Below are positions 1-64,000 of a stretch of 64,000 bases of DNA, in pieces. The stretch's first letter is position 1. The number at the start of each line of letters is the position of its first letter. The DNA comes from an uncultured Alphaproteobacteria bacterium (lineage in GTDB: Bacteria; Pseudomonadota; Alphaproteobacteria; HIMB59; GCA-002718135): assembly GCA_902614085.1 (NCBI GenBank), contig CACMJS010000003.1, positions 84,945 through 148,944 on the forward strand. Direction: 5' to 3'. A model generated the notes under the pieces. The model had not been told where the DNA came from. It saw only the letters and a program-made list of their open reading frames with translations, and searched no databases. Position numbers and translations under genes: made by a program.

Positions 1-296
1 ATCAAGGATATGTAAATAAGTTTGGTATTAAAAGAGCTCAAAAACTTCATAAAGAACTACTAAATAATTTCTTTCCTGACTATACTTTTATTTTTAAAAT
101 TAATCCAAAAGAAATAATCAAAAGATTAAAACAAAGAAAAGTTAAAAACAAATATGATAAATCTAACTTACTATTTCATCAAAAAGTAATTCAGGGATAT
201 AAAAAAATAGCAAATCCAAAAAGATATATAACTTTAGATGCTTCTTTATCTAGAGATATAATTCATAAAAATATTATTGAAAAATTAAAGTTGTAA
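1..296 (+). CDS. tmk: thymidylate kinase, C-terminal fragment (5' end lies outside the window)
   Basis: The frame is open from the window edge to TAA at 294-296. The translation (...HQKVIQGYKKIANPKRYITLDASLSRDIIHKNIIEKLKL) looks like a Tmk C-terminus. The gene sits directly upstream of holB, as in the conserved tmk-holB-metG arrangement. Confidence 0.7.
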   Translation, partial: QGYVNKFGIKRAQKLHKELLNNFFPDYTFIFKINPKEIIKRLKQRKVKNKYDKSNLLFHQKVIQGYKKIANPKRYITLDASLSRDIIHKNIIEKLKL

Positions 297-299
297 TTA

Positions 300-1283
300 A
301 TGATTGAATTAATAGGTTTTGAAAAAGAGTATAATGATCTTCTTAACAGATACGAATCAAATAATCTTCCAAATTCAATTTTAATTCATGGATTGAATGG
401 TATAGGTAAAAGAACTTTTCTTAACAAATTAGTTAAAAATATTTTAAATATAGAATTTAAAGATAATAATTTGGATCATCATTTAAATTTATTTAAAAAT
501 AATACACATCCAAATATAAAAATAATTGAAAAAGAAATTGATAGCAAAACTGGAAAAATTAAAACTAATATAACTATTGATCAAATTAGAAGATTAAAAA
601 CATTTTTAAATTCAACATCAATAATTCAAAATTCTTCAAAAATTGTTATCATTGATTCTGCTGATTATTTGAATATTAGTTCTGCAAATAGTATGCTTAA
701 GATTCTAGAAGAACCAAAAGAAAATACCTATATTTTTTTAATATCAAACCAGATTTCATTACTTCTGCCAACAATTAGATCAAGATGTTTAAAAATTAAA
801 TTTAATACTCATAATTTAACAAATTTTACTAATATAATTAAAGATAATATTGATGGAATATCTAATGAAGAAATAAATTTTTACTTTGAATTAACGTATG
901 GATCACCAGGAACCACTATTTTATATTATAATAATGATTTCTTGGATATTTTCCAATTATCAATTAAATGTCTTTTATCAAATGATCTAGATGATGATAA
1001 AATAAACTTATCTAATATTTTATCAAAACTTACTAATGATGAATTCAATAATTATTTATCAATGCTTAAATTTATTCTAATTGTTGCTAATAAGCTAAAA
1101 GTAAACAGAGATGATAAAAGCTTGATTAATATACCAAATTATTTAGATCTAGAGTCTTTATCTACAAATCTTACCAAAAAAAATCTTATTGATAGATTTG
1201 ATTATTTAACTAATAACCAAAAAGAATTATTTAGTTTAAATCTTGATAAAAAAGTATTTATATTAAATTTTTTAACTCAATAA
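300..1283 (+). CDS. holB: DNA polymerase III subunit delta'
   Basis: AAA+ clamp-loader features are present: a degenerate P-loop GLNGIGKRT, the SRC motif (TIRSRCLKIKF), and synteny between tmk and metG. Confidence 0.85.
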   Translation: MIELIGFEKEYNDLLNRYESNNLPNSILIHGLNGIGKRTFLNKLVKNILNIEFKDNNLDHHLNLFKNNTHPNIKIIEKEIDSKTGKIKTNITIDQIRRLKTFLNSTSIIQNSSKIVIIDSADYLNISSANSMLKILEEPKENTYIFLISNQISLLLPTIRSRCLKIKFNTHNLTNFTNIIKDNIDGISNEEINFYFELTYGSPGTTILYYNNDFLDIFQLSIKCLLSNDLDDDKINLSNILSKLTNDEFNNYLSMLKFILIVANKLKVNRDDKSLINIPNYLDLESLSTNLTKKNLIDRFDYLTNNQKELFSLNLDKKVFILNFLTQ

Positions 1284-1284
1284 A

Positions 1285-2805
1285 ATGAATTTTTATATAA
1301 CTACTCCAATTTACTACACTAATGATATTCCTCATATAGGTCATGCTTATACAAGTATAGCCTGCGATATTATTGCGCGATATAATAAATTATTAGGAAA
1401 TAATGTATTCTTTTTAACAGGTACAGACGAACATGGGCAAAAGGTAGAAAAAGCTGCTATTAATTCAAATTTAAAACCAAAAGAATTCGTCGATAAACTT
1501 TCAGTTAATTTTATTAATTTAATACCTTTTTTAGGATGTGAAATTGATGATTTTATAAGAACTACTGAAGAAAGACACATTAAAGCTGCACAAGAACTTT
1601 GGAAACAATTAGAAAAAAATAATCAAATATATCTTTCAAATTATGAAGGTTGGTACTCAGTTAGAGATGAAGCATTTTATTTAGAAAATGAATTAAAAAA
1701 GATTGATGGTAAATATGTTACGGATAATGGATCACCTGTAGAGTGGGTCAAGGAGGAAAGTTATTTTTTTAAACTTTCAGAATGGCAGAATAAGTTAATC
1801 GATTATTATGAAAAAAATCCAGAATCAATCTTACCAAAAACAAGATATAATGAAGTATTAAGTTTTATTAAAGGTGGATTAAAAGATCTTTCTATCTCAA
1901 GAACAACTTTTAACTGGGGAGTTCCCGTACCCAATAATTCGAAGCATGTTATGTATGTTTGGATTGATGCATTATGTAACTACTTAACTGCAATTGGTTA
2001 TCCAGATATAAATAATAAAAATTATAAACAATTTTGGCCTGCAACACACATTGTGGGGAAAGACATATTAAGATTTCATGCAGTGTATTGGCCAGCTTTC
2101 TTAATGGCTGCAGGCATCGAACCTCCTAAAAGAATATTTGCTCACGGATGGTGGACAAATGAAGGACAAAAAATTTCTAAATCACTTGGCAATGTTATTG
2201 ATCCTTATGAAATAATTGATGAGTATGGTTTGGATCAAATAAGATTTTTTTTATTTAGAGAAGTACCCTTCGGAAATGATGGAGATTTTTCAAAAAAAGC
2301 TATCGCAAATAGAATTAATGCTGATTTATCAAATAATTTTGGTAACTTAGTTCAAAGGATTTCATCATTTGCTGTGAAAAATAATGATTCTATACTAAAG
2401 CCAGCAGAAAATTTAACTAAAGAAGATCAGGATTTAATTAATATTCTTCAGAATAAATTTGATGAATATTGTAAATTTATGAATAATCAACAAATTGATA
2501 GAGCAATTAAGTCTGTCTTGGAGTTAATATCTGCCGGTAATGCATATGTTGACACTCAAGCACCATGGACACTGAAAAAAACAAATAAAATTAGAATGGA
2601 AGAAGTTTTATATATTGTCACAAATATAATTATTAAATCAGCTATTATGTTCTATCCAATAATCCCAACTAGTTCTAAGAAAATTCTTAGTATTTTTAAC
2701 TATAATATCGACAATAATAAATTTAACAGTTTCACTAAACTAATAAATCAAAATATAAAAATAAATAATCCAGAACCAATATTTCCAAGAATATTGAATG
2801 ATTGA
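1285..2805 (+). CDS. metG: methionine--tRNA ligase
   Basis: Class I aaRS HIGH motif (PHIGHAYT), KMSKS variant (KISKSLGN), and the typical MetRS N-terminus FYITTPIYYTN. Confidence 0.95.
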   Translation: MNFYITTPIYYTNDIPHIGHAYTSIACDIIARYNKLLGNNVFFLTGTDEHGQKVEKAAINSNLKPKEFVDKLSVNFINLIPFLGCEIDDFIRTTEERHIKAAQELWKQLEKNNQIYLSNYEGWYSVRDEAFYLENELKKIDGKYVTDNGSPVEWVKEESYFFKLSEWQNKLIDYYEKNPESILPKTRYNEVLSFIKGGLKDLSISRTTFNWGVPVPNNSKHVMYVWIDALCNYLTAIGYPDINNKNYKQFWPATHIVGKDILRFHAVYWPAFLMAAGIEPPKRIFAHGWWTNEGQKISKSLGNVIDPYEIIDEYGLDQIRFFLFREVPFGNDGDFSKKAIANRINADLSNNFGNLVQRISSFAVKNNDSILKPAENLTKEDQDLINILQNKFDEYCKFMNNQQIDRAIKSVLELISAGNAYVDTQAPWTLKKTNKIRMEEVLYIVTNIIIKSAIMFYPIIPTSSKKILSIFNYNIDNNKFNSFTKLINQNIKINNPEPIFPRILND

Positions 2806-3580
2806 TTCACATTGTCATTTAAATTATAAAAAATTATCAGAAAATTTTGAAAGTATCATTAATAATTCCAAAAAAAATAATATCAGCTCAATATTATCAA
2901 TTAATACCAAACCTGAAGATTTCCAGGATCATTTAAATTTAATAAAAAATTATAATTCTATTTATCTCTCATATGGACTTCATCCAAGTGATGTTCAATC
3001 AATGAATCAAATTGAATTACAAAACTTTGATCAATACTGTAATAACGAAAAAGTAATAGGAATAGGCGAAACAGGAATTGACTTGTATCATAATGATCAA
3101 TTTCTCAAAGAACAAACACAAGTATTTGAAATCCATATTGAAGCTTCAATAAAGCATTCATTACCAATTATTATTCATCAAAGAAATTCTGAAAAAGAAA
3201 TTGTAGATATTTTAAAAAATTATAAATCAAATAATTTAAAACTAATTTTTCATTGTTTCACCGGTTCAAATCAGCTATTAAATTTTTGTTTAGAGAATAA
3301 CTACTACATTTCTATTTCTGGAATAATAACGTTTAAAAATGCATCAAATTTAAGAGATATAATTAAGGATGCTCCTTTAGATTCTATACTTATAGAAACT
3401 GATAGCCCTTTTTTAGCACCTGAACCAATGAGAGGTAAAGTTAATGAGCCATCTTTTGTAAAATACACAGCTGAATATTTGGCAAAATTCTTTAATTTAC
3501 CCTTAGAAGAATTCGAAAAAATTACTGATAATAATTTTTTTAATTTGTTTACGAAAGCTAAAAGAGATAATTATCTGTAA
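2798..3580 (+). CDS. TatD-family metal-dependent hydrolase/DNase
   Basis: N-terminal IDSHCHL metal-binding motif, GETGIDLY and IETDSPFLAP motifs. Overlaps the metG stop by 8 nt. Confidence 0.85.
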   Translation: MIDSHCHLNYKKLSENFESIINNSKKNNISSILSINTKPEDFQDHLNLIKNYNSIYLSYGLHPSDVQSMNQIELQNFDQYCNNEKVIGIGETGIDLYHNDQFLKEQTQVFEIHIEASIKHSLPIIIHQRNSEKEIVDILKNYKSNNLKLIFHCFTGSNQLLNFCLENNYYISISGIITFKNASNLRDIIKDAPLDSILIETDSPFLAPEPMRGKVNEPSFVKYTAEYLAKFFNLPLEEFEKITDNNFFNLFTKAKRDNYL

Positions 3581-4332
3581 TGAAAATAACAATTTTAGGC
3601 TGTGGAGGATCTTTTGGATCACCTTTAGCATGGAATAGACATGGTAATATTGATCTTAATAATAAAAGAAATTTTAGAACAAGATCATCTGTATTAATTG
3701 AATATAAAAATACAAATATTCTAATTGATACTAGTCCAGACCTTAGACAACAACTTTATAGTGCTAAATGTACAAATATTGATGCAGTACTTTATACTCA
3801 TATTCATTCTGATCATACATCAGGTGTGCCAGATATGAGAGCAATGTCTTTAATAAATAAAAAAATTATCCCTGCATATATGCCTAAAGAAATGATTCCT
3901 GAGATGGAAACAAATTATAAATATATTTTTAAAGGAGAAAAAGATTATTTACCATTTATGGAAATTAAAGAATTAGATTCTAGTATAAATTTTCAAAATA
4001 TAAATATTGAAACATTTAAACATAATCACGGTTCAATTGATGTTCAAACATATAAGATTGGAAATTTTGCTTATTCTACAGATTTAAAAAAATTTTATAA
4101 TAAAGATATTGATAAATTAAAAAATCTAGATTTATGGATAGTTGGTTTATTAAGACAAGATACTCATCCCGCTCATGCTGGATTTGATCAAATAATGGAT
4201 TTCATTTCATATATTAAACCTAAACAAACTATTTTTACTCATATGACAGCCTTATTAGATGAAAAAGAATTAATAAAAAAGTGCCCACCAAATGTAAAAC
4301 CTGGATATGATGGAATGTTTATTGATTTATGA
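3580..4332 (+). CDS. MBL-fold metallo-hydrolase
   Basis: HxHxDH motif (YTHIHSDHTSG). The ATG overlaps the tatD stop (TAATG). This is the usual gene after tatD in alphaproteobacteria. Confidence 0.8.
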   Translation: MKITILGCGGSFGSPLAWNRHGNIDLNNKRNFRTRSSVLIEYKNTNILIDTSPDLRQQLYSAKCTNIDAVLYTHIHSDHTSGVPDMRAMSLINKKIIPAYMPKEMIPEMETNYKYIFKGEKDYLPFMEIKELDSSINFQNINIETFKHNHGSIDVQTYKIGNFAYSTDLKKFYNKDIDKLKNLDLWIVGLLRQDTHPAHAGFDQIMDFISYIKPKQTIFTHMTALLDEKELIKKCPPNVKPGYDGMFIDL

Positions 4333-5264
4333 AATCAGAATCTATTGGTTTCATAGGTGTAGGAAACGTTGGTTCAAACCTTGCAAATAATTTATTAAAA
4401 TCAAATAATAATGTTTTTGTGTATGATAAAAATAATCAATCTTATTCAAGATTAAAAAATCTAAAAAACAAACCTTGTAAAACCTTAAAAGAATTAACTG
4501 AAAAGAGCGATATTATAATAACCTGTTTACCTTCACCAAAAGCGGTAAGCAAAGTTTTAAAAACTATATTAAAATATTTAACTAAAAAACATATCTGGAT
4601 TGAGATGAGTACTACAGATAAAAACGATATGATAAGTTTATCCAAAAAAGTAACTAGTAAAGGTGGAAAAGTATTAGAATGTCCTATTACCGGAGGAGAA
4701 CATAGAGCTAAATCAGGTAATATATCTATTTTAGCTGCTGGCAAAAAATCAACTTTCAAAAAATGTTTCCCAATTTTATCTTTGCTTGGTCATAAAATTT
4801 TATATTGTGGAAAAATTGGAAATGCCTCAATATTAAAAGTGATTACAAATTATTTAGCATCATTACATTTAGTGGGTTTAGGTGAGGCTTTGAGTGTTGC
4901 AAAAAAAAATAAAATTGATTTAGGTTTAACGTATAAAGCTATAAAAATAAGCTCTGGAAATAGTTTTGTTAATGAAACTGAAACTAAGGTTATACTTGGA
5001 GGCAGTTATGATGTTGGATTTACAATGGATCTAGTCAATAAAGATATAAATCTTTTTAATAAACTTGGAAAAAATATTAAATTAGAACTGGGAAATTATC
5101 TAAGTAAAAAATTTAAACTTGGTATGAAAAATTTAGGTGAAAGATCATTTAGTACTAGTATTATTAAATTAATTGAAAAAGATGCAAAAATTAAATTAAG
5201 AGCAAAAAATTTCCCAAAACAATTAATTGATAAACAAAAAAAACAAAAAGGTGTAGAAGTATAA
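4329..5264 (+). CDS. NAD(P)-dependent beta-hydroxyacid dehydrogenase family oxidoreductase (3-hydroxyisobutyrate dehydrogenase-like)
   Basis: N-terminal Rossmann motif IGFIGVGNVGSNLA; length and central GG..RA region are typical of the 6PGDH-NAD-binding/HIBADH family. Confidence 0.7.
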   Translation: MKSESIGFIGVGNVGSNLANNLLKSNNNVFVYDKNNQSYSRLKNLKNKPCKTLKELTEKSDIIITCLPSPKAVSKVLKTILKYLTKKHIWIEMSTTDKNDMISLSKKVTSKGGKVLECPITGGEHRAKSGNISILAAGKKSTFKKCFPILSLLGHKILYCGKIGNASILKVITNYLASLHLVGLGEALSVAKKNKIDLGLTYKAIKISSGNSFVNETETKVILGGSYDVGFTMDLVNKDINLFNKLGKNIKLELGNYLSKKFKLGMKNLGERSFSTSIIKLIEKDAKIKLRAKNFPKQLIDKQKKQKGVEV

Positions 5265-5265
5265 T

Positions 5266-6219
5266 ATGTCAGATAAAAAATTATTACCTGCTGATTTAGA
5301 TCCAAGAAATCCAAGTTATGCTTACAAAAATAAATATAATGAACATGTTGAGAATACTGATCAATTCAATAACTATGTAAAGTCTTCTGAAGTTAAAAAA
5401 ATTTTTTCTGGAATGTTATGGGGAGAAGGTCCGGCTTATATTCCTCATTTAGATACATTAGTCTGGAGCGATATACCAAATAACAGGATGCTAAAGTTAT
5501 CAAATGATATAGTATCTGAATATAAAAATCCCTCCAACTATTGTAATGGAAATACTATTGATAAAGAAGAGAATGTAATTTCTTGTTCACATGGAGGAAG
5601 ATGTATCTATAAAACTAATGATAATTTAGAAGTGGAAGTCTTAGTTGATAATTATAATGGTAAGAAACTTAACTCGCCAAATGACCTATTTGTTAAATCG
5701 GATGATACAATTTGGTTTACAGATCCACCTTATGGTATTCTATCAGATTATGAGGGATATCCTGGCGAGCAAGAATATGGTGGTTGTAATGTGTTTTCTT
5801 TTGATCCTAAACTAAATACTTTAAAAGTTATGATTGATGATCTTGATAGACCAAATGGAATTGCCATTTCTCCAGACGAAAAAAAATTATATGTTGCAGA
5901 TACTGGAGAAAATATCAAACATTTGTATGTTTATGATATGATTAACGGATTACCAATTAACAGAAAATTAATTTATGATTTTAAACCCTTTTTCTCTGAT
6001 GGTTTTAGATGTGATAAAGATGGTAATGTTTGGACAAGTGCAGGAAAAGCAATTAAATGTTTTAATCCTCAAAACGAATTAATTGGGCAACTTATAATCC
6101 CTGAATTAGTATCAAATTTAGAATTTGGAGGAGTTGAAGGAAATATCTTGTACATAACAGCTACAACTAGTTTATATTCAATTGAATTAAATCAACAAGG
6201 CGCCAGATTTTATGAATAA
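5266..6219 (+). CDS. SMP-30/gluconolactonase/LRE-family protein
   Basis: Motifs typical of the six-bladed propeller lactonase family: GEGPAY, NSPNDL, FTDPPYG, RPNGIA, DGFRCD. Confidence 0.75.
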   Translation: MSDKKLLPADLDPRNPSYAYKNKYNEHVENTDQFNNYVKSSEVKKIFSGMLWGEGPAYIPHLDTLVWSDIPNNRMLKLSNDIVSEYKNPSNYCNGNTIDKEENVISCSHGGRCIYKTNDNLEVEVLVDNYNGKKLNSPNDLFVKSDDTIWFTDPPYGILSDYEGYPGEQEYGGCNVFSFDPKLNTLKVMIDDLDRPNGIAISPDEKKLYVADTGENIKHLYVYDMINGLPINRKLIYDFKPFFSDGFRCDKDGNVWTSAGKAIKCFNPQNELIGQLIIPELVSNLEFGGVEGNILYITATTSLYSIELNQQGARFYE

Positions 6220-6547
6220 ACCTTTATCTTCAGGAAAATGTGAACCATGCAATGGGAACACTCCTAAATTAGATTATCAAGAAATTAGTAAATTTTTATC
6301 TGAACTTAATGAATGGTCAGTCAATGACAATCAAGAAATGATTTTCAAAAAATTTAAATTTAGTAATTTTAAAAAAGCTATATCATTTGCAAATGAAGTA
6401 GGAGAAGTAGCAGAAAAAGAAGGTCATCATCCTGATATTTCAATAGGATGGGGTTATTGTTTAGTTATGGTCCATACTCACGCAATAGAGGGATTATCAG
6501 TTAATGATTTTATATTAGCTTCCAAAATTGATTTAATTAAAAGTTAA
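6212..6547 (+). CDS. phhB: 4a-hydroxytetrahydrobiopterin (pterin-4-alpha-carbinolamine) dehydratase
   Basis: About 110 aa with the signature EGHHPD and W..V..H motifs of PCD/DCoH. Confidence 0.8.
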   Translation: MNKPLSSGKCEPCNGNTPKLDYQEISKFLSELNEWSVNDNQEMIFKKFKFSNFKKAISFANEVGEVAEKEGHHPDISIGWGYCLVMVHTHAIEGLSVNDFILASKIDLIKS

Positions 6548-6551
6548 TTTA

Positions 6552-7928
6552 ATGAAAAAAAAAATTTTTATTTGCGGTATTAGTACTGAATGTTGCTCTT
6601 ATTCAACATTAATACAAAATAAAAAAGATTTTGAAGTTTTAAGTGGAAAAAAACTTTTAAAATATATAAATTTTCCATATTCCAAACATAATAATATAAC
6701 ATTTATACCAAATAAATTTTATAGAAGTTTACCTGGCGGGCCTGTAGATAAAAAATTTTTTATAAAAACAATTAACAATATTACAAATGATTTAATAAAA
6801 TCAAAACCTATTGATGGTATTTTTCTAATCATGCATGGTGCTATGTATGTCAAAGGTATTAGTGATCCCGAAGGTTTTTTTATCAAAAAAATTCGCTCTA
6901 AAGTATCTAAAAACTGTAAAATATCATTATCTTATGATCTTCATGGGCAGATGACTGATACAATTATAAAAAATATCGATTATTTTGCAGCATATAAAAC
7001 AGCCCCACATATTGACGTTAAGCAAACTTATTCAAGGTCATTGAAAATGTTAATAGACGGAATATTAAAAAATAAAAAAAATCATATTATTTGGGAAAAA
7101 ATACCAGTTTTAGTTTCAGGCGAAATGTCATCTACAATAGTTGAGCCATGTAAAAAAATTTATAAAAATCTTAATATTTTTAATAAATTGAATGGGATTA
7201 ATGATTGTAATTTACTTATAGGATATGTTTGGGCTGATACTAAGAGGGCAACAGCTTCTGCAATTGTAAATTGTTCAGATGTTAATATCGGCAAAAGAAT
7301 TTGTAAGAAAATAGCACTAAGTTATTGGAATAATAGGTTTAATTTAGTTTATGATATGAAATCTTATAAGTTAAATAAGATTTTTCATGCAGTTAATAAA
7401 AAAAGATTTACAATTTTAGCCGATAGCGGAGACAATCCAACAGCTGGAGGAGTAGGTAATAGAATTGATGTATTAGAGCACGTATTTAAAAACAAGATAG
7501 AGAACACTCTATTTGCAGGAATTTATAATGAAGAAATTTTTAGAGAGTTAAAAAATAAAAAAAATAAAATTGTCATAAAAGATAATATCTCAAAAAAGAA
7601 AATTTCTATTTCAATTGATAAATTTTATCTAAAAAATGATAATGCGATTGTAATCTCAAATAATAATACAGTAATTTTTACTAAATACAGAAAACCCTTT
7701 CATTATCTGAGTGATTTTAGGGAATTAAATATAAATTTAAAAAAATATAAAATATTGATTGTAAAATCAGGATATCTTTCGCCAGAACTAAAAAAACTTA
7801 AAGCTGATAATTTTATGATTTTAACAGATGGATTTGTAACCCAAGATTTTAAAAGAATTAAAAATTTATTTAGGGAAAAACCAATTTATCCTTTCCAAAA
7901 AAATTTTAGATACAATATAGCTATTTAA
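6552..7928 (+). CDS. M81-family (MlrC-like) metallopeptidase
   Basis: Size and general pattern (N-terminal I.I.GI..E....S, HGAM, DLHG, YKTAPHID) resemble MlrC/DUF1485 proteins as I remember them. Confidence 0.55.
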   Translation: MKKKIFICGISTECCSYSTLIQNKKDFEVLSGKKLLKYINFPYSKHNNITFIPNKFYRSLPGGPVDKKFFIKTINNITNDLIKSKPIDGIFLIMHGAMYVKGISDPEGFFIKKIRSKVSKNCKISLSYDLHGQMTDTIIKNIDYFAAYKTAPHIDVKQTYSRSLKMLIDGILKNKKNHIIWEKIPVLVSGEMSSTIVEPCKKIYKNLNIFNKLNGINDCNLLIGYVWADTKRATASAIVNCSDVNIGKRICKKIALSYWNNRFNLVYDMKSYKLNKIFHAVNKKRFTILADSGDNPTAGGVGNRIDVLEHVFKNKIENTLFAGIYNEEIFRELKNKKNKIVIKDNISKKKISISIDKFYLKNDNAIVISNNNTVIFTKYRKPFHYLSDFRELNINLKKYKILIVKSGYLSPELKKLKADNFMILTDGFVTQDFKRIKNLFREKPIYPFQKNFRYNIAI

Positions 7929-9320
7929 TTAAGTACCACAAAAAGTTTCAAATACTTTTTCACTTTCAAGAGGCGGGGTAATATATTTTTTATTTTCTAT
8001 TTTCTCATAAGGATTTTTTAGTAATTTTTCGAATTCATATAATTGACTGTAATTATTGCTGTACACTTCATTAATTATTTCTTCAATAATATGATTCCTA
8101 GGTATAATTTGAGGATTAACATTTTTAAATTTTCTTATTTTATTATTTTTATATTTTTCTTCCCAATTTTTAAAAATCTTTTTATCAAGAGTATTATTTT
8201 CTAAATCTAAAAATGTATTTGTATAATCAAGTTTATAAATATGCATCAAATCTAAAAATTCTTTAACAATTTCTTCGTTATTATTATTATTAGTATCTAA
8301 ATTTAATTTCATAGACATCATATTTAACCAAGATTGATCAAACAATTTTTTATATTTATTTAATATATCTTCGATTTTTTTAATTGCTGCTTTTTCATTT
8401 GTATCAATTAAATGAAGAAAAGTTTCAGCAAATCTTGCTAAATTCCACAACGTTATTTTTGATTGATTTTCAAAAGAATATCTTCCCATTTTATCAATTG
8501 AGCTAAAAACTTTTTTTGGATTATATTCATCCAAATATGCTGCTGGACCATAATCTATAGTTTCACCAGATAAAGACATATTATCGGTATTCATAACACC
8601 ATGAATAAAGCCAACTCTCATCCAATCTACGACTAGATTAATTTGTAAATCACAGATTGTCTCATAAAATTTTAAATATTTATCATTATAATTTTCTATA
8701 TCAGGATAAAGTCTTGAAATTGTATAAGATATAAAGTTTTGAAATTCCTCTCTATTTTTTAAAAGACTTCCAAATTGAAAAGTTCCCACTCTAATATGCG
8801 ATTTTGCAACTCTAATTAAAACTGCGCCAGGTTCTAATCTATCACGTAATACATTTTCACCTGTAGTAATAACCGCAAGTGCTCTAGTTGATCGTATACC
8901 AAGATTATGCATAGCTTCACTCAATATATATTCCCTTATCATTGGACCTAATGCAGCTTTTCCGTCTCCATTTCTAGAGTAGGGTGTCTGTCCTGATCCT
9001 TTTAACTGTATATCTACCCTTTGTTTATCATTAGTAATATGTTCACCAATAATTACAGCTCTGCCATCACCTAAAATTGTAAAATTTCCAAATTGATGTC
9101 CAGCATAAGCCTGAGAAAAGTAATTTTTATTTAATTTATTTTTTCCCAAAAGAATATTACACTTCTCATCATCATCATATTTACTAAAATCTAAATTTAA
9201 GTCCCTTGCAAGATCACTATTAAACAAAACTAATTTTTTATTATTAAAATTTTCAGGATTAACTTTACTATAAAAAATACTAGGTAGTTTCGTATAACTA
9301 TCTTGAAAATTCCAAACCAT
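7929..9320 (-). CDS. selO: protein adenylyltransferase SelO (YdiU family)
   Basis: Diagnostic motifs YAGHQFGNFTILGDGRA, LKGSGQTPYSR and HGVMNTDNMS. Confidence 0.9.
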   Translation of the reverse strand: MVWNFQDSYTKLPSIFYSKVNPENFNNKKLVLFNSDLARDLNLDFSKYDDDEKCNILLGKNKLNKNYFSQAYAGHQFGNFTILGDGRAVIIGEHITNDKQRVDIQLKGSGQTPYSRNGDGKAALGPMIREYILSEAMHNLGIRSTRALAVITTGENVLRDRLEPGAVLIRVAKSHIRVGTFQFGSLLKNREEFQNFISYTISRLYPDIENYNDKYLKFYETICDLQINLVVDWMRVGFIHGVMNTDNMSLSGETIDYGPAAYLDEYNPKKVFSSIDKMGRYSFENQSKITLWNLARFAETFLHLIDTNEKAAIKKIEDILNKYKKLFDQSWLNMMSMKLNLDTNNNNNEEIVKEFLDLMHIYKLDYTNTFLDLENNTLDKKIFKNWEEKYKNNKIRKFKNVNPQIIPRNHIIEEIINEVYSNNYSQLYEFEKLLKNPYEKIENKKYITPPLESEKVFETFCGT

Positions 9321-9390
9321 ATTGAATAAATATATATAAATTTTTTAAATTTAACATCTACAACTTTAGTATATAAGTATTAAGTCAGTA

Positions 9391-10173
9391 ATGAATACCA
9401 TAATTGATATAGTTAATAAGTCAAAACATCCAATAGATAGCGATGAATATATACATTATTGCAATGATGAAATTAAAAAAAATTCTATACTAATATTAAA
9501 TGATTTTTTAACAAATGACTGCTTAAGTGAATTAATTACTGAAGCACATGGATTACAAGATCAAGCTTTCTATTGTTCTCAAAATCATACTATCTTACTT
9601 AATAAACAAGATAAATTAAGTGACTTGAATGATCCTTTAAATAGAGAGGTTGTTAGTGATAAAGGTTGTGTCCCTCATGATCTGTTAAATCAGCAATCAA
9701 AATTAAATATTTTATATCAATCAAATATTTTTAAAAATTTTTTAAAAGGTGTCTTAAATTTAAAAGATATTTATCCATACAGTGATACCTTATCTTCCAT
9801 AAATTATAATTATTATCAAAAATCACAACAGCTAGGATGGCATTTTGATAATGCATCATTTGCTATCACTTTAATGATACAATCATCAGATAAAGGTGGT
9901 GAATTTCAATATGTTAGTAAAGGTAGAAATTTTTCTGAAAACTATATCGATAAATCGTATATTAAAGATATTTTAGATAGAAAAATTTTACCACAAAAAG
10001 CAGATGTTGATGCCGGTACTCTTATATTATTTTATGGTAGAAATTATTTGCATCGAGTAACACCAGTGGAGTCAGAAAAACCAAGAATATTAGTAACACT
10101 AAATTATAATGAAGAGGAGGGGACGATGCTCTCAGAAAATGCAAGATTAACATTTTTTGGTAGAATTAACTAA
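9391..10173 (+). CDS. Fe(II)/2-oxoglutarate-dependent oxygenase-like protein
   Basis: HxD...H facial-triad pattern (WHFDNA ... YLHRVTPV) in a jelly-roll-sized C-terminal half. Substrate unknown. Confidence 0.5.
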   Translation: MNTIIDIVNKSKHPIDSDEYIHYCNDEIKKNSILILNDFLTNDCLSELITEAHGLQDQAFYCSQNHTILLNKQDKLSDLNDPLNREVVSDKGCVPHDLLNQQSKLNILYQSNIFKNFLKGVLNLKDIYPYSDTLSSINYNYYQKSQQLGWHFDNASFAITLMIQSSDKGGEFQYVSKGRNFSENYIDKSYIKDILDRKILPQKADVDAGTLILFYGRNYLHRVTPVESEKPRILVTLNYNEEEGTMLSENARLTFFGRIN

Positions 10174-10964
10174 TTGTGATTAAAAAAAAATAATTGTTTT
10201 CCATTTACTCGATAATTATTAATTAATTTTTTTGCTTCTTCTGATGTAATCCAATCAATATATTTTTTAGCTTCTTTAATATTTAAATTATCATTTAACT
10301 TTTTGTTTACTAAAATTATTCCATATTGATTAAATAATGGTGGTAAATTTTCACAGACAATTTGTAAATTTTCTTTTTTATTGAAAGCTATCCAAGTACT
10401 ACGATCACTGAGAGTGTAAGCTTTTTTTTGATTGGCTATTAACAATGTAGATCCCATTCCCTGACCTACACTGAGATACCAATTTTCTTTAAATGGTATA
10501 TTTATATTTGATAATTCCCAAAGCTCTTTCTCCTTTTTGTGTGTTCCACTCTCATCACCTCTTGATACAAATAATAATTTTGATTTTTTAATTTCAATCA
10601 TTTTATTTTCAATTGAAGAACATGTTTCGTTATCTTTTTTTGGTCCTATCAAGACAAAATCATTATACATCAAATCATATCTTAGCGCGCCATATCCATT
10701 ATTCATAAATTCTAGCTCTGATTTTTTATGATGAACTAATAAAATTTCTACATTTCCATCCATTGCAACTTTAATTGCTTGACCTGTTCCAAGAGATAAT
10801 GCTCTCACTTTTATTTTAAATTTTTTTTCAAATTCTTTGTTAATATATTCTAATAAACCTGTATCGTGTGTAGAAGTTGTGCTTGCTATGGTTATATGTT
10901 TATCATTAGCTAGAGTATTCTTAATCAAGAATATTAAAATAAATATAAGTAAAACTCTAATCAT
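10170..10964 (-). CDS. periplasmic substrate-binding protein, tungstate/oxyanion (TupA-like) type
   Basis: Signal peptide, then ITIASTTSTHDTGLLEYI and SRGDESGTH motifs typical of the TupA/PBP-like 2 family. No adjacent permease or ATPase. Confidence 0.6.
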   Translation of the reverse strand: MIRVLLIFILIFLIKNTLANDKHITIASTTSTHDTGLLEYINKEFEKKFKIKVRALSLGTGQAIKVAMDGNVEILLVHHKKSELEFMNNGYGALRYDLMYNDFVLIGPKKDNETCSSIENKMIEIKKSKLLFVSRGDESGTHKKEKELWELSNINIPFKENWYLSVGQGMGSTLLIANQKKAYTLSDRSTWIAFNKKENLQIVCENLPPLFNQYGIILVNKKLNDNLNIKEAKKYIDWITSEEAKKLINNYRVNGKQLFFFNHN

Positions 10965-11024
10965 AAAACTTGATACATCTTATAATACTTACTAAATATA
11001 TTTATATATTTTGAAAGGATAGTT

Positions 11025-11210
11025 ATGAAAATTATTAAAGTTTTAGAAAAAACTGAATTAGTAATAGTCGATTTAGAGGTAAATTTAGGTAAAGAAAAAA
11101 GAAATGGTTTAACATTATGTGTTAAATATAATGGTGATTATTATCCATTAAATACTGCACATGATGGAAGGCCAATTTTAATGAATAAAGATAATATAAT
11201 TAAAAATTAA
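11025..11210 (+). CDS. hypothetical small protein (61 aa)
   Basis: ORF with an AAAGGA Shine-Dalgarno-like sequence 6 nt upstream. No recognisable motif. Confidence 0.35.
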   Translation: MKIIKVLEKTELVIVDLEVNLGKEKRNGLTLCVKYNGDYYPLNTAHDGRPILMNKDNIIKN

Positions 11211-11547
11211 AATTTAATTTTTTAATTATAAACATAAAAATAGCATAAGCTATTGCAGTGCTAATTATTGAAACTATCAGAGAGAAAACAAAGTTTTGTT
11301 TAAATTTTAAAAGTATTGGTAAAACAATAAAAAATACTATTGAAGGTACAGTCATAACAATTGTACTATAAGAGAGGTCTATAACTTTTTGATAGTCTTT
11401 TGTATCCCAATACAACCAAACAAATGCCAATAGTGAAGTTAATGGTAAAGAAACAATAATTGCAGCAGTCCAAGTATATTTTTTAGCTATTTCTGAAACA
11501 GCAACAATTATAATTGCACTGATTAGTGTCTTAAGAATTATGTACAT
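11200..11547 (-). CDS. small integral membrane protein (about 4 TM, DUF3147-like)
   Basis: Four hydrophobic segments. Overlaps the end of the upstream DMT gene, suggesting co-transcription. Confidence 0.5.
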   Translation of the reverse strand: MYIILKTLISAIIIVAVSEIAKKYTWTAAIIVSLPLTSLLAFVWLYWDTKDYQKVIDLSYSTIVMTVPSIVFFIVLPILLKFKQNFVFSLIVSIISTAIAYAIFMFIIKKLNFNF

Positions 11548-12406
11548 TTTTACTCACATTGGTTCGAGTTGCTATATAAACACCAAAAGTACAAATTAAC
11601 AACCCTATAATATCTATTAATAATAATTTTTCATCTAATACAAACCAGGCCATTACAGCTGTAGTTGGAGGTACTAGAAAGAAGAGGCTTGATGTTTTAG
11701 AAGCTGTTCCATTTTTTATCAAGTACATTAGAATTGCGTAAGCTCCAAAGGATACCATAATTATTTGCCAAGAAATTGATAAAATAAAACGTGTATCAAA
11801 ATTAATAAATGATATTTCAAAAAAAAGTGAAATTATAAATAAAAATATTCCAGCACTTAATGCTTGATAAAAATTATTAACTGAAAGACTGATTTCATGA
11901 GTAAATTTTTTTTGCCAAATAGTAGCTGAAGTTGCTCCTAAAAGCGCAACAATAGAAGCAATAACACCTATTATCGGGATTTCTGTTCCAATATCATAAC
12001 CTATAACTAATATAGTACCTAAAAAACCAAAAAATATTCCTATCCATTGCGTAACAGTAACTTTTTCTTTTAAAATAGGTCCACTTAAAATATTTGTTAA
12101 AATAGGTTGGAGGCATACAATTAACGCAGATAATGTTGCAGTAAGTCCCATAGAATAAGAAAAAAATACTCCACCTAAATAAAATCCATGAAAAAGAATT
12201 CCAGTAATCATAGCTTGAAAGATTAAATTTCGATTTATTCTTATTCTTTCCTTAAAAATAATAGAAAAAATTAAAAAAAATGCACTTACAATACAAAACC
12301 TAAAACATAGTGCTGCAAAAGGGCTTGCTGATTGCACAATAAATTGACCACTTATAAAAGCACTACTCCAAAAAAAGATAAATAGATATGAAAGATATAG
12401 GTTCAT
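11531..12406 (-). CDS. DMT-superfamily (EamA-like) transporter
   Basis: About 10 TM segments with two EamA-type halves; size about 290 aa. Confidence 0.75.
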   Translation of the reverse strand: MNLYLSYLFIFFWSSAFISGQFIVQSASPFAALCFRFCIVSAFFLIFSIIFKERIRINRNLIFQAMITGILFHGFYLGGVFFSYSMGLTATLSALIVCLQPILTNILSGPILKEKVTVTQWIGIFFGFLGTILVIGYDIGTEIPIIGVIASIVALLGATSATIWQKKFTHEISLSVNNFYQALSAGIFLFIISLFFEISFINFDTRFILSISWQIIMVSFGAYAILMYLIKNGTASKTSSLFFLVPPTTAVMAWFVLDEKLLLIDIIGLLICTFGVYIATRTNVSKNVHNS

Positions 12407-12466
12407 TATAAATAATAATTCTATTCTTTATTTATAAATGTTATGAAAATTTATTCATAGAATAAA

Positions 12467-12868
12467 ATGCTTAGCAATAAAATCAATTTTTTTTGTCCAA
12501 ATTGTAGTTCAGATAAATATATTGGTAAAACTACTATAGGAAAAAACTATAAAGATGAACCATATAAAAATGTAACATCTGAAATACAATGCGCTAAGTG
12601 TTTTATGGATATTCCATCAATTATTTCAGAAAATATTTCTCCTGATAAGCAAAATGAAATGTCCAAACTTTGGAATGAAATATATAAACCATCACATAAA
12701 GAAAATGCTGCACAATGTTCAAAATGTTTTAGGTATTATTGGGAAATAGAAAAATATTTATCTGAAAATAATATTTCTGCAAAAGATATTTTCTATCAAA
12801 CTTATAATCCTAAAAAATCAATTGGAGATTTAATTTGTAAGATTTGTGATCCATCATCTTTTAAATAA
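12467..12868 (+). CDS. hypothetical Cys-rich protein with four CxxC pairs (two predicted zinc ribbons)
   Basis: CPNC, CAKC, CSKC and CKIC pairs spaced through a 133-aa soluble protein. Confidence 0.5.
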   Translation: MLSNKINFFCPNCSSDKYIGKTTIGKNYKDEPYKNVTSEIQCAKCFMDIPSIISENISPDKQNEMSKLWNEIYKPSHKENAAQCSKCFRYYWEIEKYLSENNISAKDIFYQTYNPKKSIGDLICKICDPSSFK

Positions 12869-12873
12869 AATTA

Positions 12874-13728
12874 ATGTTAGCATATATTCTTAATATATCA
12901 GGTTGGCTGTTATTACCTTTCATGGATGGTATTGCAAAATATCTATCTTCAGAAATACATTTCATACAAGTTGTTTGGGGTAGATATTTTTTTATGCTTT
13001 TAGTCAGTTTTCCACTAGCATTTATATTTTTTAGAAAAGAAATTAGTTTTCCTAAAACAATTTCAGTACAGCTATTTAGAAGTTTTTTTTTATTTTTATC
13101 TACCGTTTTTTTCTTTTATGCAATTTCAGTTATAACTTTAGCAGAAGCTTTAACACTTGCATTTATCTCTCCAATAATAGTGACAATATTATCAATTTTT
13201 TATTTAAAAGAAAAAGTTGGAATTCATCGATGGACTGCAGTTTTGATTGGGTTTTTTGGTGTTATGATCATTATAAGACCAGGTTTTATAGAAATTAATT
13301 TCGCATCTTTTGCAGCTATTGCAGCAGGAATTTCATACGCTTTTTACATAATTTATACTCGAAAATTATCTTTTACAGATAGTGCTGTTGTTACTTTGCT
13401 TTTTACAGGTATCGTAGGTTGTATTTTTATATCTCTTATTGTTCCTTTTTACTGGATAAATTTAGATTTAAGACAATTATTATTACTTATCTCATTAGCT
13501 TCAATTGGAACTTTAGGACATTTTTTAATAATTCTTTCTTTAAGGCTTGGAGAAGCTTCTAAACTAGCTCCTTTGGGTTATTTTGAGATCTCCACAAATA
13601 TACTTGTTGGATATGCCTTCTTCGGTGATTTGCCTGATATTTGGATTTATTTAGGATTATCTTTGATTGTTTTTAGCGGTATTTATATTTTTATTAGAGA
13701 AAGAAGAGAGATTAAAAAAACTAATTAG
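12874..13728 (+). CDS. DMT-superfamily (EamA-like) transporter
   Basis: About 10 TM segments, including the conserved-type segment LKEKVGIHRWTAVLIGFFGVMIIIRPG. Confidence 0.8.
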   Translation: MLAYILNISGWLLLPFMDGIAKYLSSEIHFIQVVWGRYFFMLLVSFPLAFIFFRKEISFPKTISVQLFRSFFLFLSTVFFFYAISVITLAEALTLAFISPIIVTILSIFYLKEKVGIHRWTAVLIGFFGVMIIIRPGFIEINFASFAAIAAGISYAFYIIYTRKLSFTDSAVVTLLFTGIVGCIFISLIVPFYWINLDLRQLLLLISLASIGTLGHFLIILSLRLGEASKLAPLGYFEISTNILVGYAFFGDLPDIWIYLGLSLIVFSGIYIFIRERREIKKTN

Positions 13729-14575
13729 TTTTTCTAGTTGTTTGATAAATAAATATTGTAACAGATCCAAGCAGTAGGGCTCCCCCTATAATTGTATTTA
13801 GAGGAGGAATTTCATTTATAACAAACCAAACCCAAGCAGTACCTAAAACACTTTCTAATAAAAATATTAGAGCTACTTCATGTGCTGGAGCAAATTTAGG
13901 AGAAATTGTTAAAATCATAAATGGAATAGGAAGTATTAATAAGCACATTATAAAAAGAAATAAAATTTGATCATTATTTAAATTAAAATTAATTCCAAAA
14001 GGTAGAGCGTAAAGAGCTGATATTAAACATCCTAATAAACATGCAGGTACCAAATCTTTATTTTTAAATAATCTAACAAGAACCATACTAAAACCCATTC
14101 CTATTGCTACAATTAGAGCCATAATATCTCCGTATAAACCTGTACTTGTAAAGCTTCCTATTCCAATTATTATCATTGCAAGCATAGCAATTAAAATCAC
14201 TATCCATGTAAAAAGACTAGGTATTTCTTTAAGTATAAAAACTGAAAATAATGCAGCAAAAATAGGAGCTGATGCAATTAGAACTAATGTATTAGCTACA
14301 GCAGTATTTTGAATTGAATATACAAAACAAATATGAGTTATAGCATAGAGAATAGCGTAGATTATCCCTGGCACACCAATTAGATAAAATGATTTAAGAA
14401 AAGATCTTTTGTAAGTATAAATGAGAAAAATTAGTATCGTGACAATTGGTAAAGCGCTTCTATAAAATATTAAACTAAAATCATCTAAATTTACTAATCT
14501 AATAAATAAACTATCAGGGCTAAGTATTAAAACCCCTACAAATGATAGTATAAGCCCCTTATTTCTTGTTTTCAT
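13721..14575 (-). CDS. DMT-superfamily (EamA-like) transporter
   Basis: About 10 TM segments with a two-repeat architecture. Converges on and overlaps the 3' end of the previous DMT gene. Confidence 0.75.
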   Translation of the reverse strand: MKTRNKGLILSFVGVLILSPDSLFIRLVNLDDFSLIFYRSALPIVTILIFLIYTYKRSFLKSFYLIGVPGIIYAILYAITHICFVYSIQNTAVANTLVLIASAPIFAALFSVFILKEIPSLFTWIVILIAMLAMIIIGIGSFTSTGLYGDIMALIVAIGMGFSMVLVRLFKNKDLVPACLLGCLISALYALPFGINFNLNNDQILFLFIMCLLILPIPFMILTISPKFAPAHEVALIFLLESVLGTAWVWFVINEIPPLNTIIGGALLLGSVTIFIYQTTRKTN

Positions 14576-14643
14576 AAATATTTGAAAATAAATAGATTAT
14601 TAATATATCTATCAGTATCGTTCTTTAATTCACACTTGTTTTT

Positions 14644-15051
14644 ATGAAAAAATTACTTTTTTTATGTTTTATTTTTTTATCACTAAATACTCACGCCTTA
14701 GATTCAAATAAATTAATAAACCTCGATGATTTAAAAATACTTTTTGATCTTCAAAAGAATGATTGGAACGAAAATGTTCTTTTTCTCATAAAAAAGAATT
14801 CATTTTCTAAAGTAGATAATGACTCAGATGTATTTTATTTAAAATCAATATTTAATGATGGCGAAATAATTACAATGCCAATTTTTTCTAAGGATACTGT
14901 TGAAAAAATTATATTTGAATATATTTTTTTAGATTATAATAAAAAAAATTTAAAAATTATAAATAATCATTTTAATTCGTTTAAAAATTTTTGTTTTGAA
15001 TATCTCTATAATGAAAAGTCTATACAAGTAGTTATTACTAAATGTAATTAA
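14644..15051 (+). CDS. hypothetical secreted protein
   Basis: N-terminal signal peptide MKKLLFLCFIFLSLNTHA. No recognisable domain. Confidence 0.45.
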   Translation: MKKLLFLCFIFLSLNTHALDSNKLINLDDLKILFDLQKNDWNENVLFLIKKNSFSKVDNDSDVFYLKSIFNDGEIITMPIFSKDTVEKIIFEYIFLDYNKKNLKIINNHFNSFKNFCFEYLYNEKSIQVVITKCN

Positions 15052-15956
15052 TTAAAAACCATTGATGTAGCTTTAAAAATTAAACTATGTCTTTTAGCTA
15101 ATTCTAATTTATCATTTGAATATCCACCACCTATTACTGTCGCAACAGGAATTGATTTATTTTTAAAAAATTCTAACACTGTAATATCTCTTTTTAATAA
15201 TCCTTCAGTTGTTATTTTTAAATTTCCTAATTTATCATTCTCATGAATATCAACTCCAGTATCAAAAATTACTAAATCAGGATTAAAATTTTTTATACAA
15301 CTATTAAGAGTTTGATATAATATTTCTAAATATTCATTATCTTCTAAATTATCTTCTAATTCAACATCCATGTCACTTATTGATTTTCTAAATGGAAAAT
15401 TATTTTTACAATGAATAGAACATGTAAAAATTTTATCATTATCTTTAAGGATTGAGGCTGTACCATCTCCTTGATGCACATCAGTGTCAAAAATTAATAT
15501 TTTTTTTACTTGATGGGTTCTTATTAAATGTAATGAAGCATAAGCCAAATCGTTAAAAACACAGTATCCTGAACCAAAATCTCTATGACTATGGTGAGTT
15601 CCACCTGCTAAATGATTTGCTATACCATTCGTAATTGCTTCTTTGCATGTTAATAGAGTTCCATTAACTGCTAAAAAGGAGCGATTAGAAAGTGTTTCTG
15701 ACCATTTAAAACCCAATCTTCTTATTTCTTTATCGGACAAAGTACCATTTTTAATTTTTAATACGTAATCTAAATCATGACATATAGAAACTTCATCAAC
15801 ACTTGATTTTTGAGGACTTAGAATTTTTGCACGATGATAAAAATCTGAAGTTTTTAATTCATTATATAAATCTGAAAACTTACTGGCAGTAAATTTATGA
15901 TTTTCAGGCAGAGGAATGTCATAATCTTCGTGTGTTACCCAACTGATTTTTTTCAT
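15048..15956 (-). CDS. histone deacetylase-family (arginase-fold) deacetylase/amidohydrolase
   Basis: Motifs GGTHHSHRDFGSGYCVFND, DTDVHQGDG and GGGY are characteristic of the HDAC/AcuC/APAH family. Confidence 0.85.
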   Translation of the reverse strand: MKKISWVTHEDYDIPLPENHKFTASKFSDLYNELKTSDFYHRAKILSPQKSSVDEVSICHDLDYVLKIKNGTLSDKEIRRLGFKWSETLSNRSFLAVNGTLLTCKEAITNGIANHLAGGTHHSHRDFGSGYCVFNDLAYASLHLIRTHQVKKILIFDTDVHQGDGTASILKDNDKIFTCSIHCKNNFPFRKSISDMDVELEDNLEDNEYLEILYQTLNSCIKNFNPDLVIFDTGVDIHENDKLGNLKITTEGLLKRDITVLEFFKNKSIPVATVIGGGYSNDKLELAKRHSLIFKATSMVFN

Positions 15957-16188
15957 AAATTTGCCTCTTTTTAACTCAATTTATGCCTAAATTAATTTGT
16001 ACATAGTTTATGTGGCACTAATCTACCAATATATATTTAGTGAGTAAATGTATTCTATCCATAAAGAATTAGTGTCACAACCAATATGGAATTTGTTTTA
16101 ATATTTGATTTATTAATTATTTGTTTAATTGGTTTTTTTATTGTCAATTTTTATTGAATTAATAATCAATTTAAATAATATTTTAAGA

Positions 16189-16968
16189 ATGAAAGATTTT
16201 TATGATCTAAATGGCTATTTTTCACCATTAAAAATTTATAATGCAAAAGAAGCAAATTTTTTTAGAAATAAATTAGAAGACTCAGAAAAAAAATTAGGTA
16301 AACTTCATTATATTGTGAAAACTTATACAATAATGAAATGGGTGTATAAAATAGCAACTAATAAAATATTGCTTGATTTTGTTGAAGAAATAATTGGTAA
16401 AAATATATTATTATATAATGCAACTTTTATAATAAAAGAACCAAACACTAAAACACACGTAAGTTGGCATCAAGATCTTACCTATTGGGGCTTTGATAAT
16501 AATGAAAAACAAGTAAGTGCATGGTTAGCTTTATCCAAAGCTAATGATCAAAGTGGTTGTATGAAAATGATTCCAGGTTCCCATAAAAATGGATTTTTTG
16601 AACATCATTCAACTGAAGATAAAAATAATGTTTTATCTAGAGGTCAAACTGTAAAAGATATTGATATAAATAAAGCAGTATCATGTCCGTTAGAACCTGG
16701 TGAAGTTTCCTTTCATCATGGTCTAACATTACACGCATCTCAACCTAATTCTAGCAATGACAGAAGAATAGGATTAAATTTTCAATTTATTTCTACTGAT
16801 ATGAAACAACTAAAAAGCAAAAATGATAGCGCTATTTGTGTAAGAGGAGAAGATAAGTATAAAAATTTTAAGACAGATCAAGTAGCTAAAAATGACTTTG
16901 ATCATGAAGCTTATCAACATCTTTTAATATTAAATAATCATTATAATGAAACAATAAGAAAAAATTAA
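16189..16968 (+). CDS. phytanoyl-CoA dioxygenase (PhyH)-family Fe(II)/2OG oxygenase
   Basis: WHQD (HxD) and a distal HHGLTLHAS His; PhyH-like length. I chose the ATG at 16189 rather than the TTG at 16129, whose 20 extra codons are hydrophobic filler in an intergenic region. Confidence 0.7.
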   Translation: MKDFYDLNGYFSPLKIYNAKEANFFRNKLEDSEKKLGKLHYIVKTYTIMKWVYKIATNKILLDFVEEIIGKNILLYNATFIIKEPNTKTHVSWHQDLTYWGFDNNEKQVSAWLALSKANDQSGCMKMIPGSHKNGFFEHHSTEDKNNVLSRGQTVKDIDINKAVSCPLEPGEVSFHHGLTLHASQPNSSNDRRIGLNFQFISTDMKQLKSKNDSAICVRGEDKYKNFKTDQVAKNDFDHEAYQHLLILNNHYNETIRKN

Positions 16969-17030
16969 TATTTATTTATTAGAATCTGAAATAAGAGATC
17001 TAAAAATTAACTTCTATTTAATCAAATCAT

Positions 17031-17942
17031 ATGAATGTTTTATCTGGAATTAGTATCGGATTTATTGGTTACACGATATTTGTCATTTTAGATACAATAA
17101 TTAAAAAATACCTAGTTAATGAATATTCTGTTTTTCAAATAAATTTTTATATTTGTCTTTTTAGTTTTATACCAACACTATTAACTCTTTATTTTCTAAA
17201 CAAATGGAGCTCACTAAAAAATGATATTATTCATATACAGCTTCTTAGAGGATTATTTGGATTAATTTCAGGGGCTTTAGTAGTTTATTCATTTAGAGAA
17301 CATGCATTTAGTGAAATTTACCCAATATTATTTAGTGCTCCATTAATGATAACAATGTTATCCCATTTTTTTTTAGAAGAAAAAGTTGGTATTAGAAGAT
17401 GGTCAGCGGTAACAGTTGGATTTATTGGTGTATTAATAGTTAGTAGACCTGGCACTATTCATTTTTCATTAAGTCTATTTGGTTTATTTTTTTCCGCATT
17501 ACTAATGGCAATTAATATTACTTTAGTAAGAAAGTATTCAAATAATCAATCATCAATAGCATTTACTTTTTATGCTTTTTTATCTGCAACTATTTTAAAT
17601 GGATTACTTAGTTTTAATAGCCACATCGCATTATCTTTTAATGATCTAATGATACTTGTTTTTTGTGGTATTATTTGTGGAATAGGGGGTAATTGTTTAA
17701 CAATCGCCTCAAAATTTTTAGAGTCTAGTGTTTTTGCTCCTATTCAATATACACAACTAATTTCTGGAGCAATTTTAGGTTATTTATTTTTTGCTGATAT
17801 TCCAGATATTTATGAAATTATAGGATCATTAATTATTGTTGGTAGTGGAATTTATATAATAATTAGAGAAACAAAAATAGGGGTTAGGCCATATATTAAA
17901 CAAGATTCAAGATTTCGTGACCAATTTAATAGAGGTCACTAA
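17031..17942 (+). CDS. DMT-superfamily (EamA-like) transporter
   Basis: About 10 TM segments, including LEEKVGIRRWSAVTVGFIGVLIVSRPG. Confidence 0.8.
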   Translation: MNVLSGISIGFIGYTIFVILDTIIKKYLVNEYSVFQINFYICLFSFIPTLLTLYFLNKWSSLKNDIIHIQLLRGLFGLISGALVVYSFREHAFSEIYPILFSAPLMITMLSHFFLEEKVGIRRWSAVTVGFIGVLIVSRPGTIHFSLSLFGLFFSALLMAINITLVRKYSNNQSSIAFTFYAFLSATILNGLLSFNSHIALSFNDLMILVFCGIICGIGGNCLTIASKFLESSVFAPIQYTQLISGAILGYLFFADIPDIYEIIGSLIIVGSGIYIIIRETKIGVRPYIKQDSRFRDQFNRGH

Positions 17943-17997
17943 ATTAATAATTATAAATCAAAACTTTGTGATAATATTTTAATAGCATAAAATTATT

Positions 17998-19185
17998 ATG
18001 AAAAATTTATTAAATAATAAAAATCCAATAACTTTACTAATTTTATCATCAATAGCCATGCCTATCGCTTTTAGTACTTGGATGGTTTTATTAAATAATT
18101 TCTCAGTTGAAAGAGCAAGTTTCACTGGAGTTGAAATTGGAATACTTCAAAGTATAAGAGAGATACCTGGCTTCCTAGCATTTACTATTATTTTTTTATT
18201 GTTCTATTTTAAAGAGCAATATTTTGCTATTTTTTCTTTAGCCTTAACTGGTTTTGGTGTTGCAATTACAGGTTTCTTACCAACTGTTTATGGTTTGTAT
18301 TTTACAACAATTATTATGAGTACTGGCTTTCATTATTGTGAAACGGCCAAAAATTCTTTGAGTTTACAATGGCTTTCAAAAGAAGAAGCTCCACCAGTTC
18401 TAGGAAAATTAATAGCTGTTAGCTCAATTACGTCTTTATTTTTGTATTGTATAATTTGGAGTTTATTAGAAATCTTTAATTTAGATTATAAGTATATATT
18501 TTTAATTGCAGGATTAATTTGTATTCTTATTTCCATACACCTTTTTATATCCTTTCCTTTTTTTGAAATCAAAAATAAACAACATAAAAAAATAATTCTA
18601 AAAAAAGAATATTCTCTTTACTATATCTTAATTTTTTTATCAGGTGCTAGAAGACAAATTTTTGTAGTTTTTGCAGCATTTTTAATGGTAGAAAAATTTG
18701 GATATTCAGCATCGCAAGTTACTTTATTATTTTTAGTTAATTATATTTTTAATTGGTTTTTTGCAGAACGTATTGGAAAGTTAATAAATATATTTGGTGA
18801 GAAAAAATGTCTTATATTTGAATATATTGGACTCGTTATAGTTTTTACATCTTATGCATTCGTTACTAATGCTTATGTTGCAGCAGGTTTATATATTATT
18901 GATCATATGTTTTTTGCATTAGCTATTGCAATTAATACATATTTTCAAAAAATTGCTGATCCAAAAGATATTGCAAGTACTGCAGGTGTTTCATTTACTA
19001 TCAATCATATAGCTGCAGTATTTATCCCAGTACTTTTAGGATTTGTTTGGATTAATTCTCATTCAATAGTTTTTTTAATTGGATCTTTGTTTGCTCTATT
19101 ATCTTTAATCGCTTCATTTTTTTTACCTAATAATTTATCAAAGATTATTTTAGATGAAAGTAATTTAAAAAAAGTAAGAGTATAA
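17998..19185 (+). CDS. MFS-type transporter
   Basis: About 12 TM segments in two six-helix halves separated by a basic loop (KNKQHKKIILKK). Confidence 0.6.
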   Translation: MKNLLNNKNPITLLILSSIAMPIAFSTWMVLLNNFSVERASFTGVEIGILQSIREIPGFLAFTIIFLLFYFKEQYFAIFSLALTGFGVAITGFLPTVYGLYFTTIIMSTGFHYCETAKNSLSLQWLSKEEAPPVLGKLIAVSSITSLFLYCIIWSLLEIFNLDYKYIFLIAGLICILISIHLFISFPFFEIKNKQHKKIILKKEYSLYYILIFLSGARRQIFVVFAAFLMVEKFGYSASQVTLLFLVNYIFNWFFAERIGKLINIFGEKKCLIFEYIGLVIVFTSYAFVTNAYVAAGLYIIDHMFFALAIAINTYFQKIADPKDIASTAGVSFTINHIAAVFIPVLLGFVWINSHSIVFLIGSLFALLSLIASFFLPNNLSKIILDESNLKKVRV

Positions 19186-19186
19186 T

Positions 19187-19606
19187 TTACGCACCTATAT
19201 AACTAAGAATTATTTTTCTTTTGTATTTACTGTACCTGTGTTCAATTAGATATATTCCCTGCCACATCCCTAATTTCATTTCTTTATTGTTTATAGGAAT
19301 TGTTAATGAGGTTTGAGTAAGCATAGATTTTATGTGAGCAGGCATATCATCATCTCCTTCATAACCGTGTTTATATAATGAAGAATCTTCAGGAACAATT
19401 CTTTGAAAAAAAGAATTAATATCATCTAATACATCAGGGCTAGCATTTTCCATTATTGTTAATGAAGCAGAAGTATGTTCTATAAATAAATTTAGCTGAC
19501 CTTTAATTATATTATTTTTTAGAATCCAATCATGAACATTATTTGTAATTTCATACATTCCCTGTCCATTATTAGAAATTATCAATTCATCTTGTAGATT
19601 TAACAT
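19187..19606 (-). CDS. yjbQ: YjbQ/UPF0047-family protein (secondary thiamine-phosphate synthase)
   Basis: Family signatures HTSASLTI.EN, DDMPAHIK and G.WQGIYL.EHR. Confidence 0.85.
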   Translation of the reverse strand: MLNLQDELIISNNGQGMYEITNNVHDWILKNNIIKGQLNLFIEHTSASLTIMENASPDVLDDINSFFQRIVPEDSSLYKHGYEGDDDMPAHIKSMLTQTSLTIPINNKEMKLGMWQGIYLIEHRYSKYKRKIILSYIGA

Positions 19607-19797
19607 TTTCTAATCTTAAAATGAAGTCGTGGCACCTACAAGGAGAATTATAATGAAAATTAATGTTATGAAAAAAAGAACTATTCTTTTGATAAGTGCC
19701 ACAATTTTTAAAATATAATCAAATTTTGTTTTAATAGAGATATAAATAAGGAAAAATTGTGTTATGATTATCCTAATTCTTTAGCTAGGAATATTAT

Positions 19798-20688
19798 TTG
19801 TTAAACAATAATCAATTTGCAATTTTTTTAATTATTATATCAATTATTTTTGGTACTCTTATGGGTACATTTATAAAATTAGCTCAAGAAGAATTAAATG
19901 TATTTACAACTGGTTTTTTACGTTTTTTCTTTGGATTTTTAATCATCACCCCTTATATTCTAAAAACAAAATTTGAAGTATTTAGGACAAAAAATTTAAA
20001 AATTCATATTTTACGGTCAGCACTAAACTTACCTGCAATGCTACTTGGTTTTGCAGCTTTAGCTATGCTTCCATTAGAGAAAATGACAGCCATTCATTTT
20101 ATAGTTCCTATCATTGTTACAATCTTAGCTGTGATATTTTTAAAAGAAAAAATCTATTTATATAGGTCAATTGCATTAGTGATGGGTTTTCTAGGAATGT
20201 TAATAATATTGCGACCTGGTATTATAGATATTTCTATTGGAATATATATGGCGCTTATTTCATCGCTAATTTGGTCAGTAGTTATAATTTTAACTAAAAA
20301 AGTATCTAAGGATGATAGTGCTATAACAATATTATCACACCAGTATGTTTATATGAGTCTTTTTTCATTTCCATTAGTTATATATTTTTGGGATCAGCCA
20401 AGCTTAAAAACAATTATTTTTATATTATGTGCTGCAATGTCAGGAACTATATTACATATTGCATTAAATCATGCATATAAATTAGTTGATGTAACTTTGA
20501 CTCAACCTTATTCATTTTTAGGATTAGTAGTTTCATCAATAATTGGATATTTTGTCTTTAGTGATAAACCTGATTTTTATACCTGGTTAGGCGCCTCTGT
20601 AATTTTTTGTGGTGTGCTTCTAATTTCTTACAGAGAACTTCAATTAAATAAAGAAATTACAAGAAAGAGATTAAATATTAATTCATAA
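19798..20688 (+). CDS. DMT-superfamily (EamA-like) transporter
   Basis: About 10 TM segments, including LKEKIYLYRSIALVMGFLGMLIILRPG. A TTG start is needed to retain TM1, so the start is uncertain. Confidence 0.75.
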   Translation: MLNNNQFAIFLIIISIIFGTLMGTFIKLAQEELNVFTTGFLRFFFGFLIITPYILKTKFEVFRTKNLKIHILRSALNLPAMLLGFAALAMLPLEKMTAIHFIVPIIVTILAVIFLKEKIYLYRSIALVMGFLGMLIILRPGIIDISIGIYMALISSLIWSVVIILTKKVSKDDSAITILSHQYVYMSLFSFPLVIYFWDQPSLKTIIFILCAAMSGTILHIALNHAYKLVDVTLTQPYSFLGLVVSSIIGYFVFSDKPDFYTWLGASVIFCGVLLISYRELQLNKEITRKRLNINS

Positions 20689-20730
20689 TATTAATATTTA
20701 ACATCGTTAGATTATGTGTATTATTAGTAA

Positions 20731-21978
20731 ATGCAAAATAATTATTTTTATAAATGGATAGATAGTAATAAAGATGATGAAATAAATAGTTTCAAAGAAT
20801 GTATCGATTCATATATTTATTTTAAGAAAGATGCTTTTTATAAAACTAACAAATTAATTAAAAAAAAACCAGAATTTAATGCTCCAAAATTATTAAAAAT
20901 AGTTTTATTGCTTTTTTCTAGAGATGTACAAAAAATTTCATTAGCTAGAGAAACATTCAAATCAATTTCCATTGATGAAGTAAATGATTATTTTCATCAA
21001 TATTTAGAGATAGTAAATCTCTGGATTAAAAATGATTTAAAAAATTTATTAAATAAATTGGAATTAATTATAAAAGATAATCCCAAAGATATTTTTGCAA
21101 TCAGATTATTTCATTTTAATAATATTTTCTTGGGTATTGATAGTAAATTTTTAAATAAACATGATGAAATACTAAGTAAGTGGTCTGAAAATGATCAGCA
21201 TTATAATTTACTATTAGGGATGACCAGCTATGCTTTTGAAGAAAATAATATAATTGATAAAGCTAAGCTTTTAGCTTTAAATTCACTAAAACAATCATCA
21301 AATGATTTATGGAGTTGGCATGCCCTTTTGCATGTACACGATAATGAGAATAACAACTCAATTAACAACAATGATAATTTTAATAAAATTAATTGGTCAA
21401 TCTACGGGCCAATAAAAAGACATATATGGTGGCACCAATCATTAATATTATTCTACAATCAAGAATATGAGAAAAGTTTAAAACTATTTGATAATTATTT
21501 CTCTTCTTCAGAAATTTTTTATTTAGATTTTTGTAATGCTTGTTCTTTTTTATTAAGACTTCATTACAAAGGAGTGGATGTTAAAGTAAGAATGGATAAA
21601 TTAAAAGATTATGCTGAATATTTTAAAAAACAACACATACTTCCATTCATTGATTATCATCTTATTTTTTATTACTTATACTATAATGACCAAGATTATT
21701 TTCAGCAACTTGAAGAGAGAATGGAAGAAAATTATTTAGAAAATTCTTTTAAAGAAAATTATATTAATTATTTAAAGCCAATCATTCACAGTATGAAAAC
21801 AAATGAATTATTAAACGAAAATATAATTAAATCACAATTTAAATACCTTGGAGGTAGTTTTGCTCAACGAGAACTTATTTTTTTAAGTTTAATCCAAAAT
21901 ACAAAATATGAAAAAAATAAATCAGATTTAATATCAGAATATAATGATTATAAATCAGTATCAAAATTATATGTATAA
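20731..21978 (+). CDS. hypothetical all-helical repeat protein (TPR-like, possibly TTC38-like)
   Basis: 415 aa, helix-rich and repeat-like. First gene of a translationally coupled trio. The family assignment is a guess. Confidence 0.35.
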   Translation: MQNNYFYKWIDSNKDDEINSFKECIDSYIYFKKDAFYKTNKLIKKKPEFNAPKLLKIVLLLFSRDVQKISLARETFKSISIDEVNDYFHQYLEIVNLWIKNDLKNLLNKLELIIKDNPKDIFAIRLFHFNNIFLGIDSKFLNKHDEILSKWSENDQHYNLLLGMTSYAFEENNIIDKAKLLALNSLKQSSNDLWSWHALLHVHDNENNNSINNNDNFNKINWSIYGPIKRHIWWHQSLILFYNQEYEKSLKLFDNYFSSSEIFYLDFCNACSFLLRLHYKGVDVKVRMDKLKDYAEYFKKQHILPFIDYHLIFYYLYYNDQDYFQQLEERMEENYLENSFKENYINYLKPIIHSMKTNELLNENIIKSQFKYLGGSFAQRELIFLSLIQNTKYEKNKSDLISEYNDYKSVSKLYV

Positions 21979-23785
21979 CTCTAAATTGTTGGAAGAAAAA
22001 TTTATAAAAAATTCAAATAATAATTTTACCTTATTAAAAGATAATCTTTTTTTTCGAAATATAACTTTTCAAAATTTTCAAATTTTAAAGATGATATCAT
22101 TTTTGGTAAGAGACAAAAATTGGAATAACTATGATCCTAAAATTCTAAATTATGAAGAGAACTTTGATACATCCTTAGAATATATATTCGATTTAGAATA
22201 TGGTGTAGATGAAATTCTTAAAACAAGAAATGTTATATTATTTTCTGATAATTCAATCACTCTATCCTCTGAAGGAGAATTTTTAACTGATTTTTGGACT
22301 AATAGAATAGGTTTTAATTTATTAATTCCATTACAAAATCATGTTGGCTCAAACATCATTGTAACAAAAGGGAATGATTTAAAAGAGGAAAAAAAATTTC
22401 CAGAAAACATAAAACCTGACCAACCATTTTTTAAATTTAAAAACCTTGCTTATACTTTAGGCGATAGTTTGTTGGTTAATATTAATTTTGAGGGTATTTT
22501 ATTTGAAATGGAGGATCAAAGAAACTGGGGTGATGCTTCTTACAAAATATATAGTGGTTCTTTATTAAATCCTTTTCCATATCTAGAAAAAGGAGGGTCT
22601 AATTTCTTTCAAACTATTAAAATAGATGTAGTAAATAAAAAACAAATATCTTTCCCGTCTAAGAATATTGTAAAAATTGATCATACCACTCCTTATAAAT
22701 TTCCTAAAATTGGTATAAAAATTGATTCTTTAATTATTCCTGATGATAATTTAATAAATAACTTTGATTATTATTACTATCTTATTGATTTTACTGAAGA
22801 TTTTACAAATGTAACTTCAAGATTTCAGAACAAAGTATTCCTTGTATCTTTGGTTGATCATACTAATGATCCTGATGATGAGTTAAAAAAAATTTACAAT
22901 TTTGTAACTGAAAATACTATTAATTTAGATAAAATTTTAATTTGTCCAAAAATATATTTGAATAGTTTTCAACCAGCTGGTGAATGGCCTAAAGCTCCAG
23001 AATTAAATGAATACTATAAAATTGCGAAAAAGATATTTTCTAATAGTGAAATTGTTTCTGGAATGGTCACTAATTTTACAGAATTAAATAGAAAAAGACC
23101 AAAAATGTTTTATGATTTGGTTAGTTTTTCCTTCACTCCAATTGTTCATGATTCTAGTGATTTTGGTGTATTAAATACACCTGAAACTATACCTTATATA
23201 CTTAAAACTCTAAAAAATTTTTCTAATAGTACCAATGTTCATATTGGTCCAATTTCTATTGGTATGCATTTCAATCCGTATGGTGAAAGTCTTGTAAGTA
23301 ATAAAAACAAAATAAGATTAGAAATGGCTGATAGCGATCCAAGGCATGATCAATTATTTTCACTAACTTGGACACTGGCAATTTTTATTCAATCAATAAA
23401 TAAAGAATCAAAATTTTTTACTTTTAATTCTATTTATGGGCATCATGGAATATTAAATAAAGATAATACCAAAAGACCATTGTATCATTTAAATAATTTT
23501 CTTATTTCATTAACAAATTCAGAAATTTTTAAATTTAATCCAGTTAACGAAGTGTATGGATTAAAAATCGTACTAAATGATAAAAAGTATTATTTATTTG
23601 TTAATTCCTCAAAACAAAAAAAGGAAATTATTATTCCTGAAATAAATTTTAGTAATCAATATAAGCTTAATTTAAACAATTATACTGATATTTTTAATAA
23701 TGATTTTTCTTTTTTTAACTTTAAAAATGATACAAGTCCATATACGTTCGAGCCCTTAGAAATTAAATTTATAGAAGATAAATGA
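21971..23785 (+). CDS. hypothetical protein (about 604 aa), unknown function
   Basis: Long clean ORF. ATG 21971 overlaps the upstream stop (ATGTATAA); an alternative ATG lies at 21944. I recognise no motif. Confidence 0.5.
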   Translation: MYNSKLLEEKFIKNSNNNFTLLKDNLFFRNITFQNFQILKMISFLVRDKNWNNYDPKILNYEENFDTSLEYIFDLEYGVDEILKTRNVILFSDNSITLSSEGEFLTDFWTNRIGFNLLIPLQNHVGSNIIVTKGNDLKEEKKFPENIKPDQPFFKFKNLAYTLGDSLLVNINFEGILFEMEDQRNWGDASYKIYSGSLLNPFPYLEKGGSNFFQTIKIDVVNKKQISFPSKNIVKIDHTTPYKFPKIGIKIDSLIIPDDNLINNFDYYYYLIDFTEDFTNVTSRFQNKVFLVSLVDHTNDPDDELKKIYNFVTENTINLDKILICPKIYLNSFQPAGEWPKAPELNEYYKIAKKIFSNSEIVSGMVTNFTELNRKRPKMFYDLVSFSFTPIVHDSSDFGVLNTPETIPYILKTLKNFSNSTNVHIGPISIGMHFNPYGESLVSNKNKIRLEMADSDPRHDQLFSLTWTLAIFIQSINKESKFFTFNSIYGHHGILNKDNTKRPLYHLNNFLISLTNSEIFKFNPVNEVYGLKIVLNDKKYYLFVNSSKQKKEIIIPEINFSNQYKLNLNNYTDIFNNDFSFFNFKNDTSPYTFEPLEIKFIEDK

Positions 23786-24804
23786 AAAAATTAAAAGGAG
23801 CATTAATTGGTTGTGGTTTCTTTGCTGAAAATCATATTTTAGCTTGGAAAGAATTAAAAAATATTGAAATAATATGTGTTTGTGATTTAGATATTAAAAA
23901 AGCTAATAAATTTAAATCTAAATTTAACATTTTACATTCTTATTCATCGACAGAGTTAATGTTAAAAAAACATAAAATAGATTTTGTTGATGTTGTAACA
24001 ACAATGGAGACACATTTAAATATTGGTAAAATTTTATCTAAGTATAAAATTCCAACTTCTATACAAAAACCATTTGCTGAAAATTTATCAAATGCAAAAA
24101 AAATTGTTTCTTTATATAAAAAAAATAAAACACCACTTATGGTACATGAGAATTTTAGATGGCAAAGCCCTCTATTAAAATTAAAAGAAATTATAAATAA
24201 TGAGAACTTAACTAAACCTCATTATGCCAAAATATCTTTTAGACATGCTAATCCAGTTGGATACACCAATCAAACATATTTATATGATTTAAAAGAGTAT
24301 TTAACCTTAGACGTGGGAATCCATTTGTTTGATTTAAGCAGATTTTTTATGGGAGAAGCAAAAAGTATTTATACGGTAAATCAAAATACAAATAATAAAT
24401 TTAAAGGTGAAACAGATTTTATATCCCTAATAAGAAATAAAAATAAAAGCATTACCATTGTTGATGCATCTATTTCTTCAATAAAAAAACCAGATAGATT
24501 TGCTCAAACACTAATTAATTTAGAATTCTCTAACGGCTCAATTGATTTGGACTATAATTATAAAATTACTCTTCACAAAAATAATATGAGGAAGATTTAT
24601 GATGGAAAACCAAAGAAATATAAATGGATTTCAAAGCCTTGGGATCAAATTCAAGAAAGTGTGATCAATACGCACAAACATTTCATTGATTCATTAATAA
24701 ATAATATTGAACATGACACCAGCGGTGAAGATAACATAAAGAGTTTATCATTAGTCTTCAATTCATATAAATCTGATAAGCTAAGAAAAGAAATTAAAAT
24801 TTAA
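23782..24804 (+). CDS. Gfo/Idh/MocA-family NAD(P)-dependent oxidoreductase
   Basis: N-terminal Rossmann motif GALIGCGFFAENH and EKP-type motif (QKPFA). ATGA overlap with the upstream gene. Confidence 0.75.
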   Translation: MKKLKGALIGCGFFAENHILAWKELKNIEIICVCDLDIKKANKFKSKFNILHSYSSTELMLKKHKIDFVDVVTTMETHLNIGKILSKYKIPTSIQKPFAENLSNAKKIVSLYKKNKTPLMVHENFRWQSPLLKLKEIINNENLTKPHYAKISFRHANPVGYTNQTYLYDLKEYLTLDVGIHLFDLSRFFMGEAKSIYTVNQNTNNKFKGETDFISLIRNKNKSITIVDASISSIKKPDRFAQTLINLEFSNGSIDLDYNYKITLHKNNMRKIYDGKPKKYKWISKPWDQIQESVINTHKHFIDSLINNIEHDTSGEDNIKSLSLVFNSYKSDKLRKEIKI

Positions 24805-24818
24805 TTATTTATTTAATT

Positions 24819-27431
24819 TTAAATTGTAAATTTAGATATTTCATCTCTAATTAATTTACTTAAGAGACTGTAACCAAGTACATTCATGTGTAATGGATCT
24901 TCTGAATAAAATTTTTCAAATCCAGCATCAAGCATAGGAGAGCAAAGATCAATATAACGCCATTGACTAAAATTCTCAATTTTGTTTTTTATCCGTTGAT
25001 TTGCTTCTAAAATTGTATTTAAATAATTATTCCTGAATACACTTGGTTTTATGGATACAAAAAAACATAACGTATGAGGTAATTTTTCATTAACCTCTGA
25101 AGCAAATAATAAAAATTCATTTTCTAAATCTTCAGCACTCATTCCACTACCTATATCATTATCACCTGCATAAAAAATCATCTTGTCAGGATTATTTGGG
25201 ACTACTATTCTGTTAAAATAGGTGCGACATGACACTAATGTGGAACCACCAAATCCTAAATTTAATAAACTATCAAATGACAAATCAGTTTTTGCATTTT
25301 CCCAATCTCTAAATGTTGAACTTCCAAATAAGACTATTTTGTTATTTTTATATTGATCTGAATGTAATTTAATTTCTAATTCTCTCACGTCTGCTTCAAA
25401 TTCTTCTTCAATAGGGCTAACTAAATTTAAATTACTAACTACATATTCATTATTAATTTTATTTTTTAAAGCAGATTTTGCTAATTCAATTGCTTCTTCA
25501 ACATATGTTCTAAAAGTTTTTCTATATTTAGATAAAAAATTTTCTAACTCTTTTTTATTTTTCATATCATTTACAAAATCTTTTATTTTTATTGGTTTTT
25601 TAATAACTGCGGAATAAATTGTATCAGAAATTGAATAATCAAAATTGGCTAATGCAATAGGAACAAGAAGAGGCTCTGGTTTTAATTGGTCTGCTAATAA
25701 AAATGCACCTGGTTTTAATGGGCCTGGGGAATTTGGAGTTAAATTATCTTCAGTTTCAGAAGTACCTTCTGGCGCTATAACTAAAGGTCTGTTTTGATCA
25801 AAAATATTTTGAGTTTCGATAAATAATTTACTTTTTCTCTTCTTTTTTTGTTCTTGATTTTCATTTAAATAATCTGATTCTGGTGTATGGACGAAAATAT
25901 AATCTAAATTCTCATAATAATTATATCTCCAGAATTCTGTATTTCTAGAATATCGAGCAATTCTTTGACCACCATCACCATATTTTGGGAATAAGATTTT
26001 TGCACTTATAAAGTGACTATCTATACTAAATTGATGTCCATTAGCTAAACCATTTTCTTCAATGCTTGCCAAATGATTATAAAAAAATATGTTTGTAGGT
26101 TCGTCAGGTAAATTTTCCATACCTTTAATAACATAAGGTACTTGATCAAAAGCTTTTATAAAATCTGAATTTGTTAATTTTTGTAATGCTTGTTTATTTA
26201 TTGAATCATATGAAGTTGCTACTCTGTTGTATATTTTATTTAGTTGTTTGAAAAATCTATTTTTTCTTTCTATACCACTCAAAGCATCAATCATTAAACT
26301 AGCTATAGATTTTTCATCATCATTACCTGTTATAATTAAATCATAAATTGTATCGAATGCTAAAGAATGAGTTAAATGATTTTCTAATAAATGAGGTATT
26401 GTATAAAGTTTTGAATTACTTGGTATTGTTGCAGAATTATCATTTAATAAATATTGAAAAAACTCTTTTTCATTTTTAGCTGGATATGTCGTTAAGCCTG
26501 TTGAACTTTGAATATAACGACCTAACTGCCATAATTGTCTTTTAAAGAATTTGATTGCCAATTCTGCATTGGTTTTAATTAAATTGTCAATAAACTCATT
26601 TGAAAATTTTAATATCGTTGTATCTCTTGTTGCTTTTAATGAGTAGGGCGATTCAATTTCATGAAATCCTGAAGATAAGGATAATGCTACTCCTGGTCTA
26701 GCTATTGATCTTGAATTGTTTTCTAATTGATCATCTTTTAAATTTGTAAAAGATGCCTCAACCTTACCTTTTAACAAAATATTTATTCCATCTGATTTAG
26801 TGCCTTCTAACGCTATGTATTCACCCGCTGAAAATAACCTAACGTTTGCATAGCTTATTAATTCCTCGAGATCGTTATCATCAAGAAAAGCTAAAAATGC
26901 AGAATTTTTAATTCTTTTTGTATTTATAATATCTCCACTAGTTTTAACACCTTCTGCTATATTAATATTTTTTTGTTTGATAGGTTTTTTTAAATTGCGA
27001 GATGACCTTATTAAATTAATTGATTCAAATAATAAAAAAGAATAGAAAAAACTAGCATAGTCAGGATCTACTTCTTCTAATTCTTTTAATTTTTCAATTT
27101 TGATAGAAATATATTCTGAATTACCTTTAATAAATATATCCGACATATATCTACTAGGTGCATTTAAGCCTGAAATTCCAAGAGGTGATCCTTCATTTTG
27201 TAATGTTGCTAACTTATAAAAAACATTATTATGATATTTTACGTATTCCGCTTCACCTTTTAAAAGAATAAAAATTTGATCTGCAATACCATGCTGTTCT
27301 GCAATTTTAATGTCTTCATTACTTTTATGTAATTCTGCACCAGAATTTATTAAATCTTCAGTATTTTTTTTCGGAGACAAAGAAAAACCTTTATCTACAA
27401 GTATTAAAGATATTTTTTCACTTAAATTCAT
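24819..27431 (-). CDS. multidomain protein: 2x cyclic-nucleotide-binding-like domains + PlsC-type acyltransferase + SGNH/GDSL hydrolase
   Basis: Two beta-roll CNB-like modules at about aa 45-135 and 175-300. Acyltransferase motifs NHLASIE (H453..E458), APEGT (aa 553-557) and VPIAL. SGNH blocks GSS (703-705), GFGGS, GDND (756-759) and DPLH (845-848). Confidence 0.7.
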   Translation of the reverse strand: MNLSEKISLILVDKGFSLSPKKNTEDLINSGAELHKSNEDIKIAEQHGIADQIFILLKGEAEYVKYHNNVFYKLATLQNEGSPLGISGLNAPSRYMSDIFIKGNSEYISIKIEKLKELEEVDPDYASFFYSFLLFESINLIRSSRNLKKPIKQKNINIAEGVKTSGDIINTKRIKNSAFLAFLDDNDLEELISYANVRLFSAGEYIALEGTKSDGINILLKGKVEASFTNLKDDQLENNSRSIARPGVALSLSSGFHEIESPYSLKATRDTTILKFSNEFIDNLIKTNAELAIKFFKRQLWQLGRYIQSSTGLTTYPAKNEKEFFQYLLNDNSATIPSNSKLYTIPHLLENHLTHSLAFDTIYDLIITGNDDEKSIASLMIDALSGIERKNRFFKQLNKIYNRVATSYDSINKQALQKLTNSDFIKAFDQVPYVIKGMENLPDEPTNIFFYNHLASIEENGLANGHQFSIDSHFISAKILFPKYGDGGQRIARYSRNTEFWRYNYYENLDYIFVHTPESDYLNENQEQKKKRKSKLFIETQNIFDQNRPLVIAPEGTSETEDNLTPNSPGPLKPGAFLLADQLKPEPLLVPIALANFDYSISDTIYSAVIKKPIKIKDFVNDMKNKKELENFLSKYRKTFRTYVEEAIELAKSALKNKINNEYVVSNLNLVSPIEEEFEADVRELEIKLHSDQYKNNKIVLFGSSTFRDWENAKTDLSFDSLLNLGFGGSTLVSCRTYFNRIVVPNNPDKMIFYAGDNDIGSGMSAEDLENEFLLFASEVNEKLPHTLCFFVSIKPSVFRNNYLNTILEANQRIKNKIENFSQWRYIDLCSPMLDAGFEKFYSEDPLHMNVLGYSLLSKLIRDEISKFTI

Positions 27432-27479
27432 TAATTATCTAGCTTAATAAATTTCCCTTTTTATTTAAAGAGAAAAATA

Positions 27480-28184
27480 TTATCTTCTTATAATTGACTT
27501 AAAAATATTAATAAAAGATAACAGTATTATTTTTAACCTAAATATACTTACAATTGATTGAGCTAAATATGTCAATGCAGCAGCTCTTAAAACAGATTTA
27601 CATTGATACATATTCTCTTTAGGAACATATCTTTTGAGTATTGGTAAAGCTCTCTTAAAACTTGCATCAAATTCTACAGGAAGAGTAATCAAATGGATTA
27701 AAACATTTGTAGATAAACAGCCCATTATTATTATAGCGGCAATAAGAGTGATAAATGGACTTTTAGTGAAGGCAAAAATTGAAGGTAGTCCTATAATTAA
27801 TAAAAATGAACCAATTCGCTGAAAGATCATTGTTTTTTCAATTAATGATTGTCTAAGTATAAGTGGCTTATATTTTTCTTTATCTTGAATTGCATGACCA
27901 ATTTCGTGAGCAACAACGGCGATGCTTGTTATACTTTTTTTATCAAGTTTATCTGTAGCTATGTGTATTTTTTTATCTTTAGGATTGTAATGATCTAATT
28001 GCTGAATAGGATTAATTGATACATTGGTAATTTCTTCTTCTTCAAGAATTTTTTTTCCAAGTTCTCTTCCGGTAAAGGGCATTTCAGGTAAAATTTTATT
28101 ATATTTTTTTAAAATATAATTTACCCATAAACTTGGTAGAAACATTACAATAAATGGTAAAAAATAGTAAAATAACTTAATCAC
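27480..28184 (-). CDS. membrane zinc metallopeptidase (Zn_peptidase_2/YpfJ-like family)
   Basis: HExxH motif VAHEIGHAIQD flanked by TM helices. N-terminal pattern and length fit the 'putative neutral zinc metallopeptidase' family. Confidence 0.75.
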   Translation of the reverse strand: MIKLFYYFLPFIVMFLPSLWVNYILKKYNKILPEMPFTGRELGKKILEEEEITNVSINPIQQLDHYNPKDKKIHIATDKLDKKSITSIAVVAHEIGHAIQDKEKYKPLILRQSLIEKTMIFQRIGSFLLIIGLPSIFAFTKSPFITLIAAIIIMGCLSTNVLIHLITLPVEFDASFKRALPILKRYVPKENMYQCKSVLRAAALTYLAQSIVSIFRLKIILLSFINIFKSIIRR

Positions 28185-28267
28185 AATATAAAAATAGGAA
28201 TAATATTATTAAAAATCAATTTTATTTAAACTGGTATTATTATCAATAATTAATTATTGCTTAAAAA

Positions 28268-29458
28268 GTGAAATCTAAATTTGAAAGAATTAATAGACTC
28301 CCGCCATATATATTTGGGGAGATAAATTCATTAAAAATGAAACTGAGAACAGAAGGTAGGGATATTATTGATTTTGGTATGGGTAATCCTGATATGCCAA
28401 CACCTATTCACATAAGACAGAAACTGAAAGAAGTTATAGATAAGCCGGGTGTTGGACGTTATTCAGTTTCTAAAGGCATTAATGGATTAAGAAAAGCACA
28501 AGCTAAATATTATAAAAAACGATTTAATGTTGATTTAAATCCATCAAGTGAAATTATAGTAACAATTGGTTCAAAGGAAGGTTTAGCAAATTTAGCACAA
28601 GCTATAACTTCAAGAGGAGATAGAATATTATGTCCTGATCCATCATATCCTGTTCATCCATATGGTTTTATGATTGCCGGTGCTAAACTAACACCTTTGC
28701 AAACATTTTTTAATGGACAGTTCGATCAAAATAAATTTTTATTAAATATAGTTAATAATTTAAAAAAATATTCTTCAATAAAAGTTATTATCGTTTCTTT
28801 TCCCTCAAATCCAACAGCTCAGATAGTTGATTTAGATTTTTATAAAGAATTAGTAAAAATTGCAAAAAAATATCAAGTTTATATTCTATCTGATTTAGCT
28901 TATTCTGAAATTTACTTTGGTAATAATCCACCTCCATCAATATTAGAAGTTAATGGGGCTAAGAACATAGCTGTTGAATTTACGACTTTATCTAAAACTT
29001 ATGCAATGGCAGGATGGAGAATAGGTTTTGCTGTTGGAAACAAAACTTTAATTGAAGCATTAACAAAAATTAAATCTTATGTAGACTATGGCGCTTTTAC
29101 TCCTGTGCAAGTAGCAGCCACTGCTGCTTTAAATGGATCTCAAAGATGTGTAGAAGAAATAAGGGAGACTTATAAAAAAAGAAGAGATGTTTTAATTGAA
29201 TCTTTTGAAAGGGCTGGTTGGGATAAAATTCCAGAGCCTGAAGCATCAATGTTTGTATGGGCTCCTTTACCAAAAAAATATAAAAAAATGGGTTCTATGA
29301 AGTTTGCCAAAAATTTAATGATAAATGCCGACGTTGCAGTAGCTCCTGGTTTAGCTTTTGGAAAAGGAGGGGAGGGATTTGTTCGTATTGGTCTAGTAGA
29401 AAATACTCAAAGAATAAGACAAGCAGCTAAAAATATTAAAAGATATTTTAATAATTAA
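28268..29458 (+). CDS. class I pyridoxal-phosphate-dependent aminotransferase (AlaC/AspC-like)
   Basis: N-terminus F.RINRLPPYIF, PSNPT, and the PLP-lysine region LSKTYAMAGWRIGF. GTG start. Confidence 0.85.
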   Translation: MKSKFERINRLPPYIFGEINSLKMKLRTEGRDIIDFGMGNPDMPTPIHIRQKLKEVIDKPGVGRYSVSKGINGLRKAQAKYYKKRFNVDLNPSSEIIVTIGSKEGLANLAQAITSRGDRILCPDPSYPVHPYGFMIAGAKLTPLQTFFNGQFDQNKFLLNIVNNLKKYSSIKVIIVSFPSNPTAQIVDLDFYKELVKIAKKYQVYILSDLAYSEIYFGNNPPPSILEVNGAKNIAVEFTTLSKTYAMAGWRIGFAVGNKTLIEALTKIKSYVDYGAFTPVQVAATAALNGSQRCVEEIRETYKKRRDVLIESFERAGWDKIPEPEASMFVWAPLPKKYKKMGSMKFAKNLMINADVAVAPGLAFGKGGEGFVRIGLVENTQRIRQAAKNIKRYFNN

Positions 29459-29460
29459 TA

Positions 29461-30438
29461 TTAAATTGATAAAATCTTAATATAATGTGATAATTTTTCA
29501 CCTGCATCCCAGGCATCGCTTAGACTTTTTCCTAGAACCCAGTCTCCACTTAAAAATAATTTGTTATCCTTAGAATTAATCCAATTTTTTTTTGAAATAC
29601 TATTATAACTGACTTTTGTTTGCGCAAATAGCCATCTGTGTGATTTAATAAAACTTATCTCATTTTTTATACCAAATGTTTTTTCAAATATTGATTGAGC
29701 ATATTTTTCTAGATCAGATTTATCAATGCTAATATTGTTATTTGTATATTCAGAACTCATATTTAATACCCAACAATCATGAGATAATTCATTAAATTTG
29801 ATATTTTGATTCATAAAGAAACTAATATCTTTATGAAGATTTAATCCTGCTTTAATATTTATGTTGTTAATATCTTTATAACTTAACATTACAGTATGTA
29901 TTGGATCATAAGATGGTTCGCTAACAATCTGAGTAAAATCAATCAAATCTTTTGAAAGTTCTTTTGATTGTAAATACGGTATACAAATTAACACATAATC
30001 AAAATCTTTAAACTCTTCCTTTTCAGAAAATAGTGAGAAGAGATCATTACTATTTTTTGAAATTTTAATTATTTTTGAATTTAAATAACTTTTTACTTTA
30101 ATATTATCAAAAATAGACTTTGGAATAGAATTCATTCCATTTTGACCAATAATAATTTTTTTTCTAGTTTTTTTATTTTTTAAATAATTTGTTGCAAAAT
30201 CTATTTCTATTACTTGTCCCAAATTATATCTACTTATTACTTCATTTAATTGATTTACAGAATGATTTGTCGATAGATAATGTGCACCATGATCAAAAAG
30301 GTAATTATCATGCTTTCTAGTAGATACTCTTCCTCCTGGTCTCCATGATTTATCAAAAATTGTAATATTATGTTCTTGAAGATTATATGCAAGAGACAAA
30401 CCAGTCATCCCAGCTCCAATTATTGCAATATTTTTCAC
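29461..30438 (-). CDS. NAD(P)/FAD-dependent oxidoreductase (amine-oxidase/renalase-like)
   Basis: N-terminal dinucleotide fold IAIIGAGMTGLSLAYNL...DKSWRPGGR and a C-terminal GDW motif. Confidence 0.7.
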   Translation of the reverse strand: MKNIAIIGAGMTGLSLAYNLQEHNITIFDKSWRPGGRVSTRKHDNYLFDHGAHYLSTNHSVNQLNEVISRYNLGQVIEIDFATNYLKNKKTRKKIIIGQNGMNSIPKSIFDNIKVKSYLNSKIIKISKNSNDLFSLFSEKEEFKDFDYVLICIPYLQSKELSKDLIDFTQIVSEPSYDPIHTVMLSYKDINNINIKAGLNLHKDISFFMNQNIKFNELSHDCWVLNMSSEYTNNNISIDKSDLEKYAQSIFEKTFGIKNEISFIKSHRWLFAQTKVSYNSISKKNWINSKDNKLFLSGDWVLGKSLSDAWDAGEKLSHYIKILSI

Positions 30439-30439
30439 A

Positions 30440-30643
30440 TTAATTAATATTAATTATTTGAAAATTTTTTTTTCTTGAAGATTTAATTTTTTTTAAACCA
30501 AATTTACTGCATATATTTGTGTATCTCTGTTTTGCTGGTAAGTTAATTGTTTTAAAATGTATATTATCGTGACCGAACATCATTTTCTGACCATTAATTT
30601 CATATAATTTTTTATAAATACTAGATTTTCTTCTGATAACCAT
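30440..30643 (-). CDS. hypothetical small basic protein (67 aa)
   Basis: The ORF ends 1 nt before the oxidoreductase start and begins 3 nt after a 27-codon ORF. No motif recognised. Confidence 0.35.
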   Translation of the reverse strand: MVIRRKSSIYKKLYEINGQKMMFGHDNIHFKTINLPAKQRYTNICSKFGLKKIKSSRKKNFQIININ

Positions 30644-30646
30644 GAT

Positions 30647-30730
30647 TTAATAAAAAAAATATATAGTTAAATTTAAAGCAGCAAAGATAAACACTATCGC
30701 AATAGCTGCGTATAAATTTCTCTTGTTCAT
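30647..30730 (-). CDS. candidate 27-aa single-TM micropeptide (MNKRNLYAAIAIVFIFAALNLTIYFFY)
   Basis: I translated this by hand; it is too short for the ORF track. It has a basic N-terminus and a hydrophobic helix, and its stop lies 3 nt before the next ATG. Confidence 0.25.
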   Translation of the reverse strand: MNKRNLYAAIAIVFIFAALNLTIYFFY

Positions 30731-30774
30731 AAGTATTTATAGTTAAAATTATACTTAAAAGTCAAGACACTAAT

Positions 30775-31632
30775 TTAATTTAACATTAATGACTTTAAAA
30801 AATCTAAGTTTTCAATTAATCGCCTTAATTCTTCTGGATCTAATCCTTTTAAATTTTCTTTAAATAAATTTTGATAGTCTAAAGTATCAATACGATCCGT
30901 ATATATTTCTTTTAAAGAAATTGTATTTGAATTATCATAATCATAATTCCCAATTATTATTTTTGATAATGCAGGAAATATTAGTGATGTAGTTGTATAA
31001 GTTGCAAATCCTATGTCTCTGTCTTCGTCTTGTCTTTTGTCAATAAAGGTAAAATAAATAGCTATTCTTGCTGCACGTGTTAATTCTGCTACAGATAATT
31101 CATCATCTTGTGATACATCTAAAAATGAAAAAGTTTCATTAATACAATTTGCGGGATTACTATCATTATTACAAGTTTCTATTAATTGTGAATTCATTAA
31201 ATTAATTATTTCACCATAAATAATTTGAAAGACACTTGGTATTGATTCACATTTTTCATAAACGGAATAATCTGCTGAATTTAAAAAAGAATAATCTATA
31301 CCGTCCCAACCATCAGGAGCAGTAACTTCAAGTAAATTATCACCATCTTTTTTTAAAAAATAATAATAACTTCCATCTAATTCTCCCCATTTATAAGCTG
31401 ACCAATCTTGTACCTTTGATGTTTTAGACACATTAAAGCCAACATATGTCTCGTCAATCCACATACTTGTATTATTTGATATTATAAAAACTTGATATTC
31501 TGCGTCACAATCATCACTCCAAATACCTTGCATATCTTTTGGAAAATTATCTTCAAATATTAATTCTGCATTCAGGTGAAATGGTAATAATAAAAAAATA
31601 CTAAAAATTAATTTTACTAAATTATTCTTCAT
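30775..31632 (-). CDS. secreted protein with two C-terminal EF-hand-like Ca2+-binding loops
   Basis: Signal peptide MKNNLVKLIFSIFLLLPFHLNA. EF-hand loops DVSQDDELSVAE and DYDNSNTISLKE. Confidence 0.55.
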   Translation of the reverse strand: MKNNLVKLIFSIFLLLPFHLNAELIFEDNFPKDMQGIWSDDCDAEYQVFIISNNTSMWIDETYVGFNVSKTSKVQDWSAYKWGELDGSYYYFLKKDGDNLLEVTAPDGWDGIDYSFLNSADYSVYEKCESIPSVFQIIYGEIINLMNSQLIETCNNDSNPANCINETFSFLDVSQDDELSVAELTRAARIAIYFTFIDKRQDEDRDIGFATYTTTSLIFPALSKIIIGNYDYDNSNTISLKEIYTDRIDTLDYQNLFKENLKGLDPEELRRLIENLDFLKSLMLN

Positions 31633-32131
31633 AAGGCATAACTCTTATTACATCTCCGTAAATAATTACAACTCTTTGCCCATTTGGAAGAGCATTATCA
31701 TCTCCTTGTACAAAAGCTTTTTCTTGATCATTTTGGCAATTAGAAGTGTTATTACCACATTCATCAATATTCACTATATATTGGAAGCCATCATGATTGC
31801 CAATTTTAGCTTGAATTACTGAGCCCATAGCAGCTCCTCCAATAGTACCATATACTATCGCAATATCTTGACATTTAGTTCCTAATATTTCTTCTTCTCC
31901 ACATATTTGAGATGCTAAAAGACCTCCTATCATTGCTCCAGCAGTTGCTCCAATCCAATCACTTTCACCTTCAATCTTTACTGGAAGAGAGGTTTTGATT
32001 GTTCCATATTCAATATTAGTTACTTTTTGTGCATCAGATTTTTTTACTTTGTTTGGAGATGTAGTATTACAAGAGATTAGTGCAAAACTAATTATAAGGG
32101 GAATTACCAATAATTTTACTAATTTGGTCAT
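31622..32131 (-). CDS. lipoprotein with a glycine-zipper segment
   Basis: Lipobox FALISC after the signal peptide. Glycine-zipper stretches GATAGAMIGGLLA and GTIGGAAMG. Overlaps the downstream EF-hand gene by 11 nt. Confidence 0.6.
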   Translation of the reverse strand: MTKLVKLLVIPLIISFALISCNTTSPNKVKKSDAQKVTNIEYGTIKTSLPVKIEGESDWIGATAGAMIGGLLASQICGEEEILGTKCQDIAIVYGTIGGAAMGSVIQAKIGNHDGFQYIVNIDECGNNTSNCQNDQEKAFVQGDDNALPNGQRVVIIYGDVIRVMPYEE

Positions 32132-32227
32132 TAATTTATAACTTATTATAGTTAAAAATTGTCTAAAATAAGCAATTAATTTTAATAAATCATATAAATT
32201 TTCTAATAACTTACTATTTAAATATTG

Positions 32228-33706
32228 ATGAAAAGTTTATTTTTAATTCTTGGAAATCAATTATTCCCACATAAACATCTCAGTAAATATAAAGACTCAA
32301 ATATTTTTATGTGTGAAAGTTTTGATCTTTGTACCTTTCAAAAACATCATAAATTAAAACTCATTCTTTTTCTGTCCTCAATGAGATCTTATGCTGATGA
32401 ATTAAAAAAAAATAAATTTAAAGTAAATTATATTGATTTAAATAAAGATTTTAAAATATCCTACGAAAAAAAATTAGAAAATTTTATAAAAAAAAATAAA
32501 TTCGAAGAATTAATTTCTTTTGAAATTGAAGATAAATTTTTTGAAAAAAAAATAATCACCTTATGTAAAAAAAATAAAATTAAATTAACTTTTATTCAAT
32601 CACCCATGTTTTTAAATTCAAGAGATGAATTTAAAAATTATTTAAGTAAAACAAAAAAACCTTTTATGGCAAATTTTTATAAAATTGCCCGTGCAAAAAC
32701 AAATATTTTGATGGAAAATAATAAGCCCAAAGGTGGGAAATGGAGTTTTGATGAAGATAACAGAAAAAAACTCCCTAAAGATATTAAAATACCAGAAATG
32801 ATTACTGCAAAAGAAACAAAGCATACAAAAGTTTTAAAACAAGAAATAAATAAAATTTTTAAAAACCACCCAGGCAAAGTTGACAATTTTTGGCTTCCCA
32901 CAACTTATGATGATGCTGTTAAGTGGTTAGATTATTTTATTATTAAAAAATTTAATTTATTTGGAGATTATGAAGATGCAGTTGATACTAATAATAATTT
33001 TTTATTTCATAGTGTCCTAAGTCCCATGATTAATTTAGGTTTATTGACACCAGAACTAATAATTGAGAGAATAAGAAAAGTTGAAAATAAAATTAAAATT
33101 AATTCTTATGAAGGTTATATTAGGCAAATTATTGGATGGAGAGAATTCATTAGGGGCATTTACCAAAATTATGATCAACAATTAGAAGAAAATAATTTCT
33201 TTCAACATAAAAATTCTCTTACTAAAAAATGGTATGATGGTACAACGGGATTAGATCCTTTAGATCACTCAATTAAAAATGCTCAAAAATATGGGTACAC
33301 CCATCATATTGAGAGATTAATGGTTTTATGTAACATTATGAACTTATGTGAAATTAGGCCCAATGAAGTTTATAATTGGTTCATGGAAATGTTTGTAGAT
33401 AGTTCTGATTGGGTAATGTCACCTAATGTTTATGGTATGGGATTGTTTAGTGATGGAGGTATATTTAGTACCAAACCTTATATTTGTGGTTCTAGTTATT
33501 TTATGAAAATGATGAATTTTAAAAGAGGTAATTGGAATGATATTATGGATGGTTTGTATTGGCGTTTTATTAATAAAAATAGAAAATTTTTTCAATCCAA
33601 TCCACGTTTAAATATGATGGTTAATATATATGATAAAATGAATATAGAGAGGAAAAATCATATAATAAAAAAAGCAAATAAGTTTATTCGTGATAATACT
33701 AATTAA
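32228..33706 (+). CDS. cryptochrome/photolyase-family protein (photolyase-related, FeS-BCP/(6-4) photolyase-like clade)
   Basis: N-terminus LFLILGNQLF, then GWREFIRG, HHIERLM and SPNVYGMGLFSDGG...KPYI, typical of the 'deoxyribodipyrimidine photolyase-related protein' family. ATG at 32228, one codon after the TTG at 32225. Confidence 0.8.
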   Translation: MKSLFLILGNQLFPHKHLSKYKDSNIFMCESFDLCTFQKHHKLKLILFLSSMRSYADELKKNKFKVNYIDLNKDFKISYEKKLENFIKKNKFEELISFEIEDKFFEKKIITLCKKNKIKLTFIQSPMFLNSRDEFKNYLSKTKKPFMANFYKIARAKTNILMENNKPKGGKWSFDEDNRKKLPKDIKIPEMITAKETKHTKVLKQEINKIFKNHPGKVDNFWLPTTYDDAVKWLDYFIIKKFNLFGDYEDAVDTNNNFLFHSVLSPMINLGLLTPELIIERIRKVENKIKINSYEGYIRQIIGWREFIRGIYQNYDQQLEENNFFQHKNSLTKKWYDGTTGLDPLDHSIKNAQKYGYTHHIERLMVLCNIMNLCEIRPNEVYNWFMEMFVDSSDWVMSPNVYGMGLFSDGGIFSTKPYICGSSYFMKMMNFKRGNWNDIMDGLYWRFINKNRKFFQSNPRLNMMVNIYDKMNIERKNHIIKKANKFIRDNTN

Positions 33707-34083
33707 TGGATAAATTCGATGTTGTTGCAGCAATAATAATAAAACACGATAAATTTTTTATTGCACAAAGAAATAGAAATAAACATATGGGATTAAGTTG
33801 GGAATTCCCGGGTGGAAAAGTGGAAAAAGGTGAAACTTTTGAAATCGCACTCAAAAGAGAAATAAAAGAAGAACTCAATATAGAAATAAATGTTAAAAAT
33901 AAATTAGGTGAAGAAAATTATCAAGATGACAAAATAAATGTGAAATTGCATTATTTTATATGCTCTCATGCTAAGGGTGAAATTATTTTGAATGAACACG
34001 AGAATTCTGCTTGGGTTACAAAAAAAGATTTTAAAAATTATAATTTTGCTGAAGGAGATAGTGACATTATAAACTTATTATAA
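33706..34083 (+). CDS. mutT: NUDIX hydrolase (MutT-like nucleoside triphosphate pyrophosphohydrolase)
   Basis: Nudix box GGKVEKGETFEIALKREIKEELNI. ATG overlaps the upstream stop (TAATG). Confidence 0.8.
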   Translation: MDKFDVVAAIIIKHDKFFIAQRNRNKHMGLSWEFPGGKVEKGETFEIALKREIKEELNIEINVKNKLGEENYQDDKINVKLHYFICSHAKGEIILNEHENSAWVTKKDFKNYNFAEGDSDIINLL

Positions 34084-34179
34084 TTCTAATTTTAAAAACC
34101 TTTAAAACCTTAATTTTTCTACTTTTTTTTTCAAAAATTTTATTTTCTTTTATTTTAGTGATAAAGACCAACATCATTT

Positions 34180-34887
34180 ATGAAAGTTGATAAAGATCAA
34201 ATATCCGCATGGGGTGTTCATGCCTTCACTGGATCAGGAGCTATACTTGGTTTTCTTGCCTTAATATCAATATTAAATAATGATCAGGTTGGTAGTTTTT
34301 TATGGCTTGGTATGGCCTTACTTGTAGATGGAGTTGATGGTACTTTAGCCAGGAAAGTTGGTGTTGAGGAAAAAGCCCCAAATCTAGATGGAATTATTTT
34401 AGATTCCATTATTGATTATCTAAATTACGTTATCAATCCAGCTCTAATGATTTACTGGTTTCAAATGGTACCATCAGGTTTTGAAATGATTATGCCTGCT
34501 CTTATATTTGGAGTTTCTTTGTATACTTTTATCAACGTTAATATGAAAACGGATGATTATTATTTCCAAGGATTTCCTGCACTCTGGAATGTTGTGGTTT
34601 TATATTTCTTTATATTAAATACAAATGAATGGATAAACCTAATGGCTATAATTATATTATCAATATTGACATTTGTTCCATGGAAATTTGTTCATCCACT
34701 AAGAGTAAAATCATTTAGAAATTTAACGATTTTTTTTACTGTAGTTTGGGCAGCAACAACACTACGATTAGTGACAAAATCAGAAATAAACTTAATTATA
34801 AATGACACAATTGTTCTTTTAATATGGTTAATTTGTACTGGCTATTTTATTTATATTTGTTTTCTTAGATCGATTAAAGACTATTAA
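34180..34887 (+). CDS. pcs: phosphatidylcholine synthase (CDP-alcohol phosphatidyltransferase family)
   Basis: AWGVHAFTGSGAILGFLAL...FLWLGMALLVDGVDGTLAR...LDSIIDYLNYV closely follows the Pcs pattern, including the DG(x2)AR...D(x3)D motif. Confidence 0.8.
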   Translation: MKVDKDQISAWGVHAFTGSGAILGFLALISILNNDQVGSFLWLGMALLVDGVDGTLARKVGVEEKAPNLDGIILDSIIDYLNYVINPALMIYWFQMVPSGFEMIMPALIFGVSLYTFINVNMKTDDYYFQGFPALWNVVVLYFFILNTNEWINLMAIIILSILTFVPWKFVHPLRVKSFRNLTIFFTVVWAATTLRLVTKSEINLIINDTIVLLIWLICTGYFIYICFLRSIKDY

Positions 34888-34989
34888 AAACTTAAGTAAT
34901 TCAATATTATTTTGTATATGCAAAAAATGCATATCAACTAAGTATGAAATTCATTTTTAAAAAGAAATAAATTTTATTATTAAAATTTC

Positions 34990-35043
34990 ATCGTTCATTT
35001 TGAATAATTCAAAACGGAAGTAAACGAAAGTTGAAGGAACGCA
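34990..35043 (+). promoter_or_regulatory. glutamine riboswitch-like aptamer (glnA RNA motif), copy 1
   Basis: AUCGUUCA ... CGGAAGUA ... GAAAGUUGAAGGAACGC. P1 forms as CGUUC (34992-96) paired with GAACG (35037-41). Internal hairpins are UUUUGAA/UUCAAAA and AAC/GUU. Confidence 0.75.
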
Positions 35044-35056
35044 TGCAAGTTATTAA

Positions 35057-35109
35057 ATCGTTCAATCTGTATTAACAGATCGGAAGTAGGCTAAAGCTGA
35101 AGGAACGCG
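35057..35109 (+). promoter_or_regulatory. glutamine riboswitch-like aptamer (glnA RNA motif), copy 2
   Basis: AUCGUUCA ... CGGAAGUAGG ... UAAAGCUGAAGGAACGC. P1 forms as CGUUC (35059-63) paired with GAACG (35103-07). The hairpins AUCUGU/ACAGAU and GGC/GCU covary relative to copy 1. Confidence 0.75.
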
Positions 35110-35126
35110 GATCTTATTATTAATTT

Positions 35127-35178
35127 CCATAGCTAAGCATGAATTATAACGGATAAGAAAGGTTTGTTATAACTATGG
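35127..35178 (+). promoter_or_regulatory. imperfect hairpin between the aptamers and the operon (candidate expression platform)
   Basis: CCAUAG (35127-32) pairs with CUAUGG (35173-78), and UUAUAAC (35144-50) pairs with GUUAUAA (35166-72). The loop carries the purine tract AAGAAAGG, and the 3' arm contains AUG 35175. Confidence 0.4.
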
Positions 35179-35237
35179 TTAAAAAGTTAGATAATAAAAA
35201 ATTATTCTATTCAAATCTCATGAGGTTTACTCATTGA
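35175..35237 (+). CDS. candidate 20-codon upstream ORF (MVKKLDNKKLFYSNLMRFTH)
   Basis: Hand translation. AAAGG lies 12 nt upstream. Its TGA stop (35235-37) overlaps the ATG of the ATP-grasp gene (TGATG). Confidence 0.3.
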   Translation: MVKKLDNKKLFYSNLMRFTH

Positions 35238-36643
35238 TGTTTAATGAAATGTATCAATCTGAGTCAGTTATAAGAAATCATTATAACAATATTAATGATT
35301 GGTTGGATCAAATGACTTCAAAAGTTATTCTTGAAAAGAACGCTGAAGCTGAATCTCATTTTAGAAATATTGGAATTACATTTTCTACAAATAACGAAAC
35401 TGCAAGAGAAAGAATTATTCCGTTTGATTTAATTCCAAGGATATTTACTTATACAGAATGGTTAAGGCTAGAAAGAGGAGTAATCCAAAGAGCTAAAGCA
35501 CTTAATGCGTTTCTTGCTGATATTTATAATCAAGGTGAAATAATAAAAGCCAGTATAATTCCTAAAGAAATTATTTACAAAAAAAAATCTTTTGAACCTT
35601 CAATGTTTGGTTTTTCACCTCCTAGAGACATTTATAGTCCTATAATTGGTATTGATTTAGTTAGAACAGGCCCAAACGAGTATTTTGTTTTGGAAGATAA
35701 TTGTCGAACGCCAAGTGGTGTTTCCTACATGCTAGAAAATAGAGAAATAATGATGCGAATGTTTCCTGATCTATTTCATAACAATAGAGTAACGCCAATA
35801 GATGATTATCCTACAAGACTTTTACAAACTTTGATGAGCTTGGCTCCTATTAAATGCGAAAATCCAGAACCCGTATGCGTATTACTTACACCTGGTCCAT
35901 TGAATAGTGCTTATTACGAACATAGTTTTTTATCAGATCAAATGGGTATTGAAATGGTTGAATCAACCGATCTATTTGTCGAAGGTAAATACCTTTATAT
36001 GAAAACAGTAGATGGCCCAAAGAGAGTAGATGTTGTTTATAGAAGAATAGATGATGATTTTTTAGATCCTCTATGTTTTAATCCTCAATCTGTAATTGGC
36101 ATTCCAGGAATTATGGATGTTTATAGAACCGGAGGTGTCAATATTTGTTCAGCTCCTGGAGCAGGTATAGCCGATGATAAAGCAATTTATATATATGTAC
36201 CTGAGATGATTAAATTTTATCTAGGTGAACAACCAATCTTAGACAACGTTGAAACATGGAATTGTGAAAAGGAACAAGAATTAAAATACGTTTTAGATAA
36301 TATAAATGAACTTGTCGTAAAAGAGGTTGATGGATCTGGAGGATATGGAATGTTAATAGGTCCAAAATCTTCAAAATCTTCTATTGAAGAATTTAAAAAT
36401 AAACTCTCAACAAATCCAAAAGGATATATAGCACAACCTTTACTTGATCTTTCGTTTTCACCAACACTCATCAAAAATCAAGTTGAAGGAAGAAGAGTAG
36501 ATTTAAGACCATTTTGTTTAATAGGGGAACATGCTCAATTAAGTTCTGGAGGCCTAACAAGAGTAGCAATGAATGAAGGTTCGTTTGTCGTCAATTCTAG
36601 CCAAGGAGGCGGTGTTAAAGACACATGGGTTTTAGCTGAATGA
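35237..36643 (+). CDS. circularly permuted type-2 ATP-grasp protein
   Basis: About 470 aa with a pattern typical of the CP_ATPgrasp_2/DUF404-407 family (IPFDLIPRI, VLEDNCRTPSGVSYMLENR, YRRIDDDFLDP, NAPG.GIADDKA, VVKEVDGSGGYGM). GAGG lies 11 nt upstream of the ATG. Confidence 0.8.
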   Translation: MFNEMYQSESVIRNHYNNINDWLDQMTSKVILEKNAEAESHFRNIGITFSTNNETARERIIPFDLIPRIFTYTEWLRLERGVIQRAKALNAFLADIYNQGEIIKASIIPKEIIYKKKSFEPSMFGFSPPRDIYSPIIGIDLVRTGPNEYFVLEDNCRTPSGVSYMLENREIMMRMFPDLFHNNRVTPIDDYPTRLLQTLMSLAPIKCENPEPVCVLLTPGPLNSAYYEHSFLSDQMGIEMVESTDLFVEGKYLYMKTVDGPKRVDVVYRRIDDDFLDPLCFNPQSVIGIPGIMDVYRTGGVNICSAPGAGIADDKAIYIYVPEMIKFYLGEQPILDNVETWNCEKEQELKYVLDNINELVVKEVDGSGGYGMLIGPKSSKSSIEEFKNKLSTNPKGYIAQPLLDLSFSPTLIKNQVEGRRVDLRPFCLIGEHAQLSSGGLTRVAMNEGSFVVNSSQGGGVKDTWVLAE

Positions 36644-36652
36644 GGTATAAAA

Positions 36653-37588
36653 ATGTTAAGTAGAACAGCAGAATATCTATATTGGATAAGTCGTTATATG
36701 GAAAGAGCCGAAACAACTGCGAGGCTTTTGGACGTTGGTTATAGAATGTCTCTTTTCCCAAATCCTAGTGGTTATAATAATGAATGGGAATCAGTGTTAT
36801 CTGCTGCCGGAGCAATAGAAGGATATAAAAATAAATATAATACAATTGAACAAAGAAATGTTGAAGATTATCTATTTTTCGATGAAAGTAATCCTTCTTC
36901 TGTCTATAATTGTATTCTTAATGCTCGAAATAACGCATTAGTAGTTAGAACTTCCTTCACCCCTGAGTCTTGGTTAGCAATTAATAAAACTTATCAAGAG
37001 ATATTAAACTTAAAAGAAAAAAAATTTACTAAATCTGATTTACCTGACCTTACTGAATGGACCATAGAGCAAGTAAACTTATTTAGAGGATCGTTAAGTT
37101 CTTTGCTTAGAAATGATGGTTATAATTTTCTTTTTCTTGGATTATTTATTGAGAGGGCAGATAACTCAGCAAGATTATTAGATGTAAAGTACTTTGTTTT
37201 ATTACCTAAACCTCAATATGTAGGCGGTAATATTGATAATATGCAATGGAGTATATTGTTACGTTCTTTATCATCATTTAGAGCTTTTCGATGGGCATAC
37301 GATGGCAATATTACCGCAACTAAAATTGCTGATTTTTTAGTTTTAAATAATAACTGCCCTAGATCTTTAAGTTTTTGTATTCAGAATATTGTTAAACATT
37401 TAAATAATCTAACATGTAGTCCAGAAAAAGTTGGAAGAATTTATAATAATTTAAAAGATCTAAATTCTAAAATTCAAGAAGAAAAAATAGAAACAATTGT
37501 TGAATATGGTCTTCATCAATTCGTAACACAATTTATTAGAAAAATATCTAGTGTTGATAATGAAATACATAAGGAGTTTTTTAATTAA
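36653..37588 (+). CDS. alpha-E domain protein (DUF403 family)
   Basis: N-terminus MLSRTAEYLYWISRYMERAE and an internal repeat GLFIERADNSARLLDV, characteristic of alpha-E proteins that partner with cpATP-grasp enzymes. Confidence 0.8.
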   Translation: MLSRTAEYLYWISRYMERAETTARLLDVGYRMSLFPNPSGYNNEWESVLSAAGAIEGYKNKYNTIEQRNVEDYLFFDESNPSSVYNCILNARNNALVVRTSFTPESWLAINKTYQEILNLKEKKFTKSDLPDLTEWTIEQVNLFRGSLSSLLRNDGYNFLFLGLFIERADNSARLLDVKYFVLLPKPQYVGGNIDNMQWSILLRSLSSFRAFRWAYDGNITATKIADFLVLNNNCPRSLSFCIQNIVKHLNNLTCSPEKVGRIYNNLKDLNSKIQEEKIETIVEYGLHQFVTQFIRKISSVDNEIHKEFFN

Positions 37589-37589
37589 T

Positions 37590-38429
37590 ATGGAACTTAT
37601 CATTGAACACACAACTAAGTATGAATATAAAAATCCAGTTTCAGGATTAATTCAAACCACTAAATTACATCCCTCAGAATACAATGGTCTAAAAATTCTA
37701 GAATGGAATGTACATAATGATTCTGCAAAAAAATCAAAAATTTATCAGGATGGTGAGGCTAATAATATTCAAAGTTTTACAAATAAAAACAAGGTTAAAA
37801 AAATACAATTTACAGTTCTTGGAAAAGTAGAGACATTTGATACAAAAGGAATTTATCAGAGTGCTTCTGATAAAATCGACCCATTAGTTTACTTAAGAGA
37901 ATCAAATTTAACAAAAGCAAATGCTGATATAAAAAATTTAGCTATTGAAGCTAAAAATGGTTTTAATGAAAATGAAAATTTAGAAACATCTCATAATCTT
38001 ATGAATTTAGTAGCTGATAAAATTGAATACAAGCCATTAACTACAAATAATCAAACAACAGCAATTGAAGCATTTATACAGAAAAAAGGAGTCTGCCAGG
38101 ACCAAGCACATATTATGATTGCTGCTGCAAAAACTCTAGGAATTCCTGCTAGATACGTAAATGGTTATATGCACAACAATTCTCATTCTTCAGAATTTCA
38201 ATCTACACATGCGTGGGCTGAATTTTATATAAATGATTTAGGCTGGGTGGGATTTGACCCCACAAACAAGTGCAGTCCTGATGAAAGATATGTACGTGTT
38301 TCTTGTGGGCTTGATGCAAGTTATGCATCACCTATTAAAGGTGTTTTTTATGGAAATATTAATAATGATTCTTTGATAGAAAACCTAGATATTCATGTAC
38401 AAACATTGGAAAATAATTCTCAACAATAA
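37590..38429 (+). CDS. transglutaminase-like cysteine peptidase-fold protein
   Basis: Catalytic-core pattern GVCQDQAHIMIAAAKTLGIPARYVNGY ... HAWAEFY ... GWVGFDPTN (Cys-His-Asp). I chose ATG 37590 with AAGGAG 14 nt upstream rather than the overlapping upstream start at 37551. Confidence 0.85.
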   Translation: MELIIEHTTKYEYKNPVSGLIQTTKLHPSEYNGLKILEWNVHNDSAKKSKIYQDGEANNIQSFTNKNKVKKIQFTVLGKVETFDTKGIYQSASDKIDPLVYLRESNLTKANADIKNLAIEAKNGFNENENLETSHNLMNLVADKIEYKPLTTNNQTTAIEAFIQKKGVCQDQAHIMIAAAKTLGIPARYVNGYMHNNSHSSEFQSTHAWAEFYINDLGWVGFDPTNKCSPDERYVRVSCGLDASYASPIKGVFYGNINNDSLIENLDIHVQTLENNSQQ

Positions 38430-38484
38430 TTTGTTTGAAATATTTTCTTAACTTACTAGTATTATTTTAAAAAAAGGAGGAAAT

Positions 38485-38847
38485 ATGTTTCAAAATAAAA
38501 AACAACTTCAGTATTTATGGATTTTTAAACCTGAACTTAAAGATATTGCAAAAAGAATTGCAGAAGATCATACAAAATGGATGAAGGAAACACATACAAA
38601 GGAAGGTGATAAAGCACTCCTAATGTTAAATTGGTCTATAGGCCCTGAATTTAAAGATGGAAATAAAACAGGCAATATGTCTCTAATCTTAACAGAGGTT
38701 TATGAAAATCAAGCAGGAATAGATGATCATTTTGAGCAAGCACAAAACAATGGTGCAACTTTTAGAGATGATTTTAATGATTTTGAAAGCAAATGTGAAA
38801 ATTCAGTAAAAATTAATAGTTCGGATATTATCCATTCAATGTGGTAA
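38485..38847 (+). CDS. hypothetical protein (120 aa), possibly dimeric alpha/beta-barrel-like
   Basis: Strong SD (AAAGGAGG) 5 nt upstream. No firm motif; the fold guess is weak. Confidence 0.45.
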   Translation: MFQNKKQLQYLWIFKPELKDIAKRIAEDHTKWMKETHTKEGDKALLMLNWSIGPEFKDGNKTGNMSLILTEVYENQAGIDDHFEQAQNNGATFRDDFNDFESKCENSVKINSSDIIHSMW

Positions 38848-38958
38848 ATAATATTTTCAAACTTTAATTTATTTTTAAATAGATTTAAATAATCTTATTG
38901 TAATATTCAAGCTACATATCTAAGTTAGATACAATATTTAATTGAATTTATAGCTATT

Positions 38959-39354
38959 ATGGAAATTGAAAAAATTTTTAAAAATTTAATTTTAGCAGAC
39001 TTTATTGTTATAATTTTAATGGTTATATCATCTATGTATCAACCGTCTGAAATTGCCAATCTTTATGAAAATTTAAATGATGGATTATTATCTAATTTTG
39101 AAAATTTTACCCGAATAGTATCGATTAGTTTATTTTTTTTATATCTATTAACTTTGAATCTACTTTATCGATTTATTTCTTATGGAAAATCACTGTATTT
39201 ATTTTTAGTAGTAGCTGGCATAGTTCTAAATTATTTTAGTGGTTCTGTTATTTATACTGCCTTTAGTGGTATGCTTGATCAAATTGGTGGATTAATTAGT
39301 GGAGCAATTTTGATTCTTTTATATTTTTCTCCAATTAAAGATAATTTTAAATAA
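38959..39354 (+). CDS. hypothetical membrane protein (about 4 TM)
   Basis: Four hydrophobic segments. Confidence 0.45.
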   Translation: MEIEKIFKNLILADFIVIILMVISSMYQPSEIANLYENLNDGLLSNFENFTRIVSISLFFLYLLTLNLLYRFISYGKSLYLFLVVAGIVLNYFSGSVIYTAFSGMLDQIGGLISGAILILLYFSPIKDNFK

Positions 39355-39472
39355 AAAATAACTTAGTTTTCTGCAATGAAATCAATATTTATGTATTTTT
39401 TATTAAAATTTAGTTAAAATATATAAATAGGTACGGTCAAAACCCTTGTAAAAAAAAGACCATAAATTTGTT

Positions 39473-39865
39473 ATGGTAAGAACATTAGCTAAATTTATAA
39501 TTGGGTTATTAAGCTTATGGGCAGTAGTATTTATAATTGCAGAGATTATGGGTGTAACTATATATTTTCCTTTCACTATAGTTGAAAAACAAGAAATACC
39601 ATATCATAGAATTACTTCAGTCAGATTAGCTGTCTTTCTTACTTTTGCTTACTTTGGATTTAGATATCTTTTTCTTCAATCAGATAAACTTTATCCTATT
39701 CAGTTTTTAGAAATTTATATTAAATCATTTACAATTTGTTGTTTATTTGTTTTTTATACTAGTCAAGTTGAATTTAGAGAATACTATTTTGTTTTTTTCT
39801 TGTTTATAGTTTCATTAATTTTACATTTTGCATCAAGAAAAAAGATAAGAAGTTATTTTAATTAA
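39473..39865 (+). CDS. hypothetical membrane protein (about 4 TM)
   Basis: Four hydrophobic segments. Confidence 0.45.
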   Translation: MVRTLAKFIIGLLSLWAVVFIIAEIMGVTIYFPFTIVEKQEIPYHRITSVRLAVFLTFAYFGFRYLFLQSDKLYPIQFLEIYIKSFTICCLFVFYTSQVEFREYYFVFFLFIVSLILHFASRKKIRSYFN

Positions 39866-39867
39866 AA

Positions 39868-39889
39868 CAAGCGGCTATTACACCGCTTG
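39868..39889. terminator. GC-rich hairpin between convergent genes (likely bidirectional terminator)
   Basis: CAAGCGG-CTATTACA-CCGCTTG forms a 7-bp stem in an otherwise AT-rich spacer. A T-run follows on the minus strand (TTTTAATT). Confidence 0.55.
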
Positions 39890-39899
39890 CAAATTTATA

Positions 39900-40331
39900 T
39901 TAATAAGCCTCAAACATCGTTCTAAGGATAATTAAAATAAGTCCAACTAATGGAAACATAACTCCTCTAATGTTAGGGGTAATGCCGTAGTTATTTACAA
40001 GATTAAAATATCTAACAACAGAGCTAATTAAAGCTATTGCCATAAGCATAAACAAAAATGAATACCAGAATTTATATTGTACTACATTTTCTTCATAGGT
40101 GTTTCCAGTAACATCAAATGTTAACAATATAGACATTAATAACATTGTTAAAAAAACTGCACCTAAAGGACCTCTAAATACCAATTTTGGTTCCTCATTA
40201 GAAAATCCTAATTCATTAAAAAATTTGTCATTAAAATAAAACTGATAAATAATAAATAAATTAAAAAGCATGAATAAAACATGGAATGTAAACGCCATTG
40301 TACCACCAGCTTCAAGAATATATTCAGCCAT
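39900..40331 (-). CDS. hypothetical membrane protein (about 4 TM)
   Basis: Hydrophobic segments. I chose the ATG at 40331, preceded by AAGGAG, over the upstream ATG at 40361. Confidence 0.45.
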   Translation of the reverse strand: MAEYILEAGGTMAFTFHVLFMLFNLFIIYQFYFNDKFFNELGFSNEEPKLVFRGPLGAVFLTMLLMSILLTFDVTGNTYEENVVQYKFWYSFLFMLMAIALISSVVRYFNLVNNYGITPNIRGVMFPLVGLILIILRTMFEAY

Positions 40332-40405
40332 AAAAGTCTCCTTTATAAAAATAATTATCAAATTATTAATGATTCTTTATAAAAAAATTATTAAAGTAAT
40401 TTAAA

Positions 40406-41260
40406 ATGAAAAATATATTAGTTACAGGTGGTTCGGGTAAAGCGGGAAGGGCAACAATAAATTTACTATTAAAAAATAACTATAATGTGTTTAATGTAGA
40501 TTTAGCTAATCATTCAGAATTGGATGTCCCTTTTTCAAAAGTTAATTTAGAAAATTTTGGCGATGCAATGGAGTCTGTATCTGAAATAGATGATCGTATT
40601 AATGGAATTGATGCAATTATTCATCAAGCAGCTATTCCTGCTCCAGGTTTAGAAACCAATCATAAAACTTTTAGAATGAATACTCTAAGTACTTACAATA
40701 TTTTTCAGGCAGCTAAAGTTTTAAAAATTAATAATATTGTATGGGCTTCAAGTGAAACTGTTCTTGGCTTACCTTTTGACACATATCCGCCATATGTCCC
40801 AGTTGATGAAGAATATTATCCTCGTCCTGAATCTAGCTATTCCTTATCAAAGGTAATGGGTGAAGAAATGGCTAGACAATATTGCAGGAGAAATCCTGAA
40901 ATGAAAATATTTGGACTTCGCTACTCAAATATAATGGAAGAGAAAGATTACAAACAATTTCAATCATTCCAAAAAGATCCATTTTTAAGAAAATGGAATT
41001 TTTGGGGATATATTGACGCTAGAGATGTAGCTCAAGCTTGTTTATTAGCAATGGAAAGTAAATTAAAAGGTGCTGAGAATTTTATTATAGCTGCAGATGA
41101 TACTGTTATGGAAGAAGATAATAAATCTCTTCTTGATAAAGTATTTCCAAATATTCAAATTAAAGGTGAAGTTGGAAAAAATAAAACATTGCTAAGTAAT
41201 GATAAAGCTAAAAAAATTTTAGGATTTAAACCAAAATATTCTTGGAAAAATATTAATTAA
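40406..41260 (+). CDS. NAD-dependent epimerase/dehydratase (extended SDR) family protein
   Basis: N-terminus ILVTGGSGKAGRA, with an SS...YSLSK catalytic Tyr-Lys region. Confidence 0.75.
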   Translation: MKNILVTGGSGKAGRATINLLLKNNYNVFNVDLANHSELDVPFSKVNLENFGDAMESVSEIDDRINGIDAIIHQAAIPAPGLETNHKTFRMNTLSTYNIFQAAKVLKINNIVWASSETVLGLPFDTYPPYVPVDEEYYPRPESSYSLSKVMGEEMARQYCRRNPEMKIFGLRYSNIMEEKDYKQFQSFQKDPFLRKWNFWGYIDARDVAQACLLAMESKLKGAENFIIAADDTVMEEDNKSLLDKVFPNIQIKGEVGKNKTLLSNDKAKKILGFKPKYSWKNIN

Positions 41261-42219
41261 ATTTCCAAACTCATTAAACCATTTTTGTCAAAACTAATTG
41301 GAATTGGATTTGATATTTCTCCAATAAAATTACCTTTTTGATCATCATGCAAAAAAGCCATAAAGAAAAATTTATTATCTTTTTCAATAACTCTACCTGC
41401 ATAAAGTTCTATTTCAGAACTTGATGTAAAGTAGGGGCCTGGTGCCAGATTCCATGGGCCTTCAAATTTATCTGCAATTAAATAATGCGTTCCTCGCTTA
41501 TTCGGCCCATTATAATTTTTTTTGAATTCATTAGACCAGTCTTCTGGATGATTGCAAAATAAACAATACCATTTATTTTTAACTTTAAATATTTGAGGAA
41601 CTTCTAACTGACTAAATAATCCTCCAAATAAAGGTTGAATAGATTTCCATTCATAAAGGTTATTTGACTCAGCCATTCCAATTACCCCACACTGATAAGG
41701 ATCATTATGGATTGATGCTCTAGCTGTGTATGCCATTATAAATTTATTTTCATAAGGATGCTTCATTACCCATGGATCACGCATAGCACGATCTTTCCAA
41801 TAATTATCACTCTCTAACTCTTGGTAAATATTTTTATCTAAATCGAGAGCTAATCCATTTCCATATCTATTAAAAGAATAGGGTGTGCCACCTACTGCAT
41901 GACCAATTCTTTGTTTACTGCCATTTTCCTTTTTATTTCTACCTGTATAAAAGTAGTGCCAGTTATTTTTATTTTTAATTATTGATCCTGTCCAAGTTGT
42001 ATAATCATCAAAATTTTCATTTTTAGAAGGAGTAAAAACTGTACCATGATATTCCCAATTAATTAAATCTTTTGAGGTAGCTAATCCATGAGTAACATTA
42101 TTATGCCTTAGATCAGGATCTTTTAGAGATTTATCAGCTTGAAGAAAATAACAATACCAAATCTCATTATCATTACTTATCCAAAAATCCCAAAGCCATT
42201 TTTCTTTATGTTTTATCAA
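41257..42219 (-). CDS. five-bladed beta-propeller glycoside hydrolase-like protein (clan GH-J, GH32/GH68-like)
   Basis: N-terminal WLWDFW (nucleophile-Asp block), TWTGS, RDPWV (RDP motif) and LEVPQ (acid/base Glu block). No signal peptide. Confidence 0.55.
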   Translation of the reverse strand: MIKHKEKWLWDFWISNDNEIWYCYFLQADKSLKDPDLRHNNVTHGLATSKDLINWEYHGTVFTPSKNENFDDYTTWTGSIIKNKNNWHYFYTGRNKKENGSKQRIGHAVGGTPYSFNRYGNGLALDLDKNIYQELESDNYWKDRAMRDPWVMKHPYENKFIMAYTARASIHNDPYQCGVIGMAESNNLYEWKSIQPLFGGLFSQLEVPQIFKVKNKWYCLFCNHPEDWSNEFKKNYNGPNKRGTHYLIADKFEGPWNLAPGPYFTSSSEIELYAGRVIEKDNKFFFMAFLHDDQKGNFIGEISNPIPISFDKNGLMSLEI

Positions 42220-42220
42220 T

Positions 42221-43846
42221 TTAATTAAAAGAGATTTCTGCTAAAGAAGCAGTATCTTCCAAGTATAAATATAATTTATTATTGTAATAAATCATATCTC
42301 TTATTCTTTCACCAATATCTAATTTTTTTACAATATTAAAATTATTTTCCTTATTATTATAATTATATTCAAAAAAATATAGAGAATGGGCTTTTAAAGA
42401 TGCTACAACATATTGATTCTCATTATTTAATCCAATAATTTGTGAAATACCAATTGATGGATTGAAATATTTTAATGGTTCTATAAATCCATGTTCAGAA
42501 TGTGATTTATGTAGTGGATATTTTTCATATTTATTTTTATTTTCAGGAGCATTTTTACCTCCATAATGTTCTCCATAAGATGAAATGGCCCAACCAAAAT
42601 TTTGTACGGAATTATAATCAAGTTTTATCACATTAATCTCATCCCCACCTTGTGGTCCATGTTCTGCCTCTAAAAGAAAATTTTCATCCTCATTATAAAA
42701 AAGACCTTGGGGATTTCTATGACCCATACTGATAACTTCATAATCATTATTTTTCTTATTAATTTTCAGAACCTTACCAAAAATACTATTTTCACTCTGT
42801 GCTCGATAGCGACTTCTAAAATCACCTATGGAAAATAATACTATTTCATTATTTAAATTAATAATTCTACCACCAGATTGATGAGCATTGTATTCATCAT
42901 CTATATTATCATATTCATTTACACATTCTTCAGATGTAAACAAAGTTGTAAAATGAATATAAACATAATTCATTTTTCCTGAGAGCAAACTAGTATTCCA
43001 ACAATTTTCTTTAACTTCTTTTGTATAGGAGACGTAAATATCTCCATCAAATATTTCCACATCTTTTATTGAATACCAACCTCCTTTTAACCATGAGTAT
43101 TTTGGATCATCGAAGTGTCTTGATTTTTTAAATTGAGTAACATCAATAAAATTATTAAGATTATTTTGAATCTGTTTAAGAGATATTCCAAATTTTGGTT
43201 TATTTAATGGTTTTTTTGAGTAACCAATAATACCACTAGATGAAACTAGAATGAGATTATCTTTATGAATATCTAAATAACCACTTCCAGGAGTTGTATT
43301 CGTTATTCCATACAGCAAAGTATCTCCAATCGGAGTATAAAATTTTACACTTAAATTATCATCGTAAATATTAAAACGTCCATCGTAACCATAATTTAAA
43401 TCTTTTCTTTGTTCTTTAAACATCATATCAAATTCAGAGGGGTCTATTTTTTTGAAAATTTGATTAAAAGTTATTTGATTTTGTTCTAATTTTTTTAAAT
43501 TATTATTAAGATTATTATTTAAATTATTAAATGCATTAACAAATATTTGCTTATCTCCACTTATAAATATTTTTTCTTTATTAATCTTTTGTATATTTTC
43601 CTCTAGATCATTTATATTTTTTTCATCTACTTGAATTGTAGCAGTTAATTTTTGTCTATTTATATTTTCTAATTCTTCAATTTTCTTTTCTAAATTTCCA
43701 ATATTTTTAAATGGCACTATATAGTCAAAAGTAAATTCTCTAAGATTTTTTCCAAAATTATTTGTAACAAAAGAAAAATCTAATAATAAATTTAGTGAAA
43801 GAACGAATATTAAAATAATAATGGATATATTTTTAAAATTAAACAT
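42221..43846 (-). CDS. membrane-anchored glucose/sorbosone dehydrogenase (GSDH, PQQ-dependent-type) beta-propeller protein, paralog B
   Basis: SMGHRNPQGL, EAEHGPQGGDEINVI and NFGWA motifs. N-terminal TM helix followed by a coiled-coil-like segment. I chose ATG 43846 (TAG-A-ATG junction with paralog A) over 43909. Confidence 0.7.
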   Translation of the reverse strand: MFNFKNISIIILIFVLSLNLLLDFSFVTNNFGKNLREFTFDYIVPFKNIGNLEKKIEELENINRQKLTATIQVDEKNINDLEENIQKINKEKIFISGDKQIFVNAFNNLNNNLNNNLKKLEQNQITFNQIFKKIDPSEFDMMFKEQRKDLNYGYDGRFNIYDDNLSVKFYTPIGDTLLYGITNTTPGSGYLDIHKDNLILVSSSGIIGYSKKPLNKPKFGISLKQIQNNLNNFIDVTQFKKSRHFDDPKYSWLKGGWYSIKDVEIFDGDIYVSYTKEVKENCWNTSLLSGKMNYVYIHFTTLFTSEECVNEYDNIDDEYNAHQSGGRIINLNNEIVLFSIGDFRSRYRAQSENSIFGKVLKINKKNNDYEVISMGHRNPQGLFYNEDENFLLEAEHGPQGGDEINVIKLDYNSVQNFGWAISSYGEHYGGKNAPENKNKYEKYPLHKSHSEHGFIEPLKYFNPSIGISQIIGLNNENQYVVASLKAHSLYFFEYNYNNKENNFNIVKKLDIGERIRDMIYYNNKLYLYLEDTASLAEISFN

Positions 43847-43847
43847 T

Positions 43848-45395
43848 CTAGTTAATAGATACTTCTGCGATAGATGCCGTATCTTCCAAATATAAGTATA
43901 ATTTTTCATTATAATAAATCATATCTCTTATTCTTTCACCAATATGAACTCTTTCAATTTTTATATTATCACTATTACCATTGCTCACTTTATTTGGAGT
44001 TGTGATTTTTTCATCATTGTAGTCATATTCAAATAAATAGAGAGATTCATCCTTCATTGATGCTACTACGTAACTATTATTTTTATCTAAACCAACTATT
44101 TGAGAAATGCCAATAGATGGATTAAAGTAAATGAGAGGTTCAATAAATTTATATTCAGAGTGAGATTTATGTAGTGGGTATTTTACATACTTTTTTTTGT
44201 TATAGGGTGCATTTTTTCCTCCATAATGCTCTCCATATGAAGATATAGCCCATCCATAATTAGGTATTTTATTATTATTTAATTCAATTAAATTTATTTC
44301 ATCACCACCTTCAGGACCATGCTCCGCCTCTAAGAGGAAATTATTTTTTTTATTGTAATATAATCCTTGAGGGTTTCTATGCCCCATACTTACAACTTTG
44401 TAATCTTTTGTTGTTTTATTAATTTCAATTATTTTACTAAATATACTATCTTCTTTTTGCGCTCTAAATCTACTTCTAAAATCACCAGTAGAAAAAAATA
44501 GATTTTGATCATCTACATTAATTATTCTTCCTCCAGATTGATGTGCATTAAACTCACCGTCAATGTTATCATAAAAATGAACACATTCATCTGACGTGAA
44601 AAGATTTTCAAAAATAATAAGCTTTAAATTCATTTTTCCATGTAATAAACTTGTATTCCAGCAATTTTCTTTCACTTCTCTTGTATAAGATACGTAAATT
44701 TGATCTTTATAAATATTTACATCTTTAATTGAGAACCAACCACCTTCTAACCAATCAAAATCATGTATTCTTGATTTTTTAAACTGTTCTTTACCTATGA
44801 ATTTACTAATATTTGTTTTAATTTGTTTAAAATATAAATCATTTGTATTATTTTTAATTTGGTTAGAATAAGCTAATACACCACTTGCTGAAATTAAAAT
44901 TAAATTATTATTATATGTTTCTAAATATCCACTTGCTGGGAATTGATTAGCTATACCATATAATAATATATTTTTTTGAGGGCTATAGATTCTTGTCTTG
45001 ATTTTACTATTTGAAAAACTGTGCTCAGCATTAATTGCATATTCTAAATGCTTATTATTTTTTTTGATATCCAAATCAAATTCGTAAGGATCAAATTGCT
45101 CAAGTATCTTTGCTAATATTTGAGAGTGATATGCAGTTTCATTACTATCATCATATAAATCCTTGAATCCTTTCTCAAATAATTCTTTTTGTGCTTCAAA
45201 TTTATTACGTTCTTTTTTGAGATCTTTTATTTGAGTTTTTAAGTTTGTAGTATTTTTATGAAATAAAATATACTTATGTACAAATTCATTTAAATTATTG
45301 TTAATTTGCTTATTTATATACGTGAAATCAAATAAAAAATTGAATGAAAGAAAAGCAAATATCAGAAATACAATAAAATTTCTAAAAATTTTCAT
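43848..45395 (-). CDS. membrane-anchored glucose/sorbosone dehydrogenase (GSDH, PQQ-dependent-type) beta-propeller protein, paralog A
   Basis: SMGHRNPQGL, EAEHGPEGGDEINLI and NYGWA motifs. N-terminal TM helix and coiled-coil-like segment. Long identical peptide blocks are shared with paralog B. Confidence 0.7.
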   Translation of the reverse strand: MKIFRNFIVFLIFAFLSFNFLFDFTYINKQINNNLNEFVHKYILFHKNTTNLKTQIKDLKKERNKFEAQKELFEKGFKDLYDDSNETAYHSQILAKILEQFDPYEFDLDIKKNNKHLEYAINAEHSFSNSKIKTRIYSPQKNILLYGIANQFPASGYLETYNNNLILISASGVLAYSNQIKNNTNDLYFKQIKTNISKFIGKEQFKKSRIHDFDWLEGGWFSIKDVNIYKDQIYVSYTREVKENCWNTSLLHGKMNLKLIIFENLFTSDECVHFYDNIDGEFNAHQSGGRIINVDDQNLFFSTGDFRSRFRAQKEDSIFSKIIEINKTTKDYKVVSMGHRNPQGLYYNKKNNFLLEAEHGPEGGDEINLIELNNNKIPNYGWAISSYGEHYGGKNAPYNKKKYVKYPLHKSHSEYKFIEPLIYFNPSIGISQIVGLDKNNSYVVASMKDESLYLFEYDYNDEKITTPNKVSNGNSDNIKIERVHIGERIRDMIYYNEKLYLYLEDTASIAEVSIN

Positions 45396-45437
45396 TAAAA
45401 AAAAATTATCAAAAAAGAAAAATAATTACAATATGTT

Positions 45438-46361
45438 TTAGTATTTAACTTTGTTTTTTAATTTTTTTGAATAAAGATAATTTGATATATTTTGTGAGCT
45501 AATCTTAGCCATTCTCAATCTTGTTTCAAAAGTAGCACTTCCATTATGAGGGGATAACAAAACATTATTTAACTTTAAAAATTTACTATTAATTTTTGGC
45601 TCCATTCCAAACACATCCAATGCAGCACCACTTATTAAATTTTTATTCAAAGCATCTAATAAATGAACTTCATTAATTACAGATCCTCTTGAAACATTTA
45701 CTATTATGGAGGAGGGTTTCATTAGTTTTAATATACTATTGTTTATTAAGTGTCTTGTCTCACTTCCACCAATACAAGTAATAACCATTACATCAATTAA
45801 ACTAGCCATATCTTTTAAATTTTTAAAATATTTAAAATTCAAATTTTTATTATTTGGGCCATAATAAACAATTTTCATAGAAAGTGATTTTACTCGTTTA
45901 GAAAATGCCTTACCTATCTCACCCATACCTACTATTCCTACTGTTTTGTTAGTAAGACTAGTTGTCAAATCAAAAGGTTTGTTATTCCATTTTTTTTTCA
46001 AAATAAAATCATGAGCTTGATTTATTTTTCTTGATAAAGCTATCATGAGGCCAAGTGCTAAATCAGCAACATCATTAGTAAGAACTTTAGGTGTATTTGT
46101 TATAACTATTTTATTATTTTTACAATAATTCAGATCTACACCATCATACCCAACACCAAATACTGAAACTATTTTTAGATTTTTAAATTTTTTAAGAAAT
46201 TTTTTATTAGTTTTAAAACCACCAGTGACAACAATTCCTTGATATTTGCTAAAATCAATTTTGCTCTTTAATTGCCATAAGCAATCAACAATAAAATTTT
46301 TTTTATAAACAGGTATAAAATCTTTGATAAGAATATCAGTAATTAAAATATTTAATTTCAT
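45438..46361 (-). CDS. D-isomer-specific 2-hydroxyacid dehydrogenase (glyoxylate/hydroxypyruvate reductase-like)
   Basis: NAD-binding motif VGIVGMGEIGKAF. Catalytic RG..I/E/H pattern (NVSRGSVINE...SPHNGSAT). Confidence 0.8.
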   Translation of the reverse strand: MKLNILITDILIKDFIPVYKKNFIVDCLWQLKSKIDFSKYQGIVVTGGFKTNKKFLKKFKNLKIVSVFGVGYDGVDLNYCKNNKIVITNTPKVLTNDVADLALGLMIALSRKINQAHDFILKKKWNNKPFDLTTSLTNKTVGIVGMGEIGKAFSKRVKSLSMKIVYYGPNNKNLNFKYFKNLKDMASLIDVMVITCIGGSETRHLINNSILKLMKPSSIIVNVSRGSVINEVHLLDALNKNLISGAALDVFGMEPKINSKFLKLNNVLLSPHNGSATFETRLRMAKISSQNISNYLYSKKLKNKVKY

Positions 46362-46373
46362 ATAAGAAATAAA

Positions 46374-47402
46374 TTAATCTTTACTTGAAGTAGCCCAAAG
46401 ATTAATTTTTTCTTCTCTTGCATATTTATCTATCTCTTTTAATTCCGATTTACTAAAATATAAATTATTTTGACTATCCAGACATTCATCTAATTGCTTC
46501 ACAGTTCTTGCTCCAATTAAAGCAGATGTCATAGTTTCGTGACGTAACACCCATGATAAAGCCATTTGTGGTAAAGATTGACCTCTTTTTTTTGCTATTT
46601 TTGTCAATTCTTTAATTTTCACTAAGTAGCTTTTAGTAATCATTTTTTTATCAAGAGATGAATTATCTGAAATTCTAGATACTTTAGGAATAGTTTTCAA
46701 ATATTTTCCAGATAGCATACCCTGAGCTAATGGAGAAAAAGCAATACAACCAATACCTAATTTTTTGAGTGTATCTAAAAGATCTTTTTCAATCCATCTA
46801 TTCAGCATTGAGTAAGATGGCTGATGTATTAAACAATTAATTCCTCTTTGTTTTAAAAGTTTATTAATTATTATTGTTTGTTTAGAACTATATGAAGAAA
46901 TTCCCACGTACAGTGCTTTTCCTTGATTAACAGCTTGTGCCAATGCATCGGCAGTTTCTTCTAATGGAGTTAAGGGATCAAAGCGATGAGAATAGAAAAT
47001 GTCAACATATTCTATCTTCATTCTTTTTAAGCTTTGATCAAGACTTGCTGTCAAATATTTTTTTGAACCCCATTCGCCATAAGGTCCATCCCACATATGA
47101 TAACCAGCTTTACTTGATATGATCATTTCATCTCTATATTTTTTAAAATCAGAATTCATAACTTTACCAAAATTTTCTTCTGCAGATCCAGCAGGTGGGC
47201 CGTAATTATTTGCGAGATCAAAATGTGTAATACCTCTGTCAAAAGCTCTAAAGAGCATCTTCTTTGCTTCTTTTGTCATAGATTTTTTCCCACCAAAATT
47301 ATGCCAAAGACCTAAGGTAATAGGGGGTAGCAAAAGACCGCTTTTGCCAGATCTTCTGTATTCTAATTTTTTATATCTTTTATTATTTGCTTTATAGGCC
47401 AT
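46374..47402 (-). CDS. aldo/keto reductase (YghZ/L-glyceraldehyde-3-phosphate reductase-like)
   Basis: N-terminus YRRSGKSGLLLPPITLGLWHNFG, FDLANNYG, and AKR length. Confidence 0.8.
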   Translation of the reverse strand: MAYKANNKRYKKLEYRRSGKSGLLLPPITLGLWHNFGGKKSMTKEAKKMLFRAFDRGITHFDLANNYGPPAGSAEENFGKVMNSDFKKYRDEMIISSKAGYHMWDGPYGEWGSKKYLTASLDQSLKRMKIEYVDIFYSHRFDPLTPLEETADALAQAVNQGKALYVGISSYSSKQTIIINKLLKQRGINCLIHQPSYSMLNRWIEKDLLDTLKKLGIGCIAFSPLAQGMLSGKYLKTIPKVSRISDNSSLDKKMITKSYLVKIKELTKIAKKRGQSLPQMALSWVLRHETMTSALIGARTVKQLDECLDSQNNLYFSKSELKEIDKYAREEKINLWATSSKD

Positions 47403-47474
47403 TAATACTTTTTAAGTATATTTAGCTTTTACATCAAGTAATTATTTAAACTTAAATAATATAAAAACTTTTAA

Positions 47475-49250
47475 TTAATTTTGTTGTTTTTGTTTATTCC
47501 ACATTAATGCGTATAATCCATCTTTACTTAGTAGGCTTGAATGATCTCCTTCTTCAACAATATTTCCTTTATCTATAACAATTATTTTATCTGCATTTGA
47601 CACAGTTGAGAGTCTATGAGCTATAATTAATGTGGTTTTACCTTGAGATATTTTGTTTAAATTTTTATTTATTTCTTTTTCTGTATTAGTGTCTAATGCT
47701 GATGTTGCTTCATCAAAAAAGAGGATTGATGGATTTTTTAAAACAGCTCTTGCTATGGCAACTCTTTGTTTTTCTCCTCCAGATAATTTAAGACCTCTCT
47801 CACCCACAATAGTATTGTATTTATCAGGAATACTTTCAATAAAATCATGGATACCAGCAATTTTTGCTGCATTTATTACATCTTCTTCACTTGAGTTTAT
47901 TAAACCATAAGAAATATTATAAAAAATTGTGTCATTGAATAAAACTGTATCCTGGGGGACGACACCTATCATTTGTCTTAATGAGTTTTGTTTGTATTTT
48001 TTTATATTTTTCTTATTAATTAATATTTCTCCACTATCTGGATCATAAAAACGAAACAATAATTTACTTATTGTTGATTTCCCTGCACCAGTTGGTCCAA
48101 CTATCGCTAAAGATTTACCTTCTGGTATACTAAAGGATATATTTTTGATAATTGTTCTTTTATTTTCATATCCAAAAAAAATATTTTTAAAAATTATTTC
48201 TGCATTATTGTTATTTAAATGTTCACTTCCACTATCATCAATATTATTTTTTTCTTTTAAAAGATTAAACATATTTTCCATATCAACTAACGATTGTCTT
48301 ATTTCGCGATAAATAGTTCCTAGAAAATTTAATGGCTGATAGAGTTGAAGCATATAAGCATTTATAACTACAAAACCGCCAACAGTTATAGTTTTATTCT
48401 GAATTCCAAATACTGTTAAAACAAGCATAAGAGTTATTCCACTCATTATTACAAATGTTTGGCTAATATTTAAAAGAGATAAGGATGTTCTGTTCTTGTT
48501 TGCTGCGTTTTCATATTTTTCTAGTGACTCATCTAATCTTTTAAACTCATGATTTTCGTTATTAAAATATTTAACAGTTTCAAAATTAAGAAGACTATCA
48601 ATCATTTTAGTACTTGCAGCATTATCTGCTAAATTCATATCTTTTCTAAATTGCAATCTCCATTGAGTAATTGTAAATGTTAAAATAACATAGATAGAAA
48701 TAGTAATAAAAGTTATGATTGCGTATTCAAATCCGTATAAGGTAAGTAAAATAAATATAACAAGAACTAGCTCAATAAATGTTGGAACTACATTAAATAG
48801 AACATAGCGTAATAAAAAATCTATTCCTTTTGTCCCCCTATCAATAAATCTATTAAGACCTCCAGTCTGTCTTGAAAGATGAAAATCTAAAGACAAAAAA
48901 TGTAAATGTTTGAAAACTTTTAGACTTACTCTTCTAATAGCATTTTGAGATACTTTAGAAAAAAGAGCGTCTCTGATTTCATTAAAAGCAAATGAAGCTA
49001 TTCTTACAATTCCATAAGATATAATAATAGCAATCGGAACATATAATAATAAATTTATACCACTACTTAAATCATTAAGTGAATCAACAGCATTTCCAAG
49101 GATTAAAGGTGTATAAACGCTAGCTACTTTTGCTAATATCATACTCAACCCAGCTAAAACCACTCTTATTCTAAGATCTTTTCTGCTTTTGGGCCATAAA
49201 TAAGGGAGTAATAATTTTGATGTACTAAAGAAAGTAGAATCTTTTTTCAT
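47475..49250 (-). CDS. ABC exporter, fused permease/ATPase, Atm1/HMT1-type
   Basis: N-terminus LLPYLWPK...RIRV, six TM helices, Walker A GPTGAGKST, signature LSGGEKQR and Walker B ILFFDEATS. Confidence 0.85.
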   Translation of the reverse strand: MKKDSTFFSTSKLLLPYLWPKSRKDLRIRVVLAGLSMILAKVASVYTPLILGNAVDSLNDLSSGINLLLYVPIAIIISYGIVRIASFAFNEIRDALFSKVSQNAIRRVSLKVFKHLHFLSLDFHLSRQTGGLNRFIDRGTKGIDFLLRYVLFNVVPTFIELVLVIFILLTLYGFEYAIITFITISIYVILTFTITQWRLQFRKDMNLADNAASTKMIDSLLNFETVKYFNNENHEFKRLDESLEKYENAANKNRTSLSLLNISQTFVIMSGITLMLVLTVFGIQNKTITVGGFVVINAYMLQLYQPLNFLGTIYREIRQSLVDMENMFNLLKEKNNIDDSGSEHLNNNNAEIIFKNIFFGYENKRTIIKNISFSIPEGKSLAIVGPTGAGKSTISKLLFRFYDPDSGEILINKKNIKKYKQNSLRQMIGVVPQDTVLFNDTIFYNISYGLINSSEEDVINAAKIAGIHDFIESIPDKYNTIVGERGLKLSGGEKQRVAIARAVLKNPSILFFDEATSALDTNTEKEINKNLNKISQGKTTLIIAHRLSTVSNADKIIVIDKGNIVEEGDHSSLLSKDGLYALMWNKQKQQN

Positions 49251-49423
49251 ATCATATTTTTAAAATTAAAAAATTATCCTTATAAAAATTGATTAAATAA
49301 GTCTTGTAAAATTTATACATAGTTCACATTAATCAATAATTAGCAATGTTTGTAATATTTTAAAGTAAATGTTGCTTTCTGTATTTGATAATATTTTTAT
49401 ATAATAATATATAATATTAATAA

Positions 49424-49603
49424 ATGACTGACTTACAATGGTATGCCTATCTTGGAGGATTTGTAGCATTCGCAATCGGATGTTACGTATATTATCTCTC
49501 TAGAAATAAAAATTTAGATGATCAACAAGTTAAAAATAGAAAAAGAGTTATGAATTTTTTTTTAATTATAGCTTTGGTTTGTGTTGGTTATTCGTGGCTG
49601 TAA
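49424..49603 (+). CDS. candidate small two-TM membrane protein (59 aa)
   Basis: Hand-translated ORF MTDLQWYAYLGGFVAFAIGCYVYYLSRNK...NFFLIIALVCVGYSWL. It has two hydrophobic helices and falls just under the ORF-track cutoff. Confidence 0.35.
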   Translation: MTDLQWYAYLGGFVAFAIGCYVYYLSRNKNLDDQQVKNRKRVMNFFLIIALVCVGYSWL

Positions 49604-49619
49604 ACTTAAGAGATAAAAT

Positions 49620-51107
49620 TTGAAATATTATCTTGCAATTGATGCTGGGACTTCAGTAATAAAGACTGTAATTTTTAATACAAATTTCAAACAAATAAAT
49701 TCTCATAGTGTAAAAAATCCAGTCGTAACTGATAAATTTGGTAAATCTGAAATTGAAATGGAAAAATTTTGGCTTCTTACAGCAAAGTGTATTAAACTTT
49801 TAATAAAAAAATCTAAAATTCAGTCACAATCAATTGTTGGTTTAGGCATAACTGGAAATATGGTCGGATTTTGGTCTATCAATAATATAAATAAACCAGT
49901 AAGAAATGCAATTTTGTGGAATGACACAAGAAGCCAAAAAGTTTTCACTAATAAAAAAATATTTGATCAAATTTATAAAATTACAGGCTCTATCGCGCAA
50001 TATGGGTGCACTATACCTATTCTTAAGTGGATGACTAAATTTGAAAAAGAAAATTTAAAAAAAATTAAATATATATTAACTTGTAAAGATTGGTTAAGAT
50101 TTAAATTAACAGGGAATATAAATAATGATGAAACAGAAGTTTCAGTATATCCAGGAGATATAAAAAATAAAAAATTATCAAAAAAAATTTTCAAAATTTT
50201 TAATTTAAGTACTAAATATTTTAAATTGTTCCCAGAAATAAAAAAATCAAATCAATTAGGTGGATACATTACTAAAAGTGCATCAAAATTAACTAATTTA
50301 AAAATTGGTACACCTGTTATTATAGGATGTGGTGACGTAATAGCTTCCATTTTAGGAGCTGGAGGAATTAATAATAACAAAAAAATCAGTATAATTGGAA
50401 CTACATGTCATAATATTATAGTTAAAAATAATTCAAAAATATCTAAAGACGGCTCAGGGTTATTTTTTGCTTCATTAAATGATACATGGTTAGAGACTAA
50501 AATAAACGTTGCAGGAACAACTAATATTGATTGGGTTATTGATAATTTTTATAAAAATTCTAAAAAGTATTCCGATAAAATTAACATAATTAAGAATTTT
50601 GAAAAAAAATATTTAACTTTTAATTATCCAGAAAACTCATTGGTATTTCTTCCTTATATAAATTATGGAGGATCTATATCACCATTTGTAAATTTAAATT
50701 CTAAAGCTGAAATTTTTGGAATTTTACCTCATCATAATAATTTTGATATTATGACTGCTTGTTATGAAGGTTTAGCATTATCTATTAAAGATTGTTATGC
50801 GAATAAAATTAAAACTAAAGACAGTCTTTATCTAGCAGGAGGTGCATCAAAAAGCAAAGTTTTACCTCAACTAATTTCAAATGCTTTAAATACTAAAGTT
50901 AAAATTTTAAATAATTCCGAACTAGGTGCATTAGGCATTTCATATCTAATTCATAGTTATTTACATAAAAAAGATTTAAAAAATTTAATTAACGATCATC
51001 AAAATATTGGTCATATTTACACACCTCAAAGAAAACATTCCAAATATCTTAACAATAAATATCAAAAATATAAAAAATTAAGAGAGTCATTGAATAATAT
51101 ATGGTGA
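49620..51107 (+). CDS. FGGY-family carbohydrate kinase
   Basis: N-terminus YYLAIDAGTSVIKTVIF, WND.R, and C-terminal GGASKS. TTG start. Confidence 0.8.
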   Translation: MKYYLAIDAGTSVIKTVIFNTNFKQINSHSVKNPVVTDKFGKSEIEMEKFWLLTAKCIKLLIKKSKIQSQSIVGLGITGNMVGFWSINNINKPVRNAILWNDTRSQKVFTNKKIFDQIYKITGSIAQYGCTIPILKWMTKFEKENLKKIKYILTCKDWLRFKLTGNINNDETEVSVYPGDIKNKKLSKKIFKIFNLSTKYFKLFPEIKKSNQLGGYITKSASKLTNLKIGTPVIIGCGDVIASILGAGGINNNKKISIIGTTCHNIIVKNNSKISKDGSGLFFASLNDTWLETKINVAGTTNIDWVIDNFYKNSKKYSDKINIIKNFEKKYLTFNYPENSLVFLPYINYGGSISPFVNLNSKAEIFGILPHHNNFDIMTACYEGLALSIKDCYANKIKTKDSLYLAGGASKSKVLPQLISNALNTKVKILNNSELGALGISYLIHSYLHKKDLKNLINDHQNIGHIYTPQRKHSKYLNNKYQKYKKLRESLNNIW

Positions 51108-51178
51108 AAGTCTCAAATTTAGTAGATAATATTAGAATATTTATATTAAAATATTAATCATAAATTAAGTGAGGAAAA

Positions 51179-52450
51179 ATGAATAAAATATTACTATTTT
51201 TTATTACAATTCTATTTTCTATGAATGCTTATGCTGTAACAAATGTTACTTTTTGGCATATGGAAGGTGTTCCGCATAGAGTAGATAGAATTCAAACATT
51301 AATAGATGAGTTTAATTCTGCAAATCCAGATATTAATGTAACACAAGAAGTTCAAAACTGGGGTGAAATTTATGCTAAAGCTCCTGCATCAGTGGCTGCT
51401 GGAACTGCACCAGAAATATTAGTTGGTATTCCAGATTTTACACCTATACTCGCTGATATGGGTGCAGCACAACCTGTTGAGGATTTTGTTGCAGAGTTAG
51501 ATTCAAAATATGGTTTTTACCAAAAGGCACTCGATCAATATACTTATAATGGTCATACTTGGGCTGTTCCTTTATGGAACATGGGTTTATCACTATGGTA
51601 CAGAAAAAGTGATTTTGAAGCTGCTGGAATTGAGCCACCAAAAACTTGGTCTGATTTAAAGAAAGCTGCAAAAGCTTTAACTAAAGATGGTGTTTATGGA
51701 ATAGGTCTTCCTGGCAATAAGCAACTTTATACCGATCAAACAATCTATAGTTTCATGGTTAATTCAGGTGCAGAAGAAATTTATAATTCTGATGGTACTT
51801 TGAGATTTGATAATCCTCAAACTGTAGCAGCATATGATGTTTATAAAGAACTATATCAATATTCAGCTCCTGATGCAGCAAACTGGACTTGGGGTGAAGC
51901 CGAAGCATGTTTTGCAAGTAAAGGTTGTGCAATGATATTACAGTTTACTGTTATCTCTACATATGACTCACAAGCTGGTGGAGATGCAAGCGACTTGGGT
52001 GTTATCCAAATCCCTTATGCAAATGGTAAGGCTCATAGAGCTGGAACTGTATCATATGTTAATTCTGCAATGATTATGACAGATGATGAAGCAAAAATGG
52101 AAGCTTCTAAAAAGTTTTTAAGTTTCTTAATGGAACCTGGAAACTATGGAAGATTTATTAACATGGAACCAGGATTATTTTTACCAATAACTGAAGCTGG
52201 AAGTAAAGATTCAACTTATTGGGACGATCCAGTTGTTGTAAAATATAAATCACAAGTAGAAACAATGTTAGACAATTCAACTAGAGGAAGTCTATTTGGT
52301 TTTACGAATGGTAATACTTTTACAAGCATATCATCTATATCAGCTCAGAATTTATTAGCTCAAACTCTTCAACTAACTTTAATCGATGGCAAAAGTGCAA
52401 AAGATGCAGTCAGTGAAGGAATGGAAATAATGACTGAAGCTATTGAATAA
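51179..52450 (+). CDS. ABC transporter substrate-binding protein (family 1, carbohydrate-type)
   Basis: Signal peptide, about 420 aa, and an SBP_bac_1-like pattern (FWHMEG..., W.VPLW...LWYRK). The composition is noticeably less K/N-rich than the neighbouring genes. Confidence 0.8.
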   Translation: MNKILLFFITILFSMNAYAVTNVTFWHMEGVPHRVDRIQTLIDEFNSANPDINVTQEVQNWGEIYAKAPASVAAGTAPEILVGIPDFTPILADMGAAQPVEDFVAELDSKYGFYQKALDQYTYNGHTWAVPLWNMGLSLWYRKSDFEAAGIEPPKTWSDLKKAAKALTKDGVYGIGLPGNKQLYTDQTIYSFMVNSGAEEIYNSDGTLRFDNPQTVAAYDVYKELYQYSAPDAANWTWGEAEACFASKGCAMILQFTVISTYDSQAGGDASDLGVIQIPYANGKAHRAGTVSYVNSAMIMTDDEAKMEASKKFLSFLMEPGNYGRFINMEPGLFLPITEAGSKDSTYWDDPVVVKYKSQVETMLDNSTRGSLFGFTNGNTFTSISSISAQNLLAQTLQLTLIDGKSAKDAVSEGMEIMTEAIE

Positions 52451-52463
52451 CTTATAACATTTT

Positions 52464-52486
52464 CAGCACCTCTGTTAGAGGTGCTG
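52464..52486 (+). terminator. GC-rich stem-loop between the binding-protein and permease genes (attenuator or partial terminator)
   Basis: CAGCACCTC-TGTTA-GAGGTGCTG forms a 9-bp perfect stem, followed by TCATTTCT. Confidence 0.55.
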
Positions 52487-52494
52487 TCATTTCT

Positions 52495-53367
52495 GTGAAA
52501 AAAAATAATATTGAAGGTTGGTTGTTTGTATCTCCATTAGTTATTTGGATATCACTTATTATTTTAGTTCCAATTTACATAGCATTTGAATTAAGCTTAT
52601 TTAACGTTAAGATTATTGGTACATCAGGAAAATTCGTAGGTATTGATAACTACATAAAATTATTTGGTAAATCAAAATTTGTAAATGCCTCATTAAATAG
52701 CTTTTATTGGATAATTGGAAATGCAATCTGCCAAACATTTTTTGCTTTTACTATTGCGTTAACTATTAATTATAAATTTCCTGGTAAAAAAATTATGGCT
52801 AACTGGATTATTTTGTCGTTTATTATTCCAACAGTAGTTGTTGTTGTAATTTGGAAATTAATGTTGAGTAGTAGTAGCGGTGTAATAAATTCAGTTTTAA
52901 TTGATATTGGATTATTAAATGAAGCAACGGGTTTCTTTAGTTCTCCTAATAAAGCTTTTATAAGTTTAGTTCTAATAAACTCATGGCGTTGGAGTCCTTT
53001 TTTGGCATTAATTATTCTATCTGGGCTTAATTCAATAAATAGAGAAATGTATGATGCATCTAAAGTTGATGGTGCAAATTTTTTTCAACAATTTCTTTTC
53101 ATCACATTTCCGAATCTTAAAAGTGTTCTTTTTGTCTTAGGTCTAGTTGGTACATTATTATCATTTAATATATTTGACATTATATGGTTAATCACAAAAG
53201 GTGGGCCATCAAGTGCTACAACTACATTACCATTATTAATTTATGAAACAGCGTTTACTAAATTTAGAATTAGTCAAGCTGCGACCTTGTCAATAGTTAC
53301 TAGTTTTTTGTTATTACTATTTTCAATAATATTTATCAAATCTATGGCGCCAAAAGAAGATGATTAA
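52495..53367 (+). CDS. ABC transporter permease (carbohydrate-type, MalF/UgpA-like)
   Basis: Six TM helices and an EAA-like loop (YDASKVDGANFFQQFLFITFP). GTG start. Confidence 0.8.
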   Translation: MKKNNIEGWLFVSPLVIWISLIILVPIYIAFELSLFNVKIIGTSGKFVGIDNYIKLFGKSKFVNASLNSFYWIIGNAICQTFFAFTIALTINYKFPGKKIMANWIILSFIIPTVVVVVIWKLMLSSSSGVINSVLIDIGLLNEATGFFSSPNKAFISLVLINSWRWSPFLALIILSGLNSINREMYDASKVDGANFFQQFLFITFPNLKSVLFVLGLVGTLLSFNIFDIIWLITKGGPSSATTTLPLLIYETAFTKFRISQAATLSIVTSFLLLLFSIIFIKSMAPKEDD

Positions 53368-54190
53368 AGAAAATAATATCAAACTTATATTTTTAAGTTT
53401 ATCTTTATTGTTAATTATACTTATTTTTTTCTTTCCTTTTTTTTGGATAATCACATCATCTTTTAAAAGTCCTGAAGAAATTATTTCTACATCTACAACT
53501 ATTATTCCCAGATCTTTTACTTTAGAACATTATAATAAAATATTATTTAACTCAGATTTTTTTATATATTTAAAAAACAGTTTAATAGTTTCATTTTCCT
53601 CTATGATAATTTCTATCATTCTATCTGTATCGGCCGCTTACGGCTTACATAAACTTAAATTTTATGGAAATAAATTTGTAGAATATTCGCTTTTAGTAAC
53701 CTATGCTTTCCCGGGAGTCATTTTATTAGTTCCTATTTATTTATTATTTGCAAAAGTAAATTTACTTAATAGCTACTTTGCATTGATTATTGTTAATGTT
53801 TTATTTGCCACTCCATTTGCTGTTTGGATGTTAAAAGCTTTTTTTAAGTTAATTCCTAATGAAATAGAAGAGGCAGCATATATTGATGGAGCATCAAGAT
53901 ATGTTGTAATCTCAAGAATTATTGTTCCCTTAGCTGCTCCAGGTATAGCAAGTGTAGCAATTTTTTGCTTTATTATTTCTTGGACAGAATATCTTTTTGC
54001 ATCAATATTAATAAGCGGTGATGACTTAAAAACCTTACCAGTTGGGTTAGCTGGAATTGTCGGACAATACCAAATTGATTGGGGTTTTTTATTATCAGGA
54101 GCTGTTCTAGCCAGTCTACCAGTAATATTATTATTTGTATTTATTGGAAAGTATTTTGTTTCTGGTTTGACAGAAGGTGCTGTAAAATAA
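53360..54190 (+). CDS. ABC transporter permease (carbohydrate-type, MalG/UgpE-like)
   Basis: Six TM helices and an EAA loop (EEAAYIDGASRYVVISRIIVPLA). Overlaps the upstream permease gene. Confidence 0.8.
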   Translation: MIKENNIKLIFLSLSLLLIILIFFFPFFWIITSSFKSPEEIISTSTTIIPRSFTLEHYNKILFNSDFFIYLKNSLIVSFSSMIISIILSVSAAYGLHKLKFYGNKFVEYSLLVTYAFPGVILLVPIYLLFAKVNLLNSYFALIIVNVLFATPFAVWMLKAFFKLIPNEIEEAAYIDGASRYVVISRIIVPLAAPGIASVAIFCFIISWTEYLFASILISGDDLKTLPVGLAGIVGQYQIDWGFLLSGAVLASLPVILLFVFIGKYFVSGLTEGAVK

Positions 54191-54213
54191 ATTAATATAT
54201 ATAATGAGGGAAT

Positions 54214-54387
54214 ATGACGGATAAAGATTTTAAAAATATTGAAGATATAAAAAGAATTTTAAAATATATTAAGAATGGTAAGCTTGATGTTAAATCATGG
54301 GATAATATTGATGAATTAAAAAATAGTTTCGAATTATTAATAGAAGAACATAAGGATTATATGGATCATATGAAACTTCATCATTAA
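54214..54387 (+). CDS. candidate small hypothetical protein (57 aa)
   Basis: Hand-translated ORF MTDKDFKNIEDIKRILKYIKNGKLDV... with GAGGG 3 nt upstream. It falls below the ORF-track cutoff. Confidence 0.3.
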   Translation: MTDKDFKNIEDIKRILKYIKNGKLDVKSWDNIDELKNSFELLIEEHKDYMDHMKLHH

Positions 54388-54413
54388 TATTATTAAATAA
54401 ACTAGGAGGTAAA

Positions 54414-54698
54414 ATGTCTGTAGCAAGAATAACAACAATTAATTTTAAATCTAAAGAAGATGCTGACGAATCTATTAAAGATTATTCAGAAAAAGCACCA
54501 TCTGAATTTCCAGAGGCTGAACAATTATTACAAATACGAGCAAGTGATACAACTGTTATGGCTATTTCTTTATATGCTGATAATGAAGCAATGGAACGTG
54601 CTTCAGCTGCTAGATCCAAAAGAATGAGTAATAATGAAAAAACATTTGATGTTGTTGATACAAAAACTGGTGAAGTAACATTAAATCATAAAAATTAA
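54414..54698 (+). CDS. hypothetical protein (94 aa)
   Basis: Strong SD (TAGGAGGT) 5 nt upstream. No firm motif. Confidence 0.5.
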   Translation: MSVARITTINFKSKEDADESIKDYSEKAPSEFPEAEQLLQIRASDTTVMAISLYADNEAMERASAARSKRMSNNEKTFDVVDTKTGEVTLNHKN

Positions 54699-54705
54699 AT
54701 TAGGA

Positions 54706-54782
54706 GTGCCCGTAGCTCAGTAGGATAGAGCATCAGATTCCTAATCTGGGGGCCGCATGTTCGAATCATGCCGGGCACGCCA
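54706..54782 (+). tRNA. tRNA-Arg (anticodon CCT)
   Basis: I folded the cloverleaf by hand. Acceptor stem GTGCCCG/CGGGCAC, D arm GCTC/GAGC, anticodon stem TCAGA/TCTGG with loop TTCCTAA, T arm GCATG-TTCGAAT-CATGC, discriminator G and an encoded CCA. Confidence 0.9.
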
Positions 54783-54785
54783 AAG

Positions 54786-55553
54786 ATGACATATAAATTC
54801 ACAAATGCAATTGTTAGAAAACCAAATAAGAGTATTCATAATGCATTAAGTTCTCAGTATTTACATCCAAGTTATGAAAAAATATTAGAGATACACAAAA
54901 ATTATATCACTTCCATTGAAGATGCAGGATTAGATACAATTTTATTAGAAAGTTTAGAACAATATCCTGATAGTATTTTTGTAGAAGATCCTGCACTCAT
55001 CTTTAAAAACAAAATTATTATATTAAATCCAAGTGATTTTTCACGAAATGGTGAAGCAAAAATAATTAAAAACGAAATAAGTAAATACTTTGAAAAAATA
55101 TTTATTGTCGAAAATGGCATCATAGAAGGTGGAGATATATTAAATATCAATAATCATTTTATTATAGGTTTATCAAATAGAACGGATAAACTAGGTGCGG
55201 AAAATCTATCTAATATACTAATCTCACTTGGCGCTACTGTTGAAGTATGTCAAACACCAAAAGATATTCTTCATTTTAAATCTGAATGCAGTTTATTAGA
55301 TGATGATTTAATTTTAGTAAGTAATAGAATGTCGAAATTAGATTACTTAAAAAAAAATTATAATTTAATTGAATTACCATTGGGTGAAGAAAATGCAGCA
55401 AACTGTATTAGAATTAACAATAAATTATTAATTCCAGATGGTTTCAATAGAACTGAGGAAATTTTATCGAAAAATTTTAATATTATTAAAATTAATATCG
55501 ATGAAATTTCAAAGGTTGATGCAGGTTTAAGTTGTATGAGTCTTAGATGGTAA
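54786..55553 (+). CDS. dimethylarginine dimethylaminohydrolase (DDAH)-like guanidino-group-modifying enzyme
   Basis: Pentein-fold family pattern with a C-terminal catalytic-Cys motif DAGLSCMSLRW and about 255 aa. I chose ATG 54786 because the upstream ATG at 54768 lies inside the tRNA T arm. Confidence 0.65.
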   Translation: MTYKFTNAIVRKPNKSIHNALSSQYLHPSYEKILEIHKNYITSIEDAGLDTILLESLEQYPDSIFVEDPALIFKNKIIILNPSDFSRNGEAKIIKNEISKYFEKIFIVENGIIEGGDILNINNHFIIGLSNRTDKLGAENLSNILISLGATVEVCQTPKDILHFKSECSLLDDDLILVSNRMSKLDYLKKNYNLIELPLGEENAANCIRINNKLLIPDGFNRTEEILSKNFNIIKINIDEISKVDAGLSCMSLRW

Positions 55554-56218
55554 AAATCTTTATTCACATATTAAGACTTAAAGAAATCCCTAAATTATAT
55601 TGGAGTTCTCCTTTTGAATATAATCTTAAACCAAAAAAAATAACAATTTTTTATTTAATTTTAGGACTTATTCTCTTTGGCATTGGTGAGGCATTATTAA
55701 TTACTGCAAATTTGGGCGTTTCACCTTGGTTTGTGCTACATCAGGGATTAGCATTTAAAACTGGTTACACAATAGGAATTACAACATTTTTTGTAAGTGT
55801 TGCAGTATTGTTACTTTGGTATCCACTAAAACAAAAACCAGGTATTGGAACAATATTAAATGCTATTTTAATTTCTGTGATTTTGGATCTTTCATTGATC
55901 TATCTTCCTTATCCAAAAGATTTCTTATTTCAATTTTTACAAGTATTAATTGGTATTTTCATAATAGGTATTGGAAGTGGTTTTTATTTAGCTGCAAATT
56001 TAGGACCTGGTCCAAGAGATGGATTGATGACTGGCTTAAATAAACAAACTAATTTTTCAATTTCATTTATTAGAACATTACTTGAACTATCTGCTGTGGG
56101 TATAGGATTTTTTTTAGGTGGAAAAGTAGGAATAGGAACATTGATATATGCAATAGGAATAGGTTTTTCAGTATCTTTAGGTTTGTTTTTTGTTGGTAAT
56201 ATTTATATGAAAAATTAA
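55547..56218 (+). CDS. YczE/YitT-like integral membrane protein
   Basis: Pattern GIGEALLITANLGVSPWFVLHQGL ... GPGPRDGLMTGL is typical of the YczE-type membrane protein family. ATGGTAA overlap with the upstream gene. Confidence 0.55.
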   Translation: MVKIFIHILRLKEIPKLYWSSPFEYNLKPKKITIFYLILGLILFGIGEALLITANLGVSPWFVLHQGLAFKTGYTIGITTFFVSVAVLLLWYPLKQKPGIGTILNAILISVILDLSLIYLPYPKDFLFQFLQVLIGIFIIGIGSGFYLAANLGPGPRDGLMTGLNKQTNFSISFIRTLLELSAVGIGFFLGGKVGIGTLIYAIGIGFSVSLGLFFVGNIYMKN

Positions 56219-56309
56219 ATTTCACTAGTTTATTAATAATTTTTAATCTTAAACCATTAAGTATTTTATTTTCTTAAATTTTGTTTTGATTATACTTAAT
56301 TAAACAATA

Positions 56310-57104
56310 ATGGACAAAATACTCCAAAGATCAAATGGAAAAATAGATATAGAATTATTAGATAATGATTTTTCAAAATTTTTTCAAAGTGGTTGTTGTA
56401 AAATTTTAAATCCAAATAATTATAATAAAAGTCAAGAATTAGTTTTAATTAACACTGCAGGAGGTATTACTTGTAATGACAATATTGAAATTAATGCTAC
56501 AATTCATAATTCTGAATTAAGTATTTGTACGCAAGCCGCAGAGAAGATTTATTCAGGAATAGGTGATCCTGCTAAAGTAGACATAAATATCAATTTAAAT
56601 AATTCAACTTTGTATTGGTTGCCCAAAGAATTAATTTTATTTGATAATTCAAAATTAAGAAGAAGTATAAATATTAATCTATCAAATAATTCTAATTTGT
56701 TTTTTTGTGAAACTACTATTTTTGGAAGAAAAGCAATGTATGAAAAAATTAAAAATATTTCTTTTTCTGATCAATGGAAAATTTTTAAAAATTCTACAAT
56801 AAAGCATTTTGAAGCAATTAATATAAAAGGATCAACGATTGATAATTTTAAAAACAATTACACTTTTTCTAATCAATCATCTTTATCAACAATTTTAATT
56901 TTTGGTGAAATTGTTCATCAACTTGAGTTTGAGTTAAGTAAAGTTATAAAAACCAAAGAAAATCATTATTGTGAAATGACAAAATTTGATAATAAGATTG
57001 TAATTAGGTGCTTAGCCGATGATAATTATGATTTAAAAAAAACACTAAATTTTATTATGAAAAATATAATAAATGATAAACTACCAAAAAGTTGGGATCT
57101 ATAA
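56310..57104 (+). CDS. ureD: urease accessory protein UreD
   Basis: The position directly upstream of ureA, the length, and the LINTAGGI motif. Confidence 0.8.
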   Translation: MDKILQRSNGKIDIELLDNDFSKFFQSGCCKILNPNNYNKSQELVLINTAGGITCNDNIEINATIHNSELSICTQAAEKIYSGIGDPAKVDININLNNSTLYWLPKELILFDNSKLRRSININLSNNSNLFFCETTIFGRKAMYEKIKNISFSDQWKIFKNSTIKHFEAINIKGSTIDNFKNNYTFSNQSSLSTILIFGEIVHQLEFELSKVIKTKENHYCEMTKFDNKIVIRCLADDNYDLKKTLNFIMKNIINDKLPKSWDL

Positions 57105-57407
57105 ATGAAATTAACACCAAGAGAAAAAGATAAGTTAATGGTCAGTATGGCAGCTAATGTTGCCAGAAAACGTTTAGAAAGAGGTGTTAAACTTAATTAC
57201 CCAGAAGCTATAGCTTTGATAACAGATTTTGTCATAGAAGGTGCAAGAGATGGAAAAATGGTGTCAGAATTGATGGAAACAGGTGCACACGTAGTAAAAA
57301 AAGAAGATTGTATGGATGGTATTCCAGACATGATACCTGAAGTACAGGTTGAAGCAACATTTCCAGATGGAACAAAATTAGTAACAGTACATAAACCAAT
57401 TAGATAA
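57105..57407 (+). CDS. ureA: urease subunit gamma
   Basis: [13 protein letters not shown]...[16 protein letters not shown] is a near-canonical UreA sequence. Confidence 0.95.
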
Positions 57408-57715
57408 TGAAACCTGGTGAAATAATAACAAAACAAAATAGTGACATTAATTTGAATGATAAAAGTCAATCAATCATCTTAAAAGTTTCAAATAGTGGAG
57501 ATCGACCAATACAAGTTGGTAGTCATTATCATTTTGCTGAAACAAATGAATATTTAAAATTTGATAGAGAAAAATCAAATGGTATGCGTTTAGATATACC
57601 ATCTGGTACAGCTGTTCGTTTCGAGCCTGGTCAATCAAAAGATGTAGAATTAATTCCAATAACGGGAAATAGAAAGATATTTGGTTTTAATAAGAAAGTT
57701 ATGGGTCAATTATAA
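57407..57715 (+). CDS. ureB: urease subunit beta
   Basis: MKPGEI...[20 protein letters not shown]...RFEPG is a canonical UreB sequence. Confidence 0.95.
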
Positions 57716-59421
57716 TGAAAAAAATAAAAAGAGAAGCTTATGCCGATATGTATGGACCAACAACTGGTGATAAAGTCAGACTTGCCGATACTGAACTCTT
57801 TATTGAGGTGGAAAAAGATTTAACAACATATGGTGAAGAAGTAAAATTTGGTGGAGGAAAAGTTATTCGAGATGGAATGGGTCAATCTCAAGTATCTCGC
57901 AAAGACGGCGCTGTTGATACAGTTATAACAAACGCTTTAATTGTAGATATAAATGGAATTTATAAAGCTGATATTGGTCTTAAAGATGGCTTAATTAATG
58001 AAATTGGTAAGGCTGGTAACCCAGACACACAACCAAACGTAAATATTATTATTGGACCTGGGACAGAAATAATTGCTGGTGAAGGTAAAATTATAACAGC
58101 TGGTGGATTTGATAGCCATATTCATTTTATTTGTCCTCAGCAAATAGACGATGCACTTCATTCTGGTATTACTACTATGTTGGGAGGTGGAACTGGTCCT
58201 GCACATGGTACTTTAGCTACTACAGTTACACCTGGACCATGGCATATAGAGAAAATGATACAATCAGCAGATGCTTTTTCTATGAACTTAGCTTTTGCAG
58301 GAAAAGGAAACGGTTCATTGCCTCAAGCACTTGAAGAACAAGTAATTGCTGGTGCAAGCTCACTAAAATTACATGAAGATTGGGGCACAACCCCAGCAGC
58401 AATAGATAATTGTTTAAATGTAGCTGATGATAATGACATTCAAGTAATGATTCATACAGATACATTAAATGAAAGTGGATTTGTCGAAAGTACAATTAAA
58501 GCAATTAATGGACGAACAATTCACGCTTTTCATACTGAAGGAGCTGGTGGGGGTCATGCACCGGATATAATTAAAGTATGCGGAGAACAATATATTATTC
58601 CGTCATCTACAAATCCAACAAGACCATACACAGTTAATACAGTTGAAGAGCATTTAGATATGTTAATGGTTTGCCATCACTTAGATAAATCAATACCTGA
58701 AGATGTTGCGTTTGCTGAAAGTCGTATTCGCAAAGAAACAATTGCTGCAGAAGATATATTGCATGACATGGGTGCTTTTTCAATTATTGCTTCTGATAGT
58801 CAAGCCATGGGCCGTGTTGGTGAAGTTATTATTAGAACATGGCAAACAGCACATAAAATGAAAGTTCAACGGGGACAATTAAAAGAAGAGCAAGGTGATA
58901 ATGACAATGTAAGAGTGAAAAGATATATTGCTAAATATACAATTAATCCTGCAATAGCTCATGGTATTTCTAATCATATTGGAAGTATCGAAAAAAATAA
59001 ACGTGCTGATATTGTTATTTGGGATACTGCTTTTTTTGGTGTTAAACCTGAAATGGTATTACAAGGAGGAAGTATTGCTTGTGCACAAATGGGTGATCCT
59101 AATGCATCTATACCAACACCACAACCAGTATACTCAAGACCAATGTTTTCTTCTTTTGGAAAATCATTAGAAAAATCTACTGTTACTTTTGTAAGTAAAG
59201 TTTCTTTAGATAAAAATTCATTTAAAAACTCTGGTGTAAGTAAATCTTTGTTACCAGTTAAGAATATTAGAAAAATTTCTAAAAAAGATATGATATTAAA
59301 TGATTATTGTCCAAAAATAGAAGTTAACCCAGAAACTTATGAGGTTTTAGCAGATGGTGAGTTAATTACTTGTGAACCAGCCAAAACACTACCTTTAGCT
59401 CAACGTTATTTTATGTATTAA
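57715..59421 (+). CDS. ureC: urease subunit alpha
   Basis: Active-site motifs [20 protein letters not shown] (carbamylated Lys), MVCHHLD and [15 protein letters not shown]. Confidence 0.97.
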
Positions 59422-59422
59422 A

Positions 59423-59869
59423 ATGCAAACTTCTTTAAAAATAATTCATCACAATCATAATAATAAGGATTTATTAGATGAAATCTCATTATCTTATGAA
59501 GAAAGATTTATTCGTAGAAAAAAACTTATAGCAAATAATGGTACTGAATTTTTAGTTAATCTTGAAGAAACCGTCAGTGTTGATGAAAATAATTTTTTTG
59601 AATTAGATAATGGTGATTTAATTAAAGTCATATCTAAAGAAGAAAATTTAATTGAAATAACGGGTGATAATTTAAAGCAAATCATATGGCATATAGGCAA
59701 TAGACATCTGCCATGTCAAATTGAAGAAAACAGAATTCTTATTCAAGATGATGCTGTAATTCTTGATATGGTTATAAAATTACAAGGAAATGTAAAAAAA
59801 GTTTTTGAAAAATTTAAACCTGAAGGTGGTGCTTATGGTTTGGGCAGAACGCATAGTCACAAGCATTAA
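59423..59869 (+). CDS. ureE: urease accessory protein UreE
   Basis: Position after ureC, the WHIGNRHLP motif, and a short His-containing tail (THSHKH). Confidence 0.85.
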   Translation: MQTSLKIIHHNHNNKDLLDEISLSYEERFIRRKKLIANNGTEFLVNLEETVSVDENNFFELDNGDLIKVISKEENLIEITGDNLKQIIWHIGNRHLPCQIEENRILIQDDAVILDMVIKLQGNVKKVFEKFKPEGGAYGLGRTHSHKH

Positions 59870-59870
59870 A

Positions 59871-60506
59871 ATGAAAAAATTTAAAGATCCTCATCAAATA
59901 TTACAAATATGGTTTTCATCTTCTTTTCCTATTGGTTCTTACGCATACTCTCATGGTTTAGAAGCGTTGATAGATGATAAAAAAATTAAAAATAAAAATG
60001 ATGTTAAAGAATTTTTAGATGCCCTTTTATTTTATGGAACATTAAGAAATGATTATATTTTTATGAAATCTATTTACAAAGGTGGGGAAGTTAATGAATT
60101 AATTTTAGCAAGTGCTGCATCCAAAGAAAGACAAATAGAAATGATAGATATGGGAAATTCTTTTCGTAAAATCATGAAAGATAGCTGGGAATTATTTCTA
60201 CCTGAAAATACATCGTTTATATATTGTTTGGCAAAAGCTGGATTATATTTTGATATTAAGTTTGATGATTTAATTAAGTTTTACTTACAGTCATTTATTT
60301 CTAATTTAATAAATGTATGTGTAAAACATATACCAATGTCGCAAAAAGATGGGCAAAGTCTTAATGTTATTTTTATTAATCAAATTCAAGAATTTTTAAC
60401 TCACTCAGATAAACTGACTCTCAATGATATCGGTACAACTTTTTTTATTGGTGATATTTTTGCAATTAAGCATGAAAACTTAGACTCAAGGATTTATTTA
60501 ACGTGA
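59871..60506 (+). CDS. ureF: urease accessory protein UreF
   Basis: The [15 protein letters not shown] motif. I chose ATG 59871, 1 nt after the ureE stop, rather than the overlapping start at 59805. Confidence 0.85.
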
Positions 60507-61114
60507 ATAATATAAATGGACCTTTAAAGGTTGGTATTGGTGGTGGAATAGGGACTGGTAAAACGAGCTTAACGGAAGCATTATGTCGTTATCTATCTAA
60601 AAAAGTTTCTATGGCAGTAATATCAAATGATATTTATACAACTGAAGATGCTGAATATTTAATGAAAGCACAAGTTCTACCTATAGAGAGAATTAAAGGT
60701 GTTGAAACTGGTGGATGTCCACATACAGCTATTAGGGAAGACTGTAGTATTAATTTACTTGCAGTAGATGAGATGAAAAAAAAATTTCCAGATTTAGAGT
60801 TAATCCTTATTGAATCAGGTGGTGATAATTTAGCGGCAACTTTTAGTCCAGAGTTAGTTGATTTAACAATTTATATGATTGATGTAGCTCAAGGTGCTGA
60901 CATACCTAGAAAAAAAGCACCAGCAATTAGAAAGTCTGATTTATTAGTAATTAATAAAGTTGATCTTGCTCCATATGTAAATGTTGATTTAGAGCAAATG
61001 AAAGAAGATGTTAATGAAGCCAGAAATGGTTTGCCATATATTTTTGGTGAAATGAAAAATAATGACGGAATTGAAAAAATTTCTGACTTCTTAATATCCC
61101 ATGGCGGATTATAG
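60503..61114 (+). CDS. ureG: urease accessory GTPase UreG
   Basis: P-loop [27 protein letters not shown] and NKVDLAP motifs. GTG start overlaps the ureF stop. Confidence 0.92.
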
Positions 61115-61372
61115 CTATACTACTTTTTGCAAAGAATACACTGTATCTGTACTATTAAATTTTGAATCAAATTCTTTAGATTTTGGGTCATCAAATAGAG
61201 CGTAAAATTTTTCTTCATCAGTAACATTACACATAATCATTACATGTCCATCTTTAACGAAAGCCATATCAAAAGCATCTGTATATTTAGCAATGTCATC
61301 TTTAAAAAAATTATATAATTCCATGTAATCTTCTTTAGTAAAAGATCCTTTGGATACAACACATAAATTCAT
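61115..61372 (-). CDS. hypothetical small protein (85 aa)
   Basis: Clean ORF converging on ureG with no spacer. No motif recognised. Confidence 0.4.
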   Translation of the reverse strand: MNLCVVSKGSFTKEDYMELYNFFKDDIAKYTDAFDMAFVKDGHVMIMCNVTDEEKFYALFDDPKSKEFDSKFNSTDTVYSLQKVV

Positions 61373-61383
61373 ATTTATCTCTT

Positions 61384-61422
61384 AAAAAAAATATCCTCAC
61401 CATTTTTCTTAATGGGAGGATA
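61384..61422 (-). terminator. rho-independent terminator (minus strand)
   Basis: The minus-strand RNA UAUCCUCCCAUU-AAGAAA-AAUGGUGAGGAUA forms 12 bp with one bulged A, followed by U8. Confidence 0.7.
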
Positions 61423-61536
61423 AATTTATACGTATCTCATTTTAGCTGCTTGTAAACCGCAATAGAGTCAAATCGTTTATTATTTAAATAATATTTAAAT
61501 ATTAAAATTCAATTACAATTAGAGAGTTAATAGTTA

Positions 61537-61941
61537 CTACTCATATTTTTCAGAATACAAATACGGTATTCCAATAACTAAAATAATATAGAAAACCATA
61601 AAGCCGGCAATAAGAGGTAATACTTCTCCAGCTGGTACTGTGCTAAACGGACCAATAACAAATCCGTAAATTACAAAAAGAATGTTTAAACCTACTAAAT
61701 AATAACCACCACTTCTTTTCATACTGTACAACATATAAATTGTGTAAGCGATTGCTAATTGAAAAACTATGCCCACAATAAAATCCAAAGTGGAAAGTTG
61801 AACATTAAAATCTCCTACAGGTGGTTGCACACCTTGACCTGAAAAATATCCATACGTAATTCGATAAGAGGTATCAATAAAATCAAGAGAGATAAGGATT
61901 AACATAATCCAATGTAGAGGTTTAAATAATCTTTCTTTCAT
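61537..61941 (-). CDS. hypothetical membrane protein (about 4 TM)
   Basis: Four hydrophobic segments. Lies 17 nt downstream of the bactofilin gene on the same strand. Confidence 0.5.
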   Translation of the reverse strand: MKERLFKPLHWIMLILISLDFIDTSYRITYGYFSGQGVQPPVGDFNVQLSTLDFIVGIVFQLAIAYTIYMLYSMKRSGGYYLVGLNILFVIYGFVIGPFSTVPAGEVLPLIAGFMVFYIILVIGIPYLYSEKYE

Positions 61942-61958
61942 GCTAACAAATATAATTA

Positions 61959-62408
61959 CTAATCTTTTTTAATTGCTTCTTGTAATGAAGTATTTTCTTC
62001 TGATGGTTTTGAGTCTTTTTTAATAGGCTGTATCTTATCAGATTTTTTTATATCACCACTGATTTGACCACCAAGCTTAATTTGTAAATTTTGATACTCA
62101 ATGTCACCAGAAGCAATTCCCTGCTCTTGGATTGTTAAGGTGCCAGAAGCTTTTATTTCACCGTCAAATTTTCCCCAGATGTCAGCATTATGTGTTTCTA
62201 TATTCCCTTTGCAATCTCCAGTAGCGCCAATAACTACATTATCAGTTTTCATAGTAATATCTGCTTCACCATCAATCTGAACTTCATCAGCTTTTTTAAT
62301 TTCACCATTAATTGTTACGCCGTGACCAATTACAACTTTTGCAGATCCCTTAGCAGGTCTAAATACATCAGTTGTTGAATTTGTATTATCGTCTTTTTTA
62401 TCAAACAT
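61959..62408 (-). CDS. bactofilin-family cytoskeletal protein
   Basis: Repetitive beta-helix pattern (VVIGHGVTINGEIKKADEVQIDGEADI...GKFDGEIKASGTLTIQEQGIASGDIEYQNLQIKLGGQISGDI) typical of the DUF583/bactofilin family, with disordered termini. Confidence 0.8.
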   Translation of the reverse strand: MFDKKDDNTNSTTDVFRPAKGSAKVVIGHGVTINGEIKKADEVQIDGEADITMKTDNVVIGATGDCKGNIETHNADIWGKFDGEIKASGTLTIQEQGIASGDIEYQNLQIKLGGQISGDIKKSDKIQPIKKDSKPSEENTSLQEAIKKD

Positions 62409-62517
62409 TATACCTCCCTATAGTTTTGTTAATGCAGGTAATCTACAACTGCTATAATTTTCTCAACTAATTAGCATATAAGTATTAATATTTGAAGATA
62501 TATGTAATTTTTACAGG

Positions 62518-63201
62518 TTATTTTTGATGATTTACAACATCAACAAGGATAGCAATCACCAAATTCAATATTGTAATTGAGCAAATTGAAATAAAGCTGA
62601 AAAAATAAATCCATGCCCACCAGTAAATTGCTTGCATTGGCAACATTACATTCTCCCAACTAGATAAAGTTAAAACTTGAAAAAGAGTGATTAGGGATAT
62701 TCCAAGATCGGCCCATCGTTCTGGATCATCTTCACCAAATAAAATTGATCCCATTGTTGCATAAATGTAAAGAATAATAAACAAAAGTAGACTAACAAAA
62801 AATACTCTTTTTATTGAAGCAAGAATAGCTTCTATAATTTTTTTTAATTCAGGGATAACAGATATCAATCGTAACACTCTAAAAATACGAAGAAGACGTA
62901 AAACTAAAAAACTAGAATTATTTGGAATTGGAATTAGTGAGATTGCTACAATGATTGTATCGAATACATTCCAGCCATCTTTTAGGAAATTTTTCTTTTT
63001 TTTTTCTCCAATAAAACGAATTAAAATTTCAATAACAAAAAAAACAGTGATTGCATAATCAAGTAAGTGAATAGTATTTAAAAATATAGGATCTAATTGA
63101 TATGTTGTGGCACCAATAAGAATAGCATTTAGTATAATAATAACTACGACAGAAAATTGAAAAATACGATTATCTTTTAATTTAGCAAAAAAATCTATCA
63201 T
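62518..63201 (-). CDS. voltage-gated ion channel, single-domain 6-TM BacNaV/NaChBac-like
   Basis: S4 with four Arg at every third position (LRLLRIFRVLRL). The pore region TLFQVLTLSSWENVMLP aligns with the BacNaV TLFQVMTLESWS region. S6 is NLVIAILVDVV. Confidence 0.8.
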   Translation of the reverse strand: MIDFFAKLKDNRIFQFSVVVIIILNAILIGATTYQLDPIFLNTIHLLDYAITVFFVIEILIRFIGEKKKKNFLKDGWNVFDTIIVAISLIPIPNNSSFLVLRLLRIFRVLRLISVIPELKKIIEAILASIKRVFFVSLLLFIILYIYATMGSILFGEDDPERWADLGISLITLFQVLTLSSWENVMLPMQAIYWWAWIYFFSFISICSITILNLVIAILVDVVNHQK

Positions 63202-63207
63202 ATTTAT

Positions 63208-64000
63208 TTAAATAGTTTTTAAGTTATCAATTTTTCTATCCATCACAAAAAACCACAAGGGAGGTAATAGTGCCATAATTAACATGATGGAGTAATTAGC
63301 AGGCATCTCTATTGCTTTTTCTTCTTGAGATAAAAGAGGGTAGGGCTTTGATGCGCTCTGATGATGTTCAGCATGAAGACCTAAATTAAATGTCGACCAA
63401 TTAGCAGAAATGTGACGACTATTCCAAGAATGTAAATCTGTAAATCTTTCGTACCTTCCATTTTCTTTTTTTCTTTCTAAACCATAATGTTGAATATAAT
63501 TTACTAACTCCAATAAGATTATGGATACAAAAGAATGAAAGATAATAAAAATTAAACCATTCATACCGGCAATTAAATAAGCACATACTAAAAATAAAAA
63601 TTCTAATACAAAATAATGAATCATTCTATTTTTGGAACTAAAAGTATTGAGATTTTTTCTATCAAGAATATTTTTTTCAATATTCCAAGATGAAATTACA
63701 CTATTGATTACACAGCGAATAAAATAAAAATAAAAATTTTCACCTCTTCTAGCTGTAGCAGGATCTTCTTTCGTAGCTACATTTAAATGATGACCATAAA
63801 TATGTTCTATACGAAAATGACCATAACAACATAAAACTAATAAAAATACTCCTATACCACGCATAAATTTATTTTTTCGGTGAATAAGTTCATGTGCAGT
63901 TGTAATACCGATAGAACCGCCAGACATACCTACAGCCGCTCCTAAAGCAGCAGCTGTTAACAAAGTAATACTAGAATTAGAAACAACGATTAAACCAAAT
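63208..64000 (-). CDS. alkB: alkane 1-monooxygenase (AlkB)/membrane fatty-acid-desaturase-family protein, N-terminus outside the window
   Basis: His boxes HELIHRK, EHIYGHH, NYIQHYGL and LHAEHH. The frame remains open to the window edge upstream of the TTG used by the ORF track. Confidence 0.8.
   Translation of the reverse strand, partial: FGLIVVSNSSITLLTAAALGAAVGMSGGSIGITTAHELIHRKNKFMRGIGVFLLVLCCYGHFRIEHIYGHHLNVATKEDPATARRGENFYFYFIRCVINSVISSWNIEKNILDRKNLNTFSSKNRMIHYFVLEFLFLVCAYLIAGMNGLIFIIFHSFVSIILLELVNYIQHYGLERKKENGRYERFTDLHSWNSRHISANWSTFNLGLHAEHHQSASKPYPLLSQEEKAIEMPANYSIMLIMALLPPLWFFVMDRKIDNLKTI

Follow-up and report, generated by a model that had tools for sequence, protein, structure and literature searches.

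Known enzymes of the Asd type are about 350 aa long and occur as soluble proteins in the periplasm. For the sGDH of Acinetobacter calcoaceticus (1C9U/1CQ1), the roles of His144, Arg228, Asn229, Arg408 and two main-chain Ca ligands have been described (PMC6881810, PMC6881789).

We analysed a stretch of DNA of 64,000 nucleotides (the window), in which two adjacent genes on the minus strand encode GSDH-type proteins, designated A and B. The region around them is probably a five- to six-gene cassette in the flexible genome of a SAR11 (Pelagibacteraceae) bacterium. Its most likely role, favoured with modest confidence, is periplasmic sugar oxidation that relies on scavenged PQQ, the genes being part of a flexible carbohydrate cassette. 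The enzymes are of known kinds in an uncharacterised arrangement; this is not a new kind of system.

Identity and active sites of the two GSDH paralogs

Paralog A (43848–45395, minus strand, 515 aa) is always present in the cassette; paralog B (42221–43846, minus strand, 541 aa) is optional and has a longer linker. The open reading frames have the strand and coordinates given by the original prediction, and the GSDH-type signature that it had recognized in both proteins was borne out by HMM searches, fold and active-site motifs. A and B match PF07995 with 108.9 and 112.8 bits, respectively (E about 1e-31; cut-off 25 bits), and all ten sequence blocks quoted as shared occur in both. The beta-propeller catalytic domain comprises residues about 141–515 of A (43851–44975, minus strand; Pfam GSDH match at residues 231–494) and about 149–541 of B (42224–43402, minus strand; strands from residue 150). 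In the AlphaFold2 model of B the mean pLDDT is 76, with most of the propeller at 80–97. The best PDB fold matches were 7cdy, 2g8s, 3a9g, 3das and 1c9u, with Foldseek E-values of 1e-17 to 1e-12 against Asd/sGDH structures and a TM-score of 0.70 (target-normalised) for E. coli Asd (2g8s). Judged from sequence and model comparison, A and B are thus confirmed as six-bladed-propeller proteins of the GSDH/Asd type.

Paralog A contains the motifs HQSGGR, GHRNPQG, EHGP and ERIRD. Profile alignment to sGDH places these at His144, Arg228/Asn229, the Gly-Pro of the Ca site and Arg406/Arg408, respectively, and both paralogs retain the catalytic His and every PQQ/Ca contact motif. Two cysteines (Cys245 and Cys271, A numbering) are invariant, which is consistent with a periplasmic disulfide. 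Across 129 clade members the aligned active-site residues hardly vary, save for the catalytic His, which is kept in 68. Because roughly half of the wider clade has another residue in its place, not every family member can count as a classical dehydrogenase.

This loss bears on the possibility that the A and B propellers do not work as PQQ enzymes in the cell, but act as binding proteins or in other chemistry in a host that makes no PQQ. Some proteins with the GSDH fold are not enzymes, and none of the 62 window ORFs scanned contained a PQQ-biosynthesis Pfam domain, as had been noted for this window. We nevertheless consider this reading the least probable of those discussed here, because A and B themselves keep the His and all contact motifs, with strong purifying selection on the propeller (omega 0.07–0.10). 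E. coli likewise has PQQ apo-enzymes and does not make PQQ. The defined SAR11 medium includes 1 nM PQQ; as the cofactor is routinely given to SAR11 cultures, the absence of pqq genes from the window is not anomalous.

A and B are 51% identical (BLASTP, E = 0), with 66% identity in the propeller and 28% in the linker. This is lower than the identities of A to E-type (63%) and of B to D-type (66%) proteins. B belongs to a different branch of the large anchored-GSDH family, and the two are therefore not a recent tandem copy; the description as tandem paralogs holds for their adjacency and relatedness, but not for a simple tandem duplication. Orthologues of A in L001, L002 and L004 are 83–94% identical. 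B is found in 4 of 9 related cassettes (the window, L002, L004 and L119; missing in L001, L114, L115, L116 and L117) and B-type genes also occur alone at other loci, outside the cassette. The pairing, which the original prediction regarded as refuted if all related genomes held a single paralog, is thus lacking in about half of the related cassettes. Both genes are under purifying selection (dN/dS 0.10–0.13 for A and about 0.12 for B), as is the GH68-like gene (0.2–0.3). The main differences between A and B lie in linker length and propeller loops, and their substrate ranges are probably different too.

N-terminal anchor and helical linker

Each paralog has exactly one hydrophobic segment (Kyte-Doolittle), located at the N-terminus. 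In A it covers residues about 6–24 (45324–45380, minus strand); the best 19-residue window scores 2.12 and is the sole window above 1.6 in the protein. K2 and R5 precede it, D23 lies at its C-terminal end, and reading of the sequence revealed neither a small-x-small cleavage motif nor a lipobox Cys. The B anchor (residues about 5–24; 43775–43834, minus strand) scores 2.58 over IIILIFVLSLNLLLDFSFV and is helical at residues 2–21 in the AlphaFold model. No signal-peptidase motif was found at either N-terminus, and an N-terminal hydrophobic segment is present in 117 of 127 family representatives.

The K/E/N-rich helical linker that follows spans residues about 25–140 in A (44976–45323, minus strand) and about 25–148 in B (43403–43774, minus strand). 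The latter has a 29-aa insertion relative to A and a low-complexity stretch, NNLNNNLNNNL; AlphaFold places helices at residues 25–28, 33–42, 44–111, 117–133 and 136–146. Residues 1–140 of A evolve under a dN/dS of 0.15–0.20, versus 0.07–0.10 in the propeller. Hydropathy, AlphaFold and A/B identity thus agree with the predicted uncleaved-looking anchor and poorly conserved extension. The proposed coiled coil did not gain comparable support: the heptad a/d contrast against shuffled sequences was marginal (p = 0.03 for A, 0.11 for B), pLDDT is below 50 at residues 80–123 of B, which take in part of the long helix, and family members have linkers of 73 to 166 aa, in discrete length classes. A coiled coil is therefore not established.

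From these features we propose that A and B would be anchored in the inner membrane as type II proteins (N-in, C-out), with the helical spacer positioning the Asd/sGDH-type propeller on the periplasmic side. Supplied with Ca2+ and with PQQ taken up from seawater, they may oxidise aldose sugars at C1 to lactones and pass the electrons to the respiratory chain, which would provide energy without sugar import.

Cassette organisation and the GH68-like enzyme

The cassette was found in 10 of 10 related SAR11 genomes or contigs that were checkable, in the order aldo-keto reductase (AKR), 2-hydroxyacid dehydrogenase, one or two GSDH genes, GH68-like gene and convergent SDR. The first gene encodes the AKR (46374–47402, minus strand, 342 aa; Pfam Aldo_ket_red E 3e-71), which scores 469.8 bits with NCBIfam NF007388 (L-glyceraldehyde-3-phosphate reductase subfamily; cut-off 448) and lies upstream in L001, L002, L004, L117 and L119. 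The D-2-hydroxyacid dehydrogenase family protein (45438–46361, minus strand, 307 aa; Pfam 2-Hacid_dh_C E 3e-49) is encoded 12 nt 3' of the AKR gene and is kept in L001, L002, L004, L114, L115, L117 and L119; its top NCBIfam matches are glyoxylate/hydroxypyruvate reductase types, all under their own cut-offs. The extended-SDR 'epimerase/dehydratase' (40406–41260, plus strand, 284 aa; Pfam Epimerase E 3e-24) runs convergently, its stop codon overlapping that of the GH68-like gene by 4 nt, and adjoins this gene, at 86–99% identity, in L001, L002, L004, L113, L114, L116, L118, L120 and L122. An MsbA/PglK-like ABC exporter lies beside the cassette in some strains, and L004 has gained a full-length GH32 there. 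No importer belongs to the conserved cassette.

The compact GH68-like enzyme of clan GH-J (41257–42219, minus strand, 320 aa) matches Glyco_hydro_32N with 60.4 bits (cut-off 22.1), the sole GH Pfam model over cut-off. Its AlphaFold model (pLDDT 95.4) is most similar to the Halalkalicoccus GH68 inulosucrase (7bjc/7bj4; TM-score 0.81, query-normalised), and 7bj4 is also the best profile-to-PDB match (E 5e-15). The Asp/Asp/Glu triad is intact, and W-x-W-D11, TTWTGS, R147-D148-P149 and E206-V-P are kept across 46 homologues. The protein has no hydrophobic segment (Kyte-Doolittle) and no signal peptide. HMM, fold, motifs and hydropathy all favour the cytoplasmic five-bladed GH-J-like protein that had been predicted, with GH68 as its closest family. 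Elsewhere, GH68-like genes lie beside LacI and CUT1 ABC or MFS sugar importers, a setting that suggests a hydrolase in the cytoplasm rather than a secreted fructan synthase. We suggest a beta-fructofuranosidase-type activity on an imported fructoside, e.g. sucrose; the AKR, 2-hydroxyacid dehydrogenase and SDR might then interconvert the resulting sugars or sugar acids. Any metabolic link between the periplasmic and cytoplasmic enzymes is likewise putative.

The junctions read as described: ...AAC TAG A ATG TTT... between A and B (43844–43850, minus strand) and, with a 1-nt gap, ...AAT TAA A TTG ATA... between B and the GH68-like gene (42217–42223, minus strand), so the start codon of the latter is TTG. 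As delimited mechanically, the ORF of B extends to an ATG at 43909 (562 aa); stand-alone B orthologues begin MFN(F/L)KN, which supports the start at 43846 of the original prediction. The single operon read from these junctions stands as a probable common transcript, but it is larger than described, given the AKR and 2-hydroxyacid dehydrogenase genes upstream and the convergent SDR. Gaps of at most 1 nt are usual in this DNA, separating 22 of the window's 46 same-strand gene pairs, and so carry little weight by themselves; conservation of the cassette is stronger evidence.

With about 93% of the window coding, a streamlined genome may simply pack unrelated flexible genes head-to-tail, the block being co-inherited in a shallow lineage. 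We regard this absence of a functional link as less likely, though it is the foremost of the alternatives. Outside the SAR11 cassette lineage the two enzyme types occur separately: GH68-like genes of at most 61% identity lack a GSDH neighbour (L005–L008, L102–L112), and A-type, B-type and other clade GSDH genes lack a GH68-like one (L003, L089–L099). Strains differ in the content of the island that is flanked by the urease cluster and the ATP-grasp/transglutaminase genes, and GSDH cassettes at other sites appear and vanish; in L003 a C-type GSDH and a Zn-ADH lie between FA-desaturase and ion-channel genes, and are lacking in the window at 63201/63208. Against this, a GSDH gene lies directly upstream of the GH68-like gene at all 10 informative loci (window, L001, L002, L004, L113–L117, L119), down to 62% GSDH and 74% GH identity, and even where the GSDH has changed from A-type to E-type. 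The cassette stays intact while the genes upstream of the AKR change. Moreover, B is inserted between A and the GH68-like gene with the 1-nt pattern unbroken, and in L001 the same spacing joins A to the GH68-like gene.

The conservation of one hydrolase with four or five oxidoreductases as a unit could also reflect a pathway in which oxidation comes first: one or both periplasmic PQQ enzymes would act on a disaccharide or glycoside, the GH68-like enzyme would cleave the oxidised product after its import, and the AKR, 2-hydroxyacid dehydrogenase and SDR would reduce the keto or acid products, by analogy with 3-keto-glycoside routes. Asd/sGDH-type enzymes accept disaccharides, and where the GH68-like gene lies with LacI and an ABC importer (L102–L104), a 2-hydroxyacid dehydrogenase is again among its neighbours. 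This route is nonetheless very unlikely: the cassette has no conserved transporter, the activities known for GH-J enzymes are confined to those of fructosidases and fructosyltransferases on unmodified fructosides, and sucrose offers no reducing aldose, whose anomeric C1 is the site of sGDH-type chemistry.

Rather than scavenging free sugars, the anchored GSDH proteins might oxidise or otherwise modify the cell's own envelope glycans or periplasmic intermediates (LPS, capsule, S-layer), the stalk setting a working distance, as the discrete linker-length classes would allow. Clade members are encoded within surface-polysaccharide clusters, amid GT1/GT4, Wzy_C, carbamoyltransferase, APS kinase and an ABC exporter (L009), with AT3-SGNH acyltransferase (L010, L017), with NeuB and an epimerase (L015), with carbamoyltransferase and a faint GDSL-type lipase match (L089–L093) and, in Prochlorococcus (L100), with GT4, Wzx, heparinase II/III and GT1; the SDR and the neighbouring exporter of some strains fit as well. 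However, SAR11 flexible genes are stored mainly in surface-glycan islands (PMC11796062), so such co-location is expected by chance. In L011 and L012 a core-genome GSDH copy is flanked by thyX and ppdK and has no glycan genes beside it (in L017 the AT3-SGNH acyltransferase adjoins thyX), and the window cassette holds catabolic-type enzymes (GH, AKR, 2-hydroxyacid dehydrogenase) without glycosyltransferases. An envelope role is accordingly improbable.

Several points also weigh against the favoured reading of periplasmic sugar oxidation within a carbohydrate cassette: periplasmic dehydrogenases and a cytoplasmic hydrolase cannot share one molecule without a transport step, both gene types occur apart elsewhere, closely spaced genes are usual in this genome, the catalytic His is not kept throughout the clade, and many GSDH relatives lie in surface-glycan clusters.

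Comparison with known systems

Membrane-bound PQQ dehydrogenases that supply the respiratory chain from the periplasmic side, such as mGDH Gcd, resemble A and B in the proposed physiology, i.e. membrane-attached, periplasm-facing sugar oxidation without uptake. Their fold is unrelated (an eight-bladed propeller with a five-helix, ubiquinone-binding membrane domain); A and B possess just one anchor helix, and a quinone site is not evident in them.

The GH68-like protein has the five-bladed propeller of the Halalkalicoccus jeotgali inulosucrase (7BJ4/7BJC) and bacterial GH68 levansucrases, and its W-D nucleophile motif, W-(S/T)-G-S, RDP and catalytic Glu align with theirs; identity is about 19%, its length 320 aa against 405–540 aa, and it lacks a signal peptide. 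It shares clan and catalytic triad with GH32 invertases and sucrose-6-phosphate hydrolases, but is without the GH32 C-terminal beta-sandwich domain and scores 40 bits with the scrB family model (cut-off 356).

The sGDH active-site positions are matched in A and B, although the family model (NCBIfam TIGR03606) yields only 28–31 bits (cut-off 434) and sGDH differs from A and B in its long active-site loops and its cleaved signal peptide. The Gln of the sGDH Ca-site motif QGP is His in A and B, as in Asd. The same six-bladed propeller is found in E. coli Asd/YliI (2G8S), 7CDY, 3A9G, 3DAS and 2ISM (Foldseek E about 1e-15 to 1e-17 for B against Asd-type structures), the GGR, GHRNPQG, EHGPxGGDEIN, NYGW and RxRD motifs are shared with Asd, and, as for E. 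coli Asd, no pqq genes are visible nearby. Identity to the Asd-type enzymes is only about 19–20%, and A and B add to them an uncleaved-looking anchor, a helical linker of 115–125 aa, two invariant cysteines and a longer loop (SSYGEHYGGKNAP...YPLHKSHS).

Family, fold and membrane anchor of the two dehydrogenases

The window has a G+C content of about 26% and a coding share of about 93%, and its genes share 85–99% identity with single-cell genomes labelled Pelagibacteraceae, which indicates a SAR11-type genome. Three minus-strand genes were analyzed: the paralogous dehydrogenases A (43848–45395, 515 aa) and B (42221–43846, 541 aa), and a GH68-like gene (41257–42219, 320 aa) downstream of B. The reading frames lie where the original prediction had placed them, the motif blocks that it quoted as shared were all found in both A and B, and the junctions read from the sequence are as it claimed: TAG-A-ATG between A and B, and a 1-nt gap between B and the GH68-like gene. 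The second junction reads TAA-A-TTG, so that the start codon of the GH68-like gene is TTG. The mechanical reading frame of B reaches up to 43909; the start at 43846 is supported by stand-alone B orthologues, which begin with MFN(F/L)KN.

Assignment of A and B to the GSDH family holds, with Pfam PF07995 scores of 108.9 and 112.8 bits, respectively (cut-off 25), and complete PQQ/Ca motifs. The model of the subfamily of the Acinetobacter soluble glucose dehydrogenase (sGDH), TIGR03606 (non_repeat_PQQ), was not reached (28.3 and 31.2 bits; cut-off 434.55); A and B are thus not members of the sGDH subfamily and are nearer to enzymes of the type of the E. coli aldose sugar dehydrogenase (Asd). The AlphaFold2 model of B has a mean pLDDT of 76, with most of the propeller at 80–97. 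Its best 17 PDB matches in Foldseek are all Asd/sGDH-type PQQ dehydrogenases (E 9e-17 to 1e-11), including 7CDY, E. coli Asd (2G8S), 3A9G, 3DAS, sGDH (1C9U) and 2ISM, and the target-normalised TM-score against Asd-type chains is about 0.70.

The active site was mapped onto sGDH with an aligned profile of 52 family members. The HQSGGR motif aligned with His144 of sGDH (His285 in A and His322 in B, in AHQSGGR), GHRNPQG with Arg228, Asn229 and Gln231, EHGP with the main-chain calcium site Gly247-Pro248, and ERIRD with Arg406 and Arg408; Gln231 and Arg406 we take to be PQQ-contact residues. In sGDH, His144 is the proposed general base and the PQQ carbonyls are flanked by Arg228 and Asn229 (AA12 paper, PMC6881810), while Arg408 is a PQQ ligand and the active-site calcium is coordinated by two main-chain carbonyls (AA12 paper, PMC6881789). 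From the motif alignment and these published roles, A and B carry the complete PQQ/Ca active-site signature. The catalytic histidine is kept in at least 90% of their near relatives.

Each protein has one hydrophobic segment, which is N-terminal (Kyte-Doolittle 2.1–2.6 over 19 residues); the hydrophobic stretch spans 16–19 residues, with Lys/Arg in front and Asp at its C-terminal end. Hydropathy and reading of the sequence revealed neither a small-x-small cleavage motif nor a lipobox cysteine, in agreement with the predicted uncleaved transmembrane helix. The known soluble periplasmic Asd-type enzymes differ in having a cleavable signal peptide. An initial search gave 118 motif-bearing family members, of which 114 have such an N-terminal anchor segment; in the wider clade it is present in 117 of 127 full-length representatives. 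Two cysteines are invariant in the family, which fits a periplasmic domain, and we infer for A and B a type II signal anchor that places the propeller on the periplasmic side.

In the B model an N-terminal helix (residues 2–21) is followed by more helices up to residue 146, and beta structure begins at residue 150; the stretch joining anchor to propeller is modelled as helical, with a pLDDT of 35–47 at residues 80–123. Across the family this linker measures 73–166 residues, with two chief classes near 125 and 155, and the rate of evolution in the N-terminal region (anchor and linker) is about double that in the propeller. Overall, A and B share 51% identity (BLASTP), with 66% in the propeller and only 28% in the N-terminal linker. 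The heptad a/d contrast is 0.65 in both proteins, a value that shuffled sequences reach in 3.4% (A) and 10.8% (B) of trials. Of the proposed coiled-coil extension, the helical character and the poor conservation hold, whereas a coiled coil is not established by these heptad statistics (p = 0.03 for A and 0.11 for B). The modelled structure supports a helical spacer.

A GH68-like protein in a conserved cassette

The third protein is predicted, from sequence and model, to be a compact GH68-like protein of clan GH-J that resides in the cytoplasm. It scores 60.4 bits with Glyco_hydro_32N (cut-off 22.1), and its AlphaFold model (pLDDT 95.4) is an all-beta five-bladed propeller, whose top 38 fold matches are all GH68 or GH32 (query-normalised TM-score up to 0.81). 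The best structural and profile matches are to GH68, led by the Halalkalicoccus inulosucrase 7BJ4/7BJC (profile E 5e-15), with GH32 after. The catalytic triad consists of the nucleophile Asp11 (in WLWDFW; W-x-W-D11), the transition-state Asp in R147-D148-P149 and the acid/base Glu206 (in LEVPQ; E206-V-P); the triad residues are invariant or at least 90% conserved among 46 homologues, in which TTWTGS is conserved as well, and all these motifs have aligned GH68 counterparts in 7bj4. No hydrophobic segment was found, and the description of a cytoplasmic-looking five-bladed GH-J-like protein is borne out. The GH32 C-terminal beta-sandwich gave no PF08244 (Glyco_hydro_32C) match, the protein, at 320 residues, stopping inside the propeller or shortly past it. 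The GH68 model PF02435 was not reported for it at E ≤1e-1, and its relatives have only faint precomputed matches.

Proteins of this family (about 320–335 aa) are common among marine and soil Alphaproteobacteria and are named levansucrase, GH68 or beta-fructofuranosidase in the source databases. In Paracoccus the gene is preceded by a LacI regulator, which is adjoined by an MFS_2 sugar symporter. Marine contigs with GH68-like genes at 55–61% identity have a CUT1 sugar ABC importer alongside, accompanied in the 61% set by a LacI regulator, and in three of these contigs a 2-hydroxyacid dehydrogenase is also nearby. The regulators and importers place these relatives in the context of an intracellular catabolic glycosidase.

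The three genes were proposed to form a single operon because of their tight junctions. The junctions are real, but in the window 22 of 46 same-strand neighbour pairs have gaps of ≤1 nt, so that tight spacing alone says little here. A scan of 40300–49700 for sigma-70 and terminator consensus was uninformative (66 promoter-like sites against 70.8 expected). Conservation of the pairing is more telling, and offers the better basis for the claim. In three genomes (L001, L002, L004) and six metagenome contigs (L113–L117, L119) with a GH68-like gene at 74–98% identity, a GSDH gene lies directly upstream in 9/9 loci, or 10/10 with the window; these synteny counts come from look-ups of exact proteins together with a single metagenome scan. 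Where the sequence reaches, an AKR (46374–47402 in the window) and a 2-hydroxyacid dehydrogenase (45438–46361) are found farther upstream, and a convergent SDR (40406–41260, plus strand) downstream. Beyond the AKR the loci differ: an ABC exporter in the window and L001, small ORFs adjoining the urease cluster in L002, and an additional full-length GH32, AKR and PhyH in L004. The cassette thus behaves as a unit, intact while the genes beyond it change. In the scan of genome contigs, the relatives among the matches listed were all at ≤51% identity.

The link between GSDH and the GH68-like gene is lineage-specific. GSDH genes occur without any GH68-like gene (A-type in L099, B-type in L089–L098, at 89% identity to B of the window, and C-type in L003), and GH68-like genes at ≤61% identity exist without GSDH.

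A tandem duplication had been proposed for A and B. A single paralog is the state of some relatives, not of all: four cassettes (window, L002, L004, L119) contain B and five (L001, L114–L117) lack it, L113 being left out of the count because its upstream sequence ends early. The lone GSDH is of type A in L001, L114 and L115, and in L116 and L117 it is the 502-aa type E, which shares 63% identity with A. Of the branches of the anchored-GSDH family (types A–E), E and C are 63% and 60% identical to A, and B only 51%, while type D is 66% identical to B. Since each is nearer to other types, B as a recent tandem copy of A was rejected; B is an optional insertion from a different branch of a multi-type family. 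Both genes are kept by purifying selection, with dN/dS values of 0.10–0.13 overall and 0.07–0.10 in the propeller; the values for the GH68-like gene are 0.2–0.3. Extensive paralogism has been reported for the SAR11 flexible genome (PMC11796062), and the maintained multi-type GSDH copies fit that description.

Flanking genes are nearly identical between the window and L001/L002 (SDR 98–99%, ABC exporter 98%, transglutaminase 96–97%), and the cassette genes are less alike (2-hydroxyacid dehydrogenase 85–87%, AKR 90%, GSDH A 91–94%). This suggests that the cassette evolves faster or recombines.

Genomic surroundings and the wider clade

The cassette lies in a strain-variable stretch bounded by the urease cluster (56310–61114) and an ATP-grasp/transglutaminase group (35234–38429). 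Upstream of it, the MsbA/glucan-exporter-like ABC exporter (47475–49250, minus strand; 98% identical in L001) is a second recurring neighbour of the GH68-like gene, as a 64%-identical exporter directly follows that gene at 4952–6739 of the metagenome contig L110. Divergent from this side (49620–54190, plus strand) come an FGGY kinase, whose best match (xylulokinase) falls below the cut-off, and then a sugar ABC importer of the CUT1 type with a substrate-binding protein, two permeases and no adjacent ATPase gene. The importer could be the uptake system for the cassette substrate; in L002 and L004 it is not beside the cassette. The full-length GH32 of L004 (2963–4426, minus strand; N and C domains, no signal peptide), just upstream of the cassette in an insertion with the other AKR and the PhyH dioxygenase, has the nucleophile motif EPGDPNA in place of the usual WMNDPNG. 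Between the transglutaminase gene and the SDR lie four small genes (38485–40361, 120–153 aa) without Pfam match, of which at least two look membrane-embedded from their sequence; L001 and L004 have the whole set, and L002 has three of these genes.

Elsewhere in the window, five EamA-family transporter genes (11531–12406, 12874–13728, 13721–14575, 17031–17942 and 19798–20688) occur within 9 kb (11531–20688), with histone-deacetylase-like, PhyH and MFS genes between them, and exemplify the transporter paralogism reported for SAR11. Two long overlapping ORFs without Pfam match (20731–23785, plus strand; 415 and 613 aa) precede a GFO/IDH/MocA oxidoreductase (23782–24804). An 870-aa protein (24819–27431, minus strand) unusually combines a C-terminal GDSL-type lipase/acylhydrolase domain with a weak match to a cyclic-nucleotide-binding domain (E 9e-9 for the protein as a whole, while no individual stretch reaches the threshold).

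Relatives of A and B were sought in the full library, which yielded 3962 at E ≤1e-3 and 412 at E ≤1e-30; the clade comprises at least 412 clusters at 50% identity (E ≤1e-30), with hosts among SAR11, Prochlorococcus and other AT-rich marine picoplankton. The anchor, both cysteines and the PQQ/Ca residues hardly vary among the best 127 full-length representatives, and the PQQ-contact and Ca-site residues are each kept in 122–128 of 129 clade sequences. The equivalent of sGDH His144 is His in only 68 of the 129 aligned anchored-GSDH sequences, and otherwise Tyr, Asn, Val or Gln. The part of the clade lacking this histidine may use a different base or chemistry, and a one-column misalignment may lie behind some of the losses. 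The literature searched yielded no characterised member of the clade.

The surroundings of these relatives bear on the reading that the clade acts on envelope glycans. The GSDH of L009 lies in a surface-glycan cluster (glycosyltransferases, Wzy_C, carbamoyltransferase, APS kinase), AT3-SGNH acyltransferases occur at L010 and L017 and NeuB at L015, and the Prochlorococcus gene sits among Wzx, glycosyltransferase and heparinase II/III genes. These settings prompt that rival reading, yet surface-glycan islands also house most flexible genes. Distant Pelagibacteraceae members (L011, L012, L017) adjoin thyX, in a region flanked at one end by hflK/hflC and mrp; at the opposite end L011 and L012 carry ppdK and glyS. 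In L003 a Zn-alcohol-dehydrogenase and a 501-aa C-type anchored GSDH (6980–9506) lie between fatty-acid desaturase and ion-channel genes that in the window are only 6 nt apart (63201–63208); present in L003 and absent here, this GSDH cassette amounts to an indel at another site close to the urease cluster.

Proposed role and relation to known systems

We lean towards the view that A and B are PQQ/Ca-dependent aldose dehydrogenases that are tethered to the membrane, face the periplasm and scavenge their PQQ from seawater. They would oxidise sugars outside the cytoplasm and so deliver respiratory electrons without transport. The GH68-like protein is probably a hydrolase of an imported fructoside; sucrose, a cyanobacterial compatible solute, would be the obvious candidate substrate, and the three NAD(P) oxidoreductases of the cassette would process the products of hydrolysis. 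The periplasmic and cytoplasmic steps may form one pathway or may just share one carbohydrate-themed cassette. After a 3-hydroxyisobutyrate/6-phosphogluconate-dehydrogenase-like gene (together 4329–6219, plus strand) lies an SMP-30/gluconolactonase-like gene (5266–6219), which was weighed as a periplasmic lactonase partner and rejected, as it has no signal peptide; its product could be a cytoplasmic lactonase with a possible action on imported aldonolactones. PADLOC defence models gave zero matches for A, B and the GH68-like protein, and a defence-system reading was dropped.

A bolder reading takes the stalked clade not as scavengers of free sugars but as a PQQ family that acts, at a fixed distance from the inner membrane, on glycosides or envelope glycans, here in an oxidise-first route with the GH68-like enzyme and the three reductases; we regard this as improbable. 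If true, it would mean a carbohydrate pathway not recognised before, and a dependency on PQQ among the most abundant cells of the ocean. SAR11 bacteria are thought to hold very few carbohydrate-active enzymes and to import mostly small molecules. To this picture the cassette, with its predicted periplasmic dehydrogenases and fructosidase-like enzyme, would add an energy-yielding sugar oxidation that differs between strains. Substrates of the clade, once known, would also aid the annotation of many marine genomes, including Prochlorococcus.

The value of these observations lies in physiology and ecology rather than in a new mechanism, as the component enzyme families are ordinary. Both are already known, and pipelines name them 'PQQ-dependent sugar dehydrogenase' and 'levansucrase/GH68'. 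As far as a limited literature search shows, the clade-wide anchor-plus-spacer architecture, the expansion of GSDH into several types in SAR11 flexible islands and the conserved cassette with a compact GH68-like enzyme are undescribed. The search returned nothing specific on PQQ glucose dehydrogenase in SAR11, levansucrase in Pelagibacter, intracellular GH68, or sucrose together with glycoside hydrolase in SAR11.

PQQ at 1 nM is a standard component of a defined SAR11 medium (PMC13198564). As predicted, the window holds no PQQ biosynthesis genes, no such Pfam domain being present among the 62 ORFs scanned; a Lactamase_B_2 gene (3580–4332) was rejected as PqqB, as it sits in a holB-metG-tatD housekeeping row without PqqC, PqqD or PqqE. 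If A and B are PQQ enzymes as proposed, SAR11 would depend on PQQ from other microbes. E. coli keeps PQQ apo-enzymes though it makes no PQQ, and the window, within its own bounds, resembles E. coli in pairing predicted PQQ enzymes with an absence of pqq genes.
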